Shown here: one piece after another, positions 1 to 64,000 of the stretch
How positions within the stretch are numbered: position 1 is the stretch's first letter
Layout of the letters: the number at the start of each line of letters is the position of its first letter
DNA from: Trueperaceae bacterium
GTDB lineage: Bacteria; Deinococcota; Deinococci; Deinococcales; Trueperaceae
Direction of reading: 5' to 3'
Length of the DNA stretch: 64,000 nucleotides
NCBI GenBank assembly: GCA_034520945.1
Contig: JAXHNB010000005.1
Span: 576,001 to 640,000 of the forward strand
Notes under the pieces: model-generated
The model's database searches: none
The model's input: the letters and a program-made list of their open reading frames with translations, nothing else
What the model was told of the DNA's origin: nothing
Position numbers and translations under genes: made by a program

Positions 1-847
1 AGCCGATGGCAAGGGTGCCCGTCGTGAGGTGGGATCTGAAGGAAGCCGGAGGCAAAGCGCTGGCCCGACGAATAGGAATCGCATAGGAGGCGGTCATGCT
101 GGATGAGGAGTCCAAAGTCTCTGAAGTCCGGTTCTTGCACGGAGGGTATGGCCGTAGATGCGGCGGGCATAAGCGTGAAGGTGGATGCGCATTACCCGGG
201 GAGGCCTACCGGTTGGCCTGTGTGCTACTGGCATCGAGAGGTGCTGGGATGGGCCGGTAGGAGTCAGCCGAGGGCGTAGTAGGTCCTTCGACCGGACTGA
301 AGGCCTGAACAGGGAGTGACGGACGGAGCTCGAGTTTCGATGGTGAGTGGAGACGCAGACAAGATGGCTGGGATGCCTGATTCCCACCCGGAGAGTAGCG
401 GCCGGATGTCGCTGGGGCATGGGTTGGGTGCGTCAAGCGCCACGGCAGCGAGGGATCACTCCGATCCGGAATTGCTGGTGTTGATGGACGTGGTGGTCGA
501 ACGCGGGAACATGACTGCGGCCTACAAGCGGGTGGTTGGCAACAGGGGTGCAGCGGGCGTGGATGGCATGTCCGTTGATGACTTGAAGCCGTGCCTGAAC
601 GAGTGTTGGTCGCGGGTGAAGGAGGAGTTGTTGGCTGGTCGGTACGAGCCGGCGCCGGTGCGGGTTGTTGAGATTCCCAAGCCGGGCGGTGGGGTGCGTG
701 TTCTTGGCATTCCGACGGTGATGGACCGGTTGGTGCAGCAGGCGTTGCTTCAGGTGTTGTCGCCTGTTTTCGATCCTGGCTTTTCCGAGTCGAGCTATGG
801 GTTCCGCCCTGGCCGGAGTGCACATCAGGCCGTGTTGAACGCACGAT
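1..847 (+). mobile_element. Group II intron (probably class C/IIC): 5' RNA part and truncated intron-encoded protein; the intron 5' end lies outside the window
   Basis: Leader motifs GCAAGGGTG..GTGAG..GGATCTGAAGGAAGC..GGCAAA and GAGTCAGCCGAGGGCGTAGTAG resemble IIC intron domains I-III. An RT ORF follows and is cut at about 848 by an IS1634 end. Confidence 0.8.
316..847 (+). pseudogene. ltrA: Group II intron reverse transcriptase/maturase, N-terminal fragment (RT0-RT2)
   Basis: Motifs NRGAAGVDG, EIPKPGGGVRVLGIPTVMDRLVQQA and SYGFRPGRSAHQAV. No YADD motif, because the ORF runs into IS sequence. Confidence 0.9.
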
Positions 848-1464
848 CCTCTCGTTCCGACGTTCGTGGGGTCGTTTTGCGGGGGGTTTCGGGGGGGCGT
901 GTTTTGCGTGTCAGGCGTTGGTGTAGCGTTCGGTGGGGATGTTGAGCAGGTTCAGTACTTGGTGTTGGGTGTTAGTGAGGGTGATCGGGTAGGTGTGCAG
1001 GATGGTTCCGTTGTGGGTGATGGCGTGCCGGGTGATGCCGGCGTAGAGCTTGAGGATGAGGTTGCTGGTGGGTCGGCTGGTGGGGCGCCCTTCGGGGTAG
1101 AGCGGCAGGCCATGAATGTGGTGGTGGGTCATGGCTTGGCGTAGTTCGCGTTCGATGAGGGCGCCGGTGAGGAGCGCGAGGAAGTCGATGATCAGGAGGG
1201 CGTGGATGCGGCCGGGGTTCTTGAGCAGGACGGGCGCGATCTCGAGGCCGCTCTTGGCGTCGCTGAAGCGTCGTTCCACGCCGTGCTGGCGCTTGTGCGC
1301 GTCGAGCGCCTGCTCGGGCGTGAGGGTGCGGTCGTTGCTGATGAGGGGGAACATCCCATCGCTCGCGCGCGTGAGGGTCAGCGCTTCTTCATTGACATGG
1401 TGGTGGATGGTCCACTTGCGTTTGTCGACGCGCTTGTAGGTGGTGTTCGGTCCGGGCCGGCCGG
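848..1464 (-). mobile_element. IS1634-family element, 3' remnant (transposase C-terminus 911-1464)
   Basis: GRPGPNTTYK..DGMFPLISND..VERRFSDAKSGLEIAPVLLKNPGRIHALL..LPLYPEGR. The 5' part is lost at the IS3 junction. Confidence 0.75.
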
Positions 1465-1507
1465 TGGACCTCCCCCGGCGAGGTGGACCGGGCTTGGGCG
1501 CCTTGGA

Positions 1508-2341
1508 TCATGCGGGCACCGTCCTGCGAGCGTACTGGGTTTCCCACTCCACTGGGGTGAGCATGCCCAGGGTGGAGTGACGCCGACGCTGGTTGTACGT
1601 CACCTCCAGCCAGAAGAAGAGCGCGGTTCTCAGTTCCTCCCTCGACCGCCACGCGTGGCGGTCGAGGAGCTCCGTCTGCAACGACGCGAAGAAGCTTTCC
1701 ATCACAGCGTTATCGTGGGGGCTTCCCCGACCGCTCATGCTACTGACCAGGCCCAAACCGGATAGCGTCTCGCCGAAACGAATCGAGGTGTACGTCGCTC
1801 CGCGGTCGGAGTGATGGATCAGGCCGCCGTTCAGGTCGCGCCGGCCGGCGGCCATGGCGACGGCGTCGACCACCAGCTCGGTGGACGCCTGCGTACCCAT
1901 GGACCACCCCACGATCCGTTTCGATGCCGCATCGAGGACGGCCGCCAGGTACAACCAGCCGTCGTCCGTAAGGTGCTGCGTCACGTCCGCGAACCACACG
2001 CGGTTGGGCACCTCCACCTCGAAGGCACGTTGGATGCGATCCGGCGCGACGCGCTCCGCCAGTGAGGCCTCCTGCGCCTTGCGGCGGCCCTGCTTGCGGC
2101 GGTGCACCCCCTGCAAGCCCGCAGCCCGCATGAGGCGCTCCACGCGCTTTGTGGAGACGTACCAGCCGTGCTCCAGGCGCAGCTCGGCGTGCACCCGTGG
2201 TGAGCCGTACGTGCCGTCCGACGCGGCGTGAATCTCACGGATGACGCGAAGCAGCTCATCGTCCTCCTGGGCCCTCTGGGACGGCGGGCGGTCCCGCCAG
2301 GCGTAGTACCCCGCCCGAGCAATGTTCAGAACGCGGCACAT
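1508..2341 (-). CDS. IS3 transposase OrfB (DDE/rve)
   Basis: YGSPRV, WFADVT, HHSDRGATY, DNAVMESFF, YNQRRRHSTLG. Confidence 0.92.
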   Translation of the reverse strand: MCRVLNIARAGYYAWRDRPPSQRAQEDDELLRVIREIHAASDGTYGSPRVHAELRLEHGWYVSTKRVERLMRAAGLQGVHRRKQGRRKAQEASLAERVAPDRIQRAFEVEVPNRVWFADVTQHLTDDGWLYLAAVLDAASKRIVGWSMGTQASTELVVDAVAMAAGRRDLNGGLIHHSDRGATYTSIRFGETLSGLGLVSSMSGRGSPHDNAVMESFFASLQTELLDRHAWRSREELRTALFFWLEVTYNQRRRHSTLGMLTPVEWETQYARRTVPA

Positions 2342-2391
2342 GGTTCTGACGCTGTGGTTCGCCTTCTCCGCATCGACGAACCGATAGACGC

Positions 2392-2670
2392 TTACCGCGT
2401 CGATCGGTCGTCCGTCGCGAAGAAGGCTGCCGCCTTTCGGAGAATCTCCCGTTCCTCACGCAACACGCGGTTCTCGCGTTTCAAACGGCGGATCTCCGCG
2501 CTTTCCTCGACCGCCTGCGGGTTCTCCTGGACTTCGGCGTCCCGCACCCACTTCCGGATCGAGTACGCGCTCACGCCCAGTTCCTCCGCCAGTTTCCGGA
2601 AGCCCTTGCCGCTCTCCCGGTAGAGGCGTACGACCTCCTGTTTGTACTCGCTGCTGTACCGCTTGGCCAT
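2392..2670 (-). CDS. IS3 transposase OrfA (HTH)
   Basis: KRYSSEYKQEVVRLY..LAEELGVS..IRKWVR..EIRRLKRENRVLREEREILRKAAAFFA. Confidence 0.9.
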   Translation of the reverse strand: MAKRYSSEYKQEVVRLYRESGKGFRKLAEELGVSAYSIRKWVRDAEVQENPQAVEESAEIRRLKRENRVLREEREILRKAAAFFATDDRSTR

Positions 2671-2742
2671 TCGGACCAGTCCTTTCCTTCCCGGAACCTA
2701 CCAGGAAGCAGTCACATGGTCCACGAGGCCGGAGGAACTCCA

Positions 2743-2959
2743 CACCCACACCAGCCGCAGTACCTCCCTGATCTTCCGCATCGAAACCCTCTTTCCAGGC
2801 ATGCGGCACCTCCAACGGCACCGTACGCCCCCAAGAATCCCCAACCCGCACCCCACCCCGGGAGGCTGGCGGAATCGATCGGAATCCGGTGGCGCCATCA
2901 ACCGGAATCAGATGGCGACATGAATCGGAATCAGGTGGCGACAACGACCGGAATATCCA
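2743..2959 (-). mobile_element. IS21-family left-end remnant with the first ~20 codons of istA
   Basis: End TGGATATTCC followed by repeated GCCACC-GATTCC units. The peptide MPGKRVSMRKIREVLRL is homologous to istA at 8568. Confidence 0.85.
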
Positions 2960-3963
2960 TCGCTGAAGAACGACAACCGGACCGGCACCAGTTCCGCCTG
3001 ATCCAACTTCGCGCGGGCGCCCTCGGTGGCGTCGATGGCGAGGACCACCACCTCCCCTTCCGCGGCGGGCGCCACCTGCAGGCGCGTCACCAGCTCCGCC
3101 AGCCACTCCAGGTACAGCTCGGCCGCCAGGGCGCTGAACCCGTAACGGTCCGTGAGTTCGTGGTGCATGCCCTCCCGCGCAGCGGGCGCGCCCGGCAGGA
3201 TCGCGCCGGCCGGCACGTCCAGCTCCCCCGCCTCGCGCGGGTGGCGCTGCAAGACCCAACGGACCTGCTCGACCTCGAGCGTGCTCCACCCCACCCGCGC
3301 GGCCAAAACCTCCGCAGGTGCCTCGTGCGCGTCGCGCACGCGCACGACCCCAGCCAGCAGCGCCTTCCAGGCCGACGGCGTCACGCCCAACGCGGCGCGT
3401 TCCTCCTCCAGCGCGCCTCCCGCCAGGAGGCGCCCCACAAGCCACGCCACCACGCCCAACGCCTCCAGCTGCTCCTGGCGACCCCCGACGTGCGGCAGCC
3501 ACACGCCCGCCTCCCGCTACGGCTGGAGGCGGCCCGCCAACGCCGAAGGGGACAAGCTCGCCCACGCCCCCACGTCCGCCAGGCTCGCCCACCCGCCGGC
3601 GCGGTGCACCTCGAGAAGCCACCGCACGATCCGGGCGCGCTGCAGGCCCGCAAGGCCCCACGCCTCCCACGCCCACCTGTCCTCCAGCACGTCCACCGCC
3701 GTGATCATCACCGGCGCCCGCCGTGCCGCCGAGTGCCGCCTGGAACGCGTCAGCGGCGCAGGCAAGCGCACCTGTCCCGGCAGGACCGCCAACCCCAACG
3801 ACGGCAACCACCCCAGGCTCGCGCGCGCCAACACCTCCGCCTCCAAGGGGCTACGACCGAACTCCACCCGCAACGCCCGCTCGATCACCACCCCCACCCC
3901 CTTCAAGCGCACCGAACGCATCTCGAACGCGATCCGTTGCCGGTAATTCCGAACCCGACCCAC
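2960..3963 (-). pseudogene. DUF1670-like gene A paralog, frameshifted near 3510 and truncated by IS21
   Basis: Clear homology to 6043-7626 (RWLLEVHRxGGWASL, WLPHVGG, AIDAxEGARAKL, LVPVRL). Confidence 0.85.
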
Positions 3964-4019
3964 CCCGTCACCCCCTCCAAGACAAGAACGAGGAGGCTAT
4001 CGTACTGGCAAACCGCTAT

Positions 4020-5997
4020 CCCGCCTTCGACACCTCGTGGGCATGCGCGGGGGTGGGGTCGTGCGTGGGACGGGGTTCGTAGGGTCGTAGGTGCGCGTCG
4101 GGGGGCTTGCGATGGGCATAAGCTTGTGGATAACGAGCTTGTCCTGTTCGTAGGTGACGTGCTATCGTGTGGGCATGTACGTTCGGGAGGTGAAGTCGGG
4201 CGGGCATGCCTACTTGTCGTTGGCGCACAACCGGCGCGATCCGGACAGCGGGCAGGTGAAGGCGGAGGTGCTGTACAACTTCGGTCGGAAGGACCGCATC
4301 GACCAGAACGCGTTGCGGCGCCTGGTGCGCAGCCTGGCGCGGTTCCTGGAGCCCGGCGAGGTGGAGCAGTTGGCGGGGTCGGGCGCGCTGGGCGACCTGG
4401 GCGCGTTCGTGCGGGCGAAACGGCTGGGCGGCACGCACGTGCTGGACGGGATCTGGGCGCGTCTCGGCATCGACGAGGCGTTACGCGGGCTGTTGAAGGC
4501 GCGGCGGTTCCGCACGCCGGTCGAACGGCTCCTGTTCGCGTTGGTGGCGCAACGGGCGTTGAACCCGGGCAGCAAGCTGGACGTGGAGTCTTGGGTGCGG
4601 GACGAGACGCACGTGAACGGCCTCGAGCAGCGTGGACGTGCAACAGCTCTACCGCGCCATGGACTTCCTGCTTGAGGCGCACGACGAGATTCAACGCGAG
4701 GTGTTCTGGAGCGTCAGCAACCTCTTCAACCTCGAGGTGGACGTGATCTTCGTGGATACCACCAGCGTGTACTTCGAGATCGAAGGCGAAGACGAGGCGC
4801 CCGTCGACGACGAGGCTGGGAACGGCGACGAAGGCGAGGGCGACGAGGGTGCCGAGGGCGCCGAGGCCTTGCGGATGCGCGGGCACTCCAAGGACGCCCG
4901 GCCGGACCTGGCGCAGGCCGTTGTGGCGTTCGCCGTCACCCGCGACGGGATTCCCGTCCGGTGTTGGGTGTGGCCCGGCAACACGGCGGACGTGAACGTC
5001 GTCGAGGAAGTGAAGCGGGACCTGAACGATTGGAAGCTGGACCGCGTGATCGTGGTGGCCGACACCGGCTTCAACATCGCAAGCGAACCGCCGCACCCTG
5101 CAGGGCGCGGCGGACGCGTACATCCTGGGCGAGAAACTCCGGCTCGGACCGAACGGCACCCTGCCGGAGGCGTTGCGGCGGCCCGGCCGGTACAAGACCC
5201 TTCAGAACGGGTTGCGGATCAAGGAGGTCACCACGCAGCGGGGCAGCGTGATGGCCCGGCGCTTCGTGGTGGTGCACAACCCTGAGCAGGCCAAACGGGA
5301 CCAGGCGAAACGCGACGAGATCGTCGCGGACACCGAGATGCGCCTCGCGAACATGAACCAGCTCGACGGGGAGGCGCACACCAAGGCCGCGTGCGACCTG
5401 CGCGCGCACCCGAGCTTCGGGCGGTACGTCCGGCAGACCAAGACCGGGCTCTTGCGGTTGGACAAGGGCAAGATCGCGCGGGAGGCGAAACTGGACGGGA
5501 AGTTCCTGGTCAGCACCAGCGATCCGCACCTCCCCGCCGAGGACGTCGCCATGGGGTACAAGCAACTGCACGAGGTGGAACGCGTCCACCGGGACTTGAA
5601 GCACACCGTCGACGTCCGGCCCGTCTACCACCGCCGAGCCGATCGGATTCGCGCGCACATGATCCTCTGCTGGCTGGCGCTCCTCCTGATCCGCGTGGCG
5701 GAGAACGAGACCGGCCGGACCTGGTTTCAGCTCAAACGAACCCTGCATTCCTTGTCCGTCGCGGAGCACACCACCGAGGCCGGCCCCATCGTGCAAACCA
5801 ACCGGCCCAACACCGAGCAGAAAGCCGTCCTGGACGCCGTGAACCTGAGACCACCCCCCAGGTACCTGGCGTTCCCCACCCCCACCAAGGCCGCCTGAAG
5901 GCGTAGACACAAACCCCAGACCGCCTTCAACGGCCGTTCTAGCGTCCCACACTTCCCGCACGGCCGATCCTTATGACCACCAACTGTCGAGCGCGGG
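4020..5997 (+). mobile_element. IS1634-family element
   Basis: IRs CCCGCCTTCGACA / TGTCGAGCGCGGG around a transposase gene. Confidence 0.8.
4175..5898 (+). pseudogene. IS1634 transposase with two frameshifts (~4630, ~5085; real or sequencing error)
   Basis: YLSLAHNRRD, IFVDTTSVYFE, RGHSKDARPDLAQ, WPGNTAD, VVADTGF, YKQLHEVERVHRDLK, RPVYHR. Confidence 0.85.
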
Positions 5998-6042
5998 ATA
6001 GCGGTCATGTGGTAGGAAGGGGTACGTTCTTGGGTTGGGAGG

Positions 6043-7626
6043 GTGCTGGTGGGTAGGTCGCGGCGGTATCGGGAGCGGATCGAGGCGGAGACGCGTTCGG
6101 TGGCGGTGAAGGGCGTGTCGGCGGTGATCGCGCGGGCATTGCGAACGGAGTTCGGCCGGAGCCGGATGGAGGCGGAGGCGTTGGCGGCGCGGAGCGTGGC
6201 GTGGCTGCCGGCGTTGGGGGTGGGCCTGGCGCCGGGACGAGCGACGCTGTCGGTGCCGGCGACGGCGTCGCGTCGTTGGGCACGGGAGCGCAGGCGCATG
6301 GCGACCCTATCGCTGGTGGACGTGGAGCGCGACACGGAGGCGTGGCGGCGTTGGGGCTTGCCCGCGCTGCAGCGGGCCCGGGCGGTGCGCTGGCTGCTCG
6401 AGGTCCACCGGCAGGGGGGTTGGGCGAGCCTGAGCGAGGTGGCGGCGTGGGCGAACCTGACGCCGACGGCGCTCTCATCGCGGTTGCGGCCGTTGCGGGA
6501 GGTGGGCGTGTGGCTGCCGCACGTCGGCGGGCCGGCGGCGTCGGACGCGGCGTGGGGCGTGGAGGCCTGGCTGCTGGGTCGGCACTTGGGGGGCGGCGAC
6601 CTCGCGGCGGCGCTGGAACTGGCGGGGTATGGCGATGCGGCATGGCGGGGGGTGCTGGAAGCCGCCGCGCGGATGATGGCGCTGCATGAGGCCGGCACCG
6701 AACCCGAGGAGATCGCGGGCGTGGTGGGGCGCAGCGTTCGCGAGGTGCGCGAGGGCCTGCGGGTGGTCGCGGATCACGGCGGTCTGGACCTCCCCGCGGT
6801 ATCGGCGCTGCCTCCCTCGCAGGCACGGGGGGAGGAGATCGAGGGGGAACTGGTCGAGCGGTTCGGGTTCTCGCGCGTGGCGGCGGGCCTGTACCGGGCG
6901 TGGTTGGCGCGCCTGGCGGGCGAACTGGCCGCGCCGGGCGCGGGCGAGGGCGAGCTGACCTTCTTCGCGATCGACGCGGGCGAGGGCGCCCGCGCGAAAC
7001 TGACGGAGGCGAAGCTGGTACCGGTCCGCCTGACGTTCATCACCGACGCGGACCTGGCGTTGGGGCCGCGCGGGCTGGTCCCGACGCGGGTGGCGGAAAT
7101 GAAGTTCGCGCGGATCGAACGGCTCGCCCGCCAAGCCCGTGAGCAGGGCGCCCTGCTGACCCTGCCGGACTTGGCGGTCCTGCTCGGAATGCACGTCGAC
7201 GCCATCCGGCATCACCTGGCGGAGCATCCCGACGTGCTGGTCCCCACCCGCGGGCGCGTCAAGGACATCGGGCGGGGCGTGAGCCACAAGACCTGGATCG
7301 TGGAGCTGTACCTGCAGATGCACTCCGAGAGCGAGATCGTCGAGCGCACCCAGCACGCGTACGAGAGCGTCGAAGCGTACCTCAGGGAGTTCGCGCGGGT
7401 GTTGATCCTTGCCGATCGCGGCATGAACGCGGTGATGATCCGGCGCGTCACGCACCGCTCGATGTCACTGGTGAACGGCTACCTCGAGTTGTACCGGCGT
7501 TACGACCGGCCCGAGCATCACTTCCGGTTGTCGCAACTGCGTGACGCGTTCACCCGCGAGGACCTCCTCGGCGGCGAAAAGGGGGGGCACCACCGTGCTT
7601 CCCGTACCGGGGACGGCACGCCGTGA
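6043..7626 (+). CDS. DUF1670-like protein A (527 aa)
   Basis: C-terminal QAREQGALLTLPDLAVLL..VPTRGRVKDIGRGVSHK..IVELYL..HAYESVEAYLREF resembles DUF1670. Confidence 0.75.
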   Translation: MLVGRSRRYRERIEAETRSVAVKGVSAVIARALRTEFGRSRMEAEALAARSVAWLPALGVGLAPGRATLSVPATASRRWARERRRMATLSLVDVERDTEAWRRWGLPALQRARAVRWLLEVHRQGGWASLSEVAAWANLTPTALSSRLRPLREVGVWLPHVGGPAASDAAWGVEAWLLGRHLGGGDLAAALELAGYGDAAWRGVLEAAARMMALHEAGTEPEEIAGVVGRSVREVREGLRVVADHGGLDLPAVSALPPSQARGEEIEGELVERFGFSRVAAGLYRAWLARLAGELAAPGAGEGELTFFAIDAGEGARAKLTEAKLVPVRLTFITDADLALGPRGLVPTRVAEMKFARIERLARQAREQGALLTLPDLAVLLGMHVDAIRHHLAEHPDVLVPTRGRVKDIGRGVSHKTWIVELYLQMHSESEIVERTQHAYESVEAYLREFARVLILADRGMNAVMIRRVTHRSMSLVNGYLELYRRYDRPEHHFRLSQLRDAFTREDLLGGEKGGHHRASRTGDGTP

Positions 7627-8567
7627 CCTGGCAGCACGAGGTGTTCGGCCCCATGCTGGAGCGCACCCTGGAGAACGCCCAGGTGCACTGCCTCGCCACG
7701 CGGTACGACCTCTCCCGCGACTCTCGCCTCGCGCGCGCCATCGTCACCAAGGTCAATACCGCCCTCGACACGGAAGAGCGAAGGCGCGGCGTGCAACGCG
7801 TCCATACCGGCGAACTGCTGATCCGCACCGGCCGCGGCCCGCTCGTCCTGCCGCTACGCACCCCAGAACTGCTCCAGCGCGTCATTGACGGTGAACGCTG
7901 GGACCGCGTGCGACGCGACATCCTCACCGAAAGCGCCGATCGGTACCGACAGCTGTTCCCCGACGCGCACCCCCAAGACGTGCGCGACTTCCTCCGCGCC
8001 CTCTATCCCGGCCGCATGCCACGCACGGCCGGCACCCATCCCGCCGTCGGGCCGCGCCGCACGCGCCCGTGGGGAAGCACCATCCCCGGCGGCACGCCCG
8101 CCCCCGAGCTGGACCTCGCACGGGCGGAACGCCGCACGCAGCGCGGCCCACCCAGGCCCGCCCACGAGCAAGACACCCTCATGGCCCTCACGCGCTACCT
8201 CGGCACCGAGGCCGGCATTCCCCCAGCCGTGCAGGAACCGATGCTGCTCGAGTTGAGCGCGCTACGCGCCCGTTTCCACCCCCGCGTCGGCATGCTCGCC
8301 AGCGGCCACATGCCCCTCGCCGCCATGCACGCCGATGCCGGCCGGAACCTCTGGCGCGCCAGTCGCGACCAACCCCTCGCGCCCATCACCATCAGCGTCC
8401 TGCAAGGTGGGTATTCCAGGCGTTTTCGGCCACCGATTCCACGGGAAAGCGGCCACTGATTCCACGGGATTCCGGCCACCTGTTCCAGGGGATTTCGGCC
8501 GCCCTTCCCGGGAGGGGTAGGGCGGGAATCTCGTTGGGCTTACGGTGCTTCCGTGAGGGGAGGCCGT

Positions 8568-10160
8568 ATGCCGAGGAAGAGGTTGTCGATGCGGAAGGTC
8601 AGAGAGGTATTGCGCTTGTTGTGGGGCCAGCGTCGGAGCGCGCGGGAGGTGGCCGTAAGCTGCAACCTGGCACGCAGCAGCGTCCGAGAGTACGAGCGGA
8701 GGGCCGAAGCTGCGGGCTTGTCATGGCCGCTGCCGGACGTGGACGACGGGACGCTGGAGAACACGCTGTTCCCCCCACGGCCTGGGGCGAAGGAGGTCGA
8801 ACGGCCGTTGCCGGACTGGGACGCGGCGGACCGGGAGTTGCGGCGGAACAAGCGGGTGACGCGCCTCCTTTTGTGGGAGGAGTACCGCGCAGCGCATCCG
8901 CTGGGGTACGCGTACAGCAAGTATTGTGAGGGCCTGCGCACCTGGCGTGACTCGCTGGACGTCTCCATGCGGCAGGTGCATTACGCGGGCGAGAAGGCGT
9001 TCGTCGATTACGCCGGGGACACGATTCCCATCGTCGATGCCGCTACGGGCGAGGTTCGCGACGCGCACGTGTTCGTCGGGGCGTTGGGCGCCAGCCAGTA
9101 CGCGTACGTGGAGGCCACCTGGACGCAGGCCCTGCCGGACTGGATCGCGTCGCACGTGCGGATGCTCGCCTACTTCAGGGGGTGCCCCGAAATCCTCGTG
9201 CCCGACAACCTTAAGGCCGGCGTGAAGAGCCCGCACCTGTTCGAGCCGGAGGTCAACCCGACCTACCTCGAGTTCGCGCGGCACTACGATGTCGCGGTGA
9301 TTCCCGCCCGCCGCCGCCGGCCCAAGGACAAGGCGGTGGTGGAGTCGGGCGTGCAGGTGGTGGAACGCTGGATTCTGGCGCGCCTCAGGAACCGGACGTT
9401 CTTCACGCTTGCGGAAGCGAACGACGCGATCTGGGCGTTGCTGGAGGAGTACAACGAGCGGCCGTTCCAGAAGCGGCCCGGCTCGAGGCGCTCCATGTTC
9501 CTGGAGCTCGACCGGCCGGCCTTGCGGCCGCTGCCCGCCGCGCGGTACGTGTTCGCGGAGTGGTCGAAGGTCCGACCGCACATCGATTACCACGTCCAGA
9601 TCGACAAGCACTTCTACAGTGTCCCCTACCAACTCCGCAAGAAACAGCTCGATGCGCGCGTGACGGCCTCGACGATCGAGGTGTTCCACCGCAACGCGCG
9701 GGTGGCGAGCCACGCCCGCTCGTACCAGAAGGGCGGGCACACCACCGTCAAGGAGCACATGCCCAAAGCGCACCAGGAGCACGCCGGCATGACAGAAGAG
9801 ACCTTATTCGCGTGGGCTGGCCGGATGGGGCCCGCCACCGTCGCGTTCACGGAGGGCGCCATCGCCGCGCGGACGCACCCGCAGCAGGCGTTCCGGTCCT
9901 GCGTTGGCACCCTGAACCTCGGCAAGACGTACGGCAACGACCGGCTCGAGAACGCCTGCGCGCGCGCCGTGAAGCTCCGCTCGTACTCCCTCAAGAGCGT
10001 CAAGGCGATCCTGAAGAACCGTCTCGACGAGCAACCCCTCGAAACGCCCCAAGCGGCCGCCCCACCGAAAACGCAGCATGAGAACGTCCGCGGCGGCGCG
10101 TACTACGCGGCTCCCAGCGAGCCTCGCGAAGAAGAGCAGGAGGGCCAGCCGGCATGCTGA
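8568..10160 (+). CDS. istA: IS21 transposase IstA
   Basis: [39 protein letters not shown]. Confidence 0.95.
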
Positions 10161-10914
10161 CGCACCCCACGCTCGAGAAACTCCGGACCCTGCAGTTGCG
10201 CGGCATGGCTGCCGCCCTCGAAGACCAAGCCCGCACGCCCGACATCGAAACCCTCTCCTTCGAAGAACGATTGGGACTGCTGTTGGACCGCGAGGAAACG
10301 ACCCGCGCCGATCGGCGCCTCAAGACCCGCCTCACCCAAGCGAAACTACGCGTGCCGGCCAGCATCGAGGACATCGACTACCAAGCGAAACGAAACCTGG
10401 ACAAGAGCGTCCTGCTGAACCTCGCCAACTGCAATTGGATCGAGCGGCACCAGAACCTCGTCATTACCGGCCCCACCGGCGTCGGCAAGACCTACCTCGC
10501 CTGCGCCCTCGCGCACAAGGCCTGCCAAGAGGGCCACAAGGCCCTCTACCAACGCCTCCCCAGGCTCCTGCACGACCTGGAGATCGCCAAAGGCGACGGC
10601 CGCTACCGAAGCATGCTCGCCAGCCTCCAACGCATCGATCTCATCGCCCTCGACGACTGGGGGTTACCCCCATGAGCGACACCAACCGGCGGGACCTCCT
10701 CGAACTCCTCGACGACCGCTACGCCACCAGAAGCACGCTCATCACCAGCCAACTGCCCGTCGACGCCTGGCACGACTACCTGAACGATCCCACCCTCGCC
10801 GACGCCATCCTGGACCGCTTCATCCACAACGCCCACCGACTCGACCTACGCGGCGACAGCATGCGCAAAACCCGCGGCCGATTGACAGACCACCAGGCCA
10901 CAAGCAACAGTTAA
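10154..10914 (+). CDS. istB: IS21 helper ATPase IstB, one frameshift near 10668
   Basis: [30 protein letters not shown]. Confidence 0.9.
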
Positions 10915-11597
10915 CCCACCTGCCCGCCCCCCAGGGAGAGGGCGGCCGCAATCACCCGGAACGGGTGGCCGGATAACCCCGGAATCACCGGCCGGAATCA
11001 ACCGGAAACGGCGGCCGAATAGCGTGGAATAGCCACAAGGCACCGAACGAGGCACCCTGCAAGCCAACCCGCCCGCCAGCGGCGACGCGTACCTCCAGCT
11101 TCACGGCACCCGCATGGCGCGCGCCCTCAGCGAAGCGTACCTCCAAGACGGCCTGCTCTCCTTCACCGAACTGCAGTGGATCTTCCTCGCCAGCCACGCC
11201 AGCGTCTCCCGCGCCATCGACCATTACCAACGCACGCACCACGTCATCCTGCCCTGCCCCGGCACCGTCCTCGACATGGGCCGCATGCTCACCCACAAGG
11301 ACCTCATCATCAAACTCCATCTACAAGGCCACACCGTCCTCGAGATCAGCGACCGCACCCACCACAACCCCCGCAGCATCGACGCCTACCTCAAAACGTT
11401 CGACGCCGTCCTCATCCTCAAGACCTACCACCTCCCCACCCCCCTCATCGCCACCGTCCTCGGCCACGGCCAAGAACTCATCCACGAATACCTCGACATC
11501 ATCGACGCCTACCTCAAACCCACCCACGCCATCCGCGAACACCTCCAACAACGAGGCGTCACCATCCCCACTCAAACACCACATGCCGGTTGACACA

Positions 11598-11638
11598 GCA
11601 AGGTCCACACCGGCGATCCGTCCGTTATCCTGGGACAC
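11598..11638 (-). pseudogene. N-terminal stub of a second IS110 transposase
   Basis: RBS GAAAGGAG followed by MSQDNGRIAGVDLA, which resembles the first DEDD motif. It stops at the DUF1670 module right end. Confidence 0.55.
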
Positions 11639-11778
11639 GGTCGCTCTCCTTTCTGGGTCACGAGCCCGTCAGTTACAGATGGGATGTAGAGGCCGCCCTC
11701 CGCCTGACGCAGTCACCCGTCGCGGGGCTGCTCTACCCTGTGGTGACGGGCTGGGTTGGCCCGGAAGGGAGGACGGCC

Positions 11779-12855
11779 ATGATCCAGGATACGTCTTCGG
11801 TTTCGCCTTGCATCGCAGGGGTCGACATTGGGGACGACACCTCCAGCGTGTGCATCTTGGATGCGGCATCGGGAGACGTGCTGGAGGAAACCCGCGTTCG
11901 GACGCGCGTGGCGGACGTGGAGCGGTACTTCGCGCGGTTGGACCCATTGCGTGTCGCCATTGAGACCGGGACGCACTCGTCGTGGATCGCGCGCGCCATC
12001 AGCGACGCGGGGCAAGACGTCACGATCGCCAACGCCGCGCACGTCCGGTTGATTCACGGCAGCAAACGCAAGAACGACCGGCTGGACGCCGAGAAACTCG
12101 GGCGCCTCCTCCGGTACGACCGGGCGTTGCTCGCGCCCATCACGCACCGGGGTCGCGCCGCGCAACTGGACCTTTCCGTTCTCCGTGCACGGGACGCGCT
12201 GGTCAGGGCGCGCACGCTCCTGATCAACCACGTGCGCGGGGTGGTGAAGTCCTACGGGCAGCGCATCCCCAAGTGCGAGACGAGCGCGTTCTCCAAGCAC
12301 GCCGCCTCGCACGTTCCCCCGGACCTGCTGCCCGCCCTGCAACCGCAGATCGAGGCGATCGCGCACCTCACAGAGCAGATCCGCAGCGCCGATCGGCGCG
12401 TAGCGGAGCTGTGCCGCACGACCCACCCCGAGACGGCCGTCCTGACGCAAGTACACGGCGTGGCCGAAACCACCGCCTTGACGTACGTCCTCACTCTCGA
12501 AGACCCCAACAGGTTCCACCGCAGTCGCGACGTCGGCGCGTACCTCGGTCTCACACCCGGCCAACGACAATCCGGCGGCAGGGATCCCGATAGGCACATC
12601 ACCAAGGCCGGCGATCGTGCGCTACGCAGGCTGCTGATTCAGTGCGCCCAACGCATCCTCGGCAAGCGCGGCATCGACAGTGACCTCAAGCGGCACGGGC
12701 AACGCATCATGCAACCCGGCACCAAGGAGGCGAAACGACGTGCCGTGGTCGCCGTCGCCCGCAAGCTCGCCATCCTCCTGCATCGACTCTGGATCACCGG
12801 CGAGGTGTACGAACCGCTCCACAACAACCAACCGAAACCGACCCCCTTGACGTGA
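11779..12855 (+). CDS. IS110 recombinase/transposase
   Basis: GVDIG, IETG, KNDRLDAEKL, YLGLTPGQRQSG, ITKAGD, AVARKL. Confidence 0.95.
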   Translation: MIQDTSSVSPCIAGVDIGDDTSSVCILDAASGDVLEETRVRTRVADVERYFARLDPLRVAIETGTHSSWIARAISDAGQDVTIANAAHVRLIHGSKRKNDRLDAEKLGRLLRYDRALLAPITHRGRAAQLDLSVLRARDALVRARTLLINHVRGVVKSYGQRIPKCETSAFSKHAASHVPPDLLPALQPQIEAIAHLTEQIRSADRRVAELCRTTHPETAVLTQVHGVAETTALTYVLTLEDPNRFHRSRDVGAYLGLTPGQRQSGGRDPDRHITKAGDRALRRLLIQCAQRILGKRGIDSDLKRHGQRIMQPGTKEAKRRAVVAVARKLAILLHRLWITGEVYEPLHNNQPKPTPLT

Positions 12856-12922
12856 GTTGAGTTCGCGCTCGGCGCGCGGCACGGACGAGGATCGCACCTG
12901 GGGCGTGCCCACCTTCCGGGAC

Positions 12923-13050
12923 GGGTGACTGCGACGGCTGGCTCTGGCTCTACGAAGCCGCTTTACAGAGTGCAGCACCCAACTTGGATGTACCCCACCC
13001 TGCACCGAGCCGACCTACCGGCTCACCACGAGTGCGCATGGAAGAACAAG
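12923..13050 (+). ncRNA. Predicted bridge/seek RNA with target- and donor-binding loops
   Basis: Stem GGGTGACTGC/GCAGCACCC. Loop strands GCTGGCTCT and TTACAG match the insertion flanks, and CATGGAAGA matches the predicted circle junction. Confidence 0.75.
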
Positions 13051-13448
13051 GCAAGGGCACCCCCGCATCAAGGCGCGCACCCCGCCCGCCACCGCCAGGC
13101 GCGACCGGCCCGTCAAGAACTACAAACCGCACCCAAGCAAACGCGGCGAAAACCACACCCCCGCGTCGGCGCCAACCTACGTTGACACGAAGCGGCCTCA
13201 ACATGGAAGAGTGCAGCACCCAACTTGGGTGTACCCCACCCTGCACCGAGCCGACCTACCGGCTCACCACGAGTGCGCATGGAAGAACAAGGCAAGGGGA
13301 CCCCGCATCGAGGCGCGAACCCCCGCCCCCACCGCCAGGCGCGACCGGCCCGTCAAGAACTACAAACCGCACCCAAGCAAACGCGGCGAAAACCACACCC
13401 CCCGCGTCGACGCCGCCCTACGTTGACACGAAGCGGCCTCAACATGGA
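12967..13448 (+). repeat. Tandem 241-bp imperfect duplication (12967-13207, 13208-13448)
   Basis: Direct alignment by eye shows several substitutions and small indels between the copies. Confidence 0.95.
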
Positions 13449-13475
13449 AGAGCCAGCGGGGCGCGGTCCCGCCCT

Positions 13476-14763
13476 GCGATTGGTGTCGATGGTTCCGCTA
13501 TTGGTCGCGGCGATCCTTCGCCCCGGTTGGTGGCAGCCCTACGTGAGTTTGGGACTGGGACTCACCCTCGGGTTCGTCGTGTTCACGATCTCACTGGCGG
13601 GACAGGTGTTGGCGGTGATCGCACTCGCTGGCCTAACCACGCTGCACGCGATTCGCAACCGCAACGCGTTGATCCAGCACGTCAAGGCCGTCGCGGTCCG
13701 CGCGTCGGTTCTTGTCGCGCTGGTAGCGGTGGGATTCACATTCGCGCTGCAACTCGTCGAGCCGGAGGCCATTCAGGTCCTCGGCGGGGGCGTCAACCTA
13801 ACGGACGTTCGCGAGCCGGAGGAGGAGGACCTGACGAAGGACAACCTGCGCCAAACGTTCAGGGAGCGCGGGGTGTGGATCGCGGACGCGCTCCGTCGCG
13901 GTGCAGAGCGCTTTCCGGTCGGGACGGGCGCTGGCAGCACGCGGCACATCTTCTCGTCGATCCAGTCCCACCCTGGCGTCGAGTCCGTCGACGTCCACAA
14001 CTACTACGTGCAGACGTTCATGACGCTGGGGCCCATCGGCGCGCTTGCACTGGTCTGGTGGTTGTTCGGTGCGGTTCACCTTGCATTCCTGCGTGGGCGT
14101 GTTGCGCTCGGCGTCGCAGGTGTCCTGTTCGCGATTCACCTCGGCTTCGACGTTGCCGGCTACTTCCCGGGCGTGATGATGAGCTTCATGCTTCTTGCTG
14201 GTGCGGGGGCCGCGACGGAGAAGCGGGCGTTTGCGCTCCCCAATGGGAGTGCTCCCGCGCACCGCATGCTCGGACTCGTCGCGTTGGTGGCGGTGTTCGC
14301 GTTCGTGGCGTACTGGGCGGTGTGGTCGCTTCCTTGCCAGGAACTCGATTGTGCCCTTGGGCGCCGCCTGGCGGAGCGAACCACGGTATCGGACGTCATG
14401 GCGCGTTCGACCGAGGCAGATCGGCTGCGCCTGGCCGCAGGGGCGGCACGCCTGAATCCCGATTCGTTGGCGGAGCGCCGTCGATTCGTCCATGAACTCG
14501 AGACCACGGTGTGGCGTTCCGGCGTGGATCCGTTGCCCGTGCTGCGCGAGCATGAGCGCTTGGTCGATGACTTTCGCGTGGCGGATCCCTACATCTACTG
14601 GGATTGGATCGAAGCGGCGACGCGCGCGGGAGATCGCGAAATGGCGTGCGAAGCTCGCCTTCGAGGATGGCAGGTGTTCGGCTTTCGCGGTTCGCACGTC
14701 CTTGCGCCGTCAGAGCGCTCTGCCGATGCGATGCAGGAGCCCGTGACGGTGCACTGTCGGTGA
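13476..14763 (+). pseudogene. O-antigen ligase / pilin O-oligosaccharyltransferase-like membrane protein, probably 5'-truncated
   Basis: Many TM segments and a Wzy_C-like motif GTGAGS..DVHNYYVQTFMTLGPIG. The upstream part of the ORF is IS sequence. Confidence 0.65.
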
Positions 14764-15115
14764 CGACGTGGTTCGATCGCGTTTACGTACATTACCCGGG
14801 CGAGTTCGTGCATTAGATTGTTACGTGCTGGACCGCACGGTTGGTCCCCGTTGAATTCTGATTGGACGTACACAGGCGATCAGTAGGCTGAATGTGGTAC
14901 GAGCCTCGGCGGCGGCATTGCGCCTTCAGTATCAGAGCCCCGTTGCCATCACGGCAAGATACACTCACCTACAGTCCCTACGCGGAAGGCTGCACAAGCA
15001 ACTTGAGCCTCTACGCAACCCAGAGCGGTTCAGGAATACCCGCCCCCCCAAACGTGGGTGGTGCGCCAGCCAACCGGCGGCGATAGTCATAAGCATGAGG
15101 ATTCGAGGCGAACTG

Positions 15116-15607
15116 ATGCTACGACACCCCGTCGGCATGGGACGCGACGCCGTCTCCATGATGGAAATCCTTATCGTGTTGGCGATCCTCGGCATTCTTT
15201 TTTCTATCTCGATTTCCGCAAGGACGGACGATGCGGGCCGCACGGCTCGGGACATGGCGAGACTATTTACGCAGGCGCGTTTCGAGGCGGTGAAGCGAGA
15301 GGCTCCAGTAGCCGTTGTGTGGAACGACGATGACAGTGTGCGCAGGCTCGAGGTGCGAGCAGGTGTAGCCACTTGTGCCGATGCGGGGACACTCGTGCGT
15401 ACGCTTGACGCGTCCGATCGGCGTGTGCGGTCCGTGAGCGTTGGTCTCGATGGCGCAGGGTTGATATGGCTTCCGAGCAACATCGCGCGCACATGCTCGA
15501 ATGATGTCTTCACGGGCACGGGCAATGAATCAAGAGTTGTCGTCGAAGGCCGTCGTTCCACATTCGAAGTCACGATTTCGCCGGCCGGCTTCGTGGAGGT
15601 GCAGTGA
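15116..15607 (+). CDS. FimT/GspH-like minor pilin
   Basis: A-VSMMEILIVLAILGIL type III signal; ARFEAVKR; terminal ISPAG. Confidence 0.75.
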   Translation: MLRHPVGMGRDAVSMMEILIVLAILGILFSISISARTDDAGRTARDMARLFTQARFEAVKREAPVAVVWNDDDSVRRLEVRAGVATCADAGTLVRTLDASDRRVRSVSVGLDGAGLIWLPSNIARTCSNDVFTGTGNESRVVVEGRRSTFEVTISPAGFVEVQ

Positions 15608-16077
15608 TGGTTGCAGGTAGCAGGTTGACAGCATCAAAGTCGAGGCGTGCTGGGCTGACGTTGCTTGAGGTGATCATCGCCGTTGCCATACTGGCCATCG
15701 GCATCCTTGCAGCGGCTGGCCTGCAGACCACGGCCCTGCGCACTACGAGAAACGTGTCGTTGATTCAAGCGTTGACGGAACGAGCCAATGAGGAGTTGGC
15801 ATTTCAGCGTAGCGTCTTTGACCGGGATCTCGAGCCGACCGCTGGTGCCTGTTCATCACCCGTGTCCGACTCGGATCCCTACAGGGATGAAATCGTGTGT
15901 ACGGTCGAAGTCTTCGACTGCGTCGTCACGGCCGGTTCCAGCGCCGCATGTGATGATTCCGGGGCCGGCAACGCGTTTCTCGTACGCGTGACAACGACAT
16001 CCCCGCTCGGCCCCCGAGAGGTCGTGCTTCAGCGCGTTCTCGGCGAGCGACCCTACTTCGACGGGGCTGAAGAATGA
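15604..16077 (+). CDS. PilV-like minor pilin
   Basis: RRAG-LTLLEVIIAVAILAIGILAAAGLQ. Confidence 0.85.
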   Translation: MMVAGSRLTASKSRRAGLTLLEVIIAVAILAIGILAAAGLQTTALRTTRNVSLIQALTERANEELAFQRSVFDRDLEPTAGACSSPVSDSDPYRDEIVCTVEVFDCVVTAGSSAACDDSGAGNAFLVRVTTTSPLGPREVVLQRVLGERPYFDGAEE

Positions 16078-16730
16078 GCGTGCATGGCGCACGGCGCTCG
16101 TCGCAAGGCGTCACGTTGATCGAACTCCTCGTCGCACTTGCGATCATGGGAGTCCTTCTCGCCGCCTTGGCGTCCATCTTGAACACCACGAACACCGCGT
16201 ACCGGACCCACGCCCGTGCGGTCGACCAGTCGGAGGTTCGTTTCCTAGTTACGCAGATTCTTCGCTACCACGTTCGGCTCGCAGGCTACGTGGGATCCAC
16301 CGGAGAGCAGGTTAATACCGTATGCGGCCGCTCTGTCGAGGCTACTAAAGGTTCCGGTAGTGGATCCGACGCTCTCACCATTCGCTACTTCGAAGATCGC
16401 AGGTACGAAGCGGATGAGCCGACCAACAGCACACTTTGTTCGAACGGCGATTCCGTCACGCACATCACGTTTTCTGCGTCTGATGGATTTTTCACGCAGG
16501 ATGGGGAGGCGGTTGTCGAAGGAGTCACGGGCTTCGAGGTCGAGGAGTTCGTGGCTTCGTCGGATGAGGCCATCGCCCCGTTCGAGGTATCGGCCGAGCA
16601 ACTCGGTCAGCTTACAGGTGTGCGGATCGGTGTGCAATTCGAGGAAGCTGCACCACTGAACCTGACGATTCCGTTCGCGAATCGCCAGAACGATTTTTTC
16701 GGAAGCGTCGTGGAGGAGGAGACCAACTGA
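16074..16730 (+). CDS. PilW-like minor pilin
   Basis: QG-VTLIELLVALAIMG; VRLAGY. Confidence 0.85.
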   Translation: MSVHGARRSSQGVTLIELLVALAIMGVLLAALASILNTTNTAYRTHARAVDQSEVRFLVTQILRYHVRLAGYVGSTGEQVNTVCGRSVEATKGSGSGSDALTIRYFEDRRYEADEPTNSTLCSNGDSVTHITFSASDGFFTQDGEAVVEGVTGFEVEEFVASSDEAIAPFEVSAEQLGQLTGVRIGVQFEEAAPLNLTIPFANRQNDFFGSVVEEETN

Positions 16731-18373
16731 TGAAGCGTCCCGGGTATTGGAGTGGGCACATGTGCCAGCCTATTGAGTGCGTTGTACAGGATCAGACAAG
16801 GGGCGTGAGCGTCACCGCAAGGGACGGGATCGCGCTTGTCTCCTCTCTACTGATTCTCGTCATTGTCGCTGGCCTCGGTGCCTCGTCGATGTGGCTTGCC
16901 ACCATGAATGCAAGGACCACGGAGAACGTCCGGAGCCAGGCGATTGCGAAGAACGCCTCTCAAACGGCAATGGACCTGTCCCGGCTCGCATTGCAATCGC
17001 ACTACCGCGACAGCGGCGCGTTCCCAGAAGAGGGTAACTTCACGGTCCCGTCGCTGAAACTTGCCGGTAGCGAGGGAGCGCAAGCAGTCTACGAGCTCGT
17101 CTCTTACACCCTAATGACGGAAGACGACCGCGTCGAGCTTGAGATTCAAGGAAGTGGGCCGAACGGTGCGCGCCACACCACGTCCGCGCGACTCATCGCC
17201 GAAGTCGATGTGGCAGAAGGGGCTCCTTCGGGAGGAGACGAGATGATCCCCGGCCTGTTTTCCGAGACGGCTGTTCACCTTGCGGGTGGCAGTCCGAGGT
17301 TGCGGGACATGCCGGTGCATGGAAACGAGCGCGTGACGATGGGGCGGCCGACTTTTCAGACCTGCAGGGACGAACGCGACGAGTCGGGCGACTGCGAAGA
17401 CGGGTTTGTGACTGAGTTCTTCTCAGACCCCACGGCACCGGAATACCCGATCTCGACCGCAAACGGCTCTAACTGCGACGTAGGAGGCGTCAACGATCAG
17501 CGCTGCCGCGACGGCGGGACCCAGGAAGTCCACGTCGCCTATGAAGAACGTCTGTCCCTCGCTGCGGAAGGTGCGCTTCGGCACGGGTCCGTTGACATGA
17601 ACAGCGATTCGTGCGATCGCGTCGACACGCGCTGCTACACGGGTGACGTCACATTCAGTTCACCGGATGACATTCCTTCCGGTGTTACGCGGATCATCGC
17701 CGATGGCGACGTCGCGATTTTGAGTTCGGGTGGCGGCGGAGGTGACGGAGGCGGCGGTCCTCCCGCCGGAAAGGGCCCGCCCGGTCGAGGTGGCGGCGGT
17801 TCGTCCGATGATGACGAGGATGACGAAGCCGACCTCGAGGGTGTGACGCTGATCAGTACGGGTGGAGGGGTCCAGCTTCCCGATCGCTTTTCAATCAAGG
17901 ACACGGCGATCTTCTCGCACGACAGCCTCGACTTCAAGAAGGACTTCTCTGCGTACGGTAAGGTGACCATCGCGTCGAAGGGGGCGACCGTATTGGATGA
18001 GGAAAACGGTGGCGATGCCGACGAGGGCGACGGCTGTGCAGATCCGCTTCGCGGTGTTCACTTCCGGGGGCAGTCGCCAGCACTGCAAGACGGTGACGTG
18101 ACGTTGCTCGTTGTCTCCGAGGAATGCATCAAGATCAGCGGGATGCCTTTTGCCGACATACGTGGGTACTTCGTGTCGGGTGCTGGGGCGCACTTGGCTG
18201 GCGCTCCGCACTCGTCCTTCTTCGGAGGGATCGCGTCTAAGGGCGACGTGAAGATCGCGGGGACGCCAAATACTTCCTGGGATTCGGGAGTCGAACTCGA
18301 CAGCGACTACGAAGTCGCCCCGCCAACGACAGACTACACGGATGCTGTCGTTTCGTTCGTCACGTTGCGTTGA
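16730..18373 (+). CDS. PilX-like large tip pilin (true start possibly 16805)
   Basis: RDG-IALVSSLLILV, lacking Glu5 as is typical of PilX/GspK; large Cys-containing C-terminal domain. Confidence 0.75.
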   Translation: MKRPGYWSGHMCQPIECVVQDQTRGVSVTARDGIALVSSLLILVIVAGLGASSMWLATMNARTTENVRSQAIAKNASQTAMDLSRLALQSHYRDSGAFPEEGNFTVPSLKLAGSEGAQAVYELVSYTLMTEDDRVELEIQGSGPNGARHTTSARLIAEVDVAEGAPSGGDEMIPGLFSETAVHLAGGSPRLRDMPVHGNERVTMGRPTFQTCRDERDESGDCEDGFVTEFFSDPTAPEYPISTANGSNCDVGGVNDQRCRDGGTQEVHVAYEERLSLAAEGALRHGSVDMNSDSCDRVDTRCYTGDVTFSSPDDIPSGVTRIIADGDVAILSSGGGGGDGGGGPPAGKGPPGRGGGGSSDDDEDDEADLEGVTLISTGGGVQLPDRFSIKDTAIFSHDSLDFKKDFSAYGKVTIASKGATVLDEENGGDADEGDGCADPLRGVHFRGQSPALQDGDVTLLVVSEECIKISGMPFADIRGYFVSGAGAHLAGAPHSSFFGGIASKGDVKIAGTPNTSWDSGVELDSDYEVAPPTTDYTDAVVSFVTLR

Positions 18374-18640
18374 CGCGCGGATTTGTGTACGAACGGAGGC
18401 CACGTCGGCGTTGTCCGGCGTGGCCTTTTGTCCTGGGCGCGAAGTTGAATCAACCAGTAGGTCTTTTGGTTCTCTCGTATCCAGGGGCTGCAACTGGGGA
18501 TGGTGGAAGGCCGCGGACTAGGGAATCGGCGTGCACCGTTCTAACTACGCCCGACTGGCCGCGGACCGTTTGTCAATGCGCGCTCTTGTCGGCCATGGGC
18601 TTCCTGTGCTCTACTTTCCTCCATGGCGCTTCGCGCGTCG

Positions 18641-18761
18641 CCTATCCAGAGCAGGCAAGGGACCTGGCCCTGTGACCCTGCGGCAACCAGCGGTCATCTC
18701 CGCGGGTGCTTCCTCCAGCCGGACGGACGGCTACGATGGCCGGGCCCTCCGGGAAGATAGG
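18641..18761 (+). promoter_or_regulatory. SAM-I (S-box) riboswitch
   Basis: P1 CCTATC/GATAGG, ATCCAGAG, GGGACCTGGCCC, CGGCAACC, GGTGC; lies upstream of met genes. Confidence 0.92.
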
Positions 18762-18820
18762 GGCGAAAGCCTCGTCTTCGTGTCCAGCCCCGAGATGAAA
18801 GGGGCGGAAGGAGGCGAGAG

Positions 18821-18898
18821 ATGCAAAGCGACACCACGACACGAACCCTGTTCCACCCGGTGATGGGCCCACGAATGCCGCGGGCGGCCGTGCGCTGA
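18821..18898 (+). CDS. Putative 25-aa leader ORF MQSDTTTRTLFHPVMGPRMPRAAVR
   Basis: AAGGAGG lies 6 nt upstream of the ATG, directly after the riboswitch. Confidence 0.45.
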   Translation: MQSDTTTRTLFHPVMGPRMPRAAVR

Positions 18899-19090
18899 CC
18901 GCCCGATCGCCGCTGCTGCCGCTCTAGGCCCATTGCCGACCGCGCAGACCTGAGCAGATCCGGGCCGGCGCCAGACCGCCGGACCCCACGCCGCATCCCG
19001 CACCGCACTTCGCGCTGCCGGGGTGCGCGCGTCTACGTCGTGACCGCCGAACCCGACACCCCGCACGCCCCCTCGCGAAGGAGACCGTTC

Positions 19091-20407
19091 ATGTCCCACC
19101 GTTTCGAAACCCTGCAGATCCACGCCGGCTACGAAGAGGTCGAAGCGACCACCAAGGCCCGCGCCGTCCCCATCTACCAGACGACCGCCTACAACTTCGA
19201 CGACGCCGATCACGCCGCGCGCCTCTTCGGCCTGCAGGAGTTCGGCAACATCTACAGCCGCATCATGAACCCCACCAACGACGTGCTCGAGAAGCGCCTC
19301 ACCGCCCTGGAGGGCGGCGTCATGGGCCTGGCGTTGGCCTCGGGGCACGCCGCGGAGTTCCTGGCGATCCTCACCGTGGCGCAGGCGGGCGACAACATCG
19401 TGTCCAGCCCGCACCTGTACGGCGGGACCCGCAACATGTTCGACGTCACCCTGCCGCGGCTGGGGATCGAGGTGCGCTTCACCGGCCCCGACGCCACCCC
19501 CGAGGAGTTCGACGCGCTGATCGACGACAAGACCCGCGCCGTGTACGTCGAGACGCTGCCGAACCCGTCCCTGAAGCTGCTGGACACCGACGCCATCGCC
19601 GAGGCGGCGCACGCGAAGGGCGTGGCGGTGTTCGTGGACAACACCAGCGCCATGGGCGGCTACCTGTACCGCGCCATCGATCACGGCGCCGACGTGGTCA
19701 TCCACAGCGCCACCAAGTGGATCAACGGGCACGGCACCAGCATCGGCGGGGTGCTGGTCGACGCCGGCACCATGCAGTGGGGCAACGGCCGCTACCCGCT
19801 GTTCACCGAGCCCAGCCCCAGCTATCACGGCATGAACTTCTGGGAGACCTTCGGACCCGAAGGGCCGTTCGGCAACATCGCCTTCGCCATCCGCGCGCGG
19901 GTGGAGGGCCTCCGCGACGTCGGCGCGGCGCTGGCGCCGCACAACGCCTGGCTGCACCTGCAGGGGCTCGAGACGCTCAGCCTGCGGGCGGATCGCTGCA
20001 TCGAGAACACGCACGCCCTCACGCAGTGGCTGCAGGCCCGCGACGGCGTCATCAACGTGAATCACCCCGACCTGCCCGACCACCCGGACAACGCCCGCGC
20101 GGTGCAGGACTTCCCCCGTGGCGCCGGCGGGGTGCTGACCTTCGAGCTGGAGGGCGGGCACGAGGCCGGCAAGCGCTTCCTGAACGCCCTGCAGTTGTGC
20201 TCGCGCCTGGTGAACCTCGGCGACGCCAAGACCAGCGTCACGCACCCCGCCAGCACCACCCACTCGCAGCTGGACGAGGACGCGTTGCGCGCCGCGGGCG
20301 TCACGCCGGGACTGATCCGCATCGCGACCGGCCTGGAGCACATCGATGACCTCACCGCCGACCTGGCGCAGGCGCTCGAGGCGGCGAGGGAACCCCAACC
20401 GGCATGA
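19091..20407 (+). CDS. metY: O-acetylhomoserine sulfhydrylase
   Basis: [47 protein letters not shown]. Confidence 0.93.
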
Positions 20408-21789
20408 ACGGAAACGACCGCCACGAGCCTGGCGGCGTGCCGCCCCCGGACGGGCCCAGTGAGGCCCGCCCGGACGGCGCGCAGGGCTTCGCCACCCGGC
20501 AGCTGCACGCCGGCCAGCGGCCCGACCCGGCGACCGGCGCGCGGGCGGTGCCGATCTACGCCACCACCAGCTACCAGTTCCAGGACGCCGCCCACGCCGA
20601 AGGCGTCTTCGCCGGCACGGCGGCGGGCAACCAGTACGGCCGCATGGACAACCCCACGGTCCGGGTGCTGGCCGACCGCCTGGCCGACCTGGAGGGGCGC
20701 CCCCCAGGCTCGGGCGTGGTGCTCTCCAGCGGGCAGGCCGCCACCAGCGCCGTGATGCTGGCGCTCGCCTCGCCCGGCCGCGAGTGGCTGGTCACCAACC
20801 AGCTGTTCGGCGGCACCGCCGCGGTGGCCAACAAGATCCTGGACCCCCTGGGCGTGCGCGTGCGCTACGTGGACCCCGACCCGGACGCCGTCCGCGCCGC
20901 CGCCGGCCCGGACACGGTGGGGGTGTGGGTCGAGACCCTCGCCAACCCCAGCGGCACCGTGCCCGACCTGCCGGCCCTGGCGGACGCCGCCCACGCGGCC
21001 GGCGCGCCGCTCGTCGTGGACAACACCTTCGCCTGCGGCGGGTACCTGTGCCTTCCGCTGGCGCAGGGCGCCGACGCGGTGGTGCACTCCGCCACCAAGT
21101 GGATCGGCGGGCACGGCGTGGCGCTCGGCGGCGCGGTGATCGACGGCGGCAGCTTCGACTGGCACGCCGACCCGGACCGGCACCCCGGCTTCCACCGCCC
21201 CGACGCCCGCGGCCGCACCGTGCTCCAGAAGGCGCCGCATGCGCCCCTGGCGGCGCGCGTCAAGGACCTCGGCCTCACCACCATGGGCATGACGTTGGGC
21301 CCGCAGGAGGCGTTCCTGCTGCTGCAGGGCCTGGAGACCCTCAGCCTGCGGGTGCAGCGCTGCTGCGACACCGCCCTGGCGTTGGCGCCGCGATTGGGCG
21401 AGCTCGAAGGCGTACGCGAGGTGGTCTACCCGGGCCTGCCCGGCCACCCCAGCCACCAGGTGGCGCGGCGCGTGCTGCGTCACGGCTACGGCGCGGTGCT
21501 GGGCCTGGCGTTCGAGGACGAGGCCACCGCCCGCGGCACGCTGGATCGCTTGCGTCTGATCAGCCACCTGGCCAACATCGGGGACGCCAAGACGGTCGCC
21601 ATCCACCCGTGGACCACCACCCACGCCGGCCTGCGGGAGCCGGCCCGCCGCGCCGCCGGCGTCACGCCCGACCTGGTGCGGCTGTCCGTGGGGTTGGAGG
21701 ACCCCGGCGACATCCTGGCCGACCTGGCGCAGGCCGTGCGCGGTGCGCGCGAGGCGCGGCCGCACCCGGGGGAGGAGGGCAACGCATGA
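20404..21789 (+). CDS. Second MetY-like PLP transsulfuration-family enzyme
   Basis: [36 protein letters not shown]. Confidence 0.88.
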
Positions 21790-23060
21790 AGCCGCGCTCC
21801 TGGGGCACGCACGAGGGCGGCCCGCGTGAGCCCGGCAGCGACAAGCCCCTCCACCTGGTGCACGAGACCTGGGGGGACCACGAGGCGCTGCTGGCCCGCA
21901 CCCGCGCCGGGCCCGGCGGGCGCGTCGGGCAGGTCGACACGCACGTCATGGACGTCGCCGGCCCCAACGATCCATTGCCGCTGGAGCGCGGCGGGGAGTT
22001 GCAACCGGTCGCGCTGGCGTACGAGACCTACGGCGAGCTGAACGCCCGCGGCGACAACGCGATCGTGATCTGTCACGCGCTCACCGGCAGCGCGCACGCC
22101 GCCGGCGTGCACGCCCGCGAGGAGGTGCCCGGCTGGTGGGACCCCTTGATCGGGCCGGGCAAGCCGGTCGATACGGATCGGTTCTTCGTGATCAGCAGCA
22201 ACGTGTTCGGCGGATGTTACGGCTCCACCGGTCCCACCTCGCTCGATCCCCACACTGGCCGGCCGTACGGACCCGCCTTTCCGCGGTTCACCATCCGCGA
22301 CATGGTGCGCGCCCAGAAGCGCCTGGCCGACCGCCTGGGCGTCCGGCACGTCGCGGCGGTGATCGGCGGGTCGATGGGCGGCATGCAGGCGCTGGAGTGG
22401 GCCGCCATGTACCCCGAGCAGGTGGGCGCCATTGCGCCGGTCGCCATCGGCGCGCGGCACTCCGCCTGGGCGATCGGCCTGAACGAGGTGGCGCGGCGCG
22501 CCATCACCGCCGATCCCGCCTGGAACGGCGGGCGCTACCCGGCCGGGCAGCAGCCCGAGACCGGCCTGGGCCTGGCCCGCGCCATCGCCATGCTGTCGTA
22601 CCGCAGCTTCGACTCCCTGGAGGCCAAGTTCGGCCGCGAGCGCGTCCGCGCGCAGCAGGAGGAGGGCGAGTCGGCTTCAGAGGCCCGCAGCGACGTGCTG
22701 GGCCGCCTGATGTCGGTGGGCTTCGAGATCGAAAGCTACCTCAACTACCAGGGCGTCAAGATGAGCCAACGCTTCGACGCGAACACCTACCTGTACCTGA
22801 CGCGCGCCATGGACGACCACGACCTCGCCGAGGGCCGCGGCCGCACCGCGGAGGTGCTGGCCGGCATGACCATGCCGGCGCTGGTGATCAGCATCGACTC
22901 CGACGTGCTGTACCCCGAACGCGAACAGCGCGAACTGGTGGAGCACCTGCCCCGCGCCCGCTACGCCACGCTGCGCAGCCCGCACGGGCACGACGCGTTC
23001 CTGATCGAGTTTCCGCAGGTGGCGGCGCAGCTCAGGCGGTTCTTGAACGAGGTGGCGTAG
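21786..23060 (+). CDS. metX: Homoserine O-acetyltransferase
   Basis: CHALTG, GGSMGGMQ, RFDANTY, IDSD, HGHDAFLIE. Confidence 0.95.
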   Translation: MKPRSWGTHEGGPREPGSDKPLHLVHETWGDHEALLARTRAGPGGRVGQVDTHVMDVAGPNDPLPLERGGELQPVALAYETYGELNARGDNAIVICHALTGSAHAAGVHAREEVPGWWDPLIGPGKPVDTDRFFVISSNVFGGCYGSTGPTSLDPHTGRPYGPAFPRFTIRDMVRAQKRLADRLGVRHVAAVIGGSMGGMQALEWAAMYPEQVGAIAPVAIGARHSAWAIGLNEVARRAITADPAWNGGRYPAGQQPETGLGLARAIAMLSYRSFDSLEAKFGRERVRAQQEEGESASEARSDVLGRLMSVGFEIESYLNYQGVKMSQRFDANTYLYLTRAMDDHDLAEGRGRTAEVLAGMTMPALVISIDSDVLYPEREQRELVEHLPRARYATLRSPHGHDAFLIEFPQVAAQLRRFLNEVA

Positions 23061-23147
23061 CGGGGCTCGCGCCAGGCGCTTGGGCCGTCGCGAACGTCGT
23101 CCCCTGGCCTGGTATCGTGGGATCGCAGGCGGGGGTGAGGTGGCGTC

Positions 23148-23570
23148 GTGGACATGTTCGATCCCGACACGAAGGCACGATTGGACCAGTACCTTGCCGG
23201 GCGGCCCGAAATCCTGGCGGCCCTTCTGTTCGGATCCCATGCGCGAGGCGAGGCTAGGCCGGGCAGCGATGTCGATCTGGGCGTTCTCCTCGACCGGGAG
23301 AAGGCACGGGAGGGCTTGTACCGGTCGAGGCTGATGTCCGAGCTCATGGAGGTTCTCGGTACGCCGCACGTGGACGTCGTGATCCTCGATGATGCCCCAC
23401 CGCTGCTGCTGCATCGCGTGCTGCGGGATGGGCATCTTCTGTACTCCGTCGACGATCGCGCCGTTGCCGAGTTCACCATCCGGGCGATGCAGAAGTACGA
23501 GGATACGAAGCCGCTCCGTGAGCTTCAGGCCAACCGCCTGCGCGCAAAGCTCGACGCCGTTCGCGACTGA
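23148..23570 (+). CDS. MntA-type nucleotidyltransferase antitoxin
   Basis: FGSHARGEARPGSDVD (GSx10DxD). Confidence 0.9.
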   Translation: MDMFDPDTKARLDQYLAGRPEILAALLFGSHARGEARPGSDVDLGVLLDREKAREGLYRSRLMSELMEVLGTPHVDVVILDDAPPLLLHRVLRDGHLLYSVDDRAVAEFTIRAMQKYEDTKPLRELQANRLRAKLDAVRD

Positions 23571-23576
23571 GTCGAC

Positions 23577-24035
23577 GTGACCGGCGCACACCTCGACCAC
23601 GAAGCCGTGAGGCGGCGCCTCGCGCACATGATGGAAGCGGTGGAGGTGCTGAGAGAGTACCAGGGAATGACGTTCGACGAACTGGCGCGAAGCCCGAAGG
23701 TGCACTGGGCCGTTCAGCACGGCCTGCAGCTTTGCGTGCAAGCGGTCTTGGACCTGGCTTCGCATTTGGTCGCGGTGCACGACGTGCCCGTGCACGAGGA
23801 GTACCGAAACAACCTTCTGGCGTTGGCGCCGCTCGGTGTCCTGCCGGAGGCATTCGCGCGGCGGATCGCACCCATGGCCGGGTTCAGGAACATCCTCGTG
23901 CACCAGTACCTCGACGTCGATCTCGAAGAGGTGCACACGCTTCTGAATGAGCACCTGGATGACTTCGCGGAGTTCGCCCAACGGATCGAAGCATTCCTCG
24001 AGTCGCGAGAGGAGCCGGGGGAGGCACGAGGCTGA
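23577..24035 (+). CDS. HepT/DUF86 HEPN RNase toxin
   Basis: GFRNILVHQY (Rx4HxY). Confidence 0.9.
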   Translation: MTGAHLDHEAVRRRLAHMMEAVEVLREYQGMTFDELARSPKVHWAVQHGLQLCVQAVLDLASHLVAVHDVPVHEEYRNNLLALAPLGVLPEAFARRIAPMAGFRNILVHQYLDVDLEEVHTLLNEHLDDFAEFAQRIEAFLESREEPGEARG

Positions 24036-24232
24036 ACAGCCGACCGTCGTTGCTTCCGTCGTCGCTGCGCTCGTGCGGGAGGCGACGCATGGGCGGGGCG
24101 CTGCGCTTCGTGCTGCACGCGTCGACGGAGCGGAGGTCGCGGCCGAGCTCACGCGACGCGCACGCGGATCCGCGTGCGGCCCGTCGCCCGCGCCTGTTCA
24201 CGGCTCCCCGCCCACCAGCGCCCGCAGGAAGC

Positions 24233-24613
24233 GAGGCCCGAAGCGACGTGCTGGGCCGCCTGATGTCGGTCGGCTTCGAGATCGAGAGCTACCTGAACGA
24301 CCAGGGCGTCAAGATGAGCCAACGCTTCGACGCCAACACCTACCTGTACCTGACGCGCGCCATGGACGACCACGACCTCGCCGAGGGCCGCGGCCGCACC
24401 GCGGAGGTGCTGGCCGGCATGACCATGCCGGCGTTGGTGATCAGCATCGATTCCGACGTGCTGTACCCCGAACGCGAGCAGCGCGAGCTGGTGGAGCACC
24501 TGCCCCGCGCCCGCTACGCCACCCTGCGCAGCCCGCACGGGCACGACGCGTTCCTGATCGAGTTTCCGCAGGTGGCGGCGCAGCTTCGGCGGTTCTTGAA
24601 CGAGGTGGCGTAG
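24233..24613 (+). repeat. metX 3'-end copy 2 (381 bp, near-identical to 22680-23060)
   Basis: Direct alignment; ends at the same stop codon. Confidence 0.95.
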
Positions 24614-24666
24614 GCGGGAGCTACGAGGCCGCTGGGCAGGTTCGCTCGAAGGTCATTCGCAGTGGG

Positions 24667-25077
24667 CTATTCCAGGCTCTCCAATAGAAAGGACCGTACG
24701 GTTCGTACCCGGACGGGAACATCGGTCCTGCGCATCAGTCCACCGAAGTGGCGGAGATCGCCGGTCAGGAAGATGTCCGCTCCGATGGCGACGGCCGTGC
24801 CGTAGATCGGCGCGTCCTTGGGTGGTAGATCGAAGCGCGATTCGTCGTTCGTGACGTCAGGCACGACGTGCACGACACGCGTTCGAGACCCGAAGCGCTG
24901 CATGGCGTGACGGCGCTTGCGCTTCAGGTTCCGCTCCGCCTCGATCAGGCACGTTCGGCTCGTCAGCAGGACCAGGCGCTCGTCGTCGCCAAGGGACCAC
25001 AGCAGGTCGAAGACGGGGCCACCCACGGCCGCGCTGAACAGGATGTTGGCGTCGAGAAACGTCTTCAGCGGTTCCAC
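24667..25077 (-). CDS. PIN-domain toxin
   Basis: FLDANILFSA, KDAPI, LTGDLRHF. Confidence 0.88.
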   Translation of the reverse strand: MEPLKTFLDANILFSAAVGGPVFDLLWSLGDDERLVLLTSRTCLIEAERNLKRKRRHAMQRFGSRTRVVHVVPDVTNDESRFDLPPKDAPIYGTAVAIGADIFLTGDLRHFGGLMRRTDVPVRVRTVRSFLLESLE

Positions 25078-25319
25078 GCGGCCCGCGCGCGTTCGAGTTC
25101 CTCGTCGGACATCGATGCTGCCTGCTCGAACTCGGCGATGCGGTCGTCGTCGTACAGCTCGATCGGGACGACTTCGACCGGTTCGAGCACGACACGGCCA
25201 TCATCGACCCGAACGCGGAACGCGTCGCCGGCACGCAAGCCAAGGGCCCGCCGGAGCCCTGCGGGGAGGGTGACCTGGCCACGCGGGGAAAGCTGAACCA
25301 GCGGCTCGACGGTGCTCAT
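25065..25319 (-). CDS. AbrB/MazE-type antitoxin
   Basis: RGQVTLPAGLRRALGLRAGD. Confidence 0.88.
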   Translation of the reverse strand: MSTVEPLVQLSPRGQVTLPAGLRRALGLRAGDAFRVRVDDGRVVLEPVEVVPIELYDDDRIAEFEQAASMSDEELERARAAWNR

Positions 25320-25361
25320 GATGTCAGAATAGCAGACAATCCGAAATGCGTAGGCTCGATC

Positions 25362-25643
25362 GCGTCAAGCTGTCCAAGCGCTTCGACGCGAACACCTAAC
25401 CTCTACATCACCCGCGCCATGGACCATCACGACGCGATCGAGGGCCGCGGTCGCCTGGCGCAGGTGCTGGGCCGGATGACGATGCCGGCATGGGTGATGA
25501 AGATCGACTCGGACGTGCTGTACCCTGAGAGGGAGCCGCGGGAGCTGGTCGAGCACCTGCCCCGCGCCCGCTACGCCACCCTACGCAGTCCGCACGGGCA
25601 CGACGCGTTCCTGATCGAGTTTCCGCAAATAGCGGCGCTCTAG
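25362..25643 (+). repeat. metX 3'-end copy 3 (diverged, degenerate)
   Basis: VKLSKRFDANT..TRAMDHHDAIEGRG..HGHDAFLIEFPQ. Confidence 0.9.
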
Positions 25644-25659
25644 TAGGGCACCTTACTCG

Positions 25660-26045
25660 AGTCTGGGCTTGGGAAGCTACCGCACGGCATGGGTGATGCT
25701 CCAGAAGCTGCAGCCGGCGATGGTGCGGCTCGGCAGGGACTCGCTGCAGGGCACCGTCGAGGGGGACGAGACGTACCTGGGGGCAAGCGAACCGGGGGTC
25801 CATGGCCGCCCGCTGGTCGGCAAAGCGTTGGTGGTGATCGCCGTGGAGACGGCCGGCAAAAGGAGCGGACGCGTCCACCTGCGCCACGTGCCAGATGGTT
25901 TCAAGGCGAGCCTGCTCGGCTTCATCAGCGATTGCGTGGAGCCCGGGAGTCTCGTGCACACCGACGGGTGGCGAGGCTACGCCGGACTGCCTGCAGCCGG
26001 GTGCACGCACCGCATCACCGCCACTCGGGGTGATGGTGAACTTGA
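25660..26045 (+). pseudogene. IS1595-family transposase fragment
   Basis: LGSYRTAW, VEGDETYLG, VHTDGWRGY. Confidence 0.8.
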
Positions 26046-26059
26046 ACCTCCCTCGGCGA

Positions 26060-26350
26060 GGTCGACCGAGCTTGGCCGCCTTCGCTGCGAGCGCGGTCTT
26101 CGCACCGGTCATCGACGTCAAAGCCAAGCAATTTCCTGGCGGCGGTGCGTCGTACAGGGATCGTGGCAGAGGGCGCCTCCGGCTGATCCCCGGGGACACG
26201 TTGCTGACCCAGCTGCAGCAGGACTACCGCCAGATGTCGCAGGCGGGCATGTTCGTCGCAGAACCACCTGCATTCGACCAGATTCTCGAGCACCTGGCAG
26301 AACTCGAGGAGACCATCAATGCCGCCTGTGGGGCAGCTCCGATCGCCTGA
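26060..26350 (+). pseudogene. AbiEii-like nucleotidyltransferase toxin, C-terminal fragment
   Basis: GRLRLIP..LQQDYRQM..MF..PPAFDQIL..L..LEETIN. Confidence 0.6.
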
Positions 26351-26419
26351 ACGACCCCCGACCGGTCACGCGCAGAGCGACGCCTCGTCGCCCTCGCCCA
26401 ACCCCGGATGGATCGGCAG

Positions 26420-26690
26420 CGACACCACTCGCTCGCACACCTCCGCGACGACCGGCGGCGACGCCGGCGCGCCCATCACCGGCTGCGCGCTGAGCGCCAG
26501 CGGGTAGAAGCGCTGATGCGCGATCCGGATGGTGCCGCAGCTTGATGCGCAGCACCGCTGCCTGCAGCGCGCTCGACGGCCGGACGGAGCTCGTCCCAGA
26601 GGCCGTCGACTTCGGACGCGAGATCGAGCATGGGGATGGGCGGACGGTTCGCGTCGGGCATCGGGCGGAGTGTACCGCGGCGTGTGCCGC
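26420..26690 (-). pseudogene. Internally deleted degT-family remnant
   Basis: Joined pieces PIPMLDLASEVDGLWDELRPAVERA / LQAAVLRIKL / IAHQRFYPLALSAQPVMG match 28149-29276. Confidence 0.85.
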
Positions 26691-26764
26691 CTACTGGCGA
26701 GGATCGTGCGCAGACCACGTCATCGATCGATTGGGCGCTTTACGATGGATCGATCGAAGGGAGC

Positions 26765-26974
26765 ATGATGGAGACCGTGAAGATCTCACCCAAGTTCCAG
26801 GTCGTCATCCCTAAGCGCATCCGTGAAGCGTTGACGCTCGAGCCCGGGCAGTACCTCGACATGGTCGTCGTGGACGGGCGGATCGAGATGATCCCAGTTC
26901 CGTCGCTGAAGGAGGCGCGCGGATTCCTCCACGGCATCGACACCAGCGTGCCTCGCGACGAAGACCGGGTATGA
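26765..26974 (+). CDS. AbrB/MazE-type antitoxin
   Basis: KISPKFQVVIPKRIREAL. Confidence 0.9.
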   Translation: MMETVKISPKFQVVIPKRIREALTLEPGQYLDMVVVDGRIEMIPVPSLKEARGFLHGIDTSVPRDEDRV

Positions 26975-27345
26975 ACGTCGTCGACTCCAGCGCATGGCTC
27001 GCGTACTTCGCCGGGACGCGCAATGCCGATGCATTCGCCACCGTGATCGAGCGGCCCGAGGAACGCCTCGTACCCACACTCACCCTGTTCGAGGTCTTCA
27101 AGCGGGTGCTCGTCCAACGCGGTGAGACCGATGCCGTGCGGGCGGTCTCGATCATGCGGTCCGGATCGCGAACCGTGGACCTCGACGCAGGATTGGCGAT
27201 CACGGCGGCGCGCCTCTCCGCGACCGCGCCGCTTCCCCTCGCCGATGCGATCATCCTCGCCACAGCGAAGGCGTACGACGCCGTCCTCTGGACGCAGGAC
27301 GCGGACTTCCGAGACATGCCCGGCGTCGAGTACCGCGCCCCCTGA
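26971..27345 (+). CDS. VapC PIN toxin
   Basis: VVDSSAWL, LADAIILATA, WTQDADF. Confidence 0.9.
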   Translation: MNVVDSSAWLAYFAGTRNADAFATVIERPEERLVPTLTLFEVFKRVLVQRGETDAVRAVSIMRSGSRTVDLDAGLAITAARLSATAPLPLADAIILATAKAYDAVLWTQDADFRDMPGVEYRAP

Positions 27346-27381
27346 CCGCCCTACCCCGGCGGCGCCTCCCACGCCTTCATA

Positions 27382-27570
27382 TCAGGCCGGATTCCTTGGG
27401 TCGCCCGGGTCGATGATCTCGACGCCGAGGTCGCGCATGTCGCGGATGTTTCGCGTTACGAGCATGAGGCCGTGAACGATGGCCGTGGCCACGAGGAGCG
27501 AGTCGATCACGGGAAGGGATCGTCCGCGAGCTGCGTGTCGGCCGCGGAGACGTCCCAGGCCGTCGCGACG
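27382..27570 (-). pseudogene. PIN toxin C-terminal remnant (paralog of 29320-29745)
   Basis: GRSLPVIDSLLVATAIVHGLMLVTRNIRD. Confidence 0.8.
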
Positions 27571-27578
27571 GCCTGGTC

Positions 27579-27753
27579 GATCCGCATCGACTCCGACGTG
27601 CTGTACCCCGAACGCGAGCAGCGCGAGCTCGTCGAGCTCCTGCCGCGGGCGCGGTGCGCGACCCTGCGCAGCCCGCACGGGCACGACGCGTTCCTGATCG
27701 AGTTCCCGCAGGTGGCAGCGCAGCTGCGGCGGTTCTTGAACGAGGTGGCGTAG
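27579..27753 (+). repeat. metX 3'-end copy 4
   Basis: IDSDVLYPEREQRELVELLPRARCATLRSPHGHDAFLIEFPQVAAQLRRFLNEVA*. Confidence 0.95.
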
Positions 27754-27843
27754 GAGAGGGTAGGGGAGGGAGCGCAGCGTCTCCCGCGCGTCATTCCGGT
27801 GCTGCTGGTCTCACCGCATGGGCTGGAGGACAGGCGCCCGCGC

Positions 27844-28107
27844 CTACTGGAGCTGCGACGCTAGCCGCTTTTCGTTCTCGACAGCCGCCTCCGCGAAGGC
27901 TCGCGTTTCGGCCTCCAGGTCGATGTCGCCCGGCGGTACGCCTGGCAACCGCCGGTACAAGTCCATTACCGATTCCGGCTTTTGGACGCGGCCCACCAGG
28001 CGTCCGTCCTCCGCCTCGAAGGTGATTCGGTCGCCCGGTCGGAGGTTCAACGCCTCACGCACGTGCTTGGGAATGGTGATCCGTCCGCGTCGTCCCAGCT
28101 TGGTCAT
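27844..28107 (-). CDS. Orphan AbrB-type antitoxin
   Basis: RGRITIPKHVREALNLRPGD. Confidence 0.85.
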   Translation of the reverse strand: MTKLGRRGRITIPKHVREALNLRPGDRITFEAEDGRLVGRVQKPESVMDLYRRLPGVPPGDIDLEAETRAFAEAAVENEKRLASQLQ

Positions 28108-28148
28108 GAAGACACGTCCTCTCTCCGCCGTGCCACCATCATGCCACC

Positions 28149-29276
28149 TCACCCCTGCACGACGCCACGCACGACCTCCGCCACCCGCCCCACCTGCTCC
28201 GGCGTCAACCCCGGATGCACGGGCAGCGACAGCACCCGCGCACTGGCCGCGTCCGCCACGGGCCGCGCCTGGGGCGTGCCCATCACCGGCTGCGAGCTCA
28301 GCGGCACCGGGTAGAAGCGCTGGTGCGCGATGCCGGCCTCGTCCAGGGCCCCGCGTACCTTCTCCAGGCGCTCCTCGGGGAGTTGCACGGTGAACTGGTG
28401 GAAGACGTGATCGTCGTGCAATGGGGGCAGGTCCACGCCGTCCGTGTCACTCAGGAGCTCGTGGTACCACCCGGCCACGCGGCGGCGGGCGGCGCTCGCC
28501 AGGGCCACGCGCGGCAGCTTGACCCGCAGGATGGCGGCCTGTAGCGCGTCCAGGCGCGAGTTGTGCCCCAGCATGTCGTGCACGTACTTGGCGTTCGGGC
28601 GGGAACCGTGCGTCCGCAGGCGCCGGATCGTCTGCGCCAGCTCGTCGTCCTGGGTGGTCAGCAGCCCCGCGTCGCCGTACGCCCCCAGCGTCTTGGTGGG
28701 GTAGAAGCTGAACGCCCCCAGCGTGCCCAGCGTGCCGGCCTTCGCGCCGTCCGCGGCAGTGCACCGCGCGCCGAACGCCTGCGCCGCGTCCTCGACGACG
28801 GCCAGGTCGTGCGCCTCGGCGATCTCGGTGATGCGGTTCATGTCCGCCGGCAGCCCGAACAGGTGCACCGGCAGGATCGCCCGCGTGCGGTCGCTCAGCA
28901 GCGGCGGGATCGTGTCCGGGTCCAGGTTCAGGGTTTCGGGGTCGATGTCGCCGAACACGGGGGTGGCGCCGCGCCGCAGGATCGCTTCGCTGGTGGCGAA
29001 GAAGCTGAACGGGGTGGTGATCACCTCGTCGCCGGCACCGATCCCGAGCGCCTCCAGGGCGATCACCAGCGCGTCCGTCCCGCTGTTCAGGCCGACGGCG
29101 TGGCCCGCCTCTAGGTCCTCCGCGGCCTCCGCTTCGAACGCCGCCACCTCGGGCCCGCCGACGAACTGGCCGGAGCGCAGCACGCGCTCGATGGCGGGTT
29201 GAAGCTCGTCCCAGAGCGTCTCTACCTCGCCGGCGAGGTCCAGCATTGGGATGGGTTCGTGCGGCGCGCTTGGCAT
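28149..29276 (-). CDS. DegT/DnrJ/EryC1/StrS sugar aminotransferase
   Basis: NSGTDAL, PVHLFG, EDAAQAFG, SFYPTKTLGAYGDAG, NSRLDALQAA. Confidence 0.95.
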   Translation of the reverse strand: MPSAPHEPIPMLDLAGEVETLWDELQPAIERVLRSGQFVGGPEVAAFEAEAAEDLEAGHAVGLNSGTDALVIALEALGIGAGDEVITTPFSFFATSEAILRRGATPVFGDIDPETLNLDPDTIPPLLSDRTRAILPVHLFGLPADMNRITEIAEAHDLAVVEDAAQAFGARCTAADGAKAGTLGTLGAFSFYPTKTLGAYGDAGLLTTQDDELAQTIRRLRTHGSRPNAKYVHDMLGHNSRLDALQAAILRVKLPRVALASAARRRVAGWYHELLSDTDGVDLPPLHDDHVFHQFTVQLPEERLEKVRGALDEAGIAHQRFYPVPLSSQPVMGTPQARPVADAASARVLSLPVHPGLTPEQVGRVAEVVRGVVQG

Positions 29277-29319
29277 CGGCGGCAGTGTACCGCGGGGTGC
29301 GTGCACGGCCAGCGTGCCG

Positions 29320-29745
29320 TCAGGGGCTACGCGAAGGGTCGACGAGGTCGACCGGTAGGCCGTCGAAGTCCCGTACGTTCAGGGTGACCAAGGTCAGATC
29401 GTGAGCGATCGCCGTGGCCGCCAACAGCGAGTCGATCACCGGAAGTGTCCGTCCTCGCCGAACCGAGTCTCCTCGGAGTTCACCCCACGCGAGGGCGACC
29501 CTCGCGTCAATGCTGAGGATCCGCCCCTCGTAGTTGGGGATCATGACGTCGTGGAGCCACCGGACGTACGGTTCTCCGCGTGCGCCCAGTCGGGCGGCAC
29601 CTTGGGCGACCTCTCCGATCGTGAGCGTACTGAGGTATGTCGATCCGGCATCGAGGGAATCCAGCCACGCCACCACGTTGGGATCAGGGGCCCGTTTTCC
29701 GGGTTCGGACAGCACGTTCGTATCGAGGAGGTACCCCGAGCTCAC
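29320..29745 (-). CDS. VapC PIN toxin
   Basis: YLLDTNVLSE, DSLLAATA, VTLNVRDF. Confidence 0.92.
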   Translation of the reverse strand: MSSGYLLDTNVLSEPGKRAPDPNVVAWLDSLDAGSTYLSTLTIGEVAQGAARLGARGEPYVRWLHDVMIPNYEGRILSIDARVALAWGELRGDSVRRGRTLPVIDSLLAATAIAHDLTLVTLNVRDFDGLPVDLVDPSRSP

Positions 29746-29996
29746 GGAAGCTCGGTGTCGCGACCCATATCATCGAGCCGCTCGAGGGGGAGGTCGTCCA
29801 TGGCAGGCATGTCCCCAAGGGCTTCGAGAACCGATTGGCGTGGCTGAACGAAGCGCCGATATCGGTGGATGCTCATCACGACGGCCGTGGCGACCCCATG
29901 CCTGGTCACGATGGTGTCTTCCCCTTCTTCCGCACGACGAACGATGTCGCTGAAGCGAGCTTTTGCATCTTGAAGCTTGCGCGTTCGAGTCTGCAC
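29742..29996 (-). CDS. Phd/YefM antitoxin
   Basis: LQDAKARFSDIVRRAEEGEDTIVTRHG. Confidence 0.9.
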   Translation of the reverse strand: MQTRTRKLQDAKARFSDIVRRAEEGEDTIVTRHGVATAVVMSIHRYRRFVQPRQSVLEALGDMPAMDDLPLERLDDMGRDTELP

Positions 29997-30491
29997 GATT
30001 CCATCCTTTCGGCACCGGAACACATCTGACTAGTCAGCCTAGTCTTAGTCTAGCAGGCCAAGGACGATCTCGAGCCAACCTTCGCGACCCTTCCGACACC
30101 CTCGCGAGCCACGCGGGTGGCGATGAAGCTGAAGGGGGTGGCGATCACCTCGTTACCGCAGCAGGAGGGAGTCCAACATGGCGCTCACGACGCCTTGGGC
30201 CACGCCGAGCCCCGTATGTGCGGCGCCGAGGCAAAGGCGCATGTTCATAGCCCTGCATGCGCAACCTGCGCGCGCCGGTCGCCCTTGCGGAACGCGGTCG
30301 GTACGGCGCCGAGAGGCGCGTGGCGGGCGCGGCCGTCGTGTCGGGCCGAACCGCTGCGGCCCTGCCCTTGACCCGACCATGCATCACGGCGCATGATGAT
30401 GTTCACGCGCTCGCGTGAGAGTGGGGAGAACACATGCGTGGTCCTGGCGCACTTGGTGAGTTCACATGGCGGGGTACGCCATGAACGGCTC

Positions 30492-31175
30492 ATGATCGAA
30501 GACGTCTGCGGGCGGGTCGCGGACTGGGCCGCGCAGAACGGCGGTCAAGACCCAGAAGAGGTCGCGGTGGCGGACCGGCCCTTCACGGACGATCAGGGGC
30601 CCGCCATCGTGGCGTGGCTGTTCGCGATCCGGCCCGGCCCGACCATCCAGGACGACGGCGGACCGGCCTACCGCGCGACCTGCCGCTTCCTGATCACCGC
30701 CGCCGACGCCCGCGCCGAGCGTTGCCACCGCTGGGTCGGCGCCCTGCTCACCGCTGCCATGCAGCACCCCACCTTCGAGGTCGAACCGGACGAGCCGCCC
30801 TTGTCGTTGTGGGAGGCGGCCGGGATGCCCCCGACCGGCGTTCGTCCTGCGCGCCGAGGCGGTCGCCCCCGCGCAGCGGCCGTCGCTGCCACGCGTACGG
30901 TCCCCGATCACTGTCCAGCACGCCACGCTGGAGGCCATGTCCGGCCGAGTGTTCGGGCCCGGCCAGGCGCCGGTGGCGGGGGCGGAGGTCCGATCGGTCG
31001 AGCACGGGCATGCGCACGGACCGACCGGGACGGGAGGTTCCACCTCGCCAGCGTGCCGTCCGGCCACGCGCGCAAACTCGAGGTCCGCGCCGGCGCCGAG
31101 CAGTACGCCGTGACGGCCGAACGCACCGGCCAGGACGAACCGTTGATCATTCACCTCCAGGCGAAGGAGTCATGA
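30492..31175 (+). CDS. eCIS first gene (Pvc16-like N-terminus plus carboxypeptidase-regulatory-like domain), with internal frameshifts
   Basis: Position before the sheath gene; C-terminal RTDRDGRFHLASVP. Confidence 0.45.
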   Translation: MIEDVCGRVADWAAQNGGQDPEEVAVADRPFTDDQGPAIVAWLFAIRPGPTIQDDGGPAYRATCRFLITAADARAERCHRWVGALLTAAMQHPTFEVEPDEPPLSLWEAAGMPPTGVRPARRGGRPRAAAVAATRTVPDHCPARHAGGHVRPSVRARPGAGGGGGGPIGRARACARTDRDGRFHLASVPSGHARKLEVRAGAEQYAVTAERTGQDEPLIIHLQAKES

Positions 31176-31176
31176 C

Positions 31177-32410
31177 ATGCCGACCTATCTGACCCCGGGC
31201 GTGTACGTCGAAGAGGTATCGGGCGGCGCACGCCCCATCGAGCGGGTGGGCACCAGCACCGCGGGATTCGTCGGCGTGCCCATGGGGGCACCGCACCCCG
31301 CGACGAGGCCATGGCCGTCAACGACTGGACCGCGTTCCAGAAGGCGTACGTCGGTGAGGCCACGGGCCCCAGCACGCCCCTGGTGCTGGCGGTGCACGGG
31401 TTCTTCCTCAACGGCGGGGGGCGCTGCTACGTCGCACCCGTCGGCACGTCCGACGCCGTCGCCGGCGGCGGGCAGGGCCTCGACCTGCTGGAGAGCATCG
31501 ACGAGATCGCCATCGTGACGGCCCCCGGCTACGCCGACGCCGCCAGTTACGAGGCGTTGCTGAGCCACTGCGAGAAGCTTGGCGACCGCGTCGCGATCCT
31601 CGACCCCCCGAGGCCGTCAAGCGGCTCGACGCGTTGACCAAGGTCGCCACCGCCCGCCGGGGCTCGGCCTCGGCCAGCGCGTCGGGCGAGGACGACGACA
31701 CCAGCGGCGCGTCGGGCGGCTCGGGCGGTTCGAGCCGCAATCAAGGGTTGCGGCCACGGCAGTCCGATGGCGGCTTCGGGGCGTTCTACTTCCCCGCGTG
31801 TGGGTCCGCGATCCGTTGGCGCCCAACGAAACGGTCGTCTGCGCCCCTCGGGCCACCTGGCCGGCATCTGGTCCCGCAGCGACGCGGCGCGCGGCGTGCA
31901 CAAGGCGCCCGCCAACGAGCCGGTGCGCGGCGCCCTCAACGTGACCTACCGCCTCACCAAGGAGGAGCAGGGCGTGCTGAACCCCGCGGGCGTCAACTGC
32001 ATCCGCTTCTTCCCGCGCCAGGGGATCCGTGTGTGGGGCGCGCGCACCGTGGCGGATTCCGCCAGCGAGTGGCGCTACCTGAACGTGCGGCGCCTGTTCA
32101 ACATGGTCGAGGAGTCCATCGCCAACTCCACCCGCTGGGTGGTGTTCGAACCGAACGACCGCACGTTGTGGAAATCGATCACGCGCGACATCGGCGCGTT
32201 CCTGACGATGCTGTGGCGGGACGGCGCCCTCGCGGGCGCGTCGCCGGAGGAGGCGTTCTTCGTGAAGTGCGACGACGAGACCAACCCCCAAGAGGTGATC
32301 GACGCCGGGCAGGTCGTCACCGTCATCGGCATCGCGCCGGTCAAGCCGGCCGAGTTCGTGATCTTCCGCATCGGCCAGAGCGCGGGCGAACCGAAATCGC
32401 TTCGGCGTGA
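31177..32410 (+). CDS. Contractile tail sheath protein (several frameshifts)
   Basis: YLTPGVYVEEV, GFFLNGG, GVHKAPANE, RVWGART, YLNVRRL, VFEPND, APVKPAEFV. Confidence 0.93.
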
Positions 32411-32443
32411 GCGCCTGACTGCCTGGGGAAGAGGGAAACCGAC

Positions 32444-32907
32444 ATGCCCAGACGAAGCCACCGCCGAAGCGCGCCAGAGTGGACGGATCGATCCGTACCG
32501 CGCGTACAACTTCAAGCTCGAGATCCAGGGCGTGACGCGCGGGCACTTCACCGAGTGCGCCGGCCTGAAGATGCGCGTCCACCCCATCCGCTACCGCGAG
32601 GGCGGCCTCGCCCAGGCGACCCGGGCGTTGCCCGGCGCCGTCGACTACGGCGAGGTGACCCTCCGCTACGGCCTGACGCAATCCACCGACCTGTGGGACT
32701 GGTTCATGACCGCGGTCCGCGGTCGCGTCGAGCGCCGCAACGTGTCCGTTCTGATGCTGTCGCCCGACGGCGTCGACGAGGTGCTGCGCTGGAACCTGGT
32801 GGACGCCTGGCCCTGCCAGTGGGAGGGTGCCCCGTTGGACGCGCATGGGCCGCGAAGCGGCGATCGAAACGCTGAACCTCGTCTTCGAGTCGTTGGACCG
32901 GAGCTAG
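32444..32907 (+). CDS. T4 gp19-like tail tube protein (frameshifted)
   Basis: DPYRAYNFKLEI, YREGG, VTLRYG, WNLVDAWP, AIETLNLVFE. Confidence 0.92.
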
Positions 32908-32910
32908 GCG

Positions 32911-33991
32911 GTGCGGGCGCGCCACTCGGTCCTGAGGTGGCTGTACGCGGCCTTGGCGTCGCTGCGGTCGTTGCTGGGCCGCGTCCTGCGACGCTTGGAG
33001 CAGGAACTGATGGAGCCGCCGCCGGTCGTGTTCGAGCCGGGCGAGGACCCGGCGACCCCGCATCGTCCGCAGGGGCCGCCCTCCCGGCCGCCCGAGCATT
33101 GGCTGCGCACGGTCCGCGAGCGCGCGCCCTACCTGCTGCGCGACGACGCGGGGGCACGGGGCTCGACCCGCAGCAGCGCACGTCCGTCCGCGACGAAGCC
33201 GCCGGATGGCCGCCACCACCGACCGCACCGTCCGCACAGCGCCGCACGGACGGTGCCGAACCGCCCGGGGCGACGCCCGGCGACACGACGCGTCCTGCAC
33301 GCCCGTGGGGCGACGACCTGTACCGCCGGCGGCACTTCCGGCCCGTACCGGCACCCGGGACGGCGCAACCGTCGGACCCGTCCCGGCAGGGTGAGGCGCC
33401 GCCGCCCGACAGCGCGGACGGGCCCAGCGACGCGGGCGCACCCGCCGACCATGCCGGCACCCACGTGCAGGACGCGCAGTCCAATCGCCCGTGGCACGTG
33501 GACCACCTGGACGCGCCGGAAGCACCGGTGGACGCGCAACGCATGGCGACCGACGCTACCTCCGCGTCGTCGGAGCCGCACCCGGACGCAGCGGACGCGA
33601 CGCCGCGCGGGACGGGTGCGTACCGGCGCCTCGAGCCGCTACAGGACGCCACCTCCGGTCCGAACGACGAAGAGGCCGCCGCCGAACACGAGGTCCACTC
33701 GGACGCACGGACCGCAATCCCGTGGGACGCGACCGTGTGGGCGATGGACGACGCAGACTCGCTGGCGCGGCCCGACCACGGGTGGCTCGACGCTCCAGCG
33801 GGGGGCCGGCGGGTGCAGCCGGAACCGTATGCGCACGCCATCGTCCACCCCATGGCGGACCCGTGGCCGCCCCTCCCACCGTCCGCGCCCGCAGTCGAAG
33901 CGACCGAACCGGTCGTGCGCCGCACCTGGGACCCGCGCGCCGGCAGCAGCGCGTGGCCCGCGAGCAGGAGGGACGCACATGGAACGGGTGA
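32911..33991 (+). CDS. Pro/Asp-rich, probably disordered hypothetical protein (frameshifted)
   Basis: Fills the operon gap; GPPSRPPEHWLRTVRERAPYLL ... DPWPPLP. Confidence 0.4.
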
Positions 33992-34746
33992 CGTTCCTCG
34001 TCGAGGCGACCGGGCAGCGCCTGGGGTGCCTCTTGAACCCCGCCACCTTGACGCTGACGCGGCGTGCGGGCGTGCGGTCACGCAGCGGCGCGGCAGGCGC
34101 CATCGCCAGCCGCGGCCTCAGCGACGATCCGCTCATCGACGTCGGGGGCGGCGTGACCGAACTCGAATTGGATCTCCTCTTCGACGTCGGCGTGGCCGGA
34201 TCGACCGTCGTCAGCCTCGACGTTCGCGACCTGACCCGGCCGCTGTGGGACCTGGCCGAGACCCACGCCCGCCTGGAAGGCGGCCGGCCGCCGGTGGTGC
34301 AGTTCTTCTGGGGCGAACGCGAGGGGTTTCCCGGCGTGGTGCTGGCGGTGGCGGAACGGTTGGAACGCTTCGACGCCGAGGGCGTGGCGGGCCGGTCCTG
34401 GCTGCGGATGCGCCTCCGCCGCATGGCGCACCCAGGCGGTCCGCGCGACCGCAGCGGCACCGACCCGCTGGACGGCATCCGCACCGCCACCCGCGACGGG
34501 GCGGGCGGCGACGGAACCGTGGTGATGGGACCGCTGGCCGGCGGCGCAGCAGGCGCGGGCAATGAGGGAGAGCGACCCGTCGCGGGCGTCAGCCGACTCG
34601 ACGCCGTCGCCGCGCTGCACTTCGGCGACGCCACCCTGTGGCGATGGATCGCGGAGGCCAACGCCCTCGACGACCCGGCCCGCGTCGACCCCGACACGCG
34701 CCTGCGCCTTCCCTCCCTGCGGCCGGGGGGCGAGGAGCGACCGTGA
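33979..34746 (+). CDS. CIS tube-initiator / LysM-like baseplate protein (Afp7-like)
   Basis: LLNPATL, LLFD, PPVVQFFWG, ERFDAEG, RLDAVAALHFGDATLWRWIAEAN. Confidence 0.8.
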   Translation: MERVTFLVEATGQRLGCLLNPATLTLTRRAGVRSRSGAAGAIASRGLSDDPLIDVGGGVTELELDLLFDVGVAGSTVVSLDVRDLTRPLWDLAETHARLEGGRPPVVQFFWGEREGFPGVVLAVAERLERFDAEGVAGRSWLRMRLRRMAHPGGPRDRSGTDPLDGIRTATRDGAGGDGTVVMGPLAGGAAGAGNEGERPVAGVSRLDAVAALHFGDATLWRWIAEANALDDPARVDPDTRLRLPSLRPGGEERP

Positions 34747-36227
34747 GCGTCCCCGCAGCGCTTCCCCGCGCCGAGATACGGCTGGCCGGCCGGCCGCTGG
34801 AGGACGAGGCGGCGGCAACGGTGAGCGGCCTGCGGATCCGGCAGGTGCTGAATGTGCCCACCCTGTGCGAAATCACCCTTACCGACCCGCCCGCCCACCT
34901 CATGGACGACCCGCGGCTGCAGCCCGATCAGGGCGTGCGGGTGGGCTTCGCGCAGGACGGCGCACCGGCGTTCGACGGCCGGCTGGTCGCCGTCGAGCAC
35001 GCCTTCCACGGCGCGGCCGGCCGGCGGATGCACCTCCGGGCGTACGACCGGCTCCACCAGCTCCGCCGCAGCCGCCACCTGCGGGTCCTTGCCGAGCCGA
35101 CCCTGCACGCGTTGGCACAGGCCCTGGCCGGACCCGCCGGCCTGCGGGTCGAAGGCGGCGAGGACGCGGAGCTGCCGAGCCAGTCGATTCAGCACCGGCA
35201 GTCCGACCTGCAGTTCCTCGTCGATCACGCGGGACGCTGCGGCTACTACCTGGCGTGCGAGGGCGACACGCTGCGCCTGATCCGCCTGGACGCCGCCGCG
35301 CCGCCGCTCGAGCTGGACCGGGACGCGGGCCGCTGGGAGGCGCGCTTCGAGCGGACCGTCGACGGCGACGCCGCCGCGACGGAAACCGCCGGGTGGGACG
35401 CCGGTACGCTGGAACGCCGTGCAGGACGGTGGACGCCGAACGCCATCGGCCGACGGGGCGCCGACGCTGTGGCGGACCAACCGGGTGCTGCGCAGCGGCC
35501 GTGAACAGACCCAGGACGCCCGCGCCGAGATGGAACGGCGCGACGCCGGCCGGCTGGTGATCTGGGCCACCGGCCCGGGCGACGCCCGAATCCGGCCCGG
35601 CCAGGCGGTGCGGCTGCACGGCTTCGGCGCGGCGCTGCACGAGGCGCAGGCCGTCACGGACGCCGAGCACACCCTGGACGAGCGGGCGGGCTACCTCACC
35701 GAGTTCAGCACCGACCCGCCGCGCCTCCAGGTTCCGCCCGAACCGATGGAGGTCACCGTCGCGCGCGTCGTCGACAGCGACGACCCTGTCGGCACCGGCC
35801 GCGTCCGCGTGGCGTTGGAGGCGTTCGGCGACGTCACCACCGGCTGGTTGCCGGTGATGATCGCCGGCGCCGGGGCGGACAAGGGGTTGACGATCTATCC
35901 CGAGGCGGACGACGTGGTGCTGGTGCTGCTGTGCGGGACCGATCCCTCCGCCGGCATCGTGCTGGGCGGCCTGTACGGGACCCGCCCCAGCGCCGACGCC
36001 GACATCGCCGGTCGCCGCCCGCGGCCGTACGCGCTGCGCACCCCGGCGGCCAGCGGCTGCGCCTGGACGACCACGGCCAGCTGGTGCGCCTGGAGAACGC
36101 CGACGGCAGCTACCTGGAGATGAGCGCAGACGAGGTGGTGCTGCACGCCGCCCGTGACCTCCGCATCGAAGCGCCGGGCCGCACCCTCACCCTCGGGGCC
36201 GACGCGATCGACATGAGGAGTCGCTAG
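34743..36227 (+). CDS. VgrG-like hub/spike (gpD + gpV domains), frameshifted
   Basis: QHRQSDLQFL, DPVGTGRVRV, GAGADKG..PEADDVVLV, VLGGLY. Confidence 0.85.
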
Positions 36228-36563
36228 GTGAAGCTGTTGAGCGAGGACGCCCGCCTGGCGTGCCGCCACCGCGGCGTGATCATTGTGCCGCCTTCCCAGG
36301 GGCTGGTCACCGTGAACGGACGCCGCGTGCTGGTCGAGGACGACCCGGTCGGCCAGCGCATCGCGGGGTGCCCCAACGCCGGACCGACGATCAAGCCGTG
36401 CACCACCACCCTGAAGGTGCAGGACGGCTACGCCGCACTGCTGCGCATCGACGGGCGTCGCGCCTGCCTGGACGCCGTCACCGGCCTCACGGACGGCACG
36501 CCGCCCGGTACCGTCGCCTACCTGGTCGATACACCTGGCCAGGGCTGGGTCGAGGTGCAGGCG
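36228..36563 (+). CDS. PAAR/DUF4280-like spike tip (read in frame with gp25 here)
   Basis: LACRHRG..IAGCPN..KPCTT Cys/His pattern, located after the VgrG-like gene. Confidence 0.6.
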
Positions 36564-37040
36564 ATGACCGCGCCGCCCGATCGGGCCTGGCGCTTCGTCC
36601 ACCCAGCGGTGGACGTGCCCGCCAGCATCGCGGAACGGACGCCCGGCCTGCACGTCGATGCGACCGGCGGCATCGACGTGGTCGAGGGGGACGCCTGCGT
36701 GCGCCAGTCGATCCTCCTGCTCCTGTCCACCGCCCGCGGCGAGCGGGTCATGCGGCCTGACTACGGCTGCGACCTGAACCGGTTGGCCTTCGCCCCCAAC
36801 GACGCCACCACCGCCGGCCTGGCCATCCACTACGTTCGCAGCGCCGTGGCGCGGTGGGAGCCGCGCGCGCGGGTGCTGCGCGTCGATGCCGGCCGCCGCC
36901 TCTTTCACGGTCCCGGCCTCGGCGCGGTGGACGATCCCGAAGCCCGCCTGGACGTGGTGCTGGACTACCAGGTGCGGGACAGCGGCCACGCCGACCGCCT
37001 GGCGCTGAGCCTGGACTTGGCGGAAGGATCGATCGCGTGA
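36564..37040 (+). CDS. gp25/GPW baseplate protein
   Basis: VRQSILLLLSTARGERVMRPDYGC, WEPR. Confidence 0.92.
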   Translation: MTAPPDRAWRFVHPAVDVPASIAERTPGLHVDATGGIDVVEGDACVRQSILLLLSTARGERVMRPDYGCDLNRLAFAPNDATTAGLAIHYVRSAVARWEPRARVLRVDAGRRLFHGPGLGAVDDPEARLDVVLDYQVRDSGHADRLALSLDLAEGSIA

Positions 37041-39604
37041 GCCTGCGCCCCCCGGACCTCGACGACCGCGACTTCCAGGCGCTGATGCGCGAGGCGCTGG
37101 CCCGCATCCAGGACGCGAGCCCGCGCTGGACCGACCACTCGCCCAGCGATCCCGGCATCGTGCTGTTGGACGCCTTCGCCTACCTGACCGAGATGATGAT
37201 CTACCGCCTGAACCGGGTGCCGGAGAAGGCGTACGTCGAGTTCCTCCGCCTGATGGGCGTGACGCTGCGCCCGCCGGCGGCGGCCAAGGTCCGGTTGCGG
37301 CTGACGGGGGACGCCGAGGGGACGGACGCGCGGACGGTGCCGCGCGGCACCCGCGTCACGATCGGCCAGGGACTGGACCAACGGGACGCACCGGTGTTCG
37401 TCACCACCGAGGACGCTACCGTGGCGCCCGGTGCGACGGCGCAGGTCACGGCCCTGCACGCCGAGACGGTCGCGGCGGAACGGGTGGGGACCGGTACCGG
37501 CCGGCCGGGCCTGAGCCTCACGCTGTCGCGCCCGCCCATCGTGGCGCCCAGCGGCGACGGGGCCGACCTGGTGATCGGCGTCGAGGCTGGCGAGGAGGAG
37601 GCAGGCGGCGACGCGGGGCGCGCGCCCGCCATTCGGCACGACGACCGCACCTACCGAGTCTGGCGGGAGGTCGTCAGCTTCGCGGAAGCCCACGAGGACC
37701 GCTTCGTCTACCTGGCCGACCGCGCGTCGGGCCGCATTACCTTCGCCCCCGCCGTGCACGAGAGCGAGGCGGGCCGCACCGTCGCAGGCGAAGCGACCGC
37801 CTTGGCGGAGGTCGTGCCGGCCGGCCGCGAGGTGCGGGCCTGGTACCGCCGCGGCGGGGGCCGCGACGGCAACGTGCGCGCCGGCGCGCTGATGGCCTTC
37901 GTGGACGACGTGCCCGGGGTGGCGGTCACCAACCCCGAAGCGGCCACCGGCGGGCGCGACGCGAGATCGTTGCCCAACGCGCTGCAGCGCGGTCCCCAAG
38001 CGCTTCACGCGCTGGAGCAGGCCGTCACTGCGGGACTTCGAACGAATCGCCCAGCGCGCCGGCGCGGTGCGACGCGCCAAGGCGTTCGCGGAGGCCGCCC
38101 TGTGGCGACACGGCGTGCCCGGCACCGTCCACCTGGTGCTGGTGCCCGACCTCGACCCGGGGCGCACCGCCCAAAGCGGCGCGACGCTGGACGCCCTGAC
38201 GGCCGCCCAGACCGGGCAGGCCCTCAGTGACGTGCAGAACGACGTCGACGCCCGCAGGCCGCTCGGCACGCGCTGCCGGGTGGCGTGGGCCCGCTACAAG
38301 CCGCTCCGGATCGGCGCGCGGGTGGTGGTGTTCGCGGAGGAGGACGCCGCTGCGGTCGGCACGCGCCTGGCGGGGCGCTTGAACGAACTGCTGGACCCGC
38401 TGCGCGCCCGGGACTTCGGCGAGCCCATGCGGGCGTCCGACGTCTACGACGTGCTGCTGCGCGAGCCGGGCGTTCGCTACGCCGACCACGTGCACCTCGA
38501 GGTGGACAGCGCCCCCGACGCCGAGGTGCACGCCGTCGCGACCGACCGTTTCCAGCCCGGCACCTGGTACGCCGGCGCCGGCGGCGCGACCTACCGGACG
38601 CTGGACGACGCCGACGGTTGGGAGCGCGTGCGGGTGGACGAGGCGTTCACGGTGGCCGGCGTCTTCCCGCACCCGTCGCGGCCGGGCATGGTGGCGGTGC
38701 TGCTGCAGGACGAACCGCAGGGCCGCTGGCGGCTGGCGGTGAGCGATGACTGCGGCGAGTCGTGGCGCAGCAACGAGGCCGAACTCAGCTTCCGCGTCTA
38801 CGACGTCGCCTGGCTGGACCGGACCGGCGACGCGGTGCTCCTTCTCGCGACGCGCCAGGGACTGTTCCAGCTTCCGCTGTCCGACACGTCGTTGACGCCG
38901 GTTCAGGTGCCCGTCGATCCGGACAAGACCGACCGCGGCTTCTACGCTGTCGCCGTGTCGGCCGGCGTGCGTGGCCGCACGTTCGTGGCGGTCGCTGCGG
39001 ACCAGTTGGGCGGGGTATTCCTGTCCGATCAGGGCGGCGGGGACGGCACCTTCCGGGCGTTCGGCCTGGACGGGACGGACGTGCGCGTCCTGCAGATGCA
39101 CGCCGACGGGCCCCGCCTGTACCTGTGGGCCGGCGCCGCCGCGGTCGGGGGCGAGCCGGGCGACGGCTGCTTCCGCGGCGCGAGCTGCGCCTCGGTGAGG
39201 ACGCCCCTTCCCAGTGGCGGCAGTACCGCCAGGGCTGGCGCGGCGGCAGTTGCTACCAACTGGCCGTCGCCGGCGGGGCGCTGTACGCCGCCACGCACGC
39301 AGGGGGCGCGCTGCGGCTGGACGCCGGCAGCCGGGAGGCCGCCTGGGAGGGGCCGCCCCTGGACTGCGGGCTGCCGCTCCGCGACGCCGAACGGTTGCTG
39401 CACCCGGTCCGCGCCGTCGCCGCGCGGGGCGGCGACGCCCCCCGCCTGCTGGCGGGCGGGCACGCCGGCGTCCACCGCAGCACGGATCAGGGCCGGACCT
39501 GGCAGCCCGTGTCGCGACGAACCTACGCGGACAAGGTGACGGTGCCGCCGGCGTGGCTGTTCTGCCCCGGCGCCGCACAAGGTCGAGGTGGTGCGCGACG
39601 ATGA
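37037..39604 (+). CDS. Baseplate J-like protein with a C-terminal beta-propeller-like extension (frameshifted)
   Basis: PDLDDRDF, WTDHSPSDPG, YRLNRVP, YRRGGG..GNV, NPEAATGG; then SDDCGESW and STDQGRTW Asp-box-like motifs. Confidence 0.85.
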
Positions 39605-40160
39605 AGTCTGAGCGCATCCTCGCGTTGCTGCCGCAGGCGTTCCAGTCCTCCGCCTGGAGGGGTCCCCGCTGCTGGGCCTCCTGGCGGCCATGGAGGGGAT
39701 GCACGCACCAAGCGAAGCCGTTCTGGACGACCTGGACGGCTACTTCGACCCGCGGCGCGCCCGCCTGCGCTCGGCGGCCTACCTGGCGTCCTGGCTTGAT
39801 CTCGACCGCATCGTGCGCGCCGCGGGGCCGCACGGCCGGAGCGCCGCCGTGGCACTGCCGACCGGACGCCTGCGCGAACTGACCGCCGCTGCCGCCGACC
39901 TGTCGCGTTGGCGGGGTACCGCCTACGGCCTGGCGCGCTTCCTGGAGGTCGCGACCGGCGTGCCCGGCTTCGAGGTGGACGACCACGTGCGCGACGCTTA
40001 CGGCGACGTTCGACCGTTCGACGTCGAGGTGCGTGTGCCGGCCGGCGCCGCCGGCCAGCGGGCCGCTGATCGAGACCATCGTCGCCTCGGAGAAGCCCGC
40101 CTACGCGACGAGCACCCTGCGCCTTTTGGAGGGCGAAGGCAGAGGCGACCCCGCGGGTGA
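39601..40160 (+). CDS. P2 gpI-like baseplate/tail protein (frameshifted)
   Basis: LLPQAFQ, YFDP, YLASWL, RWRGTAYGLARFL, EKPAY. Confidence 0.8.
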
Positions 40161-40175
40161 CGGGGAGCGACCGCC

Positions 40176-42100
40176 ATGAGGACCCCGCTGAGCGTCACGG
40201 TCACGCCGGCCTCGCTCACGCTTTCGCGTGTCGGGCCGCGGATCGAGGCGGACGAGACCACCTTCACCGTCACCAACACGGGCGCGCGACGCGTGACCGC
40301 CCGGGCGGCGCTGGAGCCGCTGGGCGGGGCCGAGCCGGGCTGGCTGTCGCTGCGGGGCGAGGCGCAGCACGACTTCGCACCCAACGCGACGCACGCGTTC
40401 ACGGTGCGGGTGGCGCCACCCCCGGACGCCCCGGCGGGCCGGCACGCCTTCCGCCTGAACGTCGTCGACGTGCACCATTCGGACGAGGGCGAGGTGGAGG
40501 GCCCGGAGGTGGCGTTCGAGGTTCCCCCCGCCCCGACGGAGGACGGGCCGACGATGCCGCCGATGGCTGTGGATGGCGATCGCGGCGGTCGTGCTGCTCG
40601 GCGGTGCGGCGGCGCTCGCCGTCGCGTTCTGGCCGTTCGGGTCGGTCAACGAGGCGCCGAGCCTGGCCGACGTCGAGAACGTCGCGCACCCTGCAGGGCG
40701 AAGCGGCCGAGGTGTCCCTCGCCATCCGCGACGAAGATCCGGGCACCGTCGCCGTCGCGGTCCGCTCCAGCGACGACACCCTCGTGGCGGCGGACGACCT
40801 CGAGGTGGCCGGCGAGGGCGCGGACCGCCTGCTGCGCGTCACCCCCGGCGCGGTTCGGGGTGGGGCGCGCCGTCCTCACCGCGATCGGTGGCGCGGACGC
40901 CGAGGGCCTGGAGGGCAGCACCTCGTTCGAGGTCGAGGTGCGCCGGCCGTTCGACGTCCAACTGCCGGCGCTGAGCGCCAGCGACGGCAGCGAGGGGTCG
41001 TTCTACGGGACGTCGGTCGCGCTGGACGGCGATCACGCCGTCGTCGGTGCCTCGTTCGACGGCGGCGTCGCGGAGGCGGCGGGAGCCGCCTACCTGTACC
41101 GGCTGGACGACGGCGTCTGGACCGAGTGGAGAAGCTCACCGCGAGCGATGCAGACGAGCTGGACCACTTCGGCATGAGCGTTGCGCTGGACGGCGATCAC
41201 GCCATGATCGCAGCCCGCTTCGACGCAGCGGTGCCGCCGACGACGCGCGGTGCCGACTCGACGCCTTCCAGCGGCAGGGCGACACCTGGCGCGAGGTCGC
41301 CAAGCTCACCGCCCGCGACGCCGAGGAGGACACGCTGTTCGGCTACCGACGTGGCCCTGGACGGGGATCGGGTCCTGATCGGCGCCCTCGACGCACGCAG
41401 GCCGGCGATGACGCCGGCTCGGCCTACCTCTTCGAGCGCGATGGCGACGGTGGCGGCAGGCGCAGAAGCTCACCGCCAGCGATGCCGCAGCCGGCGACCG
41501 CTTCGGGTCGGACGTGGCGCTGGACGGCGACATTGCGCTCATCGGCGCCCTCAGCCACGACGGGGCTGCCGAAGATGCGGGTGCGGCGTACGCGTTCCAG
41601 CGCCAGGGCGACGCCTTTCGCGAGGTCGCCAAGCTCACCGCCGACGAGGCGCGCGAGACGCGTCGTTCGGTGGGCCGGTCGCGCTGGACGGCGACACGGC
41701 GCTCATCGCCGCCTCGGGCGAAGAGCGCGAGGGCGAGGGGACGGGCGCCGCGTACGTCTTCGAGAGGAACGGCGACGCATGGCGCGAAGTCGCGAAGCTC
41801 ACCGCGCGCGACGCCCGCGCCGGGCATTTCTTCGGCAACTCCGTGGCGCTCGACGGCGACTACGCCCTCGGTGAACGGCGGCGCGTTCCTCGCGGAGGAT
41901 CCGGGCTCCTCGGTGTACGTCTACCGGCGCGACGACGACACCTGGCGGGCGCTCCGCCAACTCACGGCGCGCGAGGTCGGCGCCGGCGGCATTTCGGGAT
42001 AGCCATCGCGCTCGACGGTCCACGGCTCCTGCTGAGCGCGCCGTCCGACGACATGGGTGGAGACGAGGCGGTGGGAGCGGTGTATGCGTTCCAGGACTAG
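40176..42100 (+). CDS. Single-pass membrane protein 1: shared N-domain + TM + Ig-like + FG-GAP repeats (frameshifted)
   Basis: Repeats of KLTAxD..FGxSVALDGDxAxxGA..GAAYxF. Confidence 0.7.
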
Positions 42101-42130
42101 ACATTCATGCCCCTTCACGGAGGTGGCCTG

Positions 42131-43272
42131 ATGGCTGCTTCGTTCGCGATCACGGCGTCGCCGGCGTCGTTGGCGTTGTCGCGTGGGAGGGACGGCAAGG
42201 TCGTGCCGCAGGAGGTCACGTTCGCGGTGACGAATGCCGGGGTTCGCGTACGGTGACGGGCCGGGCTGTGGTGGAGCCACTGGGTTCCGGTGGCGTCGGG
42301 CTGGTTGGAGGTGTTGGGGGAGCGGGAGCGGGATTTCGAGGCGAACGGGACGCCATACCTTTTCCGTGCGGGTGGCGCCGCCGGCGGGCGCGCCTCCTGG
42401 GCGGCACCGGTTTCGTTTGAACATGGTGGACGTGCACCATCCGGACGAGGGCGAGGTGGAGGGGCCGGAGGTGGGGTTCGAAGGTGCCGCCGGCCCCGGC
42501 GGAGGACGGTGCCGTCGTTGCCGCGCTGGCTGTGGATGCGCCATCGCGGTGCTGGTGGTGGCAGGCGGCGTGATCGCGGCCGTCCTGGTGCTGGGCAACG
42601 ACCCGCCCGACGCCGACGCCGGCGGCGATCGTGAGGTCGAGGTGGGAACGACCGTCACGCTCGACGGCAGCACGTCCAGCGATCCGGACGGGGACGCGGT
42701 GGCGTTCTCATGGGCGTTGGAACGGCGACCCGACGGCAGCGGCTGCGGCCCTCGCGGACGCGCGACACGCCCTCGCCAAGCTTCACGCCGGACGTCGCCG
42801 GCACGTACGTGGCGGCCTTGACGGTGTCCGACGGGTCGCGCCCGGCCAGCGATAGCATGAGCGTCACGGCGCGCGAACCGCCCAACGAACCCCGGGCCTG
42901 TCGCCCATTGCCCAGCAGCGTACAGAGGAGGGGGCGCCGCTCGAGGTCGCGTTCGAGGTCGCCGACGAAACCCCGAGAACGATGACGATCGAGGCGTCGG
43001 CCAGCGACCCGGCCCTGCTGCCCGCTGGCAGCGTCGAGGTCCTCGGCGACGGTGCCGAGCGGTCGCTGCGCATCACGCCACCGGCAGGCGCAGCCGGAAG
43101 CACGGAAATCACCGTGGTGGCGCGGGACGCAGCTGGATTGGAGGACAGCGTCACGTTCGTGCTTGAGGTCACGCCGCGGCCCCTTTCCCGGGAATCTGGG
43201 ACGACGCCCCGCGGGACGACGCCCTCTGGGGACCACGACCACGCCGCTCGTAAAGCAAGGAGGCCCGAGTGA
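42131..43272 (+). CDS. Single-pass membrane protein 2: shared N-domain + TM + PKD + Ig-like (frameshifted)
   Basis: NDPPDADAGGDREVEVGTTVTLDGSTSSDPDGD; FTPDVAGTYVAALTVSDG. Confidence 0.7.
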
Positions 43273-44260
43273 ACCCGAACACCCGCAAGGTTCTACGCCT
43301 GATCGTCCCGGTCGCCGTTCTCGGCATCTGGGCGTTCGCCATCGACCTTCCGCATCTGTTCTCACCGGAAACGACGATCAGCTCCAGCGAAGTCAACGAG
43401 AACTTCCAGGTGCTGGCCGGCGCGATCACGACCTTCGAAGACGCCATCGCGATCGACGACGATGGGAACGTCGGCATCGGCACCGGCAGCTCCGGCTTCC
43501 AGCTCGACGTGGTGGGCGGGATGCTCGCCACCGACGACGACCGTGCCATCATCGGCCGCCAGGGCACCAGATCCTGCGCTGGAACGTACGGTGTCGGCGG
43601 ATGCGCGACCACGGGGAACGGTGTCGTCGGTCGCGCCGGTGGCGGCATTGGCGTGCTCGGCGTCAGCGACACGCGCGGCGTGGTCGGCACCCAAGGGGAG
43701 ACGTCGTGCGCCGGCAGCTACGCCGTGGGCGGGTGCGGCACCACGGAGCGACGGCATCTACGGCCGGAGCCGCGACGGACGTGCAGGCGTGTTCGATGGA
43801 ACGGTGCAAATCAACGGCAACCTCAGCGTGTCGGGCACCAAGAGCTTCCGCATCGACCATCCTCTCGATCCCGACAACCGGTACCTGCACCACTTCGCTG
43901 TCGAATCCAACGAGGTGCTGAACGTCTACAGCGGCACCACGAGCCTGGATGCGGACGGCACGGCCGTCGTGCGATGCTCGGACTACTTCGAAGCGCTGAA
44001 CACGGACGTTCGTTACTGAGCTCGCCCATCGGCAGGCCATGCCGAACTTGCACGTGTCGGAGAAGTTCTCGCAAGGGCGCTTCGCCGTAGCCGAGGGACA
44101 GCCCGGTGCGGACGTCTCTTGGCAAGTCACGGCGGTCCGCAACGACGCAGGCCTGCGGGGCGGCAGGCTGCCCGTGGAGTTGGACAAGCCCGTCTCAGAA
44201 CGCGGCAGCTCCGAGGTGGACGGCCGTGGTACGGAGCCTGTCGCGAGGCGCGCGCCGTGA
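43269..44260 (+). CDS. Secreted fibre-like protein (frameshifted)
   Basis: Signal-peptide-like N-terminus, SSEVNENF, GNVGIGT, Gly-rich repeats, KSFRIDHPLDPDNRYLHHFAVES. Confidence 0.6.
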
Positions 44261-44291
44261 GGCCGTCGCCCGGCCGACGAGGTACGGCCTG

Positions 44292-45460
44292 ATGGCGGCT
44301 TCGTTCGCGGTCACGGCGTCGCCGGCGTCGTTGGCGTTGTCGCGTGGGAAGGGCGGCGCGGTCGTGGCGCAGGAGGTCACGTTCGCGGTGACGACGATAC
44401 GGGCCGCGCGACGGTGACCGGGTCGGGCCGCGGTGGAGCCGCTCGGTTCGGTGGGGGTCGGCGTGGTTGGAGGTGTTGGGGATCGGGAGCGGGATTTCGA
44501 GGCCAACGGCACGCACACCTTCACCGTGCGGGTCGCGCCGCCCGCGGACGCGCACGCCGGGCGGGCATCGTTTTCGCTTGAACGTGGTGGACGTGCATCG
44601 TCCCGACGAGGGCGAAGTGGAGGGACCCGAGGTGGATTCGAGGTGCCGCCGGCCCTTGTCGACGACGGGCCGGCGGTGCCGCGCTGGCTGTGGATCGCCA
44701 TCGCGGCGGTGGTGTTGGTCGGGGGTGCGGCGGCGCTGGCCGTGGCGTTCTGGCCGTTCGGTCCGAGCGAACGCGAGGTGCCCGGTCTGGCTGGCATGAC
44801 CGTCGCCGAGGCGACGGAGACGGCCGAAGGGGCCGGCTTCACGCTCGAGGTCGCCGACGCGCCGCGCCCCAGCGACGAGGTCGGGGCCGGCAGGGTCGCC
44901 GCGCAAGAGCCGGAGGCGGAGACGCTGGCCGAGCCGGGCAGCCCGGTCGTCGTGACGCTGGCTGGCGTACCGGACGTCGTGGGCATGGAGCGCGCCGACG
45001 CCGAACGCGCCCTGCGGGATGCGGGCCTCGCCGTGACGGTGGCGGGCCTGAGGGTCACCGGCTCGCACGCGCCGCGGCCGGGTCGTCTCGCGACCCGGGC
45101 CCGTCCGACGACGTCGAGCCCGGCGCGGAGGTCACCCTTCGTCGTCGAGGGGGTCGATGTGCCCCCATGGTGGGCGAGCACATCGACGACGCGCTCCGCA
45201 CGCTGGAGGGACCGGGCTGTCGTTCGAGCTGAACTCGGACTTCCGGAGCCGCCGTCCGGCCGGGACCGTCACCAGGCAGTCGATCGATGGCGGCGCAGCC
45301 GTGGATCCGGGAACCACCGTCTCGCTCTCCGTGGCAGCCACCTTCGGTGGCGGGTACCTGGAGGAGATCGACCCGGCCCTTCTCCGCCGCTTGAACGTTC
45401 CCCTTGGTCCCGGCAATGGACCGATTCCGCCGTTCGACTTCGAGCCTGGTCACGCGCTGA
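44292..45460 (+). CDS. Single-pass membrane protein 3: shared N-domain + TM + PASTA repeats (frameshifted; end approximate)
   Basis: VPGLAGMTVAEA..GRVAAQEP; VPDVVGMERADAERALRDAGL. Confidence 0.7.
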
Positions 45461-45484
45461 ACCCTGGCCGCGAGGAGGAACGCC

Positions 45485-46390
45485 ATGTCCCTGAATTCTT
45501 CCAAGATGTCGCGCACCTTCTCGGCGTGATCGCCGGATTCGCCGCCGGCGCGGTGGCCCTCGTCGACCTCATCGTGGTACCGGACAGTTCGCGTATGGCG
45601 TCTGGGCCGGCGGCGCTTCCTGGCGGGGCGCCGCACGCTGGCGGTGATCGCGGGAGCGCCGGCCAGTCCGCCGCGGCGGGCGCGAGCCCTGCCGGAGGTG
45701 GGCGCCGAGTACACCCGCGTCCCGCGGACTGGGTCACCTACATCGTCATGGCGCCCTTCGTTCGTCGGCATCGTCGTGACGTTCTTGGCCCCGCCGTGGG
45801 GGTAGCGCCCCCCGCCCGGCGGGTCACGAGATCCCGGCGCACCGGTTCCGGGCTGGGCGCGGGCGCGACGCCGCAGTGCCGGTGAAGCCGCTCCACCTGC
45901 TGATCCTCGTCGCCGGTGGTCGCGATCATGGCGTACCTGCTCACGCTGGCGATCGGGTCGCGGACCCGCAGCGACGAGGGGCCCCAGGGGCGCAACGGCG
46001 CACCTTCGACGTCGACGCGTCCTACCCGTTGCTCGGCAGCCTCGGCCGCTGGTTCAGCCCCGAGATGGAGCTTTCCGCAGGCGGCTCGGGTACGACCTGA
46101 GCGGTGGTCAGCGGGTGGAGCTTCCGCTGCCCGCGGAGGAACGACGCTACCGCCGCCTGGAACCTCGCGGCGACCGAGCCGCCGGCGCCCAGCGCGACCG
46201 CGTTGACGATCACCTACGCCCCGAGAACCAGCGGCAACGAGGACTACCCCGACGAACTCACCGAGACCAGCTCCTGGCCGGAAGACGCACGAGACCTGCC
46301 CGACGCGACCTTCCTGGTGTTGGACGGCGGGGGGACGCTCACCGTCGTGAACCGGTCGACCCGGCCCGCGGCGGATCGAGGTGCGGTGAG
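45485..46390 (+). CDS. Hypothetical membrane protein (heavily frameshifted)
   Basis: RBS GAGGAGG; hydrophobic segments spread over shifting frames. Confidence 0.3.
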
Positions 46391-46416
46391 GCGGCACACC
46401 GCGGCCGGTACGCGCC

Positions 46417-47128
46417 TCAGGCCCGGTCCAACCGCAACGCCTTCAGCACCGGCACCACCGAGCCGAACAGCAGCACCACGCACCAGACCGCCGCCAGGAT
46501 GCCTACCACGATGGCCGCCACCGCGTCGGTGATGGCGACGAGGAAGCCCGGCACGATCGCGTGCAGGAAGCTCACCACGATGTTGGCCAGCAGCGCGCTC
46601 AGCACCAGCGCCACCAGCCCCTTGTTCTGCACCATCCGCTGGTGCGCCAGCAGCGGCAGGCCGTGTAGCCGAGTACCGGGCGAGGACCAGACCCAGCGTC
46701 GTGGCCGCGGTCCCCGTGGGGAAGCTCGGCGTAGCGCGCGAAGTACACCGCCGTGCCGAACGGCGCCGCGGCCAGGAGCATCACCATCAGGATCAGCAGC
46801 CCCAGCGCCGTCAGGATCATGACGATCGCCCCGAGCAGCATCAGCAACGAGGCCAGCAGCGTCACCACGCCCTGGACGCGCCCGTGCACGCGTTCGGGCA
46901 CGATCAGCGAGGCCAGCATCAACGACAACGTGAGCAGCACCAGCCCGTCCACCAGCGCCATGTACGCGATGCCGCGCCCACGGTGCGCACGTCGCCGTCG
47001 GCCCAGGTCGGAACGATAGCGGGCAACCACGTGGATGCGCCCACCTCGATCAGGATCACGAAGACGGCCAGCACCACGGCCGCCACGAAGAACGGCCGGC
47101 GCAGCCTGTCCGCCACCTGCGTCGTCAC
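46417..47128 (-). CDS. Polytopic membrane protein (frameshifted)
   Basis: Three consecutive hydrophobic ORF pieces. Confidence 0.65.
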
Positions 47129-47154
47129 GTACGCAAGCTACCGCGGATGGCGGC

Positions 47155-47574
47155 TCACTTGTCCAGCGGGACGAGCGCGCTCGCGCACGCCCATCGGGGC
47201 GACGTGGGCGACGCGCATTGGCGTGCCTGAGCGCCCTTCGCCCGCACCGGCGTGAACACGTTCAGCGTCTCCGTCGGCCCGGGCGCGTCCTCGGGCACGT
47301 ACGCGGCGTGCGCGATGCCGCCCGGGATCGACAGCACCTCGCCCGCCGCCAGGTGCGTCTCGCCGTCGTCGAACACGAACACCAGCGCGCCGGCCTGCAC
47401 CAGGGTGAGCTGCTCGGCGGGGTGGGCGTGTCGCGGAAACGTCGTGCCCGGCTCGTAGCGGTACGCGATCAGCTCCAGGCGCTCGCCGGTCATGCGGCGG
47501 CGGGTCACGCCGCTGCGGGGTGTCTCGCCCGGCAGTTCGTCCAGGCGGACCTTCCGGGGCCGCGGTGCGTTCAC
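47155..47574 (-). CDS. Cupin-domain protein (3' end uncertain)
   Basis: FPRHAHPAEQ..IPGGIAH. Confidence 0.85.
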   Translation of the reverse strand: MNAPRPRKVRLDELPGETPRSGVTRRRMTGERLELIAYRYEPGTTFPRHAHPAEQLTLVQAGALVFVFDDGETHLAAGEVLSIPGGIAHAAYVPEDAPGPTETLNVFTPVRAKGAQARQCASPTSPRWACASALVPLDK

Positions 47575-48927
47575 GCCGCCACCTCGCCCGTCACGCGCTC
47601 CAGCGCCGCCGCCATGCCCTGCACGAGCACCTCCACCTCGTCCTCCGTGATCACGAACGGCGGCGCCAGCAGTGCGTGATCGCCACGCCGGCCGTCCACG
47701 TGCCCGCCGCCCTGATAGACGTACACGCCTTCGTCCAGGCAGGCGCGGGCGAAGCGGCCGCGCACGTCGGCTTCGGCCGGGAACGGCGTCATGCCGTCTC
47801 GTTCCGCGACGAACTCGACGCCCAGCAACAGTCCGCGGCCACGGATGTGACCGACGTGCGGGTGGTCGCCGAGGGTCTCCTGCAGGCGGCGTTTCAGGAG
47901 GGCGCCCAGCTCGGTGACGCGGGGGAGGAGCCCCTCGCGTTCGATTACGTCGATGACGTGACTGCCGACGGCGCAGCTCAGCGGGTTGCCGGCGAAGGTG
48001 TGGCCGTGCGGGAAGCCGCCCGGCGCGCGGCGCACCGCCTGGTCGTGCGCGTCGGGCACCAGCACCGCGCCGAGGGGCGCGTAGCCGGCGGAGAGGCCCT
48101 TGGCGGTGGTGATCATGTCCGGCGTCACGCCGGTGTGCTGCATCGCCCACCAGGCGGCCGGAGCGGCCGTTGCCGCTCATCACCTCGTCCGCGATGAACA
48201 GCACGTCGTGCCGGTCGCAGATCTCGCGGATGCGGGGCCAGTACCGCTCCGGCGGGTGCCGGCCGGGGGCGGAGGAGCCGACGACCGGTTCGGCGATGAA
48301 CGCCGCCACGTTCTCGGGCCCGACGTCCTGCAGACGCGTCTCCAGGTCGCTGGCGCACTCGACGTTGCAGCTGCTCGGTTCCTTGCCGAAGGGGCAGCGC
48401 GCGCACGAGGTCGGCGCGATCATCGGTTGCGCCTGCATCATCGGCGCGAACGGGTCGCGCCGTTGCGGGTGGCCCGACACGGACAGGGCGCCGAGGGTGG
48501 CGCCGTGGTAGCTGGTGCGGCGCGTCACCACCAGCGTCTTGTGCTCGAACCCGCGGGCGCGCTGCACCTGGCGGGCCAACTTGAGCGCCGTCTCGGTCGC
48601 CTCGCTGCCGCCGGAGGTGAACAGCACGCGGTCCAGGCCGGCGGGGGCGCGGGCGGCCAGGCGTTCGGCCAGCGCTTCGGCTTCGGGGGTGACGAACTTG
48701 CTGGGGTGCGCGAACGCCAGCCGGGACGCCTGCTGGGCCATCAGCGCCGCGATGTCCTGGCGGCCGTGCCCCAGCGAGGCGACGGCGGCGCCGGCGGCGG
48801 CGTCCAGGTAGCGGCGGCCGTGCTCATCGATCAGCCAGGTGCCCTCGCCGCGCACGATCCGGATGGGCGCGTGGGCGGGGTCGCGCAGGAACAGGGGGGA
48901 GGCGCGGGTGTCGGTCGGGGTCGTCAT
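47571..48927 (-). CDS. Class III aminotransferase (frameshift near 48150)
   Basis: [43 protein letters not shown]. Confidence 0.9.
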
Positions 48928-48952
48928 CGGGGTGCTCGGCGGGGCGTGCGGC

Positions 48953-50479
48953 TCAGGCCGCGGCGTCGCGGCGGCGGCCGGCCATCATCAGGCCCAGCGT
49001 TTCGGCGTCGGCCTCGGTGGCGGGCAGCTCGCCCATGAGGGTGCCTTCGAAGATGACGGCGATGCGGTCGCTGAGGGAGAGGATCTCGTTCAGGTCGGCG
49101 CTGACCAGCAGCACCGCCAGGCCCAGGTCGCGGGCGCGGACGATCTGGCGGTGGATGAACTCGATCGCGCCGATGTCCACTCCTCGCGTCGGTTGCGCCA
49201 GGATCAGCACCTTGGGGTCGCGTTCGAGCTCGCGCGCCACGATCAGCTTCTGCGCGTTGCCGCCCGAGTACGCCTGCGCCATCACGGTGGTCGAGCGGGG
49301 CCGCACGTCGTAGTCCTCGATGATGCGGCCGGCGTGATCTTGAATCGCCTTCAGGTTCAGGAATCCCTGCCGCGTGGCGAACGGCGGGTGGTGATGGTCG
49401 CCCAGCACCGCGTTCATCGCGGCGGAGTACGACGCCACCAGGCCGCGGGCGTTGCGGTCCTCGGGCACGTGGCTCATGCCGGCCGTCCGTCGCGCTCGGC
49501 CGGAGGTGTGCGTCACGTCCTCTCCCATCATGCGGATTTGGCCGCCGTCCGGCTGGCGCAGGCCGGTGATGCACTCCACCAGCTCGGTCTGGCCGTTCCC
49601 TTCGATGCCGGCGATGCCGAGGATCTCGCCGGCGCGGACCTGCAGGGACACGCCGCCGAGCACGTCGCGGGGCTTGACGGGGTGCGCCAGGCGCAAATCG
49701 CGGACCTCCAGGCGGACGTCCTTCGGGTCCGGCGGTTCCTTCTCGACCCGCAGCAGCACCTCGCGCCCCACCATCATGTTGGCCAGTTTCGGCGTGTCGG
49801 TCTCCTGCTTGCGGACGGTGCCGATCATCTGCCCGTCCCGCATCACGCTCATGCGGTCGCAGACCTCCATCACCTCGTCCAGCTTGTGGCTGATGAACAC
49901 CAGCGCGTTGCCGTCCGCGACGTACTCCTTCAGGAACTGGAACAACCCGCGGGTCTCCTGCGGCGTCAGCACCGCGGTCGGCTCGTCCATGATCAGGATC
50001 TTGGCGTCGCGGTACAGGGTCTTGAGGATCTCGACCTGTTGCTGGCGGCCGAGGGGCAGCTCGCCGACGGGCTGGTCGGGGTCGATGTCGAAGCCGAAAC
50101 GTTCGATCAGTTCCCGCGTGCGGGCGCGGGCGCGGGCGTAGTCGATCCGCGCGGCGCTGCCCGGTTCGCTGCCCAGCACCAGGTTCTCGGTGACGCTGAG
50201 CGGCTCCACCAGCATGAAGTGCTGGTGCACCATGCCGATGCCGCGGCGGATGGCGTCGCGCGCGTCGTGCATCACGGCCGGCTGGCCGTCGATGGCGATC
50301 TCGCCCTCGTCCGGGGGTTGCAGGCCGTAGAGGATCTTCATCAGCGTGGACTTGCCGGCGCCGTTCTCGCCGATCAGGCCGTGAACCTCGCCCCACGCGA
50401 CGCCAAAGTCCACCGCGTCGTTGGCCAGCACCAGCGGGAACCGCTTGGTGATTCCGCTCATCCGTACCGCGTCCGGCAT
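48953..50479 (-). CDS. Nucleoside/sugar ABC transporter, two-domain ATPase
   Basis: [34 protein letters not shown]. Confidence 0.93.
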
Positions 50480-50646
50480 GGCGCGAGGATAGCACGGGGG
50501 GTCCGTGGAACGCGGCCTGGCGCGGGTTTCCCCGGCCGGCGGGGCGTGGCGTGGACGACGTCCCCACCGCGTCCCGCCGTGCTAGCGTAGTGGTGCATGG
50601 AAGGGTGGCGTAGCCTTCCAGGCAGGCAACAGGTGCTGGGACCCGT

Positions 50647-51003
50647 GGGGGCGATACGGCTTCGACGGGGCTCGACCAAGGCACCGGTCGCGCGTCGCGG
50701 ATGCAGTTGGCCGCGTCAACAAGCTGCACTGCCAATAACTGGCAACCAGAACTACGCTCTGGCTGCGTAACCCGTAGTCAGCGTCGCCTAGAAACCCCGT
50801 CGGTGGTTCGCTAGGTCCGACGTCCTGAAACCGACTGGCCCAACGGCCGTGGCGCCGGCCCGAGGGTAAGATTTTAGGCGCCTAAGCGCGCGGTTTCGCG
50901 GGTCTCCAGCCTGCCTCGCGCCGACAATCGATCGGAGACTACACGCGTAGAAGCCGGGCCAAGGGGGCCTCGGACGCGGGTTCGACTCCCGCCGCCTCCA
51001 CCA
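50647..51003 (+). ncRNA. ssrA: tmRNA, tag GNQNYALAA* at 50741-50770
   Basis: GGGGGCG..TTCGAC 5' end, T-arm GGGTTCGACTCCC, 3' CGCCTCCACCA, tag ending ALAA. Confidence 0.97.
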
Positions 51004-51006
51004 GCC

Positions 51007-51040
51007 GAACCGACCGGGCCACCCGCCCGGTCGGTTCCTT
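51007..51040 (+). terminator. Hairpin after ssrA
   Basis: GAACCGACCGGG / CCCGGTCGGTTC. Confidence 0.65.
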
Positions 51041-51122
51041 GTGTCGTTTCGCGAGGCGGAGGCGCGCTGCCGCGTGCGCACGCACGTGCGGAGCGTCCAA
51101 ACGCCCGCACCCCCGACCGCGA

Positions 51123-51515
51123 TCAGTCGCCCATCCCCACCACCCGCACCGGCACGCCCAGGTCCAAGTTCGCCCACGCCCGGTTCGTCGTCACCGCCGT
51201 GCCGCCGCGCACCTCCGCGCTGGCCAGGCAGGCCCGCGCGCCGAACGGCAGCGCCGCCCCGCCCGCCCGCTCGGCCAAGCGCCCCGCCGCGGCGCCCTCG
51301 TCGGGTGTGAACGGCGCCACCTCGAGTCCCAGCAGCAGCAGCTCGTCCAGCAACGTTTCGGTCTCCGCGCCCTGCGCCACCGAGCGGCGCACCACCTCCG
51401 CGAAGTTGACGCTGTTCAGCACCGCGCCGGCCAGGGGCACCTCGTCGTCGTCCACCTCGCCCTGCAGGAACGCCATCAGCGCCGAGGCGTCCAGCACCAC
51501 GGGGCCGCGGATCAC
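51123..51515 (-). CDS. VapC-like PIN protein
   Basis: VLDASALMAFL, NFAEV; some acidic active-site residues look replaced. Confidence 0.8.
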   Translation of the reverse strand: MIRGPVVLDASALMAFLQGEVDDDEVPLAGAVLNSVNFAEVVRRSVAQGAETETLLDELLLLGLEVAPFTPDEGAAAGRLAERAGGAALPFGARACLASAEVRGGTAVTTNRAWANLDLGVPVRVVGMGD

Positions 51516-51817
51516 CCCGGTCCGTCCTCGCGGGACGTTTCCTCGGCCCCGGCCCCGTCGTGCGTCGCCTCCTCGCGCCGGTCCGCCAGCAGCGCCTCCG
51601 CCTGCGAGGCGTCGGCGTCCTGGTAGCGCGCCCGCAGGCGCGCCAAAAGCGAGGCGCGCGCCTCGATCACCAGCCGGCCGTCCTCCAGCCAGGCGATCGC
51701 CTCCCCGGGTGCGTCCAGCCCCAGCTCGTCGCGGAACGGCTTCGGGATCAGCGCGCGGCCCTGCGCGTCCAAGCGGACGCGGAGCCGGCGCGGCGCGTCG
51801 GGCGTGCGGGCAGCCAT
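51512..51817 (-). CDS. AbrB-type antitoxin
   Basis: LDAQGRALIPKPFRDELGL. Confidence 0.82.
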   Translation of the reverse strand: MAARTPDAPRRLRVRLDAQGRALIPKPFRDELGLDAPGEAIAWLEDGRLVIEARASLLARLRARYQDADASQAEALLADRREEATHDGAGAEETSREDGPG

Positions 51818-52006
51818 GCCTCAGCCTAGCACCTGCCTGGCGCGATCTGGCACGCGGGCACGTCGTGCCAGATCCCGTCCGGCGGGCAGCGCGGCCGACA
51901 TCACCAAAACGCCGTCCCCGACGAGCGAAGCGGTGGTCGTGCCGCGCGCCGCGTGCTACACTCCTGGCAATTCACACCTGCCGCCAAGGCAACGAAGGAG
52001 GACGAC

Positions 52007-53107
<1,101 letters not shown>

Positions 53108-53127
53108 CGCGCCCTCCCGGCGCGCAC

Positions 53128-53160
53128 GGGCCCCGGCGACCGTACGCCGGGGCCCTGTTC
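53128..53160 (+). terminator. Hairpin after the ABC ATPase gene
   Basis: GGGCCCCGGCG / CGCCGGGGCCC. Confidence 0.55.
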
Positions 53161-53276
53161 GTGGGCGCCCCGCGGGCCGCCCACGACCCCGCCGCCCCGA
53201 CCGGCGCATACGACCCGCCCCGCCCCGTCGGCAACGACGCCGAGCCCCCGCCGGCGCCTCGGCTATGCTGAGCCGC

Positions 53277-55238
53277 ATGGTCCTCGCGGCGCTCCGGCAG
53301 GTCGACAAGCACTACGGCGAGCAGACCGTGTTGGGCGGCGCCACGCTCGAGATGCGCGGCGGCGACCGCATCGCCCTGATCGGCCGCAACGGCGCCGGCA
53401 AGAGCACCATCCTCCGCCTCCTGGACGGACGCGAACGGCCCGACGCCGGCGAGGCGTGGACCCGCGACGACGCCGTCGTGTCTCTCCTCACCCAGGACCC
53501 CGAGTTCCCGCCCGGCCACACCGTCCGCGAGGTGTGCGAGGCTGCGTTTCAGGACCTGGACGAGATGGAGGCCCGCCTGCAGGCGCTCGAGGCGGACGGC
53601 CTGGACGACCCCGACACCTTCGCGCGCTGGGAGGTGCAGCACGCCACCTTCGAACGGCGCGGCGGCTACAGGCGCCGCGCCCGCCGCGACATGGTGCTGC
53701 ACGCCCTGGCGTTCACGGGACGAGAGCACGAGGACGCCGGCCGCCTCAGCGGCGGCGAAAAGACCCGCCTGGCGCTGGCCCGCCTGCTGATGCGCCAACC
53801 CGACGTGCTGCTGCTGGACGAGCCCACCAACCACCTCGACGTCGAGATGCGCACCTGGCTGGAGAGCTACCTGGCGCACTACCCCGGCGCCGCCCTGATC
53901 GTCAGTCACGACCGCGCCTTCCTGGACGGCGCCTGCGACCAGACCGCCGAGGTCGGCCGCGGCCGCCTGCACGTCCGCCCCGGCAACCCCACCCGCTACC
54001 GCCAGGAACGCGCCGAGCAGGAACGGATCGAGGCCCGCACCCGCCACAACCAACACAAGGAGGAGGCCCGCCTGGAGGGCGCCGCTGCGAAGATGCGCAA
54101 GTGGGCGGGACAGAACGCCAAGCTGATGCGGCGCGCCAAATCGATGGAGACCCGGCTGGAACGCCACCGCCAGGGCATGCTGGACGACGCCGAACGCCCC
54201 GGCCGCACCGTCCGCTTCACCTTCCCCTGTGACCCGCGCGGCACCACCGTGCTGCAAGCCCACCACCTCTCCAAACGCTTCGGCGCCGAGGCGCTGTTCC
54301 AGGACGTCGCCGTCACCGTCCGCAACGGCGAACGCATCGCCGTCACCGGCCCCAACGGGGCGGGGAAGACCACCTTCCTGCGCGTCCTGCTGGGCGAACT
54401 GCCCAGCGACGACCCCCGCGCCCGCATCGACTACGGCACGCACGTGCGCGTCGGGTACTACGACCAGGAGCTCCGCGGCGTCGACCCCGAGTTCACCCTG
54501 ATCGAGGAGCTGATCCGCCTGGTCGGCGACCGCGAAGGGCACGACCTGCTCGGCAAGTTCATGTTCCCCTTCGGCGCGCAGTACAAGAAGGTCCGCGACC
54601 TCTCCGGCGGCGAGCGCGCGCGCCTGGCGCTGCTGAAGCTCACCCTCGGCCAGCACGACGTGCTGGTCCTCGACGAGCCCACCAACCACCTGGACGTCGA
54701 GATGATCGAAGCGCTCGAAGCCGCCCTGGACGTTTTCGAAGGCACCCTGCTGCTGGTCAGCCACGACCGCCGCTTCGTCTCCTCGCTGGCGACCCGCGTG
54801 TGGGAGATCCAGGACGGGCAGTTCGAGGACTACGAGGGCGACTGGTCGTTCTACGAGCGCAAGGCGCAGGAGCGGCGGACCGCCCTGCAAGAGGCGCAGG
54901 ACGCCTCCACCCCGCCGCCCGAGGCCGAGGCGCCCGCCCGGCACCAGACCCGCGCGGCCCGCGCGGCCGACGCCGCCGTCGACGCCCGCTTCCGCGACCT
55001 GAGCCCCTGGAAGCTGGAACGCGAGTTGGCGCAGCTGGAGGACCGCGTCGCAACGCTGGAATCCGAGCTGGCCGAGCTGCAGGGCCGCCTGGCCGATCCC
55101 GCCATGCACATTGGCGAGCACCTGGCGGAGTTGGGCCGCGCCCACGCCCGCACCGAGTCGGACCTGCTGGCCGCCATGGAGGCGTGGGAGGCGGCCGGCA
55201 AGGCGCTGGAGACCAAGCGCGCCGCCCGCGGGCAGTGA
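53277..55238 (+). CDS. ABC-F family ATPase (Uup-like)
   Basis: Two NBDs with LSGGE and DEPTNHLD; C-terminal coiled coil. Confidence 0.93.
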   Translation: MVLAALRQVDKHYGEQTVLGGATLEMRGGDRIALIGRNGAGKSTILRLLDGRERPDAGEAWTRDDAVVSLLTQDPEFPPGHTVREVCEAAFQDLDEMEARLQALEADGLDDPDTFARWEVQHATFERRGGYRRRARRDMVLHALAFTGREHEDAGRLSGGEKTRLALARLLMRQPDVLLLDEPTNHLDVEMRTWLESYLAHYPGAALIVSHDRAFLDGACDQTAEVGRGRLHVRPGNPTRYRQERAEQERIEARTRHNQHKEEARLEGAAAKMRKWAGQNAKLMRRAKSMETRLERHRQGMLDDAERPGRTVRFTFPCDPRGTTVLQAHHLSKRFGAEALFQDVAVTVRNGERIAVTGPNGAGKTTFLRVLLGELPSDDPRARIDYGTHVRVGYYDQELRGVDPEFTLIEELIRLVGDREGHDLLGKFMFPFGAQYKKVRDLSGGERARLALLKLTLGQHDVLVLDEPTNHLDVEMIEALEAALDVFEGTLLLVSHDRRFVSSLATRVWEIQDGQFEDYEGDWSFYERKAQERRTALQEAQDASTPPPEAEAPARHQTRAARAADAAVDARFRDLSPWKLERELAQLEDRVATLESELAELQGRLADPAMHIGEHLAELGRAHARTESDLLAAMEAWEAAGKALETKRAARGQ

Positions 55239-55293
55239 ACGGCCCGGTGGTACACTCGCTGCCACCGACCGATTTCCGTGCCGAGGAGGCCCC

Positions 55294-56052
55294 ATGCAAC
55301 GAGTCCGTTACCGAAGCTTCGACGGCGTCCACTGGGGCGAGGTGGAGGGCGGCCGCGTGCACCAGCTCACCGCCATGCTGGGCCGCCGTAGCGGCGCGGT
55401 CGTGCCCCTCACCGACGTGTCGCTGGTGGCGCCCTGCGACCCGCGCACCATCGTGTGCGTCGGCAAGAACTACGCCAGCCACGTCACCGAAATGGGCGGG
55501 GACGCCAGCGACCTACCCAGTGATCCGGGCCTGTTCCTGAAAGGCCTCAACGCCCTGGCCGGCCCCGGCGATCCCGTCCCCTACCCGCACTGGACGCAGA
55601 ACCTGCACTACGAGGGCGAGCTGGCCGTGGTCATCGCCCGCACCATGCGCAACGTCAGCGCCGCCGACGCGCTGGAGCACGTGCTGGGCTACACCTGCGC
55701 GCTGGACGTCACCGCCCGCGACAAGCAACGCAGCGACCTGCAGTGGGTGCGCGCCAAGAGCGCCGACGGGTTCTGCCCCGTCGGGCCGTGGATCGAGACC
55801 GACCTCGACCCCACCGACGTGCGCGTCCGCACGGTCATCAACGGCGAGACCCGGCAGGACGGGCACACACGCGACCTGATCTTCCCCGTCGCCGAGGTGC
55901 TGTCGTACGTCAGCGGCTTCATGACGCTCGTCCCCGGCGACCTGGTCCTTACCGGCACGCCTGAGGGGGTCGGCCCCCTCCGCGTCGGCGACGAGGTCCG
56001 GGTGCACGTCGGCGGCGTCGGCGACCTGACCGCTCTGGTCGAGGCGGCGTGA
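55294..56052 (+). CDS. Fumarylacetoacetate hydrolase family protein
   Basis: CVGKNY, YEGELAVVI, LTGTPEGVG. Confidence 0.93.
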   Translation: MQRVRYRSFDGVHWGEVEGGRVHQLTAMLGRRSGAVVPLTDVSLVAPCDPRTIVCVGKNYASHVTEMGGDASDLPSDPGLFLKGLNALAGPGDPVPYPHWTQNLHYEGELAVVIARTMRNVSAADALEHVLGYTCALDVTARDKQRSDLQWVRAKSADGFCPVGPWIETDLDPTDVRVRTVINGETRQDGHTRDLIFPVAEVLSYVSGFMTLVPGDLVLTGTPEGVGPLRVGDEVRVHVGGVGDLTALVEAA

Positions 56053-57017
56053 ACGACGTCCGAATCGGGCCGCCCGACCCCGCCCCGCCTCAGGATTTGG
56101 GCGGCGGTACCTGGCTGCTGGATACGGGCCTGGGCGGCATGCCCCGCACCATCGGCGTGTTCCTGCAGCACCTCCCCGACGGCCGCGCCGCGCTGATCGA
56201 GGCCGGCTCCGGCGCCACCGCCCAGGCGCTCCAGGCCCAACTGCAGGACCTCGGCGTCGGCCCGCGCGACCTGGCCGCGCTCATTGTCACGCACGTGCAC
56301 CTGGACCACGCCGCCGCCGCCGGGACGCTGTCCGCCTGGGCCGACGCGCCCGTCTACGTCCACCCGAGCGGCCTGCGCCACCTGCACGATCCCGCCAAGC
56401 TGTGGGCCAGCGCCGCACGCCTCTACGGTGACGCCATGGACGCCCTGTGGGGCCCCATGCAGCCCGTGCCCGAAGCGCGCTTGCAAGCGCTGGAGGACGG
56501 CCAGGAATTGACGCTGGGCGGCCGCAGCTACCGCGCGGTGCACACCCCCGGGCACGCCCGGCATCACCTGTCCCTGCTCGGGCCCGACGGCGAGGCGTAC
56601 GCCGGCGACGCGGCCGGCATCCAACTGCCCGGCAGCCCGCTCATCCGCCCGGCGCTGCCCCCACCCGACGTGGACCTGGAGGCGGCCGAGGCGTCGTGTC
56701 GCCGCCTGGCCGACGCGCGTCCCGCCCGGCTGCTGCTCACGCACTTCGGGCCGGTGGACGATCCGCAGGCGCACCTCGCGGCCGTGCCGGAACGCAACCG
56801 CGCCTGGGCGGAGGAGGTGCGCCGCGGCCTGGACGCCGGCGAGGACGAGGACGCCCTGATCCGCCGCATGGAGGCGCTGGAGGAGGCCGAGATGGACGAG
56901 GCCGGCCTCACCGGCCCGTCCGACACGCCCGTGCGCGCGCACCTGAAGGCCTCCAGCGACGCGCGCATGACGGTGATGGGGTTGGTGCGGTACTGGCGCA
57001 CCCGAACCCGCGACTGA
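56049..57017 (+). CDS. Metallo-beta-lactamase-fold hydrolase
   Basis: THVHLDH, TPGHARHH, GDAAG, THFG. Confidence 0.92.
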   Translation: MNDVRIGPPDPAPPQDLGGGTWLLDTGLGGMPRTIGVFLQHLPDGRAALIEAGSGATAQALQAQLQDLGVGPRDLAALIVTHVHLDHAAAAGTLSAWADAPVYVHPSGLRHLHDPAKLWASAARLYGDAMDALWGPMQPVPEARLQALEDGQELTLGGRSYRAVHTPGHARHHLSLLGPDGEAYAGDAAGIQLPGSPLIRPALPPPDVDLEAAEASCRRLADARPARLLLTHFGPVDDPQAHLAAVPERNRAWAEEVRRGLDAGEDEDALIRRMEALEEAEMDEAGLTGPSDTPVRAHLKASSDARMTVMGLVRYWRTRTRD

Positions 57018-57089
57018 GCGCGCGCCCGCACGCGCCTGGGCGGGACGTACGCCTCGCACGCCCGTCGCCCGGTACGGTACGCTCACAGC

Positions 57090-57812
57090 ATGGACCACCC
57101 CGCCGTCGCCCGCCGTAGGGCGCCCCTCGCGCTCGTGCTGGCCGTCGCGACGCTCCTGTGGAGCGCCTGCGCGCCGGCGGCCGACGAAGAGGGCGAGGCC
57201 GAAGCGCGCACCGACCCCACTGGCCCCGTCTCGTACGTGCCGACCGCGACCGGCGCCACCTGGAGCTACCTGCCCAACGGCGCGCCGCTGTCAGATCCGC
57301 GCGTGAACGTCACCATCGAGGGACCGACTGTGTTGGACGGCGACGTGGTGACCACCTGGCGGCAGGTCGGGCGCGGCTTCGACGTGCGCTACTTCCGCGA
57401 GCACACGGGTGAGGGCACCTTCCTGTTCCGCGAGGAGCGGCCCGGCACCATCATCACCTTCGACCCGCCCATCCGGGAACTCCCGCCAGGGCCGCTGCGC
57501 GTCGGCGCCACCTGGTCGGGCGACACCACCGCCACCCTCCGCTTCCCCGAAGCCGAGGAGGCCCAGAGCCGGGAGCAGCTGGAGGTGCAGTGGGTGTACA
57601 CGGTGGTCGATCGCCGCACCGTCAACGTGGTGGCCGGCGAGTTCGAAGCGTTCGTGCTCAACTTCACCAGCCGCAGCGTGAACGAGGACGGCGAGGTCGT
57701 CGACGAACTCACGCAAGAGACCTGGTTCTCCCCGTACCTGGGCGAGGTACGGACCGAGAACGGCTTCGTGCTGGTCGAATCCAACCTGCAGGGTCTGCCC
57801 CGGGCCGAATGA
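57090..57812 (+). CDS. Putative lipoprotein
   Basis: Hydrophobic signal with a WSAC lipobox-like motif. Confidence 0.7.
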   Translation: MDHPAVARRRAPLALVLAVATLLWSACAPAADEEGEAEARTDPTGPVSYVPTATGATWSYLPNGAPLSDPRVNVTIEGPTVLDGDVVTTWRQVGRGFDVRYFREHTGEGTFLFREERPGTIITFDPPIRELPPGPLRVGATWSGDTTATLRFPEAEEAQSREQLEVQWVYTVVDRRTVNVVAGEFEAFVLNFTSRSVNEDGEVVDELTQETWFSPYLGEVRTENGFVLVESNLQGLPRAE

Positions 57813-57889
57813 CGCGGTCCGACGCGCACGCGCCGCGCGGGGAACGCGGCGAGCGCGGCGGGCTGCAGGGGCAGGGAGGGAACCACGAC

Positions 57890-59824
57890 ATGGCACTCCT
57901 CGACGACATCCACACCCCCGCGGACCTGAAACGCCTCCCGCGCGAGAAGCTCCCGCAGGTCGCGGACGAGCTCCGCGCCGAGATCATCGCGATCTGCGCC
58001 CGCACCGGCGGGCACCTGGCGTCCAGCCTCGGCGCGGTCGAACTGACCGTCGCGATGCACTGGCTGTTCGACTCCACCTACGATCGCTTCGTGTGGGACG
58101 TGGGCCACCAGACGTACGGCCACAAGATCCTCACCGGCCGCCGCGATCGCCTGGACACCATCCGCAAGGACGGCGGGCTGGCCGGCTTCACCAGCGTCAG
58201 CGAGTCCCCCCACGACGCGCTCACCGTCGGGCACGCCTCCACCAGCCTGGCCGCCTCCCTCGGCATGGCGCTGGCCCGCGACGCCCGCGGGGAGGACTAC
58301 CGCGTCCTGTCCGTCATCGGCGACGGCGCCCTGACCGGCGGCATGGCGCTGGCGGCCCTGAACCAGATCGGGCACGTCAAACCCAAGATGACCGTCATCC
58401 TGAACGACAACGAAATGTCGATCAGCGAGAACGTCGGCGCGCTGAACCACTACATGCGCCAACTCCAGGTCCAACCCTGGGTGCAGCGCGCCGAAGTGAA
58501 GAGCAAGAAGGCCCTCTCCGACGTGTGGGAGCCGCTGGCGACCCTCGGCAGCCGCGCCAAGTCCGCCGCCCGCCGCTTCCTGGACCCCGCCAGCAACAAC
58601 CCGTTTCACGCCATGGGGCTCCGCTACGTCGGGCCGATCGACGGCCACGACGTGCTCCAGGTCCTGTACTACCTGGAACGCATCCGCGAGCTGGACGGCC
58701 CCACCATGCTCCACGTGCTGACCACCAAGGGCAAGGGCTACCAGGTGGCCGAGTCCGACCCGATCACCTGGCACGGCGCGTCGAAGTTCGATCCTGAGGC
58801 GCCCGTCCACGCCGGCAAGCCGTACCAGTGGTCCAACGCCTTCGGCGACGCCGCCATCCAACTGGCCGACCACGATGATCGCATCTGGGTGGTCACCCCC
58901 GCCATGCGCGAAGGCTCCGGCCTGGTGACCTACAGCCAACGCCACCCGGACCGCTACCTCGACGTCGGCATCGCCGAGGACGTCGCCGTCACCACCGCCG
59001 CCGGCCTCGCCCTGCGGGGCGAAAAGCCGATCGTGGCGATCTACTCCACCTTCCTGCAACGCGGCTACGACCAGGTGATCCACGACGTGTCGATCGAGAA
59101 CCTCGACGTGATCTTCGCCATCGACCGCGCCGGCCTGGTCGGCGGCGACGGCGCCACCCACCAGGGCGTGTACGACCTGGCCTACCTCCGCGCCCTCCCC
59201 AACCTGCAGATCGGCATGCCCCGCGACGCACGGCAGATGCGCGGCATGCTCAAGACCGCCCTGGCGGACGGCGGACCCAAGGCGGTCCGTTGGCCCCGCG
59301 GCCAGGTCGAGGCACCCCCCGACGCCGGCGTGGACGGCTGGGAGCCGGTCCCCTGGGGCCGCGGCGAAGTGCTGAAGGAGGGCCGCGACCTGTGGCTGGT
59401 GGGCCTCGGCCCCACCCTCGACTACGCGCTGGAGGCCGCCAATGAGGACCCACGCGTCGGCGTGGTCGACGCCCGTTTCGTCAAGCCGCTGGACGAGGCG
59501 CTGCTGCTGCGCCTGGCACGAACTGGCGCGCGCCTGGTCACCATCGAGGACCACGCCCTCCCGGGCGGTTTCGGCACCGCCGTCGCCGAACTGCTGAGCG
59601 ATCACGGCGTGCCGGCCCCCCTCACCCGCCTCGGCATTCCCGACGTGATCGTGCCGCACGGCTCGCCCGCCAAGCAGCACGAGGCACTCGGGTACGGCCC
59701 AGGCGCGCTGCGCCGGCGCATCCGGGCATGGCTGGACGAAGGCGAGTCCATTTCCAAGGAGGAGGAGACGGACACGGCGCGAGGCGGCACCTCCGGTGTC
59801 GCGGCGGCGGCCCGCAGCAGCTGA
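57890..59824 (+). CDS. dxs: 1-deoxy-D-xylulose-5-phosphate synthase
   Basis: GGHLASSLG, WDVGHQ, GDGALTGG, NDNEMSI, YSTFLQR, DRAGLVG. Confidence 0.97.
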   Translation: MALLDDIHTPADLKRLPREKLPQVADELRAEIIAICARTGGHLASSLGAVELTVAMHWLFDSTYDRFVWDVGHQTYGHKILTGRRDRLDTIRKDGGLAGFTSVSESPHDALTVGHASTSLAASLGMALARDARGEDYRVLSVIGDGALTGGMALAALNQIGHVKPKMTVILNDNEMSISENVGALNHYMRQLQVQPWVQRAEVKSKKALSDVWEPLATLGSRAKSAARRFLDPASNNPFHAMGLRYVGPIDGHDVLQVLYYLERIRELDGPTMLHVLTTKGKGYQVAESDPITWHGASKFDPEAPVHAGKPYQWSNAFGDAAIQLADHDDRIWVVTPAMREGSGLVTYSQRHPDRYLDVGIAEDVAVTTAAGLALRGEKPIVAIYSTFLQRGYDQVIHDVSIENLDVIFAIDRAGLVGGDGATHQGVYDLAYLRALPNLQIGMPRDARQMRGMLKTALADGGPKAVRWPRGQVEAPPDAGVDGWEPVPWGRGEVLKEGRDLWLVGLGPTLDYALEAANEDPRVGVVDARFVKPLDEALLLRLARTGARLVTIEDHALPGGFGTAVAELLSDHGVPAPLTRLGIPDVIVPHGSPAKQHEALGYGPGALRRRIRAWLDEGESISKEEETDTARGGTSGVAAAARSS

Positions 59825-59830
59825 GCCTGG

Positions 59831-59890
59831 CCCGGCCAGCGTCCCGCAGTGTCCGGCAGCGTCCGGCAGCGTTCGGCCGCGTGCCGGCGC
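59831..59890. repeat. Degenerate 10-bp tandem repeat (GTCCGGCAGC-like, 5-6 copies)
   Basis: Visible 10-bp periodicity. Confidence 0.6.
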
Positions 59891-59935
59891 ATCGCGGCCG
59901 CGCCCGCACGGCCGGCGGGGCCGCCGCCTAGCGCG

Positions 59936-59964
59936 TTGACAACCCCCAGGCGGTCGGGTATCCT
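59936..59964 (+). promoter_or_regulatory. Sigma70-type promoter of the tRNA operon
   Basis: TTGACA-17 bp-TATCCT. Confidence 0.8.
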
Positions 59965-60000
59965 CCCTCTTGCCCGCGCAGGATTGCGCGTCGCTGACGT

Positions 60001-60076
60001 GGAGCCGTAGTGTAGCGGTTAGCATATCTGCCTGTCACGCAGAAGGTCGCGGGTTCGAATCCCGTCGGCTCCGCCA
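60001..60076 (+). tRNA. tRNA-Asp(GTC)
   Basis: Cloverleaf, anticodon loop CTGTCAC, CCA end. Confidence 0.97.
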
Positions 60077-60114
60077 GCACCGGTCAGGGCGCCCCCAGGG
60101 GCGCCCGCCCGTGA

Positions 60115-60190
60115 GGCCAGGTAGCTCAGTCGGTAGAGCATGCGACTGAAAATCGCAGTGTCGGCGGTTCGATTCCGTCCCTGGCCACCA
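60115..60190 (+). tRNA. tRNA-Phe(GAA)
   Basis: Anticodon loop CTGAAAA, CCA end. Confidence 0.97.
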
Positions 60191-60216
60191 TTCACGTGTC
60201 GTCACTCCCGCGCCGC

Positions 60217-60291
60217 GCCAACGTAGCTCAGCGGTAGAGCAGTCGATTCGTAATCGACAGGTCGTCGGTTCAAATCCGACCGTTGGCTCCA
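60217..60291 (+). tRNA. tRNA-Thr(CGT)
   Basis: Anticodon loop TTCGTAA, CCA end. Confidence 0.96.
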
Positions 60292-60751
60292 GTCTCGAAC
60301 CCCGTCGCCGGCGGGGTTCGCTCGTCCGTGCCGTGGCGCGGGCCGGCCTCGGGCCCCATGCGAACGTCGTGGCGACCTCCTGCGTCGAGCCCCCTGTGGC
60401 GCGACCCCTTCACGTTCCGGCTGCCTGGACGACCGCGCCTGATTTCGGTCCGAAATGTGCCACCTCCGGCGCACCTGTTCACAGGCCGTCGTCGATGCCG
60501 AAGCAGCAGAGGGTCGTGCTGCACGTACGAACGGCGGTCGCGGTGCTCCCCCCACGGTGTATGCACCGTATGACGCATACGCGCGGTTTCCGTAGGGACG
60601 CCGACAACGCCCCCCCAACCCCCGTTCAGGAGGGGGCGAATGAAATAACCGACGGTTCGCGAGCCCGGCCCGGCCTATGCTTCGGACATCTCGGAACCGG
60701 CCCCCGCCGCACCACGGTCGACCGGGGCGTGAGCGGGGGAATCGACGAGGA

Positions 60752-61318
60752 ATGCGACTCTACTTCATTCGACACGGGGAACCCGACTACACCAGCCTGG
60801 GATCGCCCGGGCTGGGCACCCGCGCGCACGACCTGGCGCCGCTCACGCCGATCGGCCGCGTGCAGATCGACACCATCGCCCGCGACTACCGCCTGCAGGA
60901 GGTGGACGCGGTGCTGTCGTCGAGCTACGCCCGCTCGCTGGAGTCGGCGGCGCTGCTGGCGCGCTCGGTGGGGAAGCCGTTCTTCGTGGAGGTCGACCTG
61001 CACGAGTGGCGGGCGCACGCCGATCCGGCCCGCGAGCTCGATCCCGAACTGCTGCGCCGCGCCGGCGAGCGGCTGAAGTTCGGCGAGGACCCCGGCGAAG
61101 GGCCGTGGGAGACGCTGGACGAGGTGCGGGCGCGGGCGCTGAACGTGCTGCGCCGCTACCGCCGCTTCGCCGCGCTTGCGGTCGTGACGCACGCCGTGGT
61201 GATCGCCAGCGTGGTGGGCCGGCCGCGTCCGGTCGACCACGCCGAGATCGTGCCGTTCGACCTCGACCCCGATGCGCCGCCGCCGGTGCGCCGGACCGGA
61301 TCGCCGAAGGTGGGGTGA
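60752..61318 (+). CDS. Histidine phosphatase family protein
   Basis: FIRHGE, LHEW, VTHA. Confidence 0.9.
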   Translation: MRLYFIRHGEPDYTSLGSPGLGTRAHDLAPLTPIGRVQIDTIARDYRLQEVDAVLSSSYARSLESAALLARSVGKPFFVEVDLHEWRAHADPARELDPELLRRAGERLKFGEDPGEGPWETLDEVRARALNVLRRYRRFAALAVVTHAVVIASVVGRPRPVDHAEIVPFDLDPDAPPPVRRTGSPKVG

Positions 61319-61394
61319 AGGGTGGGGTGAGCCGGACCCGGCGCACCCGCGCGCCCGAGCCGGCGCACCCGCACCCGCGCGCCCGACCCGCGCG

Positions 61395-62108
61395 TCAGCG
61401 AACGCCGTGCAGGATCTCTTCGAGCCCGTCGAGGTCGCGGAGCAGGATTTCGCGGGGGAAGGTCGTGATCACGCCCTCGCTCTCCAGGGTCTTCAGGGCG
61501 CGGGTGACGGTCTCGCGGCTGGTGCCGGCCATGTTGGCCAACTCCTGGTGCGTGAGGCGGACGCGCGGGCCGTCGGCGGCCAGCTCGACCACGCCGCCGC
61601 GGAGGAGCCGCAGCAGCACGTAGGCGACGCGGCCCTGCGCGTCCTGGTAGGACAGCACCTGTGCTTCGTCGTCCATGCCGCGCAGGCGGCGCGCCAGGGT
61701 GGCGTTGACGTTCAGGGCGATGCTGGGGTTGTCGTGCATCAGGCGGTGGAAGTCGTCCCCGAACAACAGGAGCACCTCAACGGCGGTGGCGGCCGCCGCG
61801 GTGGCGCTGCGAGCGGTGTCGCCCAGGAGCGCCATCTCGCCGAAGAACTCCGGCGGGCGCAGCAGGGCGAGGGTCTTCTCGTGCCCGGCCAGGTCCACCT
61901 TGGACAGTTTGGCGGTGCCGCGGCGCAGCAGGTACACGGCCTCGCCCTCGTCCCCTTCGCGGAACAGCAACTCGCCCGGCGGGTAGGCGCGACGCTGCAC
62001 CGCGTCGGCGGCGATCTCCAGCGCGCGGGCCGGCGCGTTCGCGAACAGGGGGACGGTGGCGAGAAAGGAGACCAACGCCTCGTGGGAACGCTTCGCGTCA
62101 TCCGTCAT
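61395..62108 (-). CDS. Crp/Fnr family regulator
   Basis: FFGEMALL..RSA; LTHQELANMAGTSRETVTR. Confidence 0.95.
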   Translation of the reverse strand: MTDDAKRSHEALVSFLATVPLFANAPARALEIAADAVQRRAYPPGELLFREGDEGEAVYLLRRGTAKLSKVDLAGHEKTLALLRPPEFFGEMALLGDTARSATAAAATAVEVLLLFGDDFHRLMHDNPSIALNVNATLARRLRGMDDEAQVLSYQDAQGRVAYVLLRLLRGGVVELAADGPRVRLTHQELANMAGTSRETVTRALKTLESEGVITTFPREILLRDLDGLEEILHGVR

Positions 62109-62148
62109 CCGCGGGTGAGCCTACCACGCGGCTGCTAGCATTCGCTTC

Positions 62149-62826
62149 GTGACCGCCGTCCTGCGCTGCTCCTCGCTCCACCGAACCTTTCCCACCCCGG
62201 CCGGGCCGTTGCCGGTGCTGCAGGGGGTGGACCTCGCGGTGGCGCCGGGGCAGGTGGTCGCCATCCTGGGGCCTTCGGGCAGTGGAAAGACGACGCTGCT
62301 GCACCTGTTGGCGGGCCTGGACCGGCCCACCGGCGGCGAGGTGTGGTGGGGCGACCTGGCCGTGCACGCGCACGCGCCGAAGGCGTTGGCGCGCGAACGG
62401 ATGGCCCGCGTGGGGTTGGTGTTCCAGGACCCGCACCTGCTGCCGGAGCTGGACGCGCTTTCCAACGTGACCTTGCCGGGCCGCATTCGCGGCGCGGCGG
62501 ACGCGGCGCACGGGCGGGCGTTGCTGGACGCGGTCGGCATGGCCCAGCGCGCGGGGGCGCGGCCCGCGACGCTGTCGGGGGGCGAGCGGCAGCGGGTGGC
62601 GGTGGCGCGCGCGCTGTACGCCGACCCGCCGCTGATCCTGGCGGACGAGCCGACGGGCAGCCTGGACCGCGCGACCGCCCGCACCGTGTTCGCGTTGTTG
62701 GTGCGCCTGGCGCGGGAGCGGGGCCGCGCGGTGGTGATGGTCACGCACGACGAGGGGTTGGTGGAGGAGGTCGACGCGCGCTGGCACCTCGAGGGCGGCC
62801 GCTTGGCCGGGGCCGCGTCGGCGTAG
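62149..62826 (+). CDS. LolD-like ABC ATPase
   Basis: GPSGSGKTT, LSGGERQRVAVARAL, ADEPTGSLD. Confidence 0.9.
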   Translation: MTAVLRCSSLHRTFPTPAGPLPVLQGVDLAVAPGQVVAILGPSGSGKTTLLHLLAGLDRPTGGEVWWGDLAVHAHAPKALARERMARVGLVFQDPHLLPELDALSNVTLPGRIRGAADAAHGRALLDAVGMAQRAGARPATLSGGERQRVAVARALYADPPLILADEPTGSLDRATARTVFALLVRLARERGRAVVMVTHDEGLVEEVDARWHLEGGRLAGAASA

Positions 62827-62936
62827 CCCTGACCCTGCCGTGGCTGCGTGCTACACTTCGTAGCGACGCAGGAAATCCGTTTGCACGTGGGATTCGCTTA
62901 TGTGGACGGACCTGCAGCTACGCTCTAGGAGGTTTC

Positions 62937-64000
62937 ATGAAGAGAATCACACTCGCGTTGGCGGCCCTGTTGGTGTTCGGGTTCGCCGCTGCGCAAACCC
63001 TCGTGTACGGGCTGTCCGGGTTCCCCTCCAGCCTCGATTCGGTGGATTCCCAGGACGGCAACTCGCTGGTCGTCAGCGGCCAGATCACCGAGACGCTGAT
63101 CGGGTTCGCATCCGGGTCGACCGACCTCGAGCCGAAGCTGGCCACCTCGTGGTCCTCCAACGAGGACGGCAGCGTGTGGACGTTCGAACTGCGCGAAGGG
63201 GTGACCTTCCATGACGGCACGGCGTTCGACGCCGAGGCCGTGAAGTTCAACTTCGACCGCTGGAACCTCGTGGACCACGAGTACAGCCACCGCGACGAAG
63301 GCAAGACCTACGTGCCGTGGGGTTGGGTCTTCGGCGGCCCGCGCTCCGAAGGCGGCATTCTCGACGAGGTCGTGGTCGTGGATGATCACACGGTCGAGTT
63401 CCGCATGGCGCAGCCCACCCCGTTCCTCCCGGCGCAGCTGGCCGCGATCTACTTCCAGATCGATAGCCCGGCGGCCGTGAGAGAGCACGGCGCGGACTAC
63501 GGCACGCCCGGCGTCGGCAGCGTCGGCACCGGCCCGTTCGTGTTCGAGGAGTGGCGTGAAGGCGAGCAGGTTCGCCTGTCCCGCAACAACGAGTACTGGG
63601 GCGGCCCGGCCGAGCTCGAAGAGGTCGTGTTCCGCGGCATCAGCGAACCGACCGCCCGTCTGGCCGAACTGCAGGCCGGCGCGATCGACCTCGCCGTGCT
63701 GCTGTCCTCCGACGACCTGAACGCCGTTCAGAACGACGACTCGCTCGAGACCGCCATCGCGGACGCCGAGTTGAACGTCGGCTATCTGGCGTTCCACCAG
63801 TCCAACAGCCCCATGGACGACGTGCGGGTCCGGAAGGCCATCGCGCACGCCATCGACCGTGAAGCGATCGTGGATGCGTTCTACCAGGGTCTCGGCGTCG
63901 TCGCGGACGATCACCTGCCGCCCGCCCTGTTCGGGCACGGCGAGCCGTGGCCGTACGAGTACGACCCCGAGCGCGCCCAGGAACTCCTGGCCGAAGCGGG
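62937..64000 (+). CDS. Peptide ABC transporter substrate-binding protein (family 5), runs off the window
   Basis: Signal peptide; LATSW, LREGVTFHDGT, GTGPF, VRKAIAHAID. Confidence 0.92.
   Translation, partial: MKRITLALAALLVFGFAAAQTLVYGLSGFPSSLDSVDSQDGNSLVVSGQITETLIGFASGSTDLEPKLATSWSSNEDGSVWTFELREGVTFHDGTAFDAEAVKFNFDRWNLVDHEYSHRDEGKTYVPWGWVFGGPRSEGGILDEVVVVDDHTVEFRMAQPTPFLPAQLAAIYFQIDSPAAVREHGADYGTPGVGSVGTGPFVFEEWREGEQVRLSRNNEYWGGPAELEEVVFRGISEPTARLAELQAGAIDLAVLLSSDDLNAVQNDDSLETAIADAELNVGYLAFHQSNSPMDDVRVRKAIAHAIDREAIVDAFYQGLGVVADDHLPPALFGHGEPWPYEYDPERAQELLAEA

Follow-up and report, generated by a model that had tools for sequence, protein, structure and literature searches.

Organization of the locus

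The window, meaning the whole stretch of 64,000 nucleotides analyzed here from a Trueperaceae bacterium, contains two diverged copies of a module built on DUF1670 genes, set among several insertion sequences (ISs). An own-genome search located gene A of the full copy (6046 to 7623) and a second copy on the minus strand (2914 to 3963), in agreement with an earlier note made from the sequence alone. That note had treated positions 2960 to 11597 as a single module, a view that does not hold, since an IS21-family element splits gene B and an IS1634-family element lies between the copies.

The full copy spans 5998 to 11598 and measures about 2.97 kb without its IS21 insert; all of its parts lie on the plus strand. 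The left end and leader (5998 to 6048) comprise the terminus, a -10-like box, and an RBS ahead of gene A. Gene A (6049 to 7626) is intact and encodes 525 aa from a GTG at 6049; the ORF listing opens it at 6043. It overlaps gene B through a GTGA at 7623 to 7626, indicative of translational coupling. The N-terminal part of B (7623 to 8407; 261 codons) stops where relatives continue in an alignment with homologues, broken by the IS21-family element (8408 to 11035; 2628 bp, plus strand). This insert carries IstA (8553 to 10160) and IstB in two frames (10154 to 10914), matches rve and Mu-transpos_C_2 in Pfam, has a twin on contig C9 (99.9% identical, covering window positions 8408 to 11037), and is flanked by a 5-bp target duplication, CAAGG (8403 to 8407 and 11036 to 11040). 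Once IS21 and one CAAGG copy are removed, the N-terminal piece is in frame with the C-terminal part of B (11041 to 11593; 183 codons), in which ORF 11114 to 11593 is the DUF1670 C-terminus of B itself (PF07900, 106.9 bits).

The right terminus (11590 to 11598), placed from relatives, consists of an outward TTGACA at 11590 to 11595, which overlaps the TGA stop of B, followed by CAG. Beyond it, a unique flank of 72 bp (11599 to 11670) precedes an IS110 copy starting at 11671. The earlier note had the right end stopping an IS110 ORF after 14 codons. The frame in question is a GTG-start frame on the minus strand (11638 to 11597) with an IAGVD-like motif that runs two bases into the element, and the 76 bases from 11597 to 11672 have no other copy in the genome; the claim is not confirmed.

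Copy 2 (2960 to 4019, minus strand) is inverted and truncated, its A' pseudogene occupying 3963 to 2960. It shares 52% identity with A over residues 3 to 351 and contains one in-frame TAG. A remnant of a diverged IS21-like element (2698 to 2959, minus strand) cuts it off near 2960; this remnant retains terminal repeats and the first codons of an IstA-like gene (ORF 2698 to 2901, the IstA-like N-terminus), matches the left end of the window's IS21 copy at 70% in an own-genome comparison, and is cut in turn by an IS3-like element.

Between the two copies lies an element of 1978 bp (4020 to 5997, plus strand) that belongs to the IS1634 family by its transposase, its ends of the form C-----YT, and its size within 1.5 to 2 kb. 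The terminal consensus C-----YT is given in the table passage of De Palmenaer et al. (2008, PMC2266710). The tips of the element read CCCGCCTT and CCCGCGCT, with imperfect terminal inverted repeats (CCCGCC TT.. and CCCGCG CT..), and each adjoins the left end of a DUF1670 element. Its transposase is frameshifted over three frames (4154 to 4675, 4632 to 5285, and 5173 to 5898); it matches PF01609 in Pfam, and two fragments score 43.5 and 148 bits against NF033559, compared with 354.6 bits for an intact relative at locus L053 (cut-off, 100).

Both DUF1670-element copies in the window are dead, since B is split by IS21 and copy 2 is truncated. The earlier note, which had contrasted a coupled A-B pair with a truncated A, was right about the coupling and the truncation; it overlooked the IS21 break in B, the death of both copies, and the position of relatives at IS1634 tips. 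An Rfam search of window positions 1 to 16000 returned two group II intron domains at 18 to 305 and none within the element.

Genes A and B

Gene A belongs to DUF1670 (PF07900; 160.7 bits, cut-off 25), the Pfam assignment that the earlier note had anticipated. At least five HTH or winged-HTH modules make up the protein, with DUF1670 forming the C-terminal 180 aa, and its AF2 model reaches a pLDDT of 91.1. Intact B homologues at loci L052 and L090 match the same family at 118.4 and 117.4 bits. An alignment of 234 columns (hhalign 99.7%, E 1e-26) shows A and B to be paralogues, and both conserve the residue set D-x-G-R-x-x-(S/T)-H-K ... H-x7-Y. Among relatives, 108 A homologues were listed; in the clade, the two proteins measure 525 aa and about 445 aa and the element about 3 kb. 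A is followed by a whole, continuous B in 72 of 100 related loci, and 17 more stop at a contig edge.

Searches for a catalytic domain in A, B, and copy 2 found none: Pfam gives DUF1670 alone and NCBIfam no family, and Pfam, NCBIfam, and fold searches reveal no recombinase domain of the DDE, HUH, Tyr, or Ser type, much as the earlier note had read from motifs. Pfam also finds no rve or AAA match in A/B, unlike in the true IS21 inside B, and no PF01548 or PF02371 match, both of which the separate IS110 gene at 11779 to 12855 yields as a positive control. With whole-protein models of more than 400 residues, from which a small domain could escape, no nuclease, recombinase, or topoisomerase fold rose above noise. 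Foldseek of the A model against the PDB gave no match at an E value of 0.001 or below, and a topoisomerase V row (5hm5, E 0.82) is not significant. Wide VIA-align searches of A and B reached best Z scores of 6.8 and 7.1, all HTH pieces or common helical arrangements; resolvases align at HTH parts only (5cy1, Z 5.9; 2r0q, Z 5.6). PDB sequences searched with a profile of A yielded only HTH pieces of Lrp/AsnC and mariner proteins, all of them weak (best E, 0.039). Prediction of the A-B complex, which the earlier note had suggested, gave no answer for the cognate pair of L052 (score 0.10, mark 0.32). We model A and B as multi-HTH proteins without a known catalytic fold.

Termini and a split promoter-like arrangement

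Both copies begin with ATAGCGGT, at 5998 to 6005 in the full copy and at 4019 to 4012 in copy 2, and have in common a leader of about 50 to 60 nt, close to the 55 bp of homology first described; across relatives the leader measures 44 to 62 nt. Homology between the leader and ISs was sought and not found. The -10-like hexamers reported exactly 15 nt inside both left ends are present as described (TAGGAA at 6013 to 6018; TACGAT at 4004 to 3999, minus strand), as is the TTGACA at the right end. In the full copy, the box has an extended -10-like form, TGG TAGGAA.

Relatives fix the element ends as ATAGCGGT... on the left and ...GGTTGAC(A/G)NRG on the right, with at most 2 nt (RG) of ambiguity or duplication at the junctions. 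The left boundary was placed by filled and empty sites at locus L010 and by identical copies, and the right terminus was deduced from relatives. The conserved left flank was considered as a further part of the element and ruled out, both by identical copies that diverge exactly at ATAGC and by a 70% identical partial IS1634 copy on contig C6 of the same genome, which stops there, at window position 5994. Terminal inverted repeats are absent; a subterminal inverted repeat of 12 to 15 bp is present.

Conservation of the split -35/-10 geometry reaches well past the window. Across relatives, the distance from the left end to a TGnTAnnnT box is constant at 15 nt, and almost all those compared have TTGAC(A/G) close to the right terminus, including some in which B stops 20 to 125 nt upstream. 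If the ends were joined, TTGACA and the TGnTAnnnT box would give a promoter, to judge by consensus match, the basis of all promoter assignments here. With the right terminus 3 nt past TTGACA, the spacer would be 18 bp rather than the 16 to 17 bp first proposed. The box may instead be a protein-binding site, given that it overlaps the subterminal inverted repeat.

Mobility of the A-B unit

The DUF1670 pair is supported as a discrete mobile unit with sharp ends by empty sites, which the earlier note had proposed to look for among homologues, and by near-identical copies in different flanks. At L010, an A-B insertion of 2978 bp (5947 to 8924) interrupts a palindromic repeat that occurs twice uninterrupted in the same genome, with junctions exact to 0 to 2 nt. 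Copies that are 98.9 to 100% identical occur in differing flanks. L073, L074, and L072 have the same 3080 to 3090 bp (99.9 to 100% identity) between flanks that differ on both sides; L067, L068, and L070 have 3204 to 3207 bp in common (99.9 to 100%), and L092 and L090 have 3179 bp (100%). Most of the loci are metagenome contigs or MAGs.

The note's further idea was an excising element. A right-to-left junction of the kind expected from a circle or tandem was found in none of 153 loci (17 pattern matches, none a junction), and comparison of L097:1700-8144 with contigs from four public runs (X1, X5, X15, and X16) showed none either. Contigs drop rare forms, and so junction-free contigs are no argument against a circle; since no such junction was found, we infer the circular or tandem intermediate.

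Insertion at IS1634 tips

In 22 of 24 distinct clade junctions (19 of 21 distinct left junctions plus 3 of 3 further ones, a set that includes L015, L057, and L075), the left end of the element touches an IS1634-type tip, read as C-Y-N4-Y-T in the reverse complement of the flank. A-B adjoins the outer boundary of the IS1634 terminal repeats exactly and leaves the tip intact. At L053, as in the window, a single IS is bordered at each tip by the left end of an A-B copy, the two copies being inverted relative to each other. The tip is not obligatory, as the sub-clade L075/L076/L082 uses a different conserved target (GGTGGATTTRGG) beside a non-IS gene.

Could the ISs have come second, homing to a resident A-B locus at its left terminus? 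We consider this highly improbable. It would take two independent events for each of the 22 junctions, and it agrees poorly with single ISs that carry A-B at both tips (the window and L053), where no 5- to 6-bp duplication of A-B occurs, and with identical A-B copies whose far flanks differ. L148 already fits the opposite order, IS first and A-B later: there, a 5-bp duplication, TTGAA, brackets IS plus A-B, and a hand translation of the printed flanks has the interrupted reading frame continuing across it.

The same duplication, found at L148 only and not at L058, L065, or L097, might instead mark A-B as the passenger of an IS1634-derived compound unit that pairs the far IS tip with a surrogate end beyond B, as in ISEcp1. 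Also consistent with a compound unit, the IS and A-B of L058, L062, and L064 are each about 87 to 89% identical, from exactly the far IS tip to the right terminus of A-B, and an IS1634-type transposase occurs in the fetched flank of 28 of 100 loci. Nevertheless, this reading is largely refuted, and we rate it very unlikely. Near-identical A-B copies stand beside different or absent ISs: L092 and L091 carry A-B at 99.7% identity and adjacent ISs at 63%, and L058 and L059 carry A-B at 98.9%, the L058 IS having no match in L059. Moreover, L010 shows insertion of A-B by itself into a site also present empty, genome G062 holds three IS1634 copies without A-B, and the right end has no IS-like repeat. 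In a complete chromosome (L146), the tip-like site occupied by A-B stands alone, and the roughly 4.7 kb upstream of it contain no transposase.

A-B thus is not part of IS1634, as it sits outside the terminal repeats and has a separate fate. Neither is it a MITE or another non-autonomous IS1634 derivative, for it lacks the parental repeats and its subterminal repeats are its own. Homologues lying always inside an element with a known transposase would have spoken against the earlier note's proposal; the relatives approach this pattern and stop short of it, for the position of A-B is external to the IS ends and A-B moves without its neighboring IS.

Which enzyme cuts and joins?

We propose that the two DUF1670 genes make up the entire gene content of a mobile element, about 2.97 kb long, that catalyzes its own movement, a proposal we hold to be evenly balanced between right and wrong. 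The element would move by site-specific cut-and-join via a circular or tandem form. In the joined form, the right-end TTGACA and left-end TGnTAnnnT box would drive A and B, and these proteins, bound to the IS tip and to the subterminal repeats, would themselves perform strand exchange, with the D-x-G-R-x-x-(S/T)-H-K ... H-x7-Y set supplying candidate active residues. Because Pfam, NCBIfam, and fold searches yield no catalytic domain, catalysis by A and B would have no precedent to lean on. The bolder form, in which DUF1670 is a new HTH-only class of recombinase or transposase whose pair alone excises a circle and inserts it, base-exactly and in a single orientation, at the outer edge of an IS1634-family end using a D / H-K / H / Y active site, we consider less likely than not.

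A hitch-hiking A-B is possible as well, although we think it somewhat unlikely. Here, the HTH proteins would bring the ends or the circle junction to an IS1634 end, where the IS1634 DDE transposase would cut and join; a bound transposase would land the element exactly at its cleavage point. The junctions coincide with the IS boundary in 22 of 24 cases, as do right junctions in a distant clade, and no catalytic fold was found in A or B. The distant clade also carries a small gene, Z, homologous to the first 40 to 58 residues of IS1634 transposases, with E values, computed against a small local ORF set, from 6.7e-11 to 8.7e-4 (8.2e-6 for the window transposase). IS1634 is present in 17 of 22 A-positive genomes versus 100 of 279 A-negative ones (overlap counted by hand; related genomes are not independent), and in 11 of 12 elements compared by eye the final two right-end bases (AG or GG) are those with which the neighboring IS tip also ends. 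The cleavage-site coincidence, gene Z, and the co-occurrence are explained by reliance on the IS enzyme no less well than by self-catalysis. Against such dependence, A-B ends are unlike IS1634 ends beyond those 2 nt, the sub-clade described above targets a site beside a non-IS gene, and the genome with filled and empty sites has sub-threshold IS1634 fragments only (best, 47.6 bits; cut-off, 100), weak evidence from a MAG.

Relation to known elements

To our knowledge, every established prokaryotic insertion-element family is defined by a known catalytic fold (DDE/RNase H, DEDD, HUH, or tyrosine/serine recombinase). IS110/IS1111 elements encode a DEDD transposase, lack terminal inverted repeats, duplicate their target minimally or not at all, and enter, in a single orientation, a specific sequence that commonly belongs to another repeat; they carry a -35 and a -10 at opposite ends, and these meet only when the ends are joined. 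The DUF1670 element resembles them in its lack of terminal inverted repeats, minimal duplication, oriented specific target, and split -35/-10. It differs in having no DEDD/Transposase_20 domain, two HTH-only genes in place of a single transposase, and a leader of 44 to 62 nt, too short for a guide RNA; its joinable promoter parts are conserved, and no joined form was seen in loci or contigs. Nor do A and B have the domains of IS21 (DDE IstA and AAA+ IstB). The IS1634 family, made up of IS4-related DDE elements, is the physical partner of the element, and the distant clade carries a homologue of its transposase N-terminus, yet A-B lies outside its ends, has unrelated ends and no DDE domain, and moves without it.

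MITEs and Xer-dependent elements borrow the recombinase of another element or of the host, and MITEs consist of donor IS inverted repeats without genes. The DUF1670 element likewise has no recognizable recombinase of its own, which would fit a borrowed IS1634 enzyme, but its ends are different, it has two conserved genes, and its target is not dif-like.

A widespread unit, then, behaves as a site-specific mobile element yet encodes two multi-HTH proteins only. Two outcomes are possible: its proteins may be a new kind of enzyme for cutting and joining DNA, or it may be the first satellite with genes of its own to dock on the end of another IS and borrow that IS's transposase. If the HTH-only recombinase reading is true, the element would be a parasite of another transposon's terminus. 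Base-exact, one-orientation insertion beside about 14 bp of defined sequence is a property sought for programmable DNA-insertion tools.

Distribution and origin

A full-text literature search found no paper on DUF1670 or PF07900, and none on such accessory genes in the IS1634 family was apparent from titles or abstracts. A plasmid collection searched in protein mode gave no match. The genome studied here holds only the window copies, and among 36 genomes from the same family none matches PF07900; the element was, therefore, acquired horizontally. Elsewhere, 22 of 301 genomes in a sample of one phylum match A, and a metagenome scan returned 217 relatives. An orphan Pfam family gains a function from this finding, which also accounts for many hypothetical gene pairs that sit on 3-kb contigs and break metagenome assemblies.

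Nested elements in the window

Positions 1 to 13,100 of the window are a stack of nested mobile elements, five of which lie within the span considered here. An IS21-like fragment (2698 to 2959) is followed by a truncated, inverted copy of the DUF1670 element (2960 to 4019), an IS1634-family element (4020 to 5997), and the full copy of the DUF1670 element (5998 to 11598). The transposase of the IS1634-family element is spread over three frames (NF033559, 43.5 and 148 bits; PF01609). The full copy is interrupted by an IS21 element (8408 to 11035), to whose left end the IS21-like fragment is 70% identical. CAAGG is duplicated on either side of this IS21 (8403 to 8407 and 11036 to 11040), and its ends were placed because contig C9 of the same genome has a 99.9% identical copy.

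Reading of the sequence and a search of the genome bore out the two copies, homologous leaders, and GTGA coupling described in the earlier note; the genome holds no further copies of the element. That note had also seen an IS110 ORF stopped after 14 codons at the right end. That observation is not confirmed: the 14 codons belong to a frame that starts with GTG and has an IAGVD-like motif, the surrounding 76 bases (11597 to 11672) are single-copy in the genome, and the IS110 copy, which is 100% identical to one on contig C6 of the same genome, starts only at 11671. The window's own copies are relics: the second gene is split, the second copy is truncated, and the intervening IS1634 element is frameshifted.

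The stack has further components. Group II intron domains (RF02001, 132 bits at 18 to 189; RF01998, 58 bits at 225 to 305) precede a reverse-transcriptase-like ORF (316 to 945) that is seemingly shortened by the next element. The left part of the stack (911 to 2670) consists of an IS4-like transposase C terminus (911 to 1354) and IS3-like orfA and orfB (2392 to 2670 and 1508 to 2341), all on the minus strand and all judged from translations alone. To the right, the IS110-family element lies in 11671 to 13340 (PF01548 and PF02371 on 11779 to 12855), and a stretch of 134 bp from its 3' flank is repeated about 110 bp further on with 94% identity (13208 to 13340). Two neighboring units, alike and about 240 bp long, occupy 12925 to 13430, and their ORFs, at 12984 and 13225, have a common N terminus of about 27 residues.

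The paired genes A and B

Pfam upheld the family suggested earlier, as gene A (6049 to 7626) matches DUF1670 (PF07900) with 160.7 bits and an ORF at 11114 to 11593, which the first reading had not assigned to gene B, matches it with 106.9 bits. This ORF is the C-terminal piece of gene B: it is in frame with 7623 to 8407 after removal of the IS21 and one copy of the duplication, and the two pieces align end to end with B of related loci, where it is a single continuous gene of 430 to 450 amino acids. A is followed by a whole B in 72 of 100 related loci, while the others have a contig edge (17), a partial B (4), or no B (7). The two proteins are paralogous over 234 C-terminal aligned columns (hhalign, 99.7%, E = 1e-26), and their N-terminal halves are unlike.

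AlphaFold predicts a nearly all-helical structure with two small beta-hairpins for A (pLDDT 91.1, pTM 0.82) and likewise for an intact B homolog from locus L052 (pLDDT 83), which is 65 to 69% identical to the window's pieces. Foldseek returned no match at E ≤ 0.001. VIA-align against 48,161 chains peaked at Z scores of 6.8 and 7.1, and its best rows were HTH pieces of the DeoR, LuxR/GerE, MarR, TrpR, small-terminase, and resolvase types, along with common helical arrangements. Both paralogs conserve the pattern P-T-x-G-x-V-x-D-x-G-R-x-x-(S/T)-H-K ... H-x7-Y, which may be an active site or a DNA-reading surface. Positions common to the two proteins include D408, R411, H415, K416, H438, and Y446 of A, numbered from 6043.

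Mobility and ends of the element

The pair behaves as a mobile unit, as the earlier note had proposed, to judge from its patchy distribution, its filled and empty sites, and near-identical copies in different flanks. PF07900 has no match in the 36 genomes of the same family, and homologs about 60% identical are common, many of them on contigs of about 3 kb. One genome offers one filled and two empty sites: A-B alone (locus L010, 5947 to 8924; 2978 bp) splits a palindromic repeat that is unsplit at L010 827 to 1040 and in locus L048. With the element boundary marked by a slash, the filled junctions read ...AAATCCGG/ATAGCGG...TTGACAGGG/CCACTGG..., and the empty sites read ...AAATCCGG/CCACTGG.... 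Near-identical copies with different flanks were found in loci L072, L073, and L074 (3080 to 3090 bp, 99.9 to 100% identity); in L067, L068, and L070 (3204 to 3207 bp, 99.9 to 100%); and in L092 and L090 (3179 bp, 100%).

The split repeat measures 214 bp and contains a 120-bp long-stem palindrome, with copies at L010 827 to 1040, at L048 1143 to 1353, and around L010 5909 to 9006. The palindrome arms resemble IS1634 ends standing tip to tip across 16 bp, and IS1634 fragments in the genome that holds the three copies are sub-threshold only. The repeat could be a MITE or what is left of a circle junction.

Because identity breaks off at the same bases in all comparisons, the element ends can be set at ATAGC... 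on the left and ...TTGAC(A/G)NRG on the right; the alignments thus show A-B to be a discrete unit with fixed ends. Terminal inverted repeats are absent from these ends. A subterminal inverted repeat of 12 to 15 bp is set in by about 10 nt on the left and about 14 nt on the right; it beat all 200 shuffles in two of six elements tested and has the same position in five of the six. Also, ATAGCGGT is found as a direct repeat at both ends. In L090 (353 to 381), the left flank repeats 12 nt of the left terminus of the element 5 nt ahead of the real one, perhaps as a footprint or a mimic of the target.

Insertion at IS1634 tips

In the window, the two left ends of A-B adjoin the two tips, or outer ends, of one IS1634-family element (...CTGTCGAGCGCGGG/ATAGCGG and, inverted, ...GTGTCGAAGGCGGG/ATAGCGG). 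A partial copy of this IS on contig C6 (70% identity) stops at the equivalent of window position 5994 and continues into unrelated DNA; therefore, the tip is real and A-B lies outside the IS. Among relatives with at least 41% identity to A, the reverse complement of the flank reads C-Y-N4-Y-T followed by TTCGACAG-like bases at 19 of 21 distinct left junctions and at 3 of 3 further ones. For comparison, a table of De Palmenaer et al. (2008; PMC2266710) gives the IS1634 family a terminal consensus of C-----YT, a size of 1.5 to 2 kb, and duplications of 5 to 6 bp. The retrieved flanks of 28 of 100 loci include an IS1634-type transposase gene, and the one in L053, which is intact (NF033559, 354.6 bits), belongs to an IS that has A-B left ends on either side, as in the window. 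In L148, the IS and A-B together are bracketed by a 5-bp duplication, TTGAA, across which the interrupted reading frame continues (hand translation of the flanks); such an arrangement would be expected had A-B entered between a previously inserted IS and the duplicated bases beside it.

Could A-B be a part of the IS? Comparisons across loci show that it is not and that it is independent of its neighbor. A-B is 99.7% identical between L092 and L091, whereas the neighboring IS is only 63% identical; L058 and L059 share A-B at 98.9%, and the IS of L058 has no match in L059; and the 100% identical copies of L073 and L074 have flanks unlike from the first base. Genome G062 has three IS1634 copies without A-B, and, in a complete chromosome (L146), A-B stands at a solitary tip-like sequence, and the roughly 4.7 kb upstream of it contain no transposase. 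L075 and L076, the only two of the 21 junctions that depart from the tip pattern, belong with L082 and L083 to a sub-clade that has another conserved target, GGTGGATTTRGG (junction GGTGGATTTRGG/ATAGCGG), which in L082 follows a gene that resembles an ATPase by eye and has no IS1634 match. The aligned junctions show insertion that is base-exact, in one orientation, and at a conserved target.

A proposed promoter split between the ends

The two features reported earlier, TTGACA at 11590 to 11595 and a -10-like hexamer placed exactly 15 nt in from each left end, are present and conserved. Close and distant clades both have TTGAC[AG] three bases short of the right terminus, and coding cannot explain this hexamer because it is kept where the stop codon of B is 20 to 125 nt upstream. 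All 19 junctions with a correctly placed terminus have a TGnTAnnnT box that begins 15 nt in from the left terminus. Joining of the ends would set TTGACA and an extended -10 apart by a spacer of 18 bp. These positions support, in form, the promoter proposed in the earlier note, but it is inferred at the level of consensus, its -10 box shares bases with the subterminal inverted repeat, and the joined right-to-left form was not seen in 153 loci or in the contigs (which drop rare forms) of four public runs.

Distant relatives and a possible mechanism

Relatives 29 to 38% identical to A have a reversed arrangement in which the right end (...CTTGACAAT/) meets the IS tip. This distant clade (L022 and L089 to L130) also has a third small gene, Z, of 79 to 100 amino acids, upstream of A (e.g., L090 407 to 655). 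A profile of 17 Z sequences matches the first 40 to 58 residues of IS1634 transposases with E values of 6.7e-11 to 8.7e-4 in a small local ORF set, including the window's transposase fragment (8.2e-6). The left terminus of the element in L092 (CTCCTTCT...) itself fits the tip pattern C-Y-N4-Y-T.

We envisage a joined intermediate, circular or tandem, that would carry the junction promoter; A and B would bind the target as well as the subterminal repeats. The 2-nt RG might be the site of strand exchange; a by-eye comparison of 12 elements found the right end and the target tip to finish with the same two bases in 11. We see an even chance that A and B themselves cut DNA, which would make them a new kind of enzyme. 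Cutting by a borrowed IS1634 transposase is the less probable, though plausible, reading, and IS1634 is present in 17 of 22 genomes with an A-like match versus 100 of 279 without (one-sided Fisher P = 1.7e-4; overlap hand-counted among 301 genomes of one phylum, with related genomes not independent). Each remaining reading seems very unlikely.

A full-text literature search returned no paper for DUF1670 or PF07900, and nothing relevant on the IS1634 family with accessory genes was found by title or abstract. New in this analysis are the docking of A-B on IS1634 ends, gene Z, and the conserved putative split promoter. Finally, L023 to L027 carry a shorter A-like gene (matching A residues 2 to 410) without B and with a terminator-like hairpin upstream, which appears to be a resident single-gene relative rather than a mobile pair.

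Follow-up and report, generated by a model that had tools for sequence, protein, structure and literature searches.

In four elements of the IS1111 group, ISEc11, ISPa11, ISKpn4 and ISPst6, an RNA encoded at the same position as the one considered here is required in trans, and it co-purifies with the transposase, as described in excerpts of Siddiquee et al. 2024 (PMC11187229). Durrant et al. 2024 predicted such an RNA in 93.0% of the IS1111 elements held in ISfinder (PMC11208160, in excerpt), so that the element described below is a further case of a known RNA type and leaves the picture of 2024 unchanged. It lies in a 64-kb stretch of DNA, the whole of which is referred to here as the window. 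In common with ISEc11, ISPa11, ISKpn4 and ISPst6, the window element has a DEDD transposase with a GL-P----SG motif, subterminal inverted repeats and a long downstream non-coding region. As in the IS1111 seekRNA elements of the same report, two short and overlapping RNA matches address both strands of the target, with the top-strand match on the 5' side of the bottom-strand one, and the target is not duplicated (PMC11187229, in excerpt). Unlike ISEc11 and its kin, it belongs to a different host clade, with relatives in Rubrobacter/Actinomycetota and Acidobacteriota MAGs, and it is known from sequence alone.

The likeness extends to IS621 as presented in the available parts of Durrant et al. 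2024 (PMC11208160; structures 8WT6 etc.). Both RNAs contain a target loop and a donor loop, each of them internal. Within a loop, the two sides pair with opposite DNA strands, the 5' side over 8-9 nt and the 3' side over 4-7 nt, and each match takes in a 2-nt core. This core, CT, appears as AG on the sense strand of the window element, and the target has a 7-2-4 layout. The two systems differ in that the IS621 RNA lies at the left end, 5' of the gene, whereas the RNA of the window element lies at the right end (PMC11208160, in excerpt), and in the subterminal repeats, which span 13 nt here and 2-3 nt in IS621. An AG crossover and insertion into palindromic repeats are also described, in excerpts of Pares-Guillen et al. 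2025 (PMC12288879), for ISPpu9/MITEPpu9 of Pseudomonas putida. Taking these comparisons together with the analyses below, we assign a probability of about 0.88 to the reading that window positions 11679-13450 are an IS1111-group insertion sequence (IS110 family) with a bridge or seek RNA and the target given below. The element is an ordinary yet intact insertion sequence of the IS110/IS1111 kind, and its predicted guide RNA gene spells out its own insertion site as well as its own ends.

Ends, transposase and genomic copies

The transposase matches both Pfam domains (PF01548, E 4.6e-17; PF02371, E 4.8e-19), giving the arrangement expected of IS110 elements: an N-terminal RuvC-like DEDD domain and a C-terminal PF02371 domain with the catalytic Ser-Gly. 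D16, E62, D100, D103, S265 and G266 are invariant in 37 transposase homologues, as are G257, L258 and P260, which together with S265 and G266 make up the C-terminal GL-P----S/TG motif of the IS1111 group; here GLTPGQRQSG aligns with GLTPRRYESG of IS621. Similarity to the solved IS621 and ISCro4 recombinases is detectable (E 3.3e-07 and 7e-07), if weak in the case of IS621. At 358 aa the protein is slightly longer than the 330-350 aa quoted for IS1111 in excerpts of PMC11187229. A protein search returned at least 7113 matches at E <=1e-30 among 8000 scored candidates, the nearest being 70-75% identical. Plasmid-borne family members are at most 33.5% identical among the best matches listed, and the named ones (ISShdy1, IS5708 and IS1618) 27-30%, which is too distant for naming the window element.

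The two copies of the right subterminal repeat, GCGGCCTCAACAT (13192-13204 and 13433-13445), are complementary to the left repeat ATGTAGAGGCCGC at 12 of 13 positions. The left and right repeats, which are conserved in relatives, sit 5 nt from the left-end (LE) tip and 3 nt from the right-end (RE) tip, and so resemble the IS1111 pattern of inverted repeats of 7-17 bp slightly inside the tips. Also in keeping with that group, only 100 nt of non-coding sequence precede the transposase gene (11679-11778), as against 354 nt between the gene and the first right end (12856-13209). The assignment to IS1111 is based on the repeats, the downstream non-coding region and the GL-P----SG motif. A sequence-only reading of the window had given the span as 11670..13460 and had called the system complete. 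The open reading frame, both ends and both loops are intact; the reading did not mention a 241-bp tandem duplication inside the span, through which the window copy bears an extra right end, 5% diverged.

Table 1. Positions of the element, its guide RNA module and its flanks within the window.
Feature	Position	Strand	Remarks
Left flank TTAC + core AG (right-target half if the target is written with a CT core)	11673..11678	+	GTTACAG also precedes the second copy (L002)
Left end: tip ATGGG, then subterminal inverted repeat ATGTAGAGGCCGC (11684-11696)	11679..11696	+	Family-wide LE is ATGGG-ATGAGAAGGCCG
Transposase/recombinase, DEDD, 358 aa	11779..12855	+	PF01548 + PF02371
Hairpin with the target-binding loop (outer stem at 12923-12932/12972-12980 and inner hairpin at 12946-12959)	12923..12980	+	MFE folds; relatives
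Target loop, 5' guide (LTG-like) GCTGGCTCT	12937..12945	+	Reverse complement of core AG + right flank AGCCAGC, 9/9 against 13449-13457
Target loop, 3' guide (RTG-like) TTACAG(A)	12963..12969	+	Equals left flank + core + first LE base
Donor loop, 5' guide (LDG-like) ACCCCAC	12992..12998	+	Opposite LE ATGGGAT, 5/7; position 2 is C opposite A
Donor-loop stem TGCAC/GTGCG around hairpin GAGCCG...CGGCTC	13001..13036	+	Stem 96.8% paired; 6/6 inner-hairpin pairs changed on both sides
Donor loop, 3' guide (RDG-like) CATGGAAG	13037..13044	+	Equals RE tip + core, 8/8
First right end: TTGACA (13182-13187), subterminal repeat GCGGCCTCAACAT (13192-13204), GGA, core AG (13208-13209)	13182..13209	+	End used by the second genomic copy
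Second 241-bp unit: own donor loop, TTGACA (13423-13428), subterminal repeat (13433-13445), core AG (13449-13450)	13210..13450	+	Copy of 12969-13209, 5% diverged
Right flank AGCCAGC, left-target half	13451..13457	+	Directly past the final core AG

The genome (G000; 10 contigs, 3.47 Mb) contains two full copies only, together with LE and RE stubs on contig C8. The second full copy (G000:C6:419253-420785) is identical to the window copy over 1532 bp save for one C in a C-run, and ends at the first CATGGAAG, that is, at window position 13209; from it we judge the canonical length of the element to be ~1532 bp. Its flanks read ...GTTACAG/ATGGG on the left and CATGGAAG/AACCTGCGGG on the right (right flank AACCTGC), where the slash marks the joint. 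The second copy's own RTG matches these flanks over TTAC and the core, and its LTG matches at 7 of 9 positions (5/7 plus the core), from which we infer that recognition tolerates mismatches or that the site once had them. The copy occupies one arm of a long palindrome, the mirror arm of which is uninterrupted and reads GTTACAGAACCTGCGGG (C6:419211-419227, minus strand). Because the mirror arm has a single AG, the element can be delimited as ATGGG to CATGGA plus one AG, with no target duplication. The occupied site, GTTAC-AG-[IS]-AG-AACCTGC, is as expected of site-specific IS110 insertion at a common core dinucleotide without duplication of the target.

On C8, a 19-nt LE stub (134926-134944) has TTTTACAG directly to its left, so that a left flank matching the RTG is seen three times in this genome. 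Beside the stub lie a transposase of the IS256 type and a left palindrome arm resembling the C6 target. The idea that the target is an abundant genomic repeat was rejected: GTTACAGANCCNGCGGG, with up to 2 mismatches, gave 6 matches as against 19 for the reversed control, and the sole exact match was the C6 mirror arm.

That the element has been read correctly but is an inactive relic, its guide matches recording a past insertion while the RNA or the recombinase no longer works, seems unlikely. The aberrant duplicated right end of the window copy is one sign of decay, and the small number of full copies, the stubs on C8 and a scan for sigma-70-type promoters that found 0 sites in the linear element point the same way; they are opposed by a reading frame with all of the invariant catalytic residues, by ends and loops that are intact in both copies, and by the near-identity of these copies, which argues for recent movement. 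A promoter could be formed at the circle junction, across the RE-core-LE joint, from TTGACA, an 18-nt spacer and GAAGAT; this is only an inference, and the -10 box would match just 3 of 6 positions. In 44 of 72 relatives the distance between TTGACA and the RE tip is 19-20 nt, and in one more it is 18 nt.

Target and donor guides of the predicted RNA

The bridge or seek RNA module measures ~140 nt and is encoded in the 3' non-coding region of the element. In its first hairpin, GGGTG(A)CTGC pairs with GCAGCACCC around an internal loop, and this outer stem is present in MFE folds. Two target guides on opposite strands, overlapping at the core, can be read from the loop, as expected of a bridge RNA. 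AGAGCCAGC at the right junction (13449-13457) is the exact reverse complement of GCTGGCTCT, and TTACAG occurs both in the loop (12963-12968) and in the left flank (6/6). Together, loop bases 12937-12945 and 12963-12968 specify the site GTTACAGAGCCAGC, a 13-bp target that reads 5'-GCTGGCT-CT-GTAA-3' on the minus strand and TTAC-AG-AGCCAGC in plus-strand order. Within the window, GCTGGCTCT-N10-40-TTACAG is found a single time, and none of 100 dinucleotide shuffles contains it. A separate proposal, which took the left flank (11594-11678) for what is left of an older target loop, was rejected, its local alignment score being reached by 225 of 500 shuffles.

The fold energy of the guide region is no better than that of shuffles (z -1.23 and -0.41), and support for the structure was therefore taken from relatives. 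A search of positions 11000-14000 against Rfam 15, at E up to 1, gave no match, in a release that may hold no model for such an RNA.

The second loop carries guides for both halves of the circle junction, as expected of a donor loop, the LDG half being the weaker since LE varies little. On its 3' side CATGGAAGA is located at 13037-13045. This RDG tracks the RE tip in relatives, where the tips ATGGAAG, ATAGAAG, ATGGCAG and ATAGAAA occur: xATGGAAG is carried by 63 of 64 CATGGAAG elements, xATAGAAG by 6 of 6 CATAGAAG elements, and AATGGCAG by the one CATGGCAG element (1/1), while the CATAGAAA group carries AATAGAAA or TATAGAAA. On the 5' side, the LDG strand contains the complement of LE positions 2-7, and its variants likewise follow LE (ACTTCAA with ATGAAAT, ACACCAA with ATGGTAT, ATCTCAT with ATGAGAT); in many relatives a conserved C stands in the LDG where U would pair. 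In a further difference from IS621, additional matches of the handshake type, between the two bases past the RDG core and the right flank, showed no consistent agreement.

The sequence-only reading had already pointed to the hairpin at 12923-12980 with its internal loop, to both matches between this loop and the flanks, and to a match between positions 13037-13045 and the predicted circle junction CATGGA-AG-ATGGG. All of these are borne out: the hairpin is present in MFE folds and its stem covaries in relatives, the 5' match is complete (9/9), the 3' match is exact, and CATGGAAGA is in place. The ACCCCAC donor half-guide was absent from that reading.

On the proposed mechanism, the DEDD recombinase would act with a ~140-nt non-coding RNA from 12917-13060, 3' of the gene. 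In the first loop, GCUGGCUCU would pair with the plus strand of the right flank and core, and UUACAG with the minus strand of the left flank and core, so that the two guides would jointly specify the 13-bp minus-strand target. In the second loop, ACCCCAC and CAUGGAAG would pair in the same two-strand manner with the circle junction CATGGA-AG-ATGGGAT, the former with its LE half and the latter with its RE half. Exchange of strands at the common AG/CT core would then lead to insertion without target duplication. Transcription of the RNA, its binding to the protein, the circular intermediate and programmability are expected here by analogy with published family members.

Covariation among relatives

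A locus search with the single protein returned none, and an alignment of 37 sequences was required as the query. We fetched 160 loci (80 genome contigs and 80 metagenome contigs) at 44-64% protein identity; hosts of the named relatives are Rubrobacter/Actinomycetota, Acidobacteriota and a few other MAGs. The ends common to these relatives read AG/ATGGG-ATGAGAAGGCCG ... CGGCCTTCTCATGGA-AG/. Downstream they share a conserved module that opens with GGGTGACTGCG. Three variable parts come next, namely a 5' strand with CT at its end, a hairpin and a 3' strand with AG at its end; then follow GCAGCACCC, a stretch such as GACCCCA.C, TGCAC, a hairpin, GTGCG and xATGGAAG. Among 165 downstream regions, the first anchor of the module was present in 119, the last in 141 and both in 105. 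Motif rules parsed 72 of 166 items fully, 71 of them unique, and 94 were left outside the statistics (no LE motif, 41; no anchor, 32; no RE, 10; no RDG, 6; contig edge, 4; no GCAGC, 1).

In the 71 parsed elements, the seven non-core positions of the LTG match the element's own right flank at 5.49 positions on average, compared with 3.91 for the flanks of other elements. At least 6 of 7 positions match in 34 of the 71 cognate pairs (7/7 in 18 and 6/7 in 16) but in only 315 of 4944 non-cognate pairs. For the six positions of the RTG the mean match is 4.46 for cognate and 3.25 for non-cognate flanks, and a combined guide score of at least 10/13 is attained by 45 of 71 cognate as against 343 of 4970 non-cognate pairs. 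These comparisons involve relatives that are not independent, and the non-cognate pairs include many elements with similar targets. The window copy itself scores 7/7 plus the core for the LTG and TTAC plus the core for the RTG, and the commonest contiguous match between RTG and left flank is 7 nt long (26 of 72 relatives). Two exceptions stand out. The flanks of L006 (57% identity) match neither of its guides, and L011, the closest of the fetched loci (64%), has an LTG match of 6/9 only, but 10 nt around the RTG.

The stems were analysed in 37 diverse aligned sequences. Across three helices, 91.4% of cells are paired in register, whereas sliding the partner gives 22-49%. The stems have a covariation score of 0.251 (against 0.109), which none of 500 shuffles attained, and 8 of 20 stem pairs change on both sides. 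The outer stem of the target loop is 98.2% paired, two of its pairs showing 22 and 13 double changes. This is the conserved structure with compensatory changes expected of a bridge RNA, as judged from sequences that are related and from which the structure itself was derived. In relatives, loop positions change together with each element's own flanks and ends, and the stems covary.

The covariation across homologous elements that had been suggested earlier as a check is found for the guides, with flanks and ends, in the 71 parsed relatives and for the stems in the 37. It had also been asked whether other copies lie at sites unrelated to the loops: the site of the second genomic copy is closely related (LTG 7/9, TTAC plus core). 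Taken together, the anatomy of the element, its second genomic copy and its relatives support the earlier identification of an IS1111-type bridge RNA with the target 5'-GCTGGCT-CT-GTAA-3'.

Could the matching stretches instead act as DNA, either as folded single-stranded right-end DNA that pairs with the target, as in IS200/IS605-type elements, or as protein-binding sites? The guides do lie inside the right end of the element, and letters cannot by themselves tell RNA from DNA, but we regard this as improbable, given the co-purifying, trans-acting RNA at the same position in ISEc11, ISPa11, ISKpn4 and ISPst6 (PMC11187229, in excerpt) and given the G-U pairs accepted in the stems (UG in 34 of 37 sequences at columns 121/163 and in 7 at columns 10/89), which fit RNA better. 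Finally, that the guide-flank matches arose by chance, as high G+C gives many short matches, or that the ends are mis-set, as is often the case for IS110-family entries in databases (PMC11187229, in excerpt), with the supposed flank belonging to the element, has a negligible probability and was rejected in view of the shuffles, the second copy with its different right flank, the uninterrupted target in the mirror arm, and cognate flanks that outscore non-cognate ones in 71 relatives.

A duplicated right end and possible self-targeting

The right end of the window copy is duplicated in tandem over 241 bp (units 12969-13209 and 13210-13450), with 95% matches by TRF and a mean column identity of 97% by MAFFT. 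The second unit was confirmed in run X1 by a contig that matches 13380-13440, a unit-specific stretch, exactly. The first base of unit 1 directly follows the AG of the RTG (TTAC-AG/AGTGCAGC), and that of unit 2 directly follows the AG that closes the first right end (CATGGA-AG/AGTGCAGC, 13203-13217). Since the units start at both cores, the novel junction joins the RE tip to the sequence past the RTG core. Such a product would result if the RE were inserted into a site TTAC-AG-AGTGCAGC or underwent exchange with it; as a pseudo-target, the RTG-coding DNA reads TTACAGAGTGCAGC. AGAG occurs only four times in the element, and the observed pair is one of 3930 identical 4-mer pairs spaced 50-500 nt apart, so that a random microhomology event landing on both cores is unlikely, though possible.

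A metagenome contig from run X3, which belongs to another study, contains 12921-12962 followed directly by 11673 onward (...GCCGCTTTACAG/ATGGGATG), which is the reciprocal junction. It is a single contig of depth 13.4, with 42 nt on its short side and 7 shared letters at the junction, matched at 90% likeness, and it derives from a related element that shows 6 differences over 328 nt. Among the relatives, we found no junctions of RE to post-RTG sequence except for one motif match in L140, which is inconsistent with L140's own RTG.

These junctions suggest that the element recombines with its own guide-coding DNA. We tentatively propose, at a little under even odds, that the RTG-coding DNA serves as a built-in half-target (TTAC-AG followed by AGTGCAGC, where the true target has AGCCAGC), which the element's own recombinase joins with the IS ends, the window and X3 junctions being the reciprocal products of insertion into its own bridge-RNA gene. 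The 5% divergence of unit 2 suggests descent from an older or variant copy; it may have arisen through nested insertion followed by homologous deletion, through re-insertion after a deletion that left a solo right end, or through unequal sister exchange.

A comparable arrangement is known from ISPpu9, for which excerpts of PMC12288879 describe a downstream module bounded by a second right end, with tandem module duplicates in some P. putida strains. The extra module of ISPpu9 forms circles and is equipped with LE-like and RE-like boxes of its own (PMC12288879, in excerpt), whereas the left border of the repeat unit in the window is not LE-like but is the core inside RTG-coding DNA. Half-match recombination, in which a site matches only one half of the bridge RNA, is reported for IS621 in excerpts of Xie et al. 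(bioRxiv 10.64898/2026.08.31.748434), and the CATGGA-AG/AGTGCAGC junction would need such a half-match, with an RDG-matched sequence on one side and an RTG-matched TTAC-AG on the partner site. The report on IS621, as excerpted, presents in vitro and editing data, whereas the present case is drawn from two natural junctions.

The window element adds a cleanly readable IS1111-type bridge RNA, with target, donor and both guide pairs assigned, from a little-studied clade of high G+C from soil and salt environments. Its ~70 relatives with different targets are a source of new programmable recombinases and an aid to defining guide positions in the loops. As a side observation, the putative self-targeting is modestly novel and unproven; a junction placed exactly at guide-coding DNA is possibly new and, if real, would be a natural example of self-targeting and half-site recombination that bears on design rules for off-targets. 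Were it true, half-match self-targeting would occur in nature and give rise to nested or tandem right ends and to solo donor-loop modules, and any bridge-RNA expression cassette would be an off-target for its own recombinase.

The duplicated right end and the two genomic copies

In the tandem duplication of the element's right end (RE), the two units are about 95-97% identical, and each border of the duplication coincides exactly with an AG core, one inside the DNA coding for the 3' guide of the target loop (RTG) and the other belonging to the tip of RE. Its reciprocal, a junction in which RTG abuts the left end (LE), was present in one contig from X3, a sequencing run of another study, this contig coming from a related element. 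The sole difference between the two genomic copies is the length of a C-run (5 vs 6; window 13157 and about position 2980 of L002, the locus of the second copy), and both lengths were found in contigs from runs X1 and X2.

Features of the window, of contig C8 in the same genome (G000) and of a relative
Feature	Position	Remarks
IstB-like ATPase fragment, PF01695	window 10154-10675	just left of insertion
DUF1670 ORF, C-terminal	window 11114-11593	just left of insertion
RE tandem duplication, 241-bp unit	window 12969-13450	TRF, 95% matches; MAFFT, 97% mean column identity
Gene with Wzy_C (O-antigen ligase-like) domain	window 13480-14763	right of element
Palindrome left arm	C8:133516-133559	resembles target of second copy on C6
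LE stub, 19 nt	G000:C8:134926-134944 (L177:1427-1445)	identical to element's left end
RE-like stub, tip CATAGA-AG	G000:C8:147349-147399 (L177:13850-13900); L003	78% over 51 nt
L006 element	G036:C96, about 840-2120	57% identical relative

Guide pairing among relatives

In most family members, base 2 of the donor-loop 5' guide (window 12992-12998; columns 110-117 of A3, the alignment of the relatives' RNA module) does not pair, because it is a C (or A) facing the A at LE position 6; full complementarity (ATCTCAT or ATCCCAT) is confined to the Rubrobacter-type subgroup. The flanks of the L006 element match neither strand of its own target loop; possible explanations are that this copy has been rearranged or that it inserted off target.

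Neighbouring sequence and stubs on C8

The IstB-like fragment and the DUF1670 ORF are probably leftovers from other mobile elements. The Wzy_C gene starts a few tens of bases beyond the element's RE.

On C8, the LE stub is preceded by TTTTACAG and has on one side a transposase of IS256/Mutator type (minus strand, L177:74-1357), on the other unrelated sequence; it looks like a former, old insertion that was disrupted afterwards. The RE-like stub, whose subterminal repeat is perfectly complementary to the LE repeat, lies 12.46 kb downstream in the same orientation, and PIN/DUF6364, PARG-like and Fic genes as well as a sugar operon (ROK-ABC transporter-NAGidase-SIS-BadF) separate the two. These stubs may be unrelated remnants, or they may mark the borders of a single mobilisable unit.

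Follow-up and report, generated by a model that had tools for sequence, protein, structure and literature searches.

The stretch of DNA analysed here (the window) comprises 64,000 nucleotides from a Trueperaceae bacterium (GCA_034520945.1, JAXHNB010000005.1:576001-640000). It contains a compact injection-machine (CIS) operon, and straight after the Cis11 and Cis12 genes, in the tail-fibre slot, lie three genes with a common N-terminal domain (N-domain). The features, in window coordinates, are:

31183-32378, plus strand: CIS sheath gene, frameshifted (Pfam Phage_sheath_1 and Phage_sheath_1C)
32502-32849, plus strand: inner tube gene, gp19 type (PF06841, E 7.7e-28)
33979-34713, plus strand: second tube-like gene, CIS_tube family (PF19266, E 3.7e-7)
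35758-35976, plus strand: spike OB domain (Phage_base_V; PF04717, E 6.2e-16) within the spike gene, ORF 35281-36120
36540-37028, plus strand: gp25-like baseplate wedge gene (PF04965, E 8.6e-21; also found by tblastn from genome G015)
37004-39571, plus strand: Cis11 / Baseplate J-like gene (PF04865 in two pieces; two frameshifts)
39612-40157, plus strand: small Cis12-like gene with a P2 gpI-like core, frameshifts at both ends
40176-42100, plus strand: gene 1; N-domain 40176-40550, transmembrane (TM) helix 40564-40638, FG-GAP_2 repeats up to the end
42131-43272, plus strand: gene 2; N-domain, TM helix 42527-42596, PKD_4, Big_9-like Ig domain
43269-44258, plus strand: interposed gene outside the family, spread over three frames, with a signal-anchor at the N-terminus and Gly-rich repeats
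44292-45458, plus strand: gene 3; N-domain, TM helix 44685-44762, three PASTA repeats

The sheath is 70% identical to that of G015 across 31845-32378 (tblastn), and the second tube-like gene is 40% identical to a G015 ORF (L008:5428-6156); a genome search placed the gp19-type tube at G000:C5:608502-608849 (E 4.4e-29). The Cis11 gene, which has an Asp-box-like repeat region at its C-terminus, was recovered as three collinear tblastn pieces with G015 as query, and its G015 orthologue, at 269 bits, clears the cut-off of TIGR02243. The small Cis12-like gene shows a weak match to Tail_P2_I (E 0.009); its G015 orthologue exceeds the TIGR02242 cut-off (57.7 against 51.85 bits) and weakly matches CIS12_fam, in the core only (positions 476-571 of 715). 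In 32 other loci, too, a homologue of this small gene immediately precedes the first N-domain gene.

Three-frame reading gave starts at 40176, 42131 and 44292, identical to those in the preliminary description, and likewise bore out the N-domain of about 120 residues and the single TM helix, with its WLW-AIA... motif, in all three genes. The proteins open directly with the N-domain and have no N-terminal hydrophobic segment, in keeping with the reported lack of a signal peptide. Pfam, run on stop-to-stop pieces of the window, recovered the diverging C-terminal parts as they had been described. Gene 1 has an Ig-like stretch after the helix (about 40690-40950), which matches the Big_9 region of gene 2 via the relatives P0003 and P0004, and FG-GAP_2 in four pieces [E 1.2e-35, 4e-11, 5.7e-18 and 2.4e-4]. 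Gene 2 carries PKD_4 [4.7e-8] and Big_9 [7.5e-6], and gene 3 PASTA [5.3e-19 and 2.3e-5]. Gene 3 is collinear with an intact relative, P0002 (387 aa, three PASTA repeats), and from this and an indel of 1 nt that run X1 shows at 45447 it most likely ends near 45458 and no further. When the gene-1 N-domain (40176-40550) was searched against the genome of the window only genes 1, 2 and 3 matched, gene 3 at E 2e-24 with 49% identity and gene 2 as two pieces (E 1.3e-18 and 3.6e-7). The gene interposed between genes 2 and 3 has a fibre-like Gly-rich part; it yielded no Pfam match, and no homologue was found in 51 N-domain loci of other phyla.

None of the three genes is intact as an ORF in this assembly. 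Gene 1 shows about 10 frame changes, gene 2 many, and the N-domain of gene 3 about six within 350 bp. One might suppose that the locus is a decaying pseudogene cluster, its three genes idle in this genome whatever the family does elsewhere. The density of frame switches between 40.2 and 45.5 kb is 3.6 per kb of coding sequence, as against 1.76 in the CIS operon and 0.4-0.8 in the rest of the window, and none of ten other genomes of the same genus has the N-domain (E≤1e-5) or the tube family. Against decay, housekeeping genes in the window are also frameshifted (for example the aminotransferase at 47155-48927), several switches are compensating pairs no more than 30 bp apart, and the GC3 of the true frame remains high through the breaks. 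At five frame-break places, contigs from public runs have a 1-nt indel relative to the window; in runs X1-X3 the indels at 40683, 42287, 42353 and 43748 fall exactly on frame-switch sites, each with the sign needed to bring the reading frame back. Close relatives with intact genes also exist, such as P0004 (616 aa) with seven FG-GAP_2 stretches. The breaks in genes 1-3 are therefore probably assembly or consensus errors, and we regard decay as improbable.

At E≤1e-3 the N-domain family comprises 1313 cluster representatives; among the 150 best of these the domain occupies about residues 1-120. It is absent as a family from Pfam, NCBIfam and PADLOC, and a published description was not found. 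The window copy scores 18.5 bits against Pfam NPCBM_assoc (cut-off 24.4), a few relatives reaching 25-27 bits; the score against NCBIfam choice_anch_D is 25 bits (cut-off 45). The predicted structure is a nine-strand Ig-like sandwich (pLDDT 92.8), of the same fold class as NPCBM_assoc and CARDB-like Ig domains, and its fold matches are generic protein-binding domains of the Ig/MSP/PapD-like kind. No CIS entry is among the listed Foldseek/VIA matches, and a search of the family profile against all PDB chains (E≤10) listed PASTA chains and short TM peptides, with no CIS chain.

A hydrophobic helix stands right behind the N-domain, at about residues 125-145, in 140 of the 148 relatives examined, and an N-terminal hydrophobic segment in none. 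Cysteines average 0.16 per N-domain, as against 1.34% in the C-terminal parts, a contrast that points to two compartments on either side of the helix. The positive-inside bias is modest: K+R counts average 2.01 on the N side of the helix and 1.63 on the C side, and are higher on the N side in 65 proteins and on the C side in 38. Some variants (P0043, P0112, P0148, P0150, and those of loci L059 and L060) have four TM helices after the N-domain. In two loci (L048, L055), away from CIS genes, the N-domain is fused to TIR in the layout TM1-unknown-TIR-N-domain-TM2-ectodomain, and so lies between TIR and the second of two TM helices; four matches to one of these fusions span 88-100% of its length, and roughly 17 others have TIR and the upstream part only. 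On these computational indicators an N-in/C-out topology is well supported. Given the missing N-terminal segment, the cysteine contrast, the extracytoplasmic C-terminal parts and the TIR fusions, the N-domain is almost certainly cytoplasmic, as had been supposed.

Cataloguing the C-terminal partners confirmed that outer domains are swapped on a constant inner one. The commonest is PASTA, which binds material of the cell's own wall, in 67/146 and in 33/94 of the proteins scanned; the others belong to extracytoplasmic families (Laminin_G_3, FG-GAP_2, PKD, PAN, F5_F8_type_C, Tectonin, PD40, PG_binding_1), and a single relative, P0121, has a phage tail Collar domain. At least two full copies occur in 21 loci, with up to five in tandem. 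Within loci, identity averages 0.72 for the N-domain and 0.19 for the outer part, the N-domain being the higher in all 52 pairs. The family consists of widespread, unnamed, single-pass membrane proteins with a fixed small inner domain and exchanged outer binding domains. N-domain relatives were sought in 50,697 phage records and by a pattern scan of IMG/VR, and none was found in either.

The proposed co-occurrence of the N-domain with CIS loci proved strong. A phylum-wide search found the domain in 11 of 364 genomes, and in all 11 the N-domain gene shares contig and strand with the gp19-type tube gene and lies 7.3-8.7 kb downstream of it; of the 364, 67 have the tube family, and only 11 of these carry the N-domain. 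Of 51 loci in other phyla, 34 are linked to CIS, 33 with Cis11, Cis12, gp25, spike, tube or sheath genes upstream on the same strand and one with CIS genes downstream, while 13 have no CIS gene within 10 kb and four have flanks too short to judge. In most loci the first family gene adjoins or overlaps the Cis12-like gene, the stop of the latter often running into the start of the former. Both plasmid matches (Deinococcus sp. AJ005 p96k and a Paracoccus sp. MC1862 plasmid) are CIS-linked, with the gene order sheath-tube-...-V-gp25-J-'phage tail protein'-'PASTA domain-containing protein'. The carriers include the diderm phyla Acidobacteriota, Verrucomicrobiota, Myxococcota and Pseudomonadota. 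The 13 orphans, out of 47 informative loci, have housekeeping genes as neighbours and are remote from CIS; of eight genomes with orphan loci only, seven encode the tube family elsewhere, and no gp19 tube was found in the eighth (G368). Its occurrence off CIS loci and in TIR fusions means that the N-domain is not a part of CIS alone.

Two published proteins come closest. CisA (SCO4242) of Streptomyces coelicolor occupies the same slot and is a membrane protein required for CIS firing (PMC12237407). Its recruitment of the CIS to the membrane was called established in the preliminary description, which is too strong: as presented in the parts of the paper dealing with CisA, the need for it in contraction and function is shown, and recruitment and contact with Cis11 are proposed (PMC12237407). 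CisA resembles the present proteins, on their predicted topology, in being bitopic, with the N-terminus in the cytoplasm and the C-terminus outside, in being encoded directly after the baseplate genes of a CIS lineage that lacks classical fibres, and in its proposed role as a link between cytoplasmic CIS and membrane with the outer domain as signal sensor (PMC12237407). It differs in that its cytoplasmic part of about 285 residues is described as largely unstructured, whereas the N-domain is a folded 120-residue sandwich; its conserved part is the outer, solute-binding-like domain, whereas here the outer part varies and the inner is conserved; and it is a single gene, whereas the present family commonly forms 2-5 tandem paralogues (PMC12237407). 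On these features the family would fall outside that of CisA, with a sandwich at pLDDT 92.8 in place of cytoplasmic disorder and an outer identity of 0.19 in place of a conserved outer domain. Anabaena Cis13 (All3316) binds the baseplate through its N-terminus, and loss of its TM helix frees the CIS from the membrane (PMC8894136). It too is a fibre-slot gene after Cis12 with an N-terminal part followed by a TM segment, predicted at residues 122-154, nearly as far from the N-terminus as that of the N-domain family (about 125-145) (PMC8894136). Cis13, however, is trimeric and fibre-like with helical stalks and inserts into thylakoids, and a large lumenal domain is not among the features described for it in the relevant parts of PMC8894136. 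We read the family as new, analogous to CisA and Cis13 and a member of neither, its separation from CisA being by description.

Other likenesses are more distant. Hbor_38620 of a haloarchaeal T6SS-like CIS and SalCis19, the TM hydrolase of a Salmonella salamae CIS, are membrane proteins of CIS clusters proposed to tether the baseplate (PMC11566945; bioRxiv 10.1101/2025.06.01.657177). The former has six TM helices and a cytoplasmic domain of ~150 residues and is encoded upstream of its cluster (PMC11566945); the latter combines a signal peptide with three TM helices and an amidase-like domain in the periplasm (bioRxiv 10.1101/2025.06.01.657177). As described in these sources, both lack the plan of N-domain, one helix and variable ectodomain, and tandem arrays (PMC11566945; bioRxiv 10.1101/2025.06.01.657177). 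PASTA Ser/Thr kinases (PknB/Stk1/PrkC type) share the single TM helix with outer PASTA immediately behind it, and gene-3-type members match NF033483 over the TM and PASTA parts only (32-81 bits, cut-off 450) and, partially, solved PknB PASTA domains; a kinase was ruled out, the family members scanned giving no Pkinase match and the cytoplasmic part being the Ig-like N-domain. Tail fibres of the Afp13/Pvc13 type share the position behind the baseplate wedge genes and the constant N-terminus with shuffled C-terminal binding modules. They differ from the family in its membrane-spanning helix, its periplasm- or wall-type outer domains and the lack of phage relatives found; given the conserved helix and the absence of matches in the phage collections, assignment as phage or eCIS fibres is judged very improbable.

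The three genes may well encode bitopic inner-membrane "inside-out fibres", whose N-domain engages the baseplate of a cytoplasmic CIS and whose outer domains read the cell's own envelope; we regard this as a roughly even proposition. Precedents are the slot of CisA and its need in firing (PMC12237407), the baseplate-binding N-terminus and membrane helix of Cis13 (PMC8894136) and the unattached intracellular CIS of Deinococcota (PMC12998442). Weighing against it are the orphan loci, the TIR fusions, the presence of the N-domain in no more than 11 of the 67 tube-positive genomes of the phylum, the modest charge bias, a generic fold whose listed matches include no solved CIS part, and the broken state of the genes in this assembly. 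It is unlikely that they are instead general envelope-signal transducers, with the N-domain as a juxtamembrane scaffold or oligomerisation element relaying outer binding, the cytoplasmic output being a fused TIR in some proteins and CIS regulation in others, with no structural docking to the baseplate. The TIR fusions off CIS loci (with four further clusters covering 88-100% of one) and the 13 orphan loci raise the possibility of a general juxtamembrane module in place of a dedicated baseplate adaptor, and the generic protein-binding fold agrees with this. The likeness of the TM and PASTA parts to PASTA kinases (NF033483, partial; PADLOC PD-T4-6) suggests a sensor in which the kinase has been replaced. 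Signal transduction by itself sits poorly with the fixed place right behind Cis12, in many cases with stop and start overlapping, which is the pattern of a structural partner, and with N-domains that are 72% identical within loci, compared with about 40% identity to the window copy in an alignment of family members (mainly database representatives), which fits adaptation to one local partner; moreover, CIS is still encoded in seven of the eight genomes with orphan loci only.

Somewhat less likely again is a CIS anchored at the inner membrane that fires outward through the envelope of its producer, like T6SS, with outer domains binding the producer's wall or a neighbour. It draws on the same linkage and topology evidence as the inside-out-fibre proposal, but many carriers are diderm, so that outer parts of 100-350 residues would remain periplasmic, beyond reach of a neighbour, and PASTA, the commonest outer domain, binds the cell's own wall material. 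Haloarchaeal and Amoebophilus-type CIS do fire outward, a conserved membrane protein marking the T6SS-like haloarchaeal clusters (PMC11566945), and the membrane-associated Salmonella CIS has its own TM protein (bioRxiv 10.1101/2025.06.01.657177). The intracellular CIS particles of Deinococcota imaged so far are, by contrast, unattached and cytoplasmic, in strains that are not necessarily family carriers (PMC12998442). Very improbable is that the proteins are fibres or receptor-binding proteins of released particles, N-terminus to the baseplate, C-terminus to the target, and the helix no anchor. The fibre slot behind the baseplate genes, the classic receptor-binding pattern of conserved N- and variable C-terminus, and the Collar domain of P0121 would accord with it. 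It is opposed by the strongly hydrophobic helix of ~20 residues at the same place in nearly all relatives, the variants with four TM helices, the two compartments indicated by cysteine, the two helices of the TIR fusions and the empty phage and IMG/VR searches.

We return to the proposed docking of a cytoplasmic CIS by membrane-bound inside-out fibres. The receptor repertoire put forward at the outset is partly borne out, in its cytoplasmic N-domain, its CIS linkage and its modularity. From architecture, topology indicators, genetic linkage and modular repertoire, all obtained by computation, we infer baseplate contact, outer-domain ligands and triggering of firing as follows. Each protein would place its Ig-like N-domain in the cytoplasm and, beyond one TM helix, a binding domain of variable type in the wall or periplasm. 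The conserved N-domain would engage the baseplate at its periphery, and the outer domains would fix, or signal the state of, the envelope of the producer itself. PASTA would act via peptidoglycan precursors or fragments, the lectin-like, propeller and Ig domains via other constituents of the envelope. The family, then, probably links the injection machine to the cell's own envelope, and its members together may set the place and time of the machine's retention at the membrane and of its firing.

The genome from which the window derives is 3.47 Mb in size with a G+C content of approximately 72%. Its contractile injection system (CIS) is specified by an operon on the plus strand, from approximately 30.4 to 40.2 kb of the window, and the three paralogues discussed here (genes 1, 2 and 3) are located directly downstream. 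In the following list the orthologues are those of G015, a better-assembled relative.

CIS operon and adjoining genes in the window
31183-32378 (+), sheath
32502-32849 (+), gp19-type tube
33979-34713 (+), CIS_tube-like gene
35758-35976 (+), spike with a Phage_base_V OB domain
36540-37028 (+), gp25
37004-39571 (+), Baseplate_J/Cis11 gene; orthologue matches TIGR02243 with 269 bits, above the cut-off
39612-40157 (+), small P2-gpI/Cis12-like gene; orthologue matches TIGR02242 with 57.7 bits, above the cut-off
40176, start (+), gene 1; C-terminal part with an Ig-like stretch, then FG-GAP_2 repeats
42131, start (+), gene 2; C-terminal part with PKD_4 and Big_9
43269-44258 (+), interposed gene; N-terminal signal-anchor, Gly-rich repeats with paired Cys, lower GC, split over three frames
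44292, start (+), gene 3; C-terminal part with PASTA repeats

The preliminary description had proposed that the proteins encoded at 40176, 42131 and 44292 share an N-terminal domain (N-domain) and a transmembrane (TM) helix, and differ in their C-terminal parts. A search of the whole genome with the N-domain of gene 1 (40176-40550) bears this out, finding exactly these three genes: gene 3 with an E value of 2e-24, and gene 2 as two pieces with values of 1.3e-18 and 3.6e-7. In each, a hydrophobic WLW-AIA... helix follows within some 10-15 residues of the N-domain. Two features had not been recorded earlier, namely that an unrelated gene (43269-44258) separates genes 2 and 3, and that none of the three has a continuous open frame in the present assembly. 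The C-terminal part of the interposed gene has no Pfam match, and the gene was rejected as a conserved partner, none of the 51 other loci compared having a homologue of it.

Several further features of the region were observed. The Cis11 homologue (37004-39571 (+); L008:8469-11210 in G015) has a long C-terminal region of Asp-box-like (SxDxGxxW-like) repeats with a weak NCBIfam match to the glycosylhydrolase family NF045728 (36 bits); it may form a propeller at the baseplate periphery. Upstream of the CIS is a mobile or toxin-antitoxin neighbourhood, with an MNT/HepT-like pair (Polbeta and HepT), an IS1595-type transposase fragment and a MazE/PIN pair (23139-24032, 25633-26490 and 26546-27342 (+)). 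Between 11600 and 18800 the GC content is lower (0.61-0.67) and the coding signal under the frame-tracking model is almost nil.

GC3 tracking coupled with three-frame reading revealed that the frame changes approximately ten times in gene 1 and some six times inside 350 bp of the gene 3 N-domain. With a frame-tracking HMM, in which switches per kb of coding sequence include ordinary gene boundaries, the values are 3.6 for 40.2-45.5 kb (genes 1-3), 1.76 for the CIS operon and 0.4-0.8 for the rest of the window. Housekeeping genes are frameshifted too, among them a broken aminotransferase (47155-48927 (-)), and overlapping high-GC3 ORF pieces are found outside the CIS (e.g. 6016-8456 (+) and 51830-56049 (+)). 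These breaks point to numerous indel errors in the assembly, most densely at 40.2-45.5 kb. Contigs from public sequencing runs (X1-X4) that match parts of the window are of low depth and cover only short pieces of it, and served for indels alone. Those of X1-X3 show single-base indels relative to the window at 40683 (in two studies), 42287, 42353, 43748 and 45447; the first four coincide with frame switches and, on reading of the frames, each returns the downstream frame to register. From the indel at 45447 and the relative P0002, the end of gene 3 can be put near 45458. Some close relatives are intact: P0004 (616 aa, seven FG-GAP_2 stretches, N-domain 66% identical), P0003 (427 aa), which shares contigs with P0004, P0002 (387 aa, three PASTA repeats), P0271 and P0272. 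Most of the breaks in genes 1-3 are probably consensus errors, real decay confined to this genome being the minority possibility.

A phmmer search of 1.84 billion representative proteins with the N-domain returned 1313 matches at E<=1e-3, of which 469 were at E<=1e-10. The carriers belong to the Acidobacteriota, Verrucomicrobiota, Chloroflexota, Myxococcota, Pseudomonadota, Actinomycetota and Deinococcota. In the best 150 of the 1313 the domain lies nearly always at approximately residues 1-120. Leaving aside P0001 (the window's own ORF) and P0143 (2110 aa) gives 148 relatives, and in 140 of these a hydrophobic 19-mer follows the domain directly. A variant form, with four TM helices after the N-domain in place of the single helix and outer domain, is seen in four of the best 150 (P0043, P0112, P0148, P0150) and also in the genes L059:6135-8027 and L060:8086-9975.

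No Pfam, NCBIfam or PADLOC model spans the N-domain, the only matches being sub-threshold and Ig-like (NPCBM_assoc, FixG_C, choice_anch_D). AlphaFold2, using 60 sequences, predicts a nine-strand sandwich (pLDDT 92.8, pTM 0.83). Foldseek aligned this model with the ASH/PapD-like CEP192, the FixG-related 2r39, MSP domains and GH123 N-domains (best E 1e-6), while WxLIP and RbmA head the VIA-align results (Z 10-11.6); these are generic, unrelated Ig-like/PapD/MSP/FixG-type folds, and no CIS part is among the matches listed. A sequence profile run against all PDB chains retrieved PASTA chains only. By profile and predicted model, then, the family appears to have no detectable sequence or fold kinship to a solved CIS part. 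Searches of openly available full text found no account of the family; the eCIS catalogues (Chen 2019, Geller 2021) may list such genes with the domain unnamed.

Five indicators concur in a predicted N-in/C-out orientation, in agreement with the cytoplasmic N-domain and extracytoplasmic C-terminal part proposed earlier. No signal peptide was found in genes 1-3, as the preliminary description had stated, and an N-terminal hydrophobic segment is missing in 148 of 148 relatives. In the same proteins cysteine amounts to 0.16 per N-domain versus 1.34% of the C-terminal parts. The positive-inside bias is modest, with 2.01 Lys+Arg flanking the helix on the N side versus 1.63 on the C side (higher on the N side in 65 proteins, on the C side in 38). 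Periplasmic and wall-associated families make up the C-terminal partners: PASTA is present in 67 of 146 representatives and in 33 of the 94 copies at the loci, the others including Laminin_G_3, FG-GAP_2, PKD, PAN, F5_F8_type_C, DUF346, Tectonin, PD40, NHL, CBM_6, META, PG_binding_1 and DUF11. Lastly, in two loci (L048 and L055) the order is TM helix 1, TIR, N-domain, TM helix 2.

The postulated linkage of the N-domain to CIS loci holds in each of three samples. Among 364 genomes of the window's phylum the N-domain occurs in 11 and the gp19 tube family in 67; in all 11 the two genes share a strand, and the N-domain gene follows the tube gene at a distance of 7.3-8.7 kb. Seven of the carriers come from one genus and have a CIS with one tube; the other tube-positive genomes of this genus mostly have two tube matches (in tandem where both are listed), and none has the N-domain family. 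A pattern scan of species genomes, with context established by iterated local searches using the CIS proteins of G015 and the window, gave 51 loci from Acidobacteriota (the majority), Verrucomicrobiae, Chloroflexota, Myxococcota, Pseudomonadota, Actinomycetota and Thermoanaerobaculia. The CIS is upstream on the same strand in 33 and downstream in one (34/51), 13 with full flanks have no CIS inside 10 kb, and in four the flank is too short to judge. The 13 orphan loci are set among housekeeping genes; two of their genomes also carry a CIS-linked locus, and of the eight genomes whose loci are all orphans, seven contain the tube family elsewhere. Finally, two matches fall on plasmids, both complete and from cultured strains, namely Deinococcus sp. 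AJ005 p96k (L070) and Paracoccus sp. MC1862 (L071). Both have the same gene order, ending in J, "phage tail protein" and "PASTA domain-containing protein". This last is the RefSeq name of both family members, and conceals the conserved part of the family. Since the plasmid operons (approximately 10-11 genes in 11 kb) have no cap, tape-measure or large AAA+ gene annotated inside, the CIS is unusually compact. The small Cis12-like gene adjoins or overlaps the first family gene. None of 50,697 phage records matches the family, and a scan of IMG/VR with one peptide pattern found no relative.

Family genes typically stand in tandem: 21 loci have two or more full copies, with the highest numbers in L037 (four), L038 (five) and L046 (five). 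The suggestion that outer domains are swapped on a constant N-domain is supported by the catalogue of C-terminal partners and by the within-locus pairs, in 52 of 52 of which conservation is higher in the N-domain than in the outer part (mean identity 0.72 vs 0.19). The window's N-domain is approximately 40% identical to the members of the family alignment, which are mainly database representatives. The outer domains of the five members in L046 are PASTA plus F5/8C, none, PASTA, three PASTA and four PASTA repeats.

In several loci a polytopic membrane protein with an HExxH-like motif (E 1e-37 to 1e-68), absent from the window, lies between Cis12 and the family array (L070:12789-13706 on Deinococcus sp. 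AJ005 p96k, L037:8686-9900, L046:5649-6893, L062:5985-7064, L061:3-902); this protein would give the fibre slot a second conserved membrane component. On both plasmids the family gene is followed by one for a protein of about 165 aa with an N-terminal hydrophobic segment (L070:14897-15400, L071:15118-15606). The two show no mutual match at E<=1e-2, and the Deinococcus copy has weak matches only, in L021, L027, L028 and L049.

A conserved cytoplasmic domain is joined by one helix to outer binders that vary; the genes keep to a fixed place behind the wedge genes of a single compact CIS type, and the inner domain is locally conserved. These traits are consistent with a baseplate partner, structural or signalling, that crosses the membrane of the producer itself. 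Two published systems lend this plausibility. Contraction requires CisA, which is found in the same slot (PMC12237407); Anabaena Cis13 attaches to the baseplate N-terminally, and the particles are freed when its TM helix (aa 122-154) is lost (PMC8894136). In contrast to both, the conserved part of the present family is folded and cytoplasmic, and the outer part large and variable. The N-domain would contact the baseplate. A single co-folding job with Cis11 (residues 480-914) and Cis12 of G015 and the N-domain (1-125) gave a median score of 0.54, versus 0.74 for a control in which Cis11 was replaced, and speaks neither for such contact nor against it. Where PASTA stands directly behind the helix, the architecture is also that of the PASTA kinases, with the kinase replaced. 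This plan, and what is established about PASTA domains, suggests that the ligand may be the cell's own wall material. Recognition of foreign cells is argued against since many carriers are diderms, in which short outer parts remain periplasmic.

The orphan members L048:8918-11026 and L055:8795-10405 consist of a TM helix, an unknown domain, TIR, the N-domain, a second helix and an outer part, which in relatives is DUF11-like. The L055 protein is matched over 88-100% of its length by four more database clusters, and the module of TIR and upstream domain recurs, joined to protein kinases, in hundreds of proteins from Acidobacteriota. These TIR fusions and the 13 orphan loci away from the CIS show that the N-domain is not confined to it, and thereby keep alive a rival explanation, which we consider unlikely, of the N-domain as a juxtamembrane module that serves coupling in general. 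Two other explanations were rejected. The proteins are not cargo or effectors, carrying a TM helix and binding modules with no toxin-like domain in the members scanned; nor are they anti-sigma factors or transcriptional regulators, the cytoplasmic part being a beta sandwich, with no sigma factor gene nearby and up to five copies per operon.

Returning to the baseplate partner, orphan VgrG/PAAR islands are known to extend type VI secretion systems. A tentative extension, somewhat doubtful at present, is that this compact CIS lineage, a widespread one, has its fibre slot turned inside out, arrays of bitopic receptors letting the cytoplasmic machine read the cell's own wall and fire upon damage or infection, with regulated suicide or abortive infection as the result. 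Since PASTA is the commonest outer module, the signal might be lipid II or muropeptides; since the same domain is also wired to TIR, it could be a general coupler of envelope sensing to cell death, the orphans widening the repertoire as those islands do.

How fibre-less cytoplasmic CIS reach the membrane and decide to fire has so far been answered by single lineage-specific proteins only (CisA, the Cis13 TM helix, Hbor_38620 and SalCis19). The whole system of roughly 11 genes is carried on plasmids of two cultured strains, which renders the question directly testable, and an HMM of the N-domain would flag this CIS subtype and its receptors, along with a natural catalogue of sensing domains. 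We regard the family as a further, putative kind of CIS membrane adaptor, distinguished by its breadth, modularity and arrays; if this is true, its 1313 representatives would constitute a far more widespread and modular answer to CIS membrane targeting and firing.
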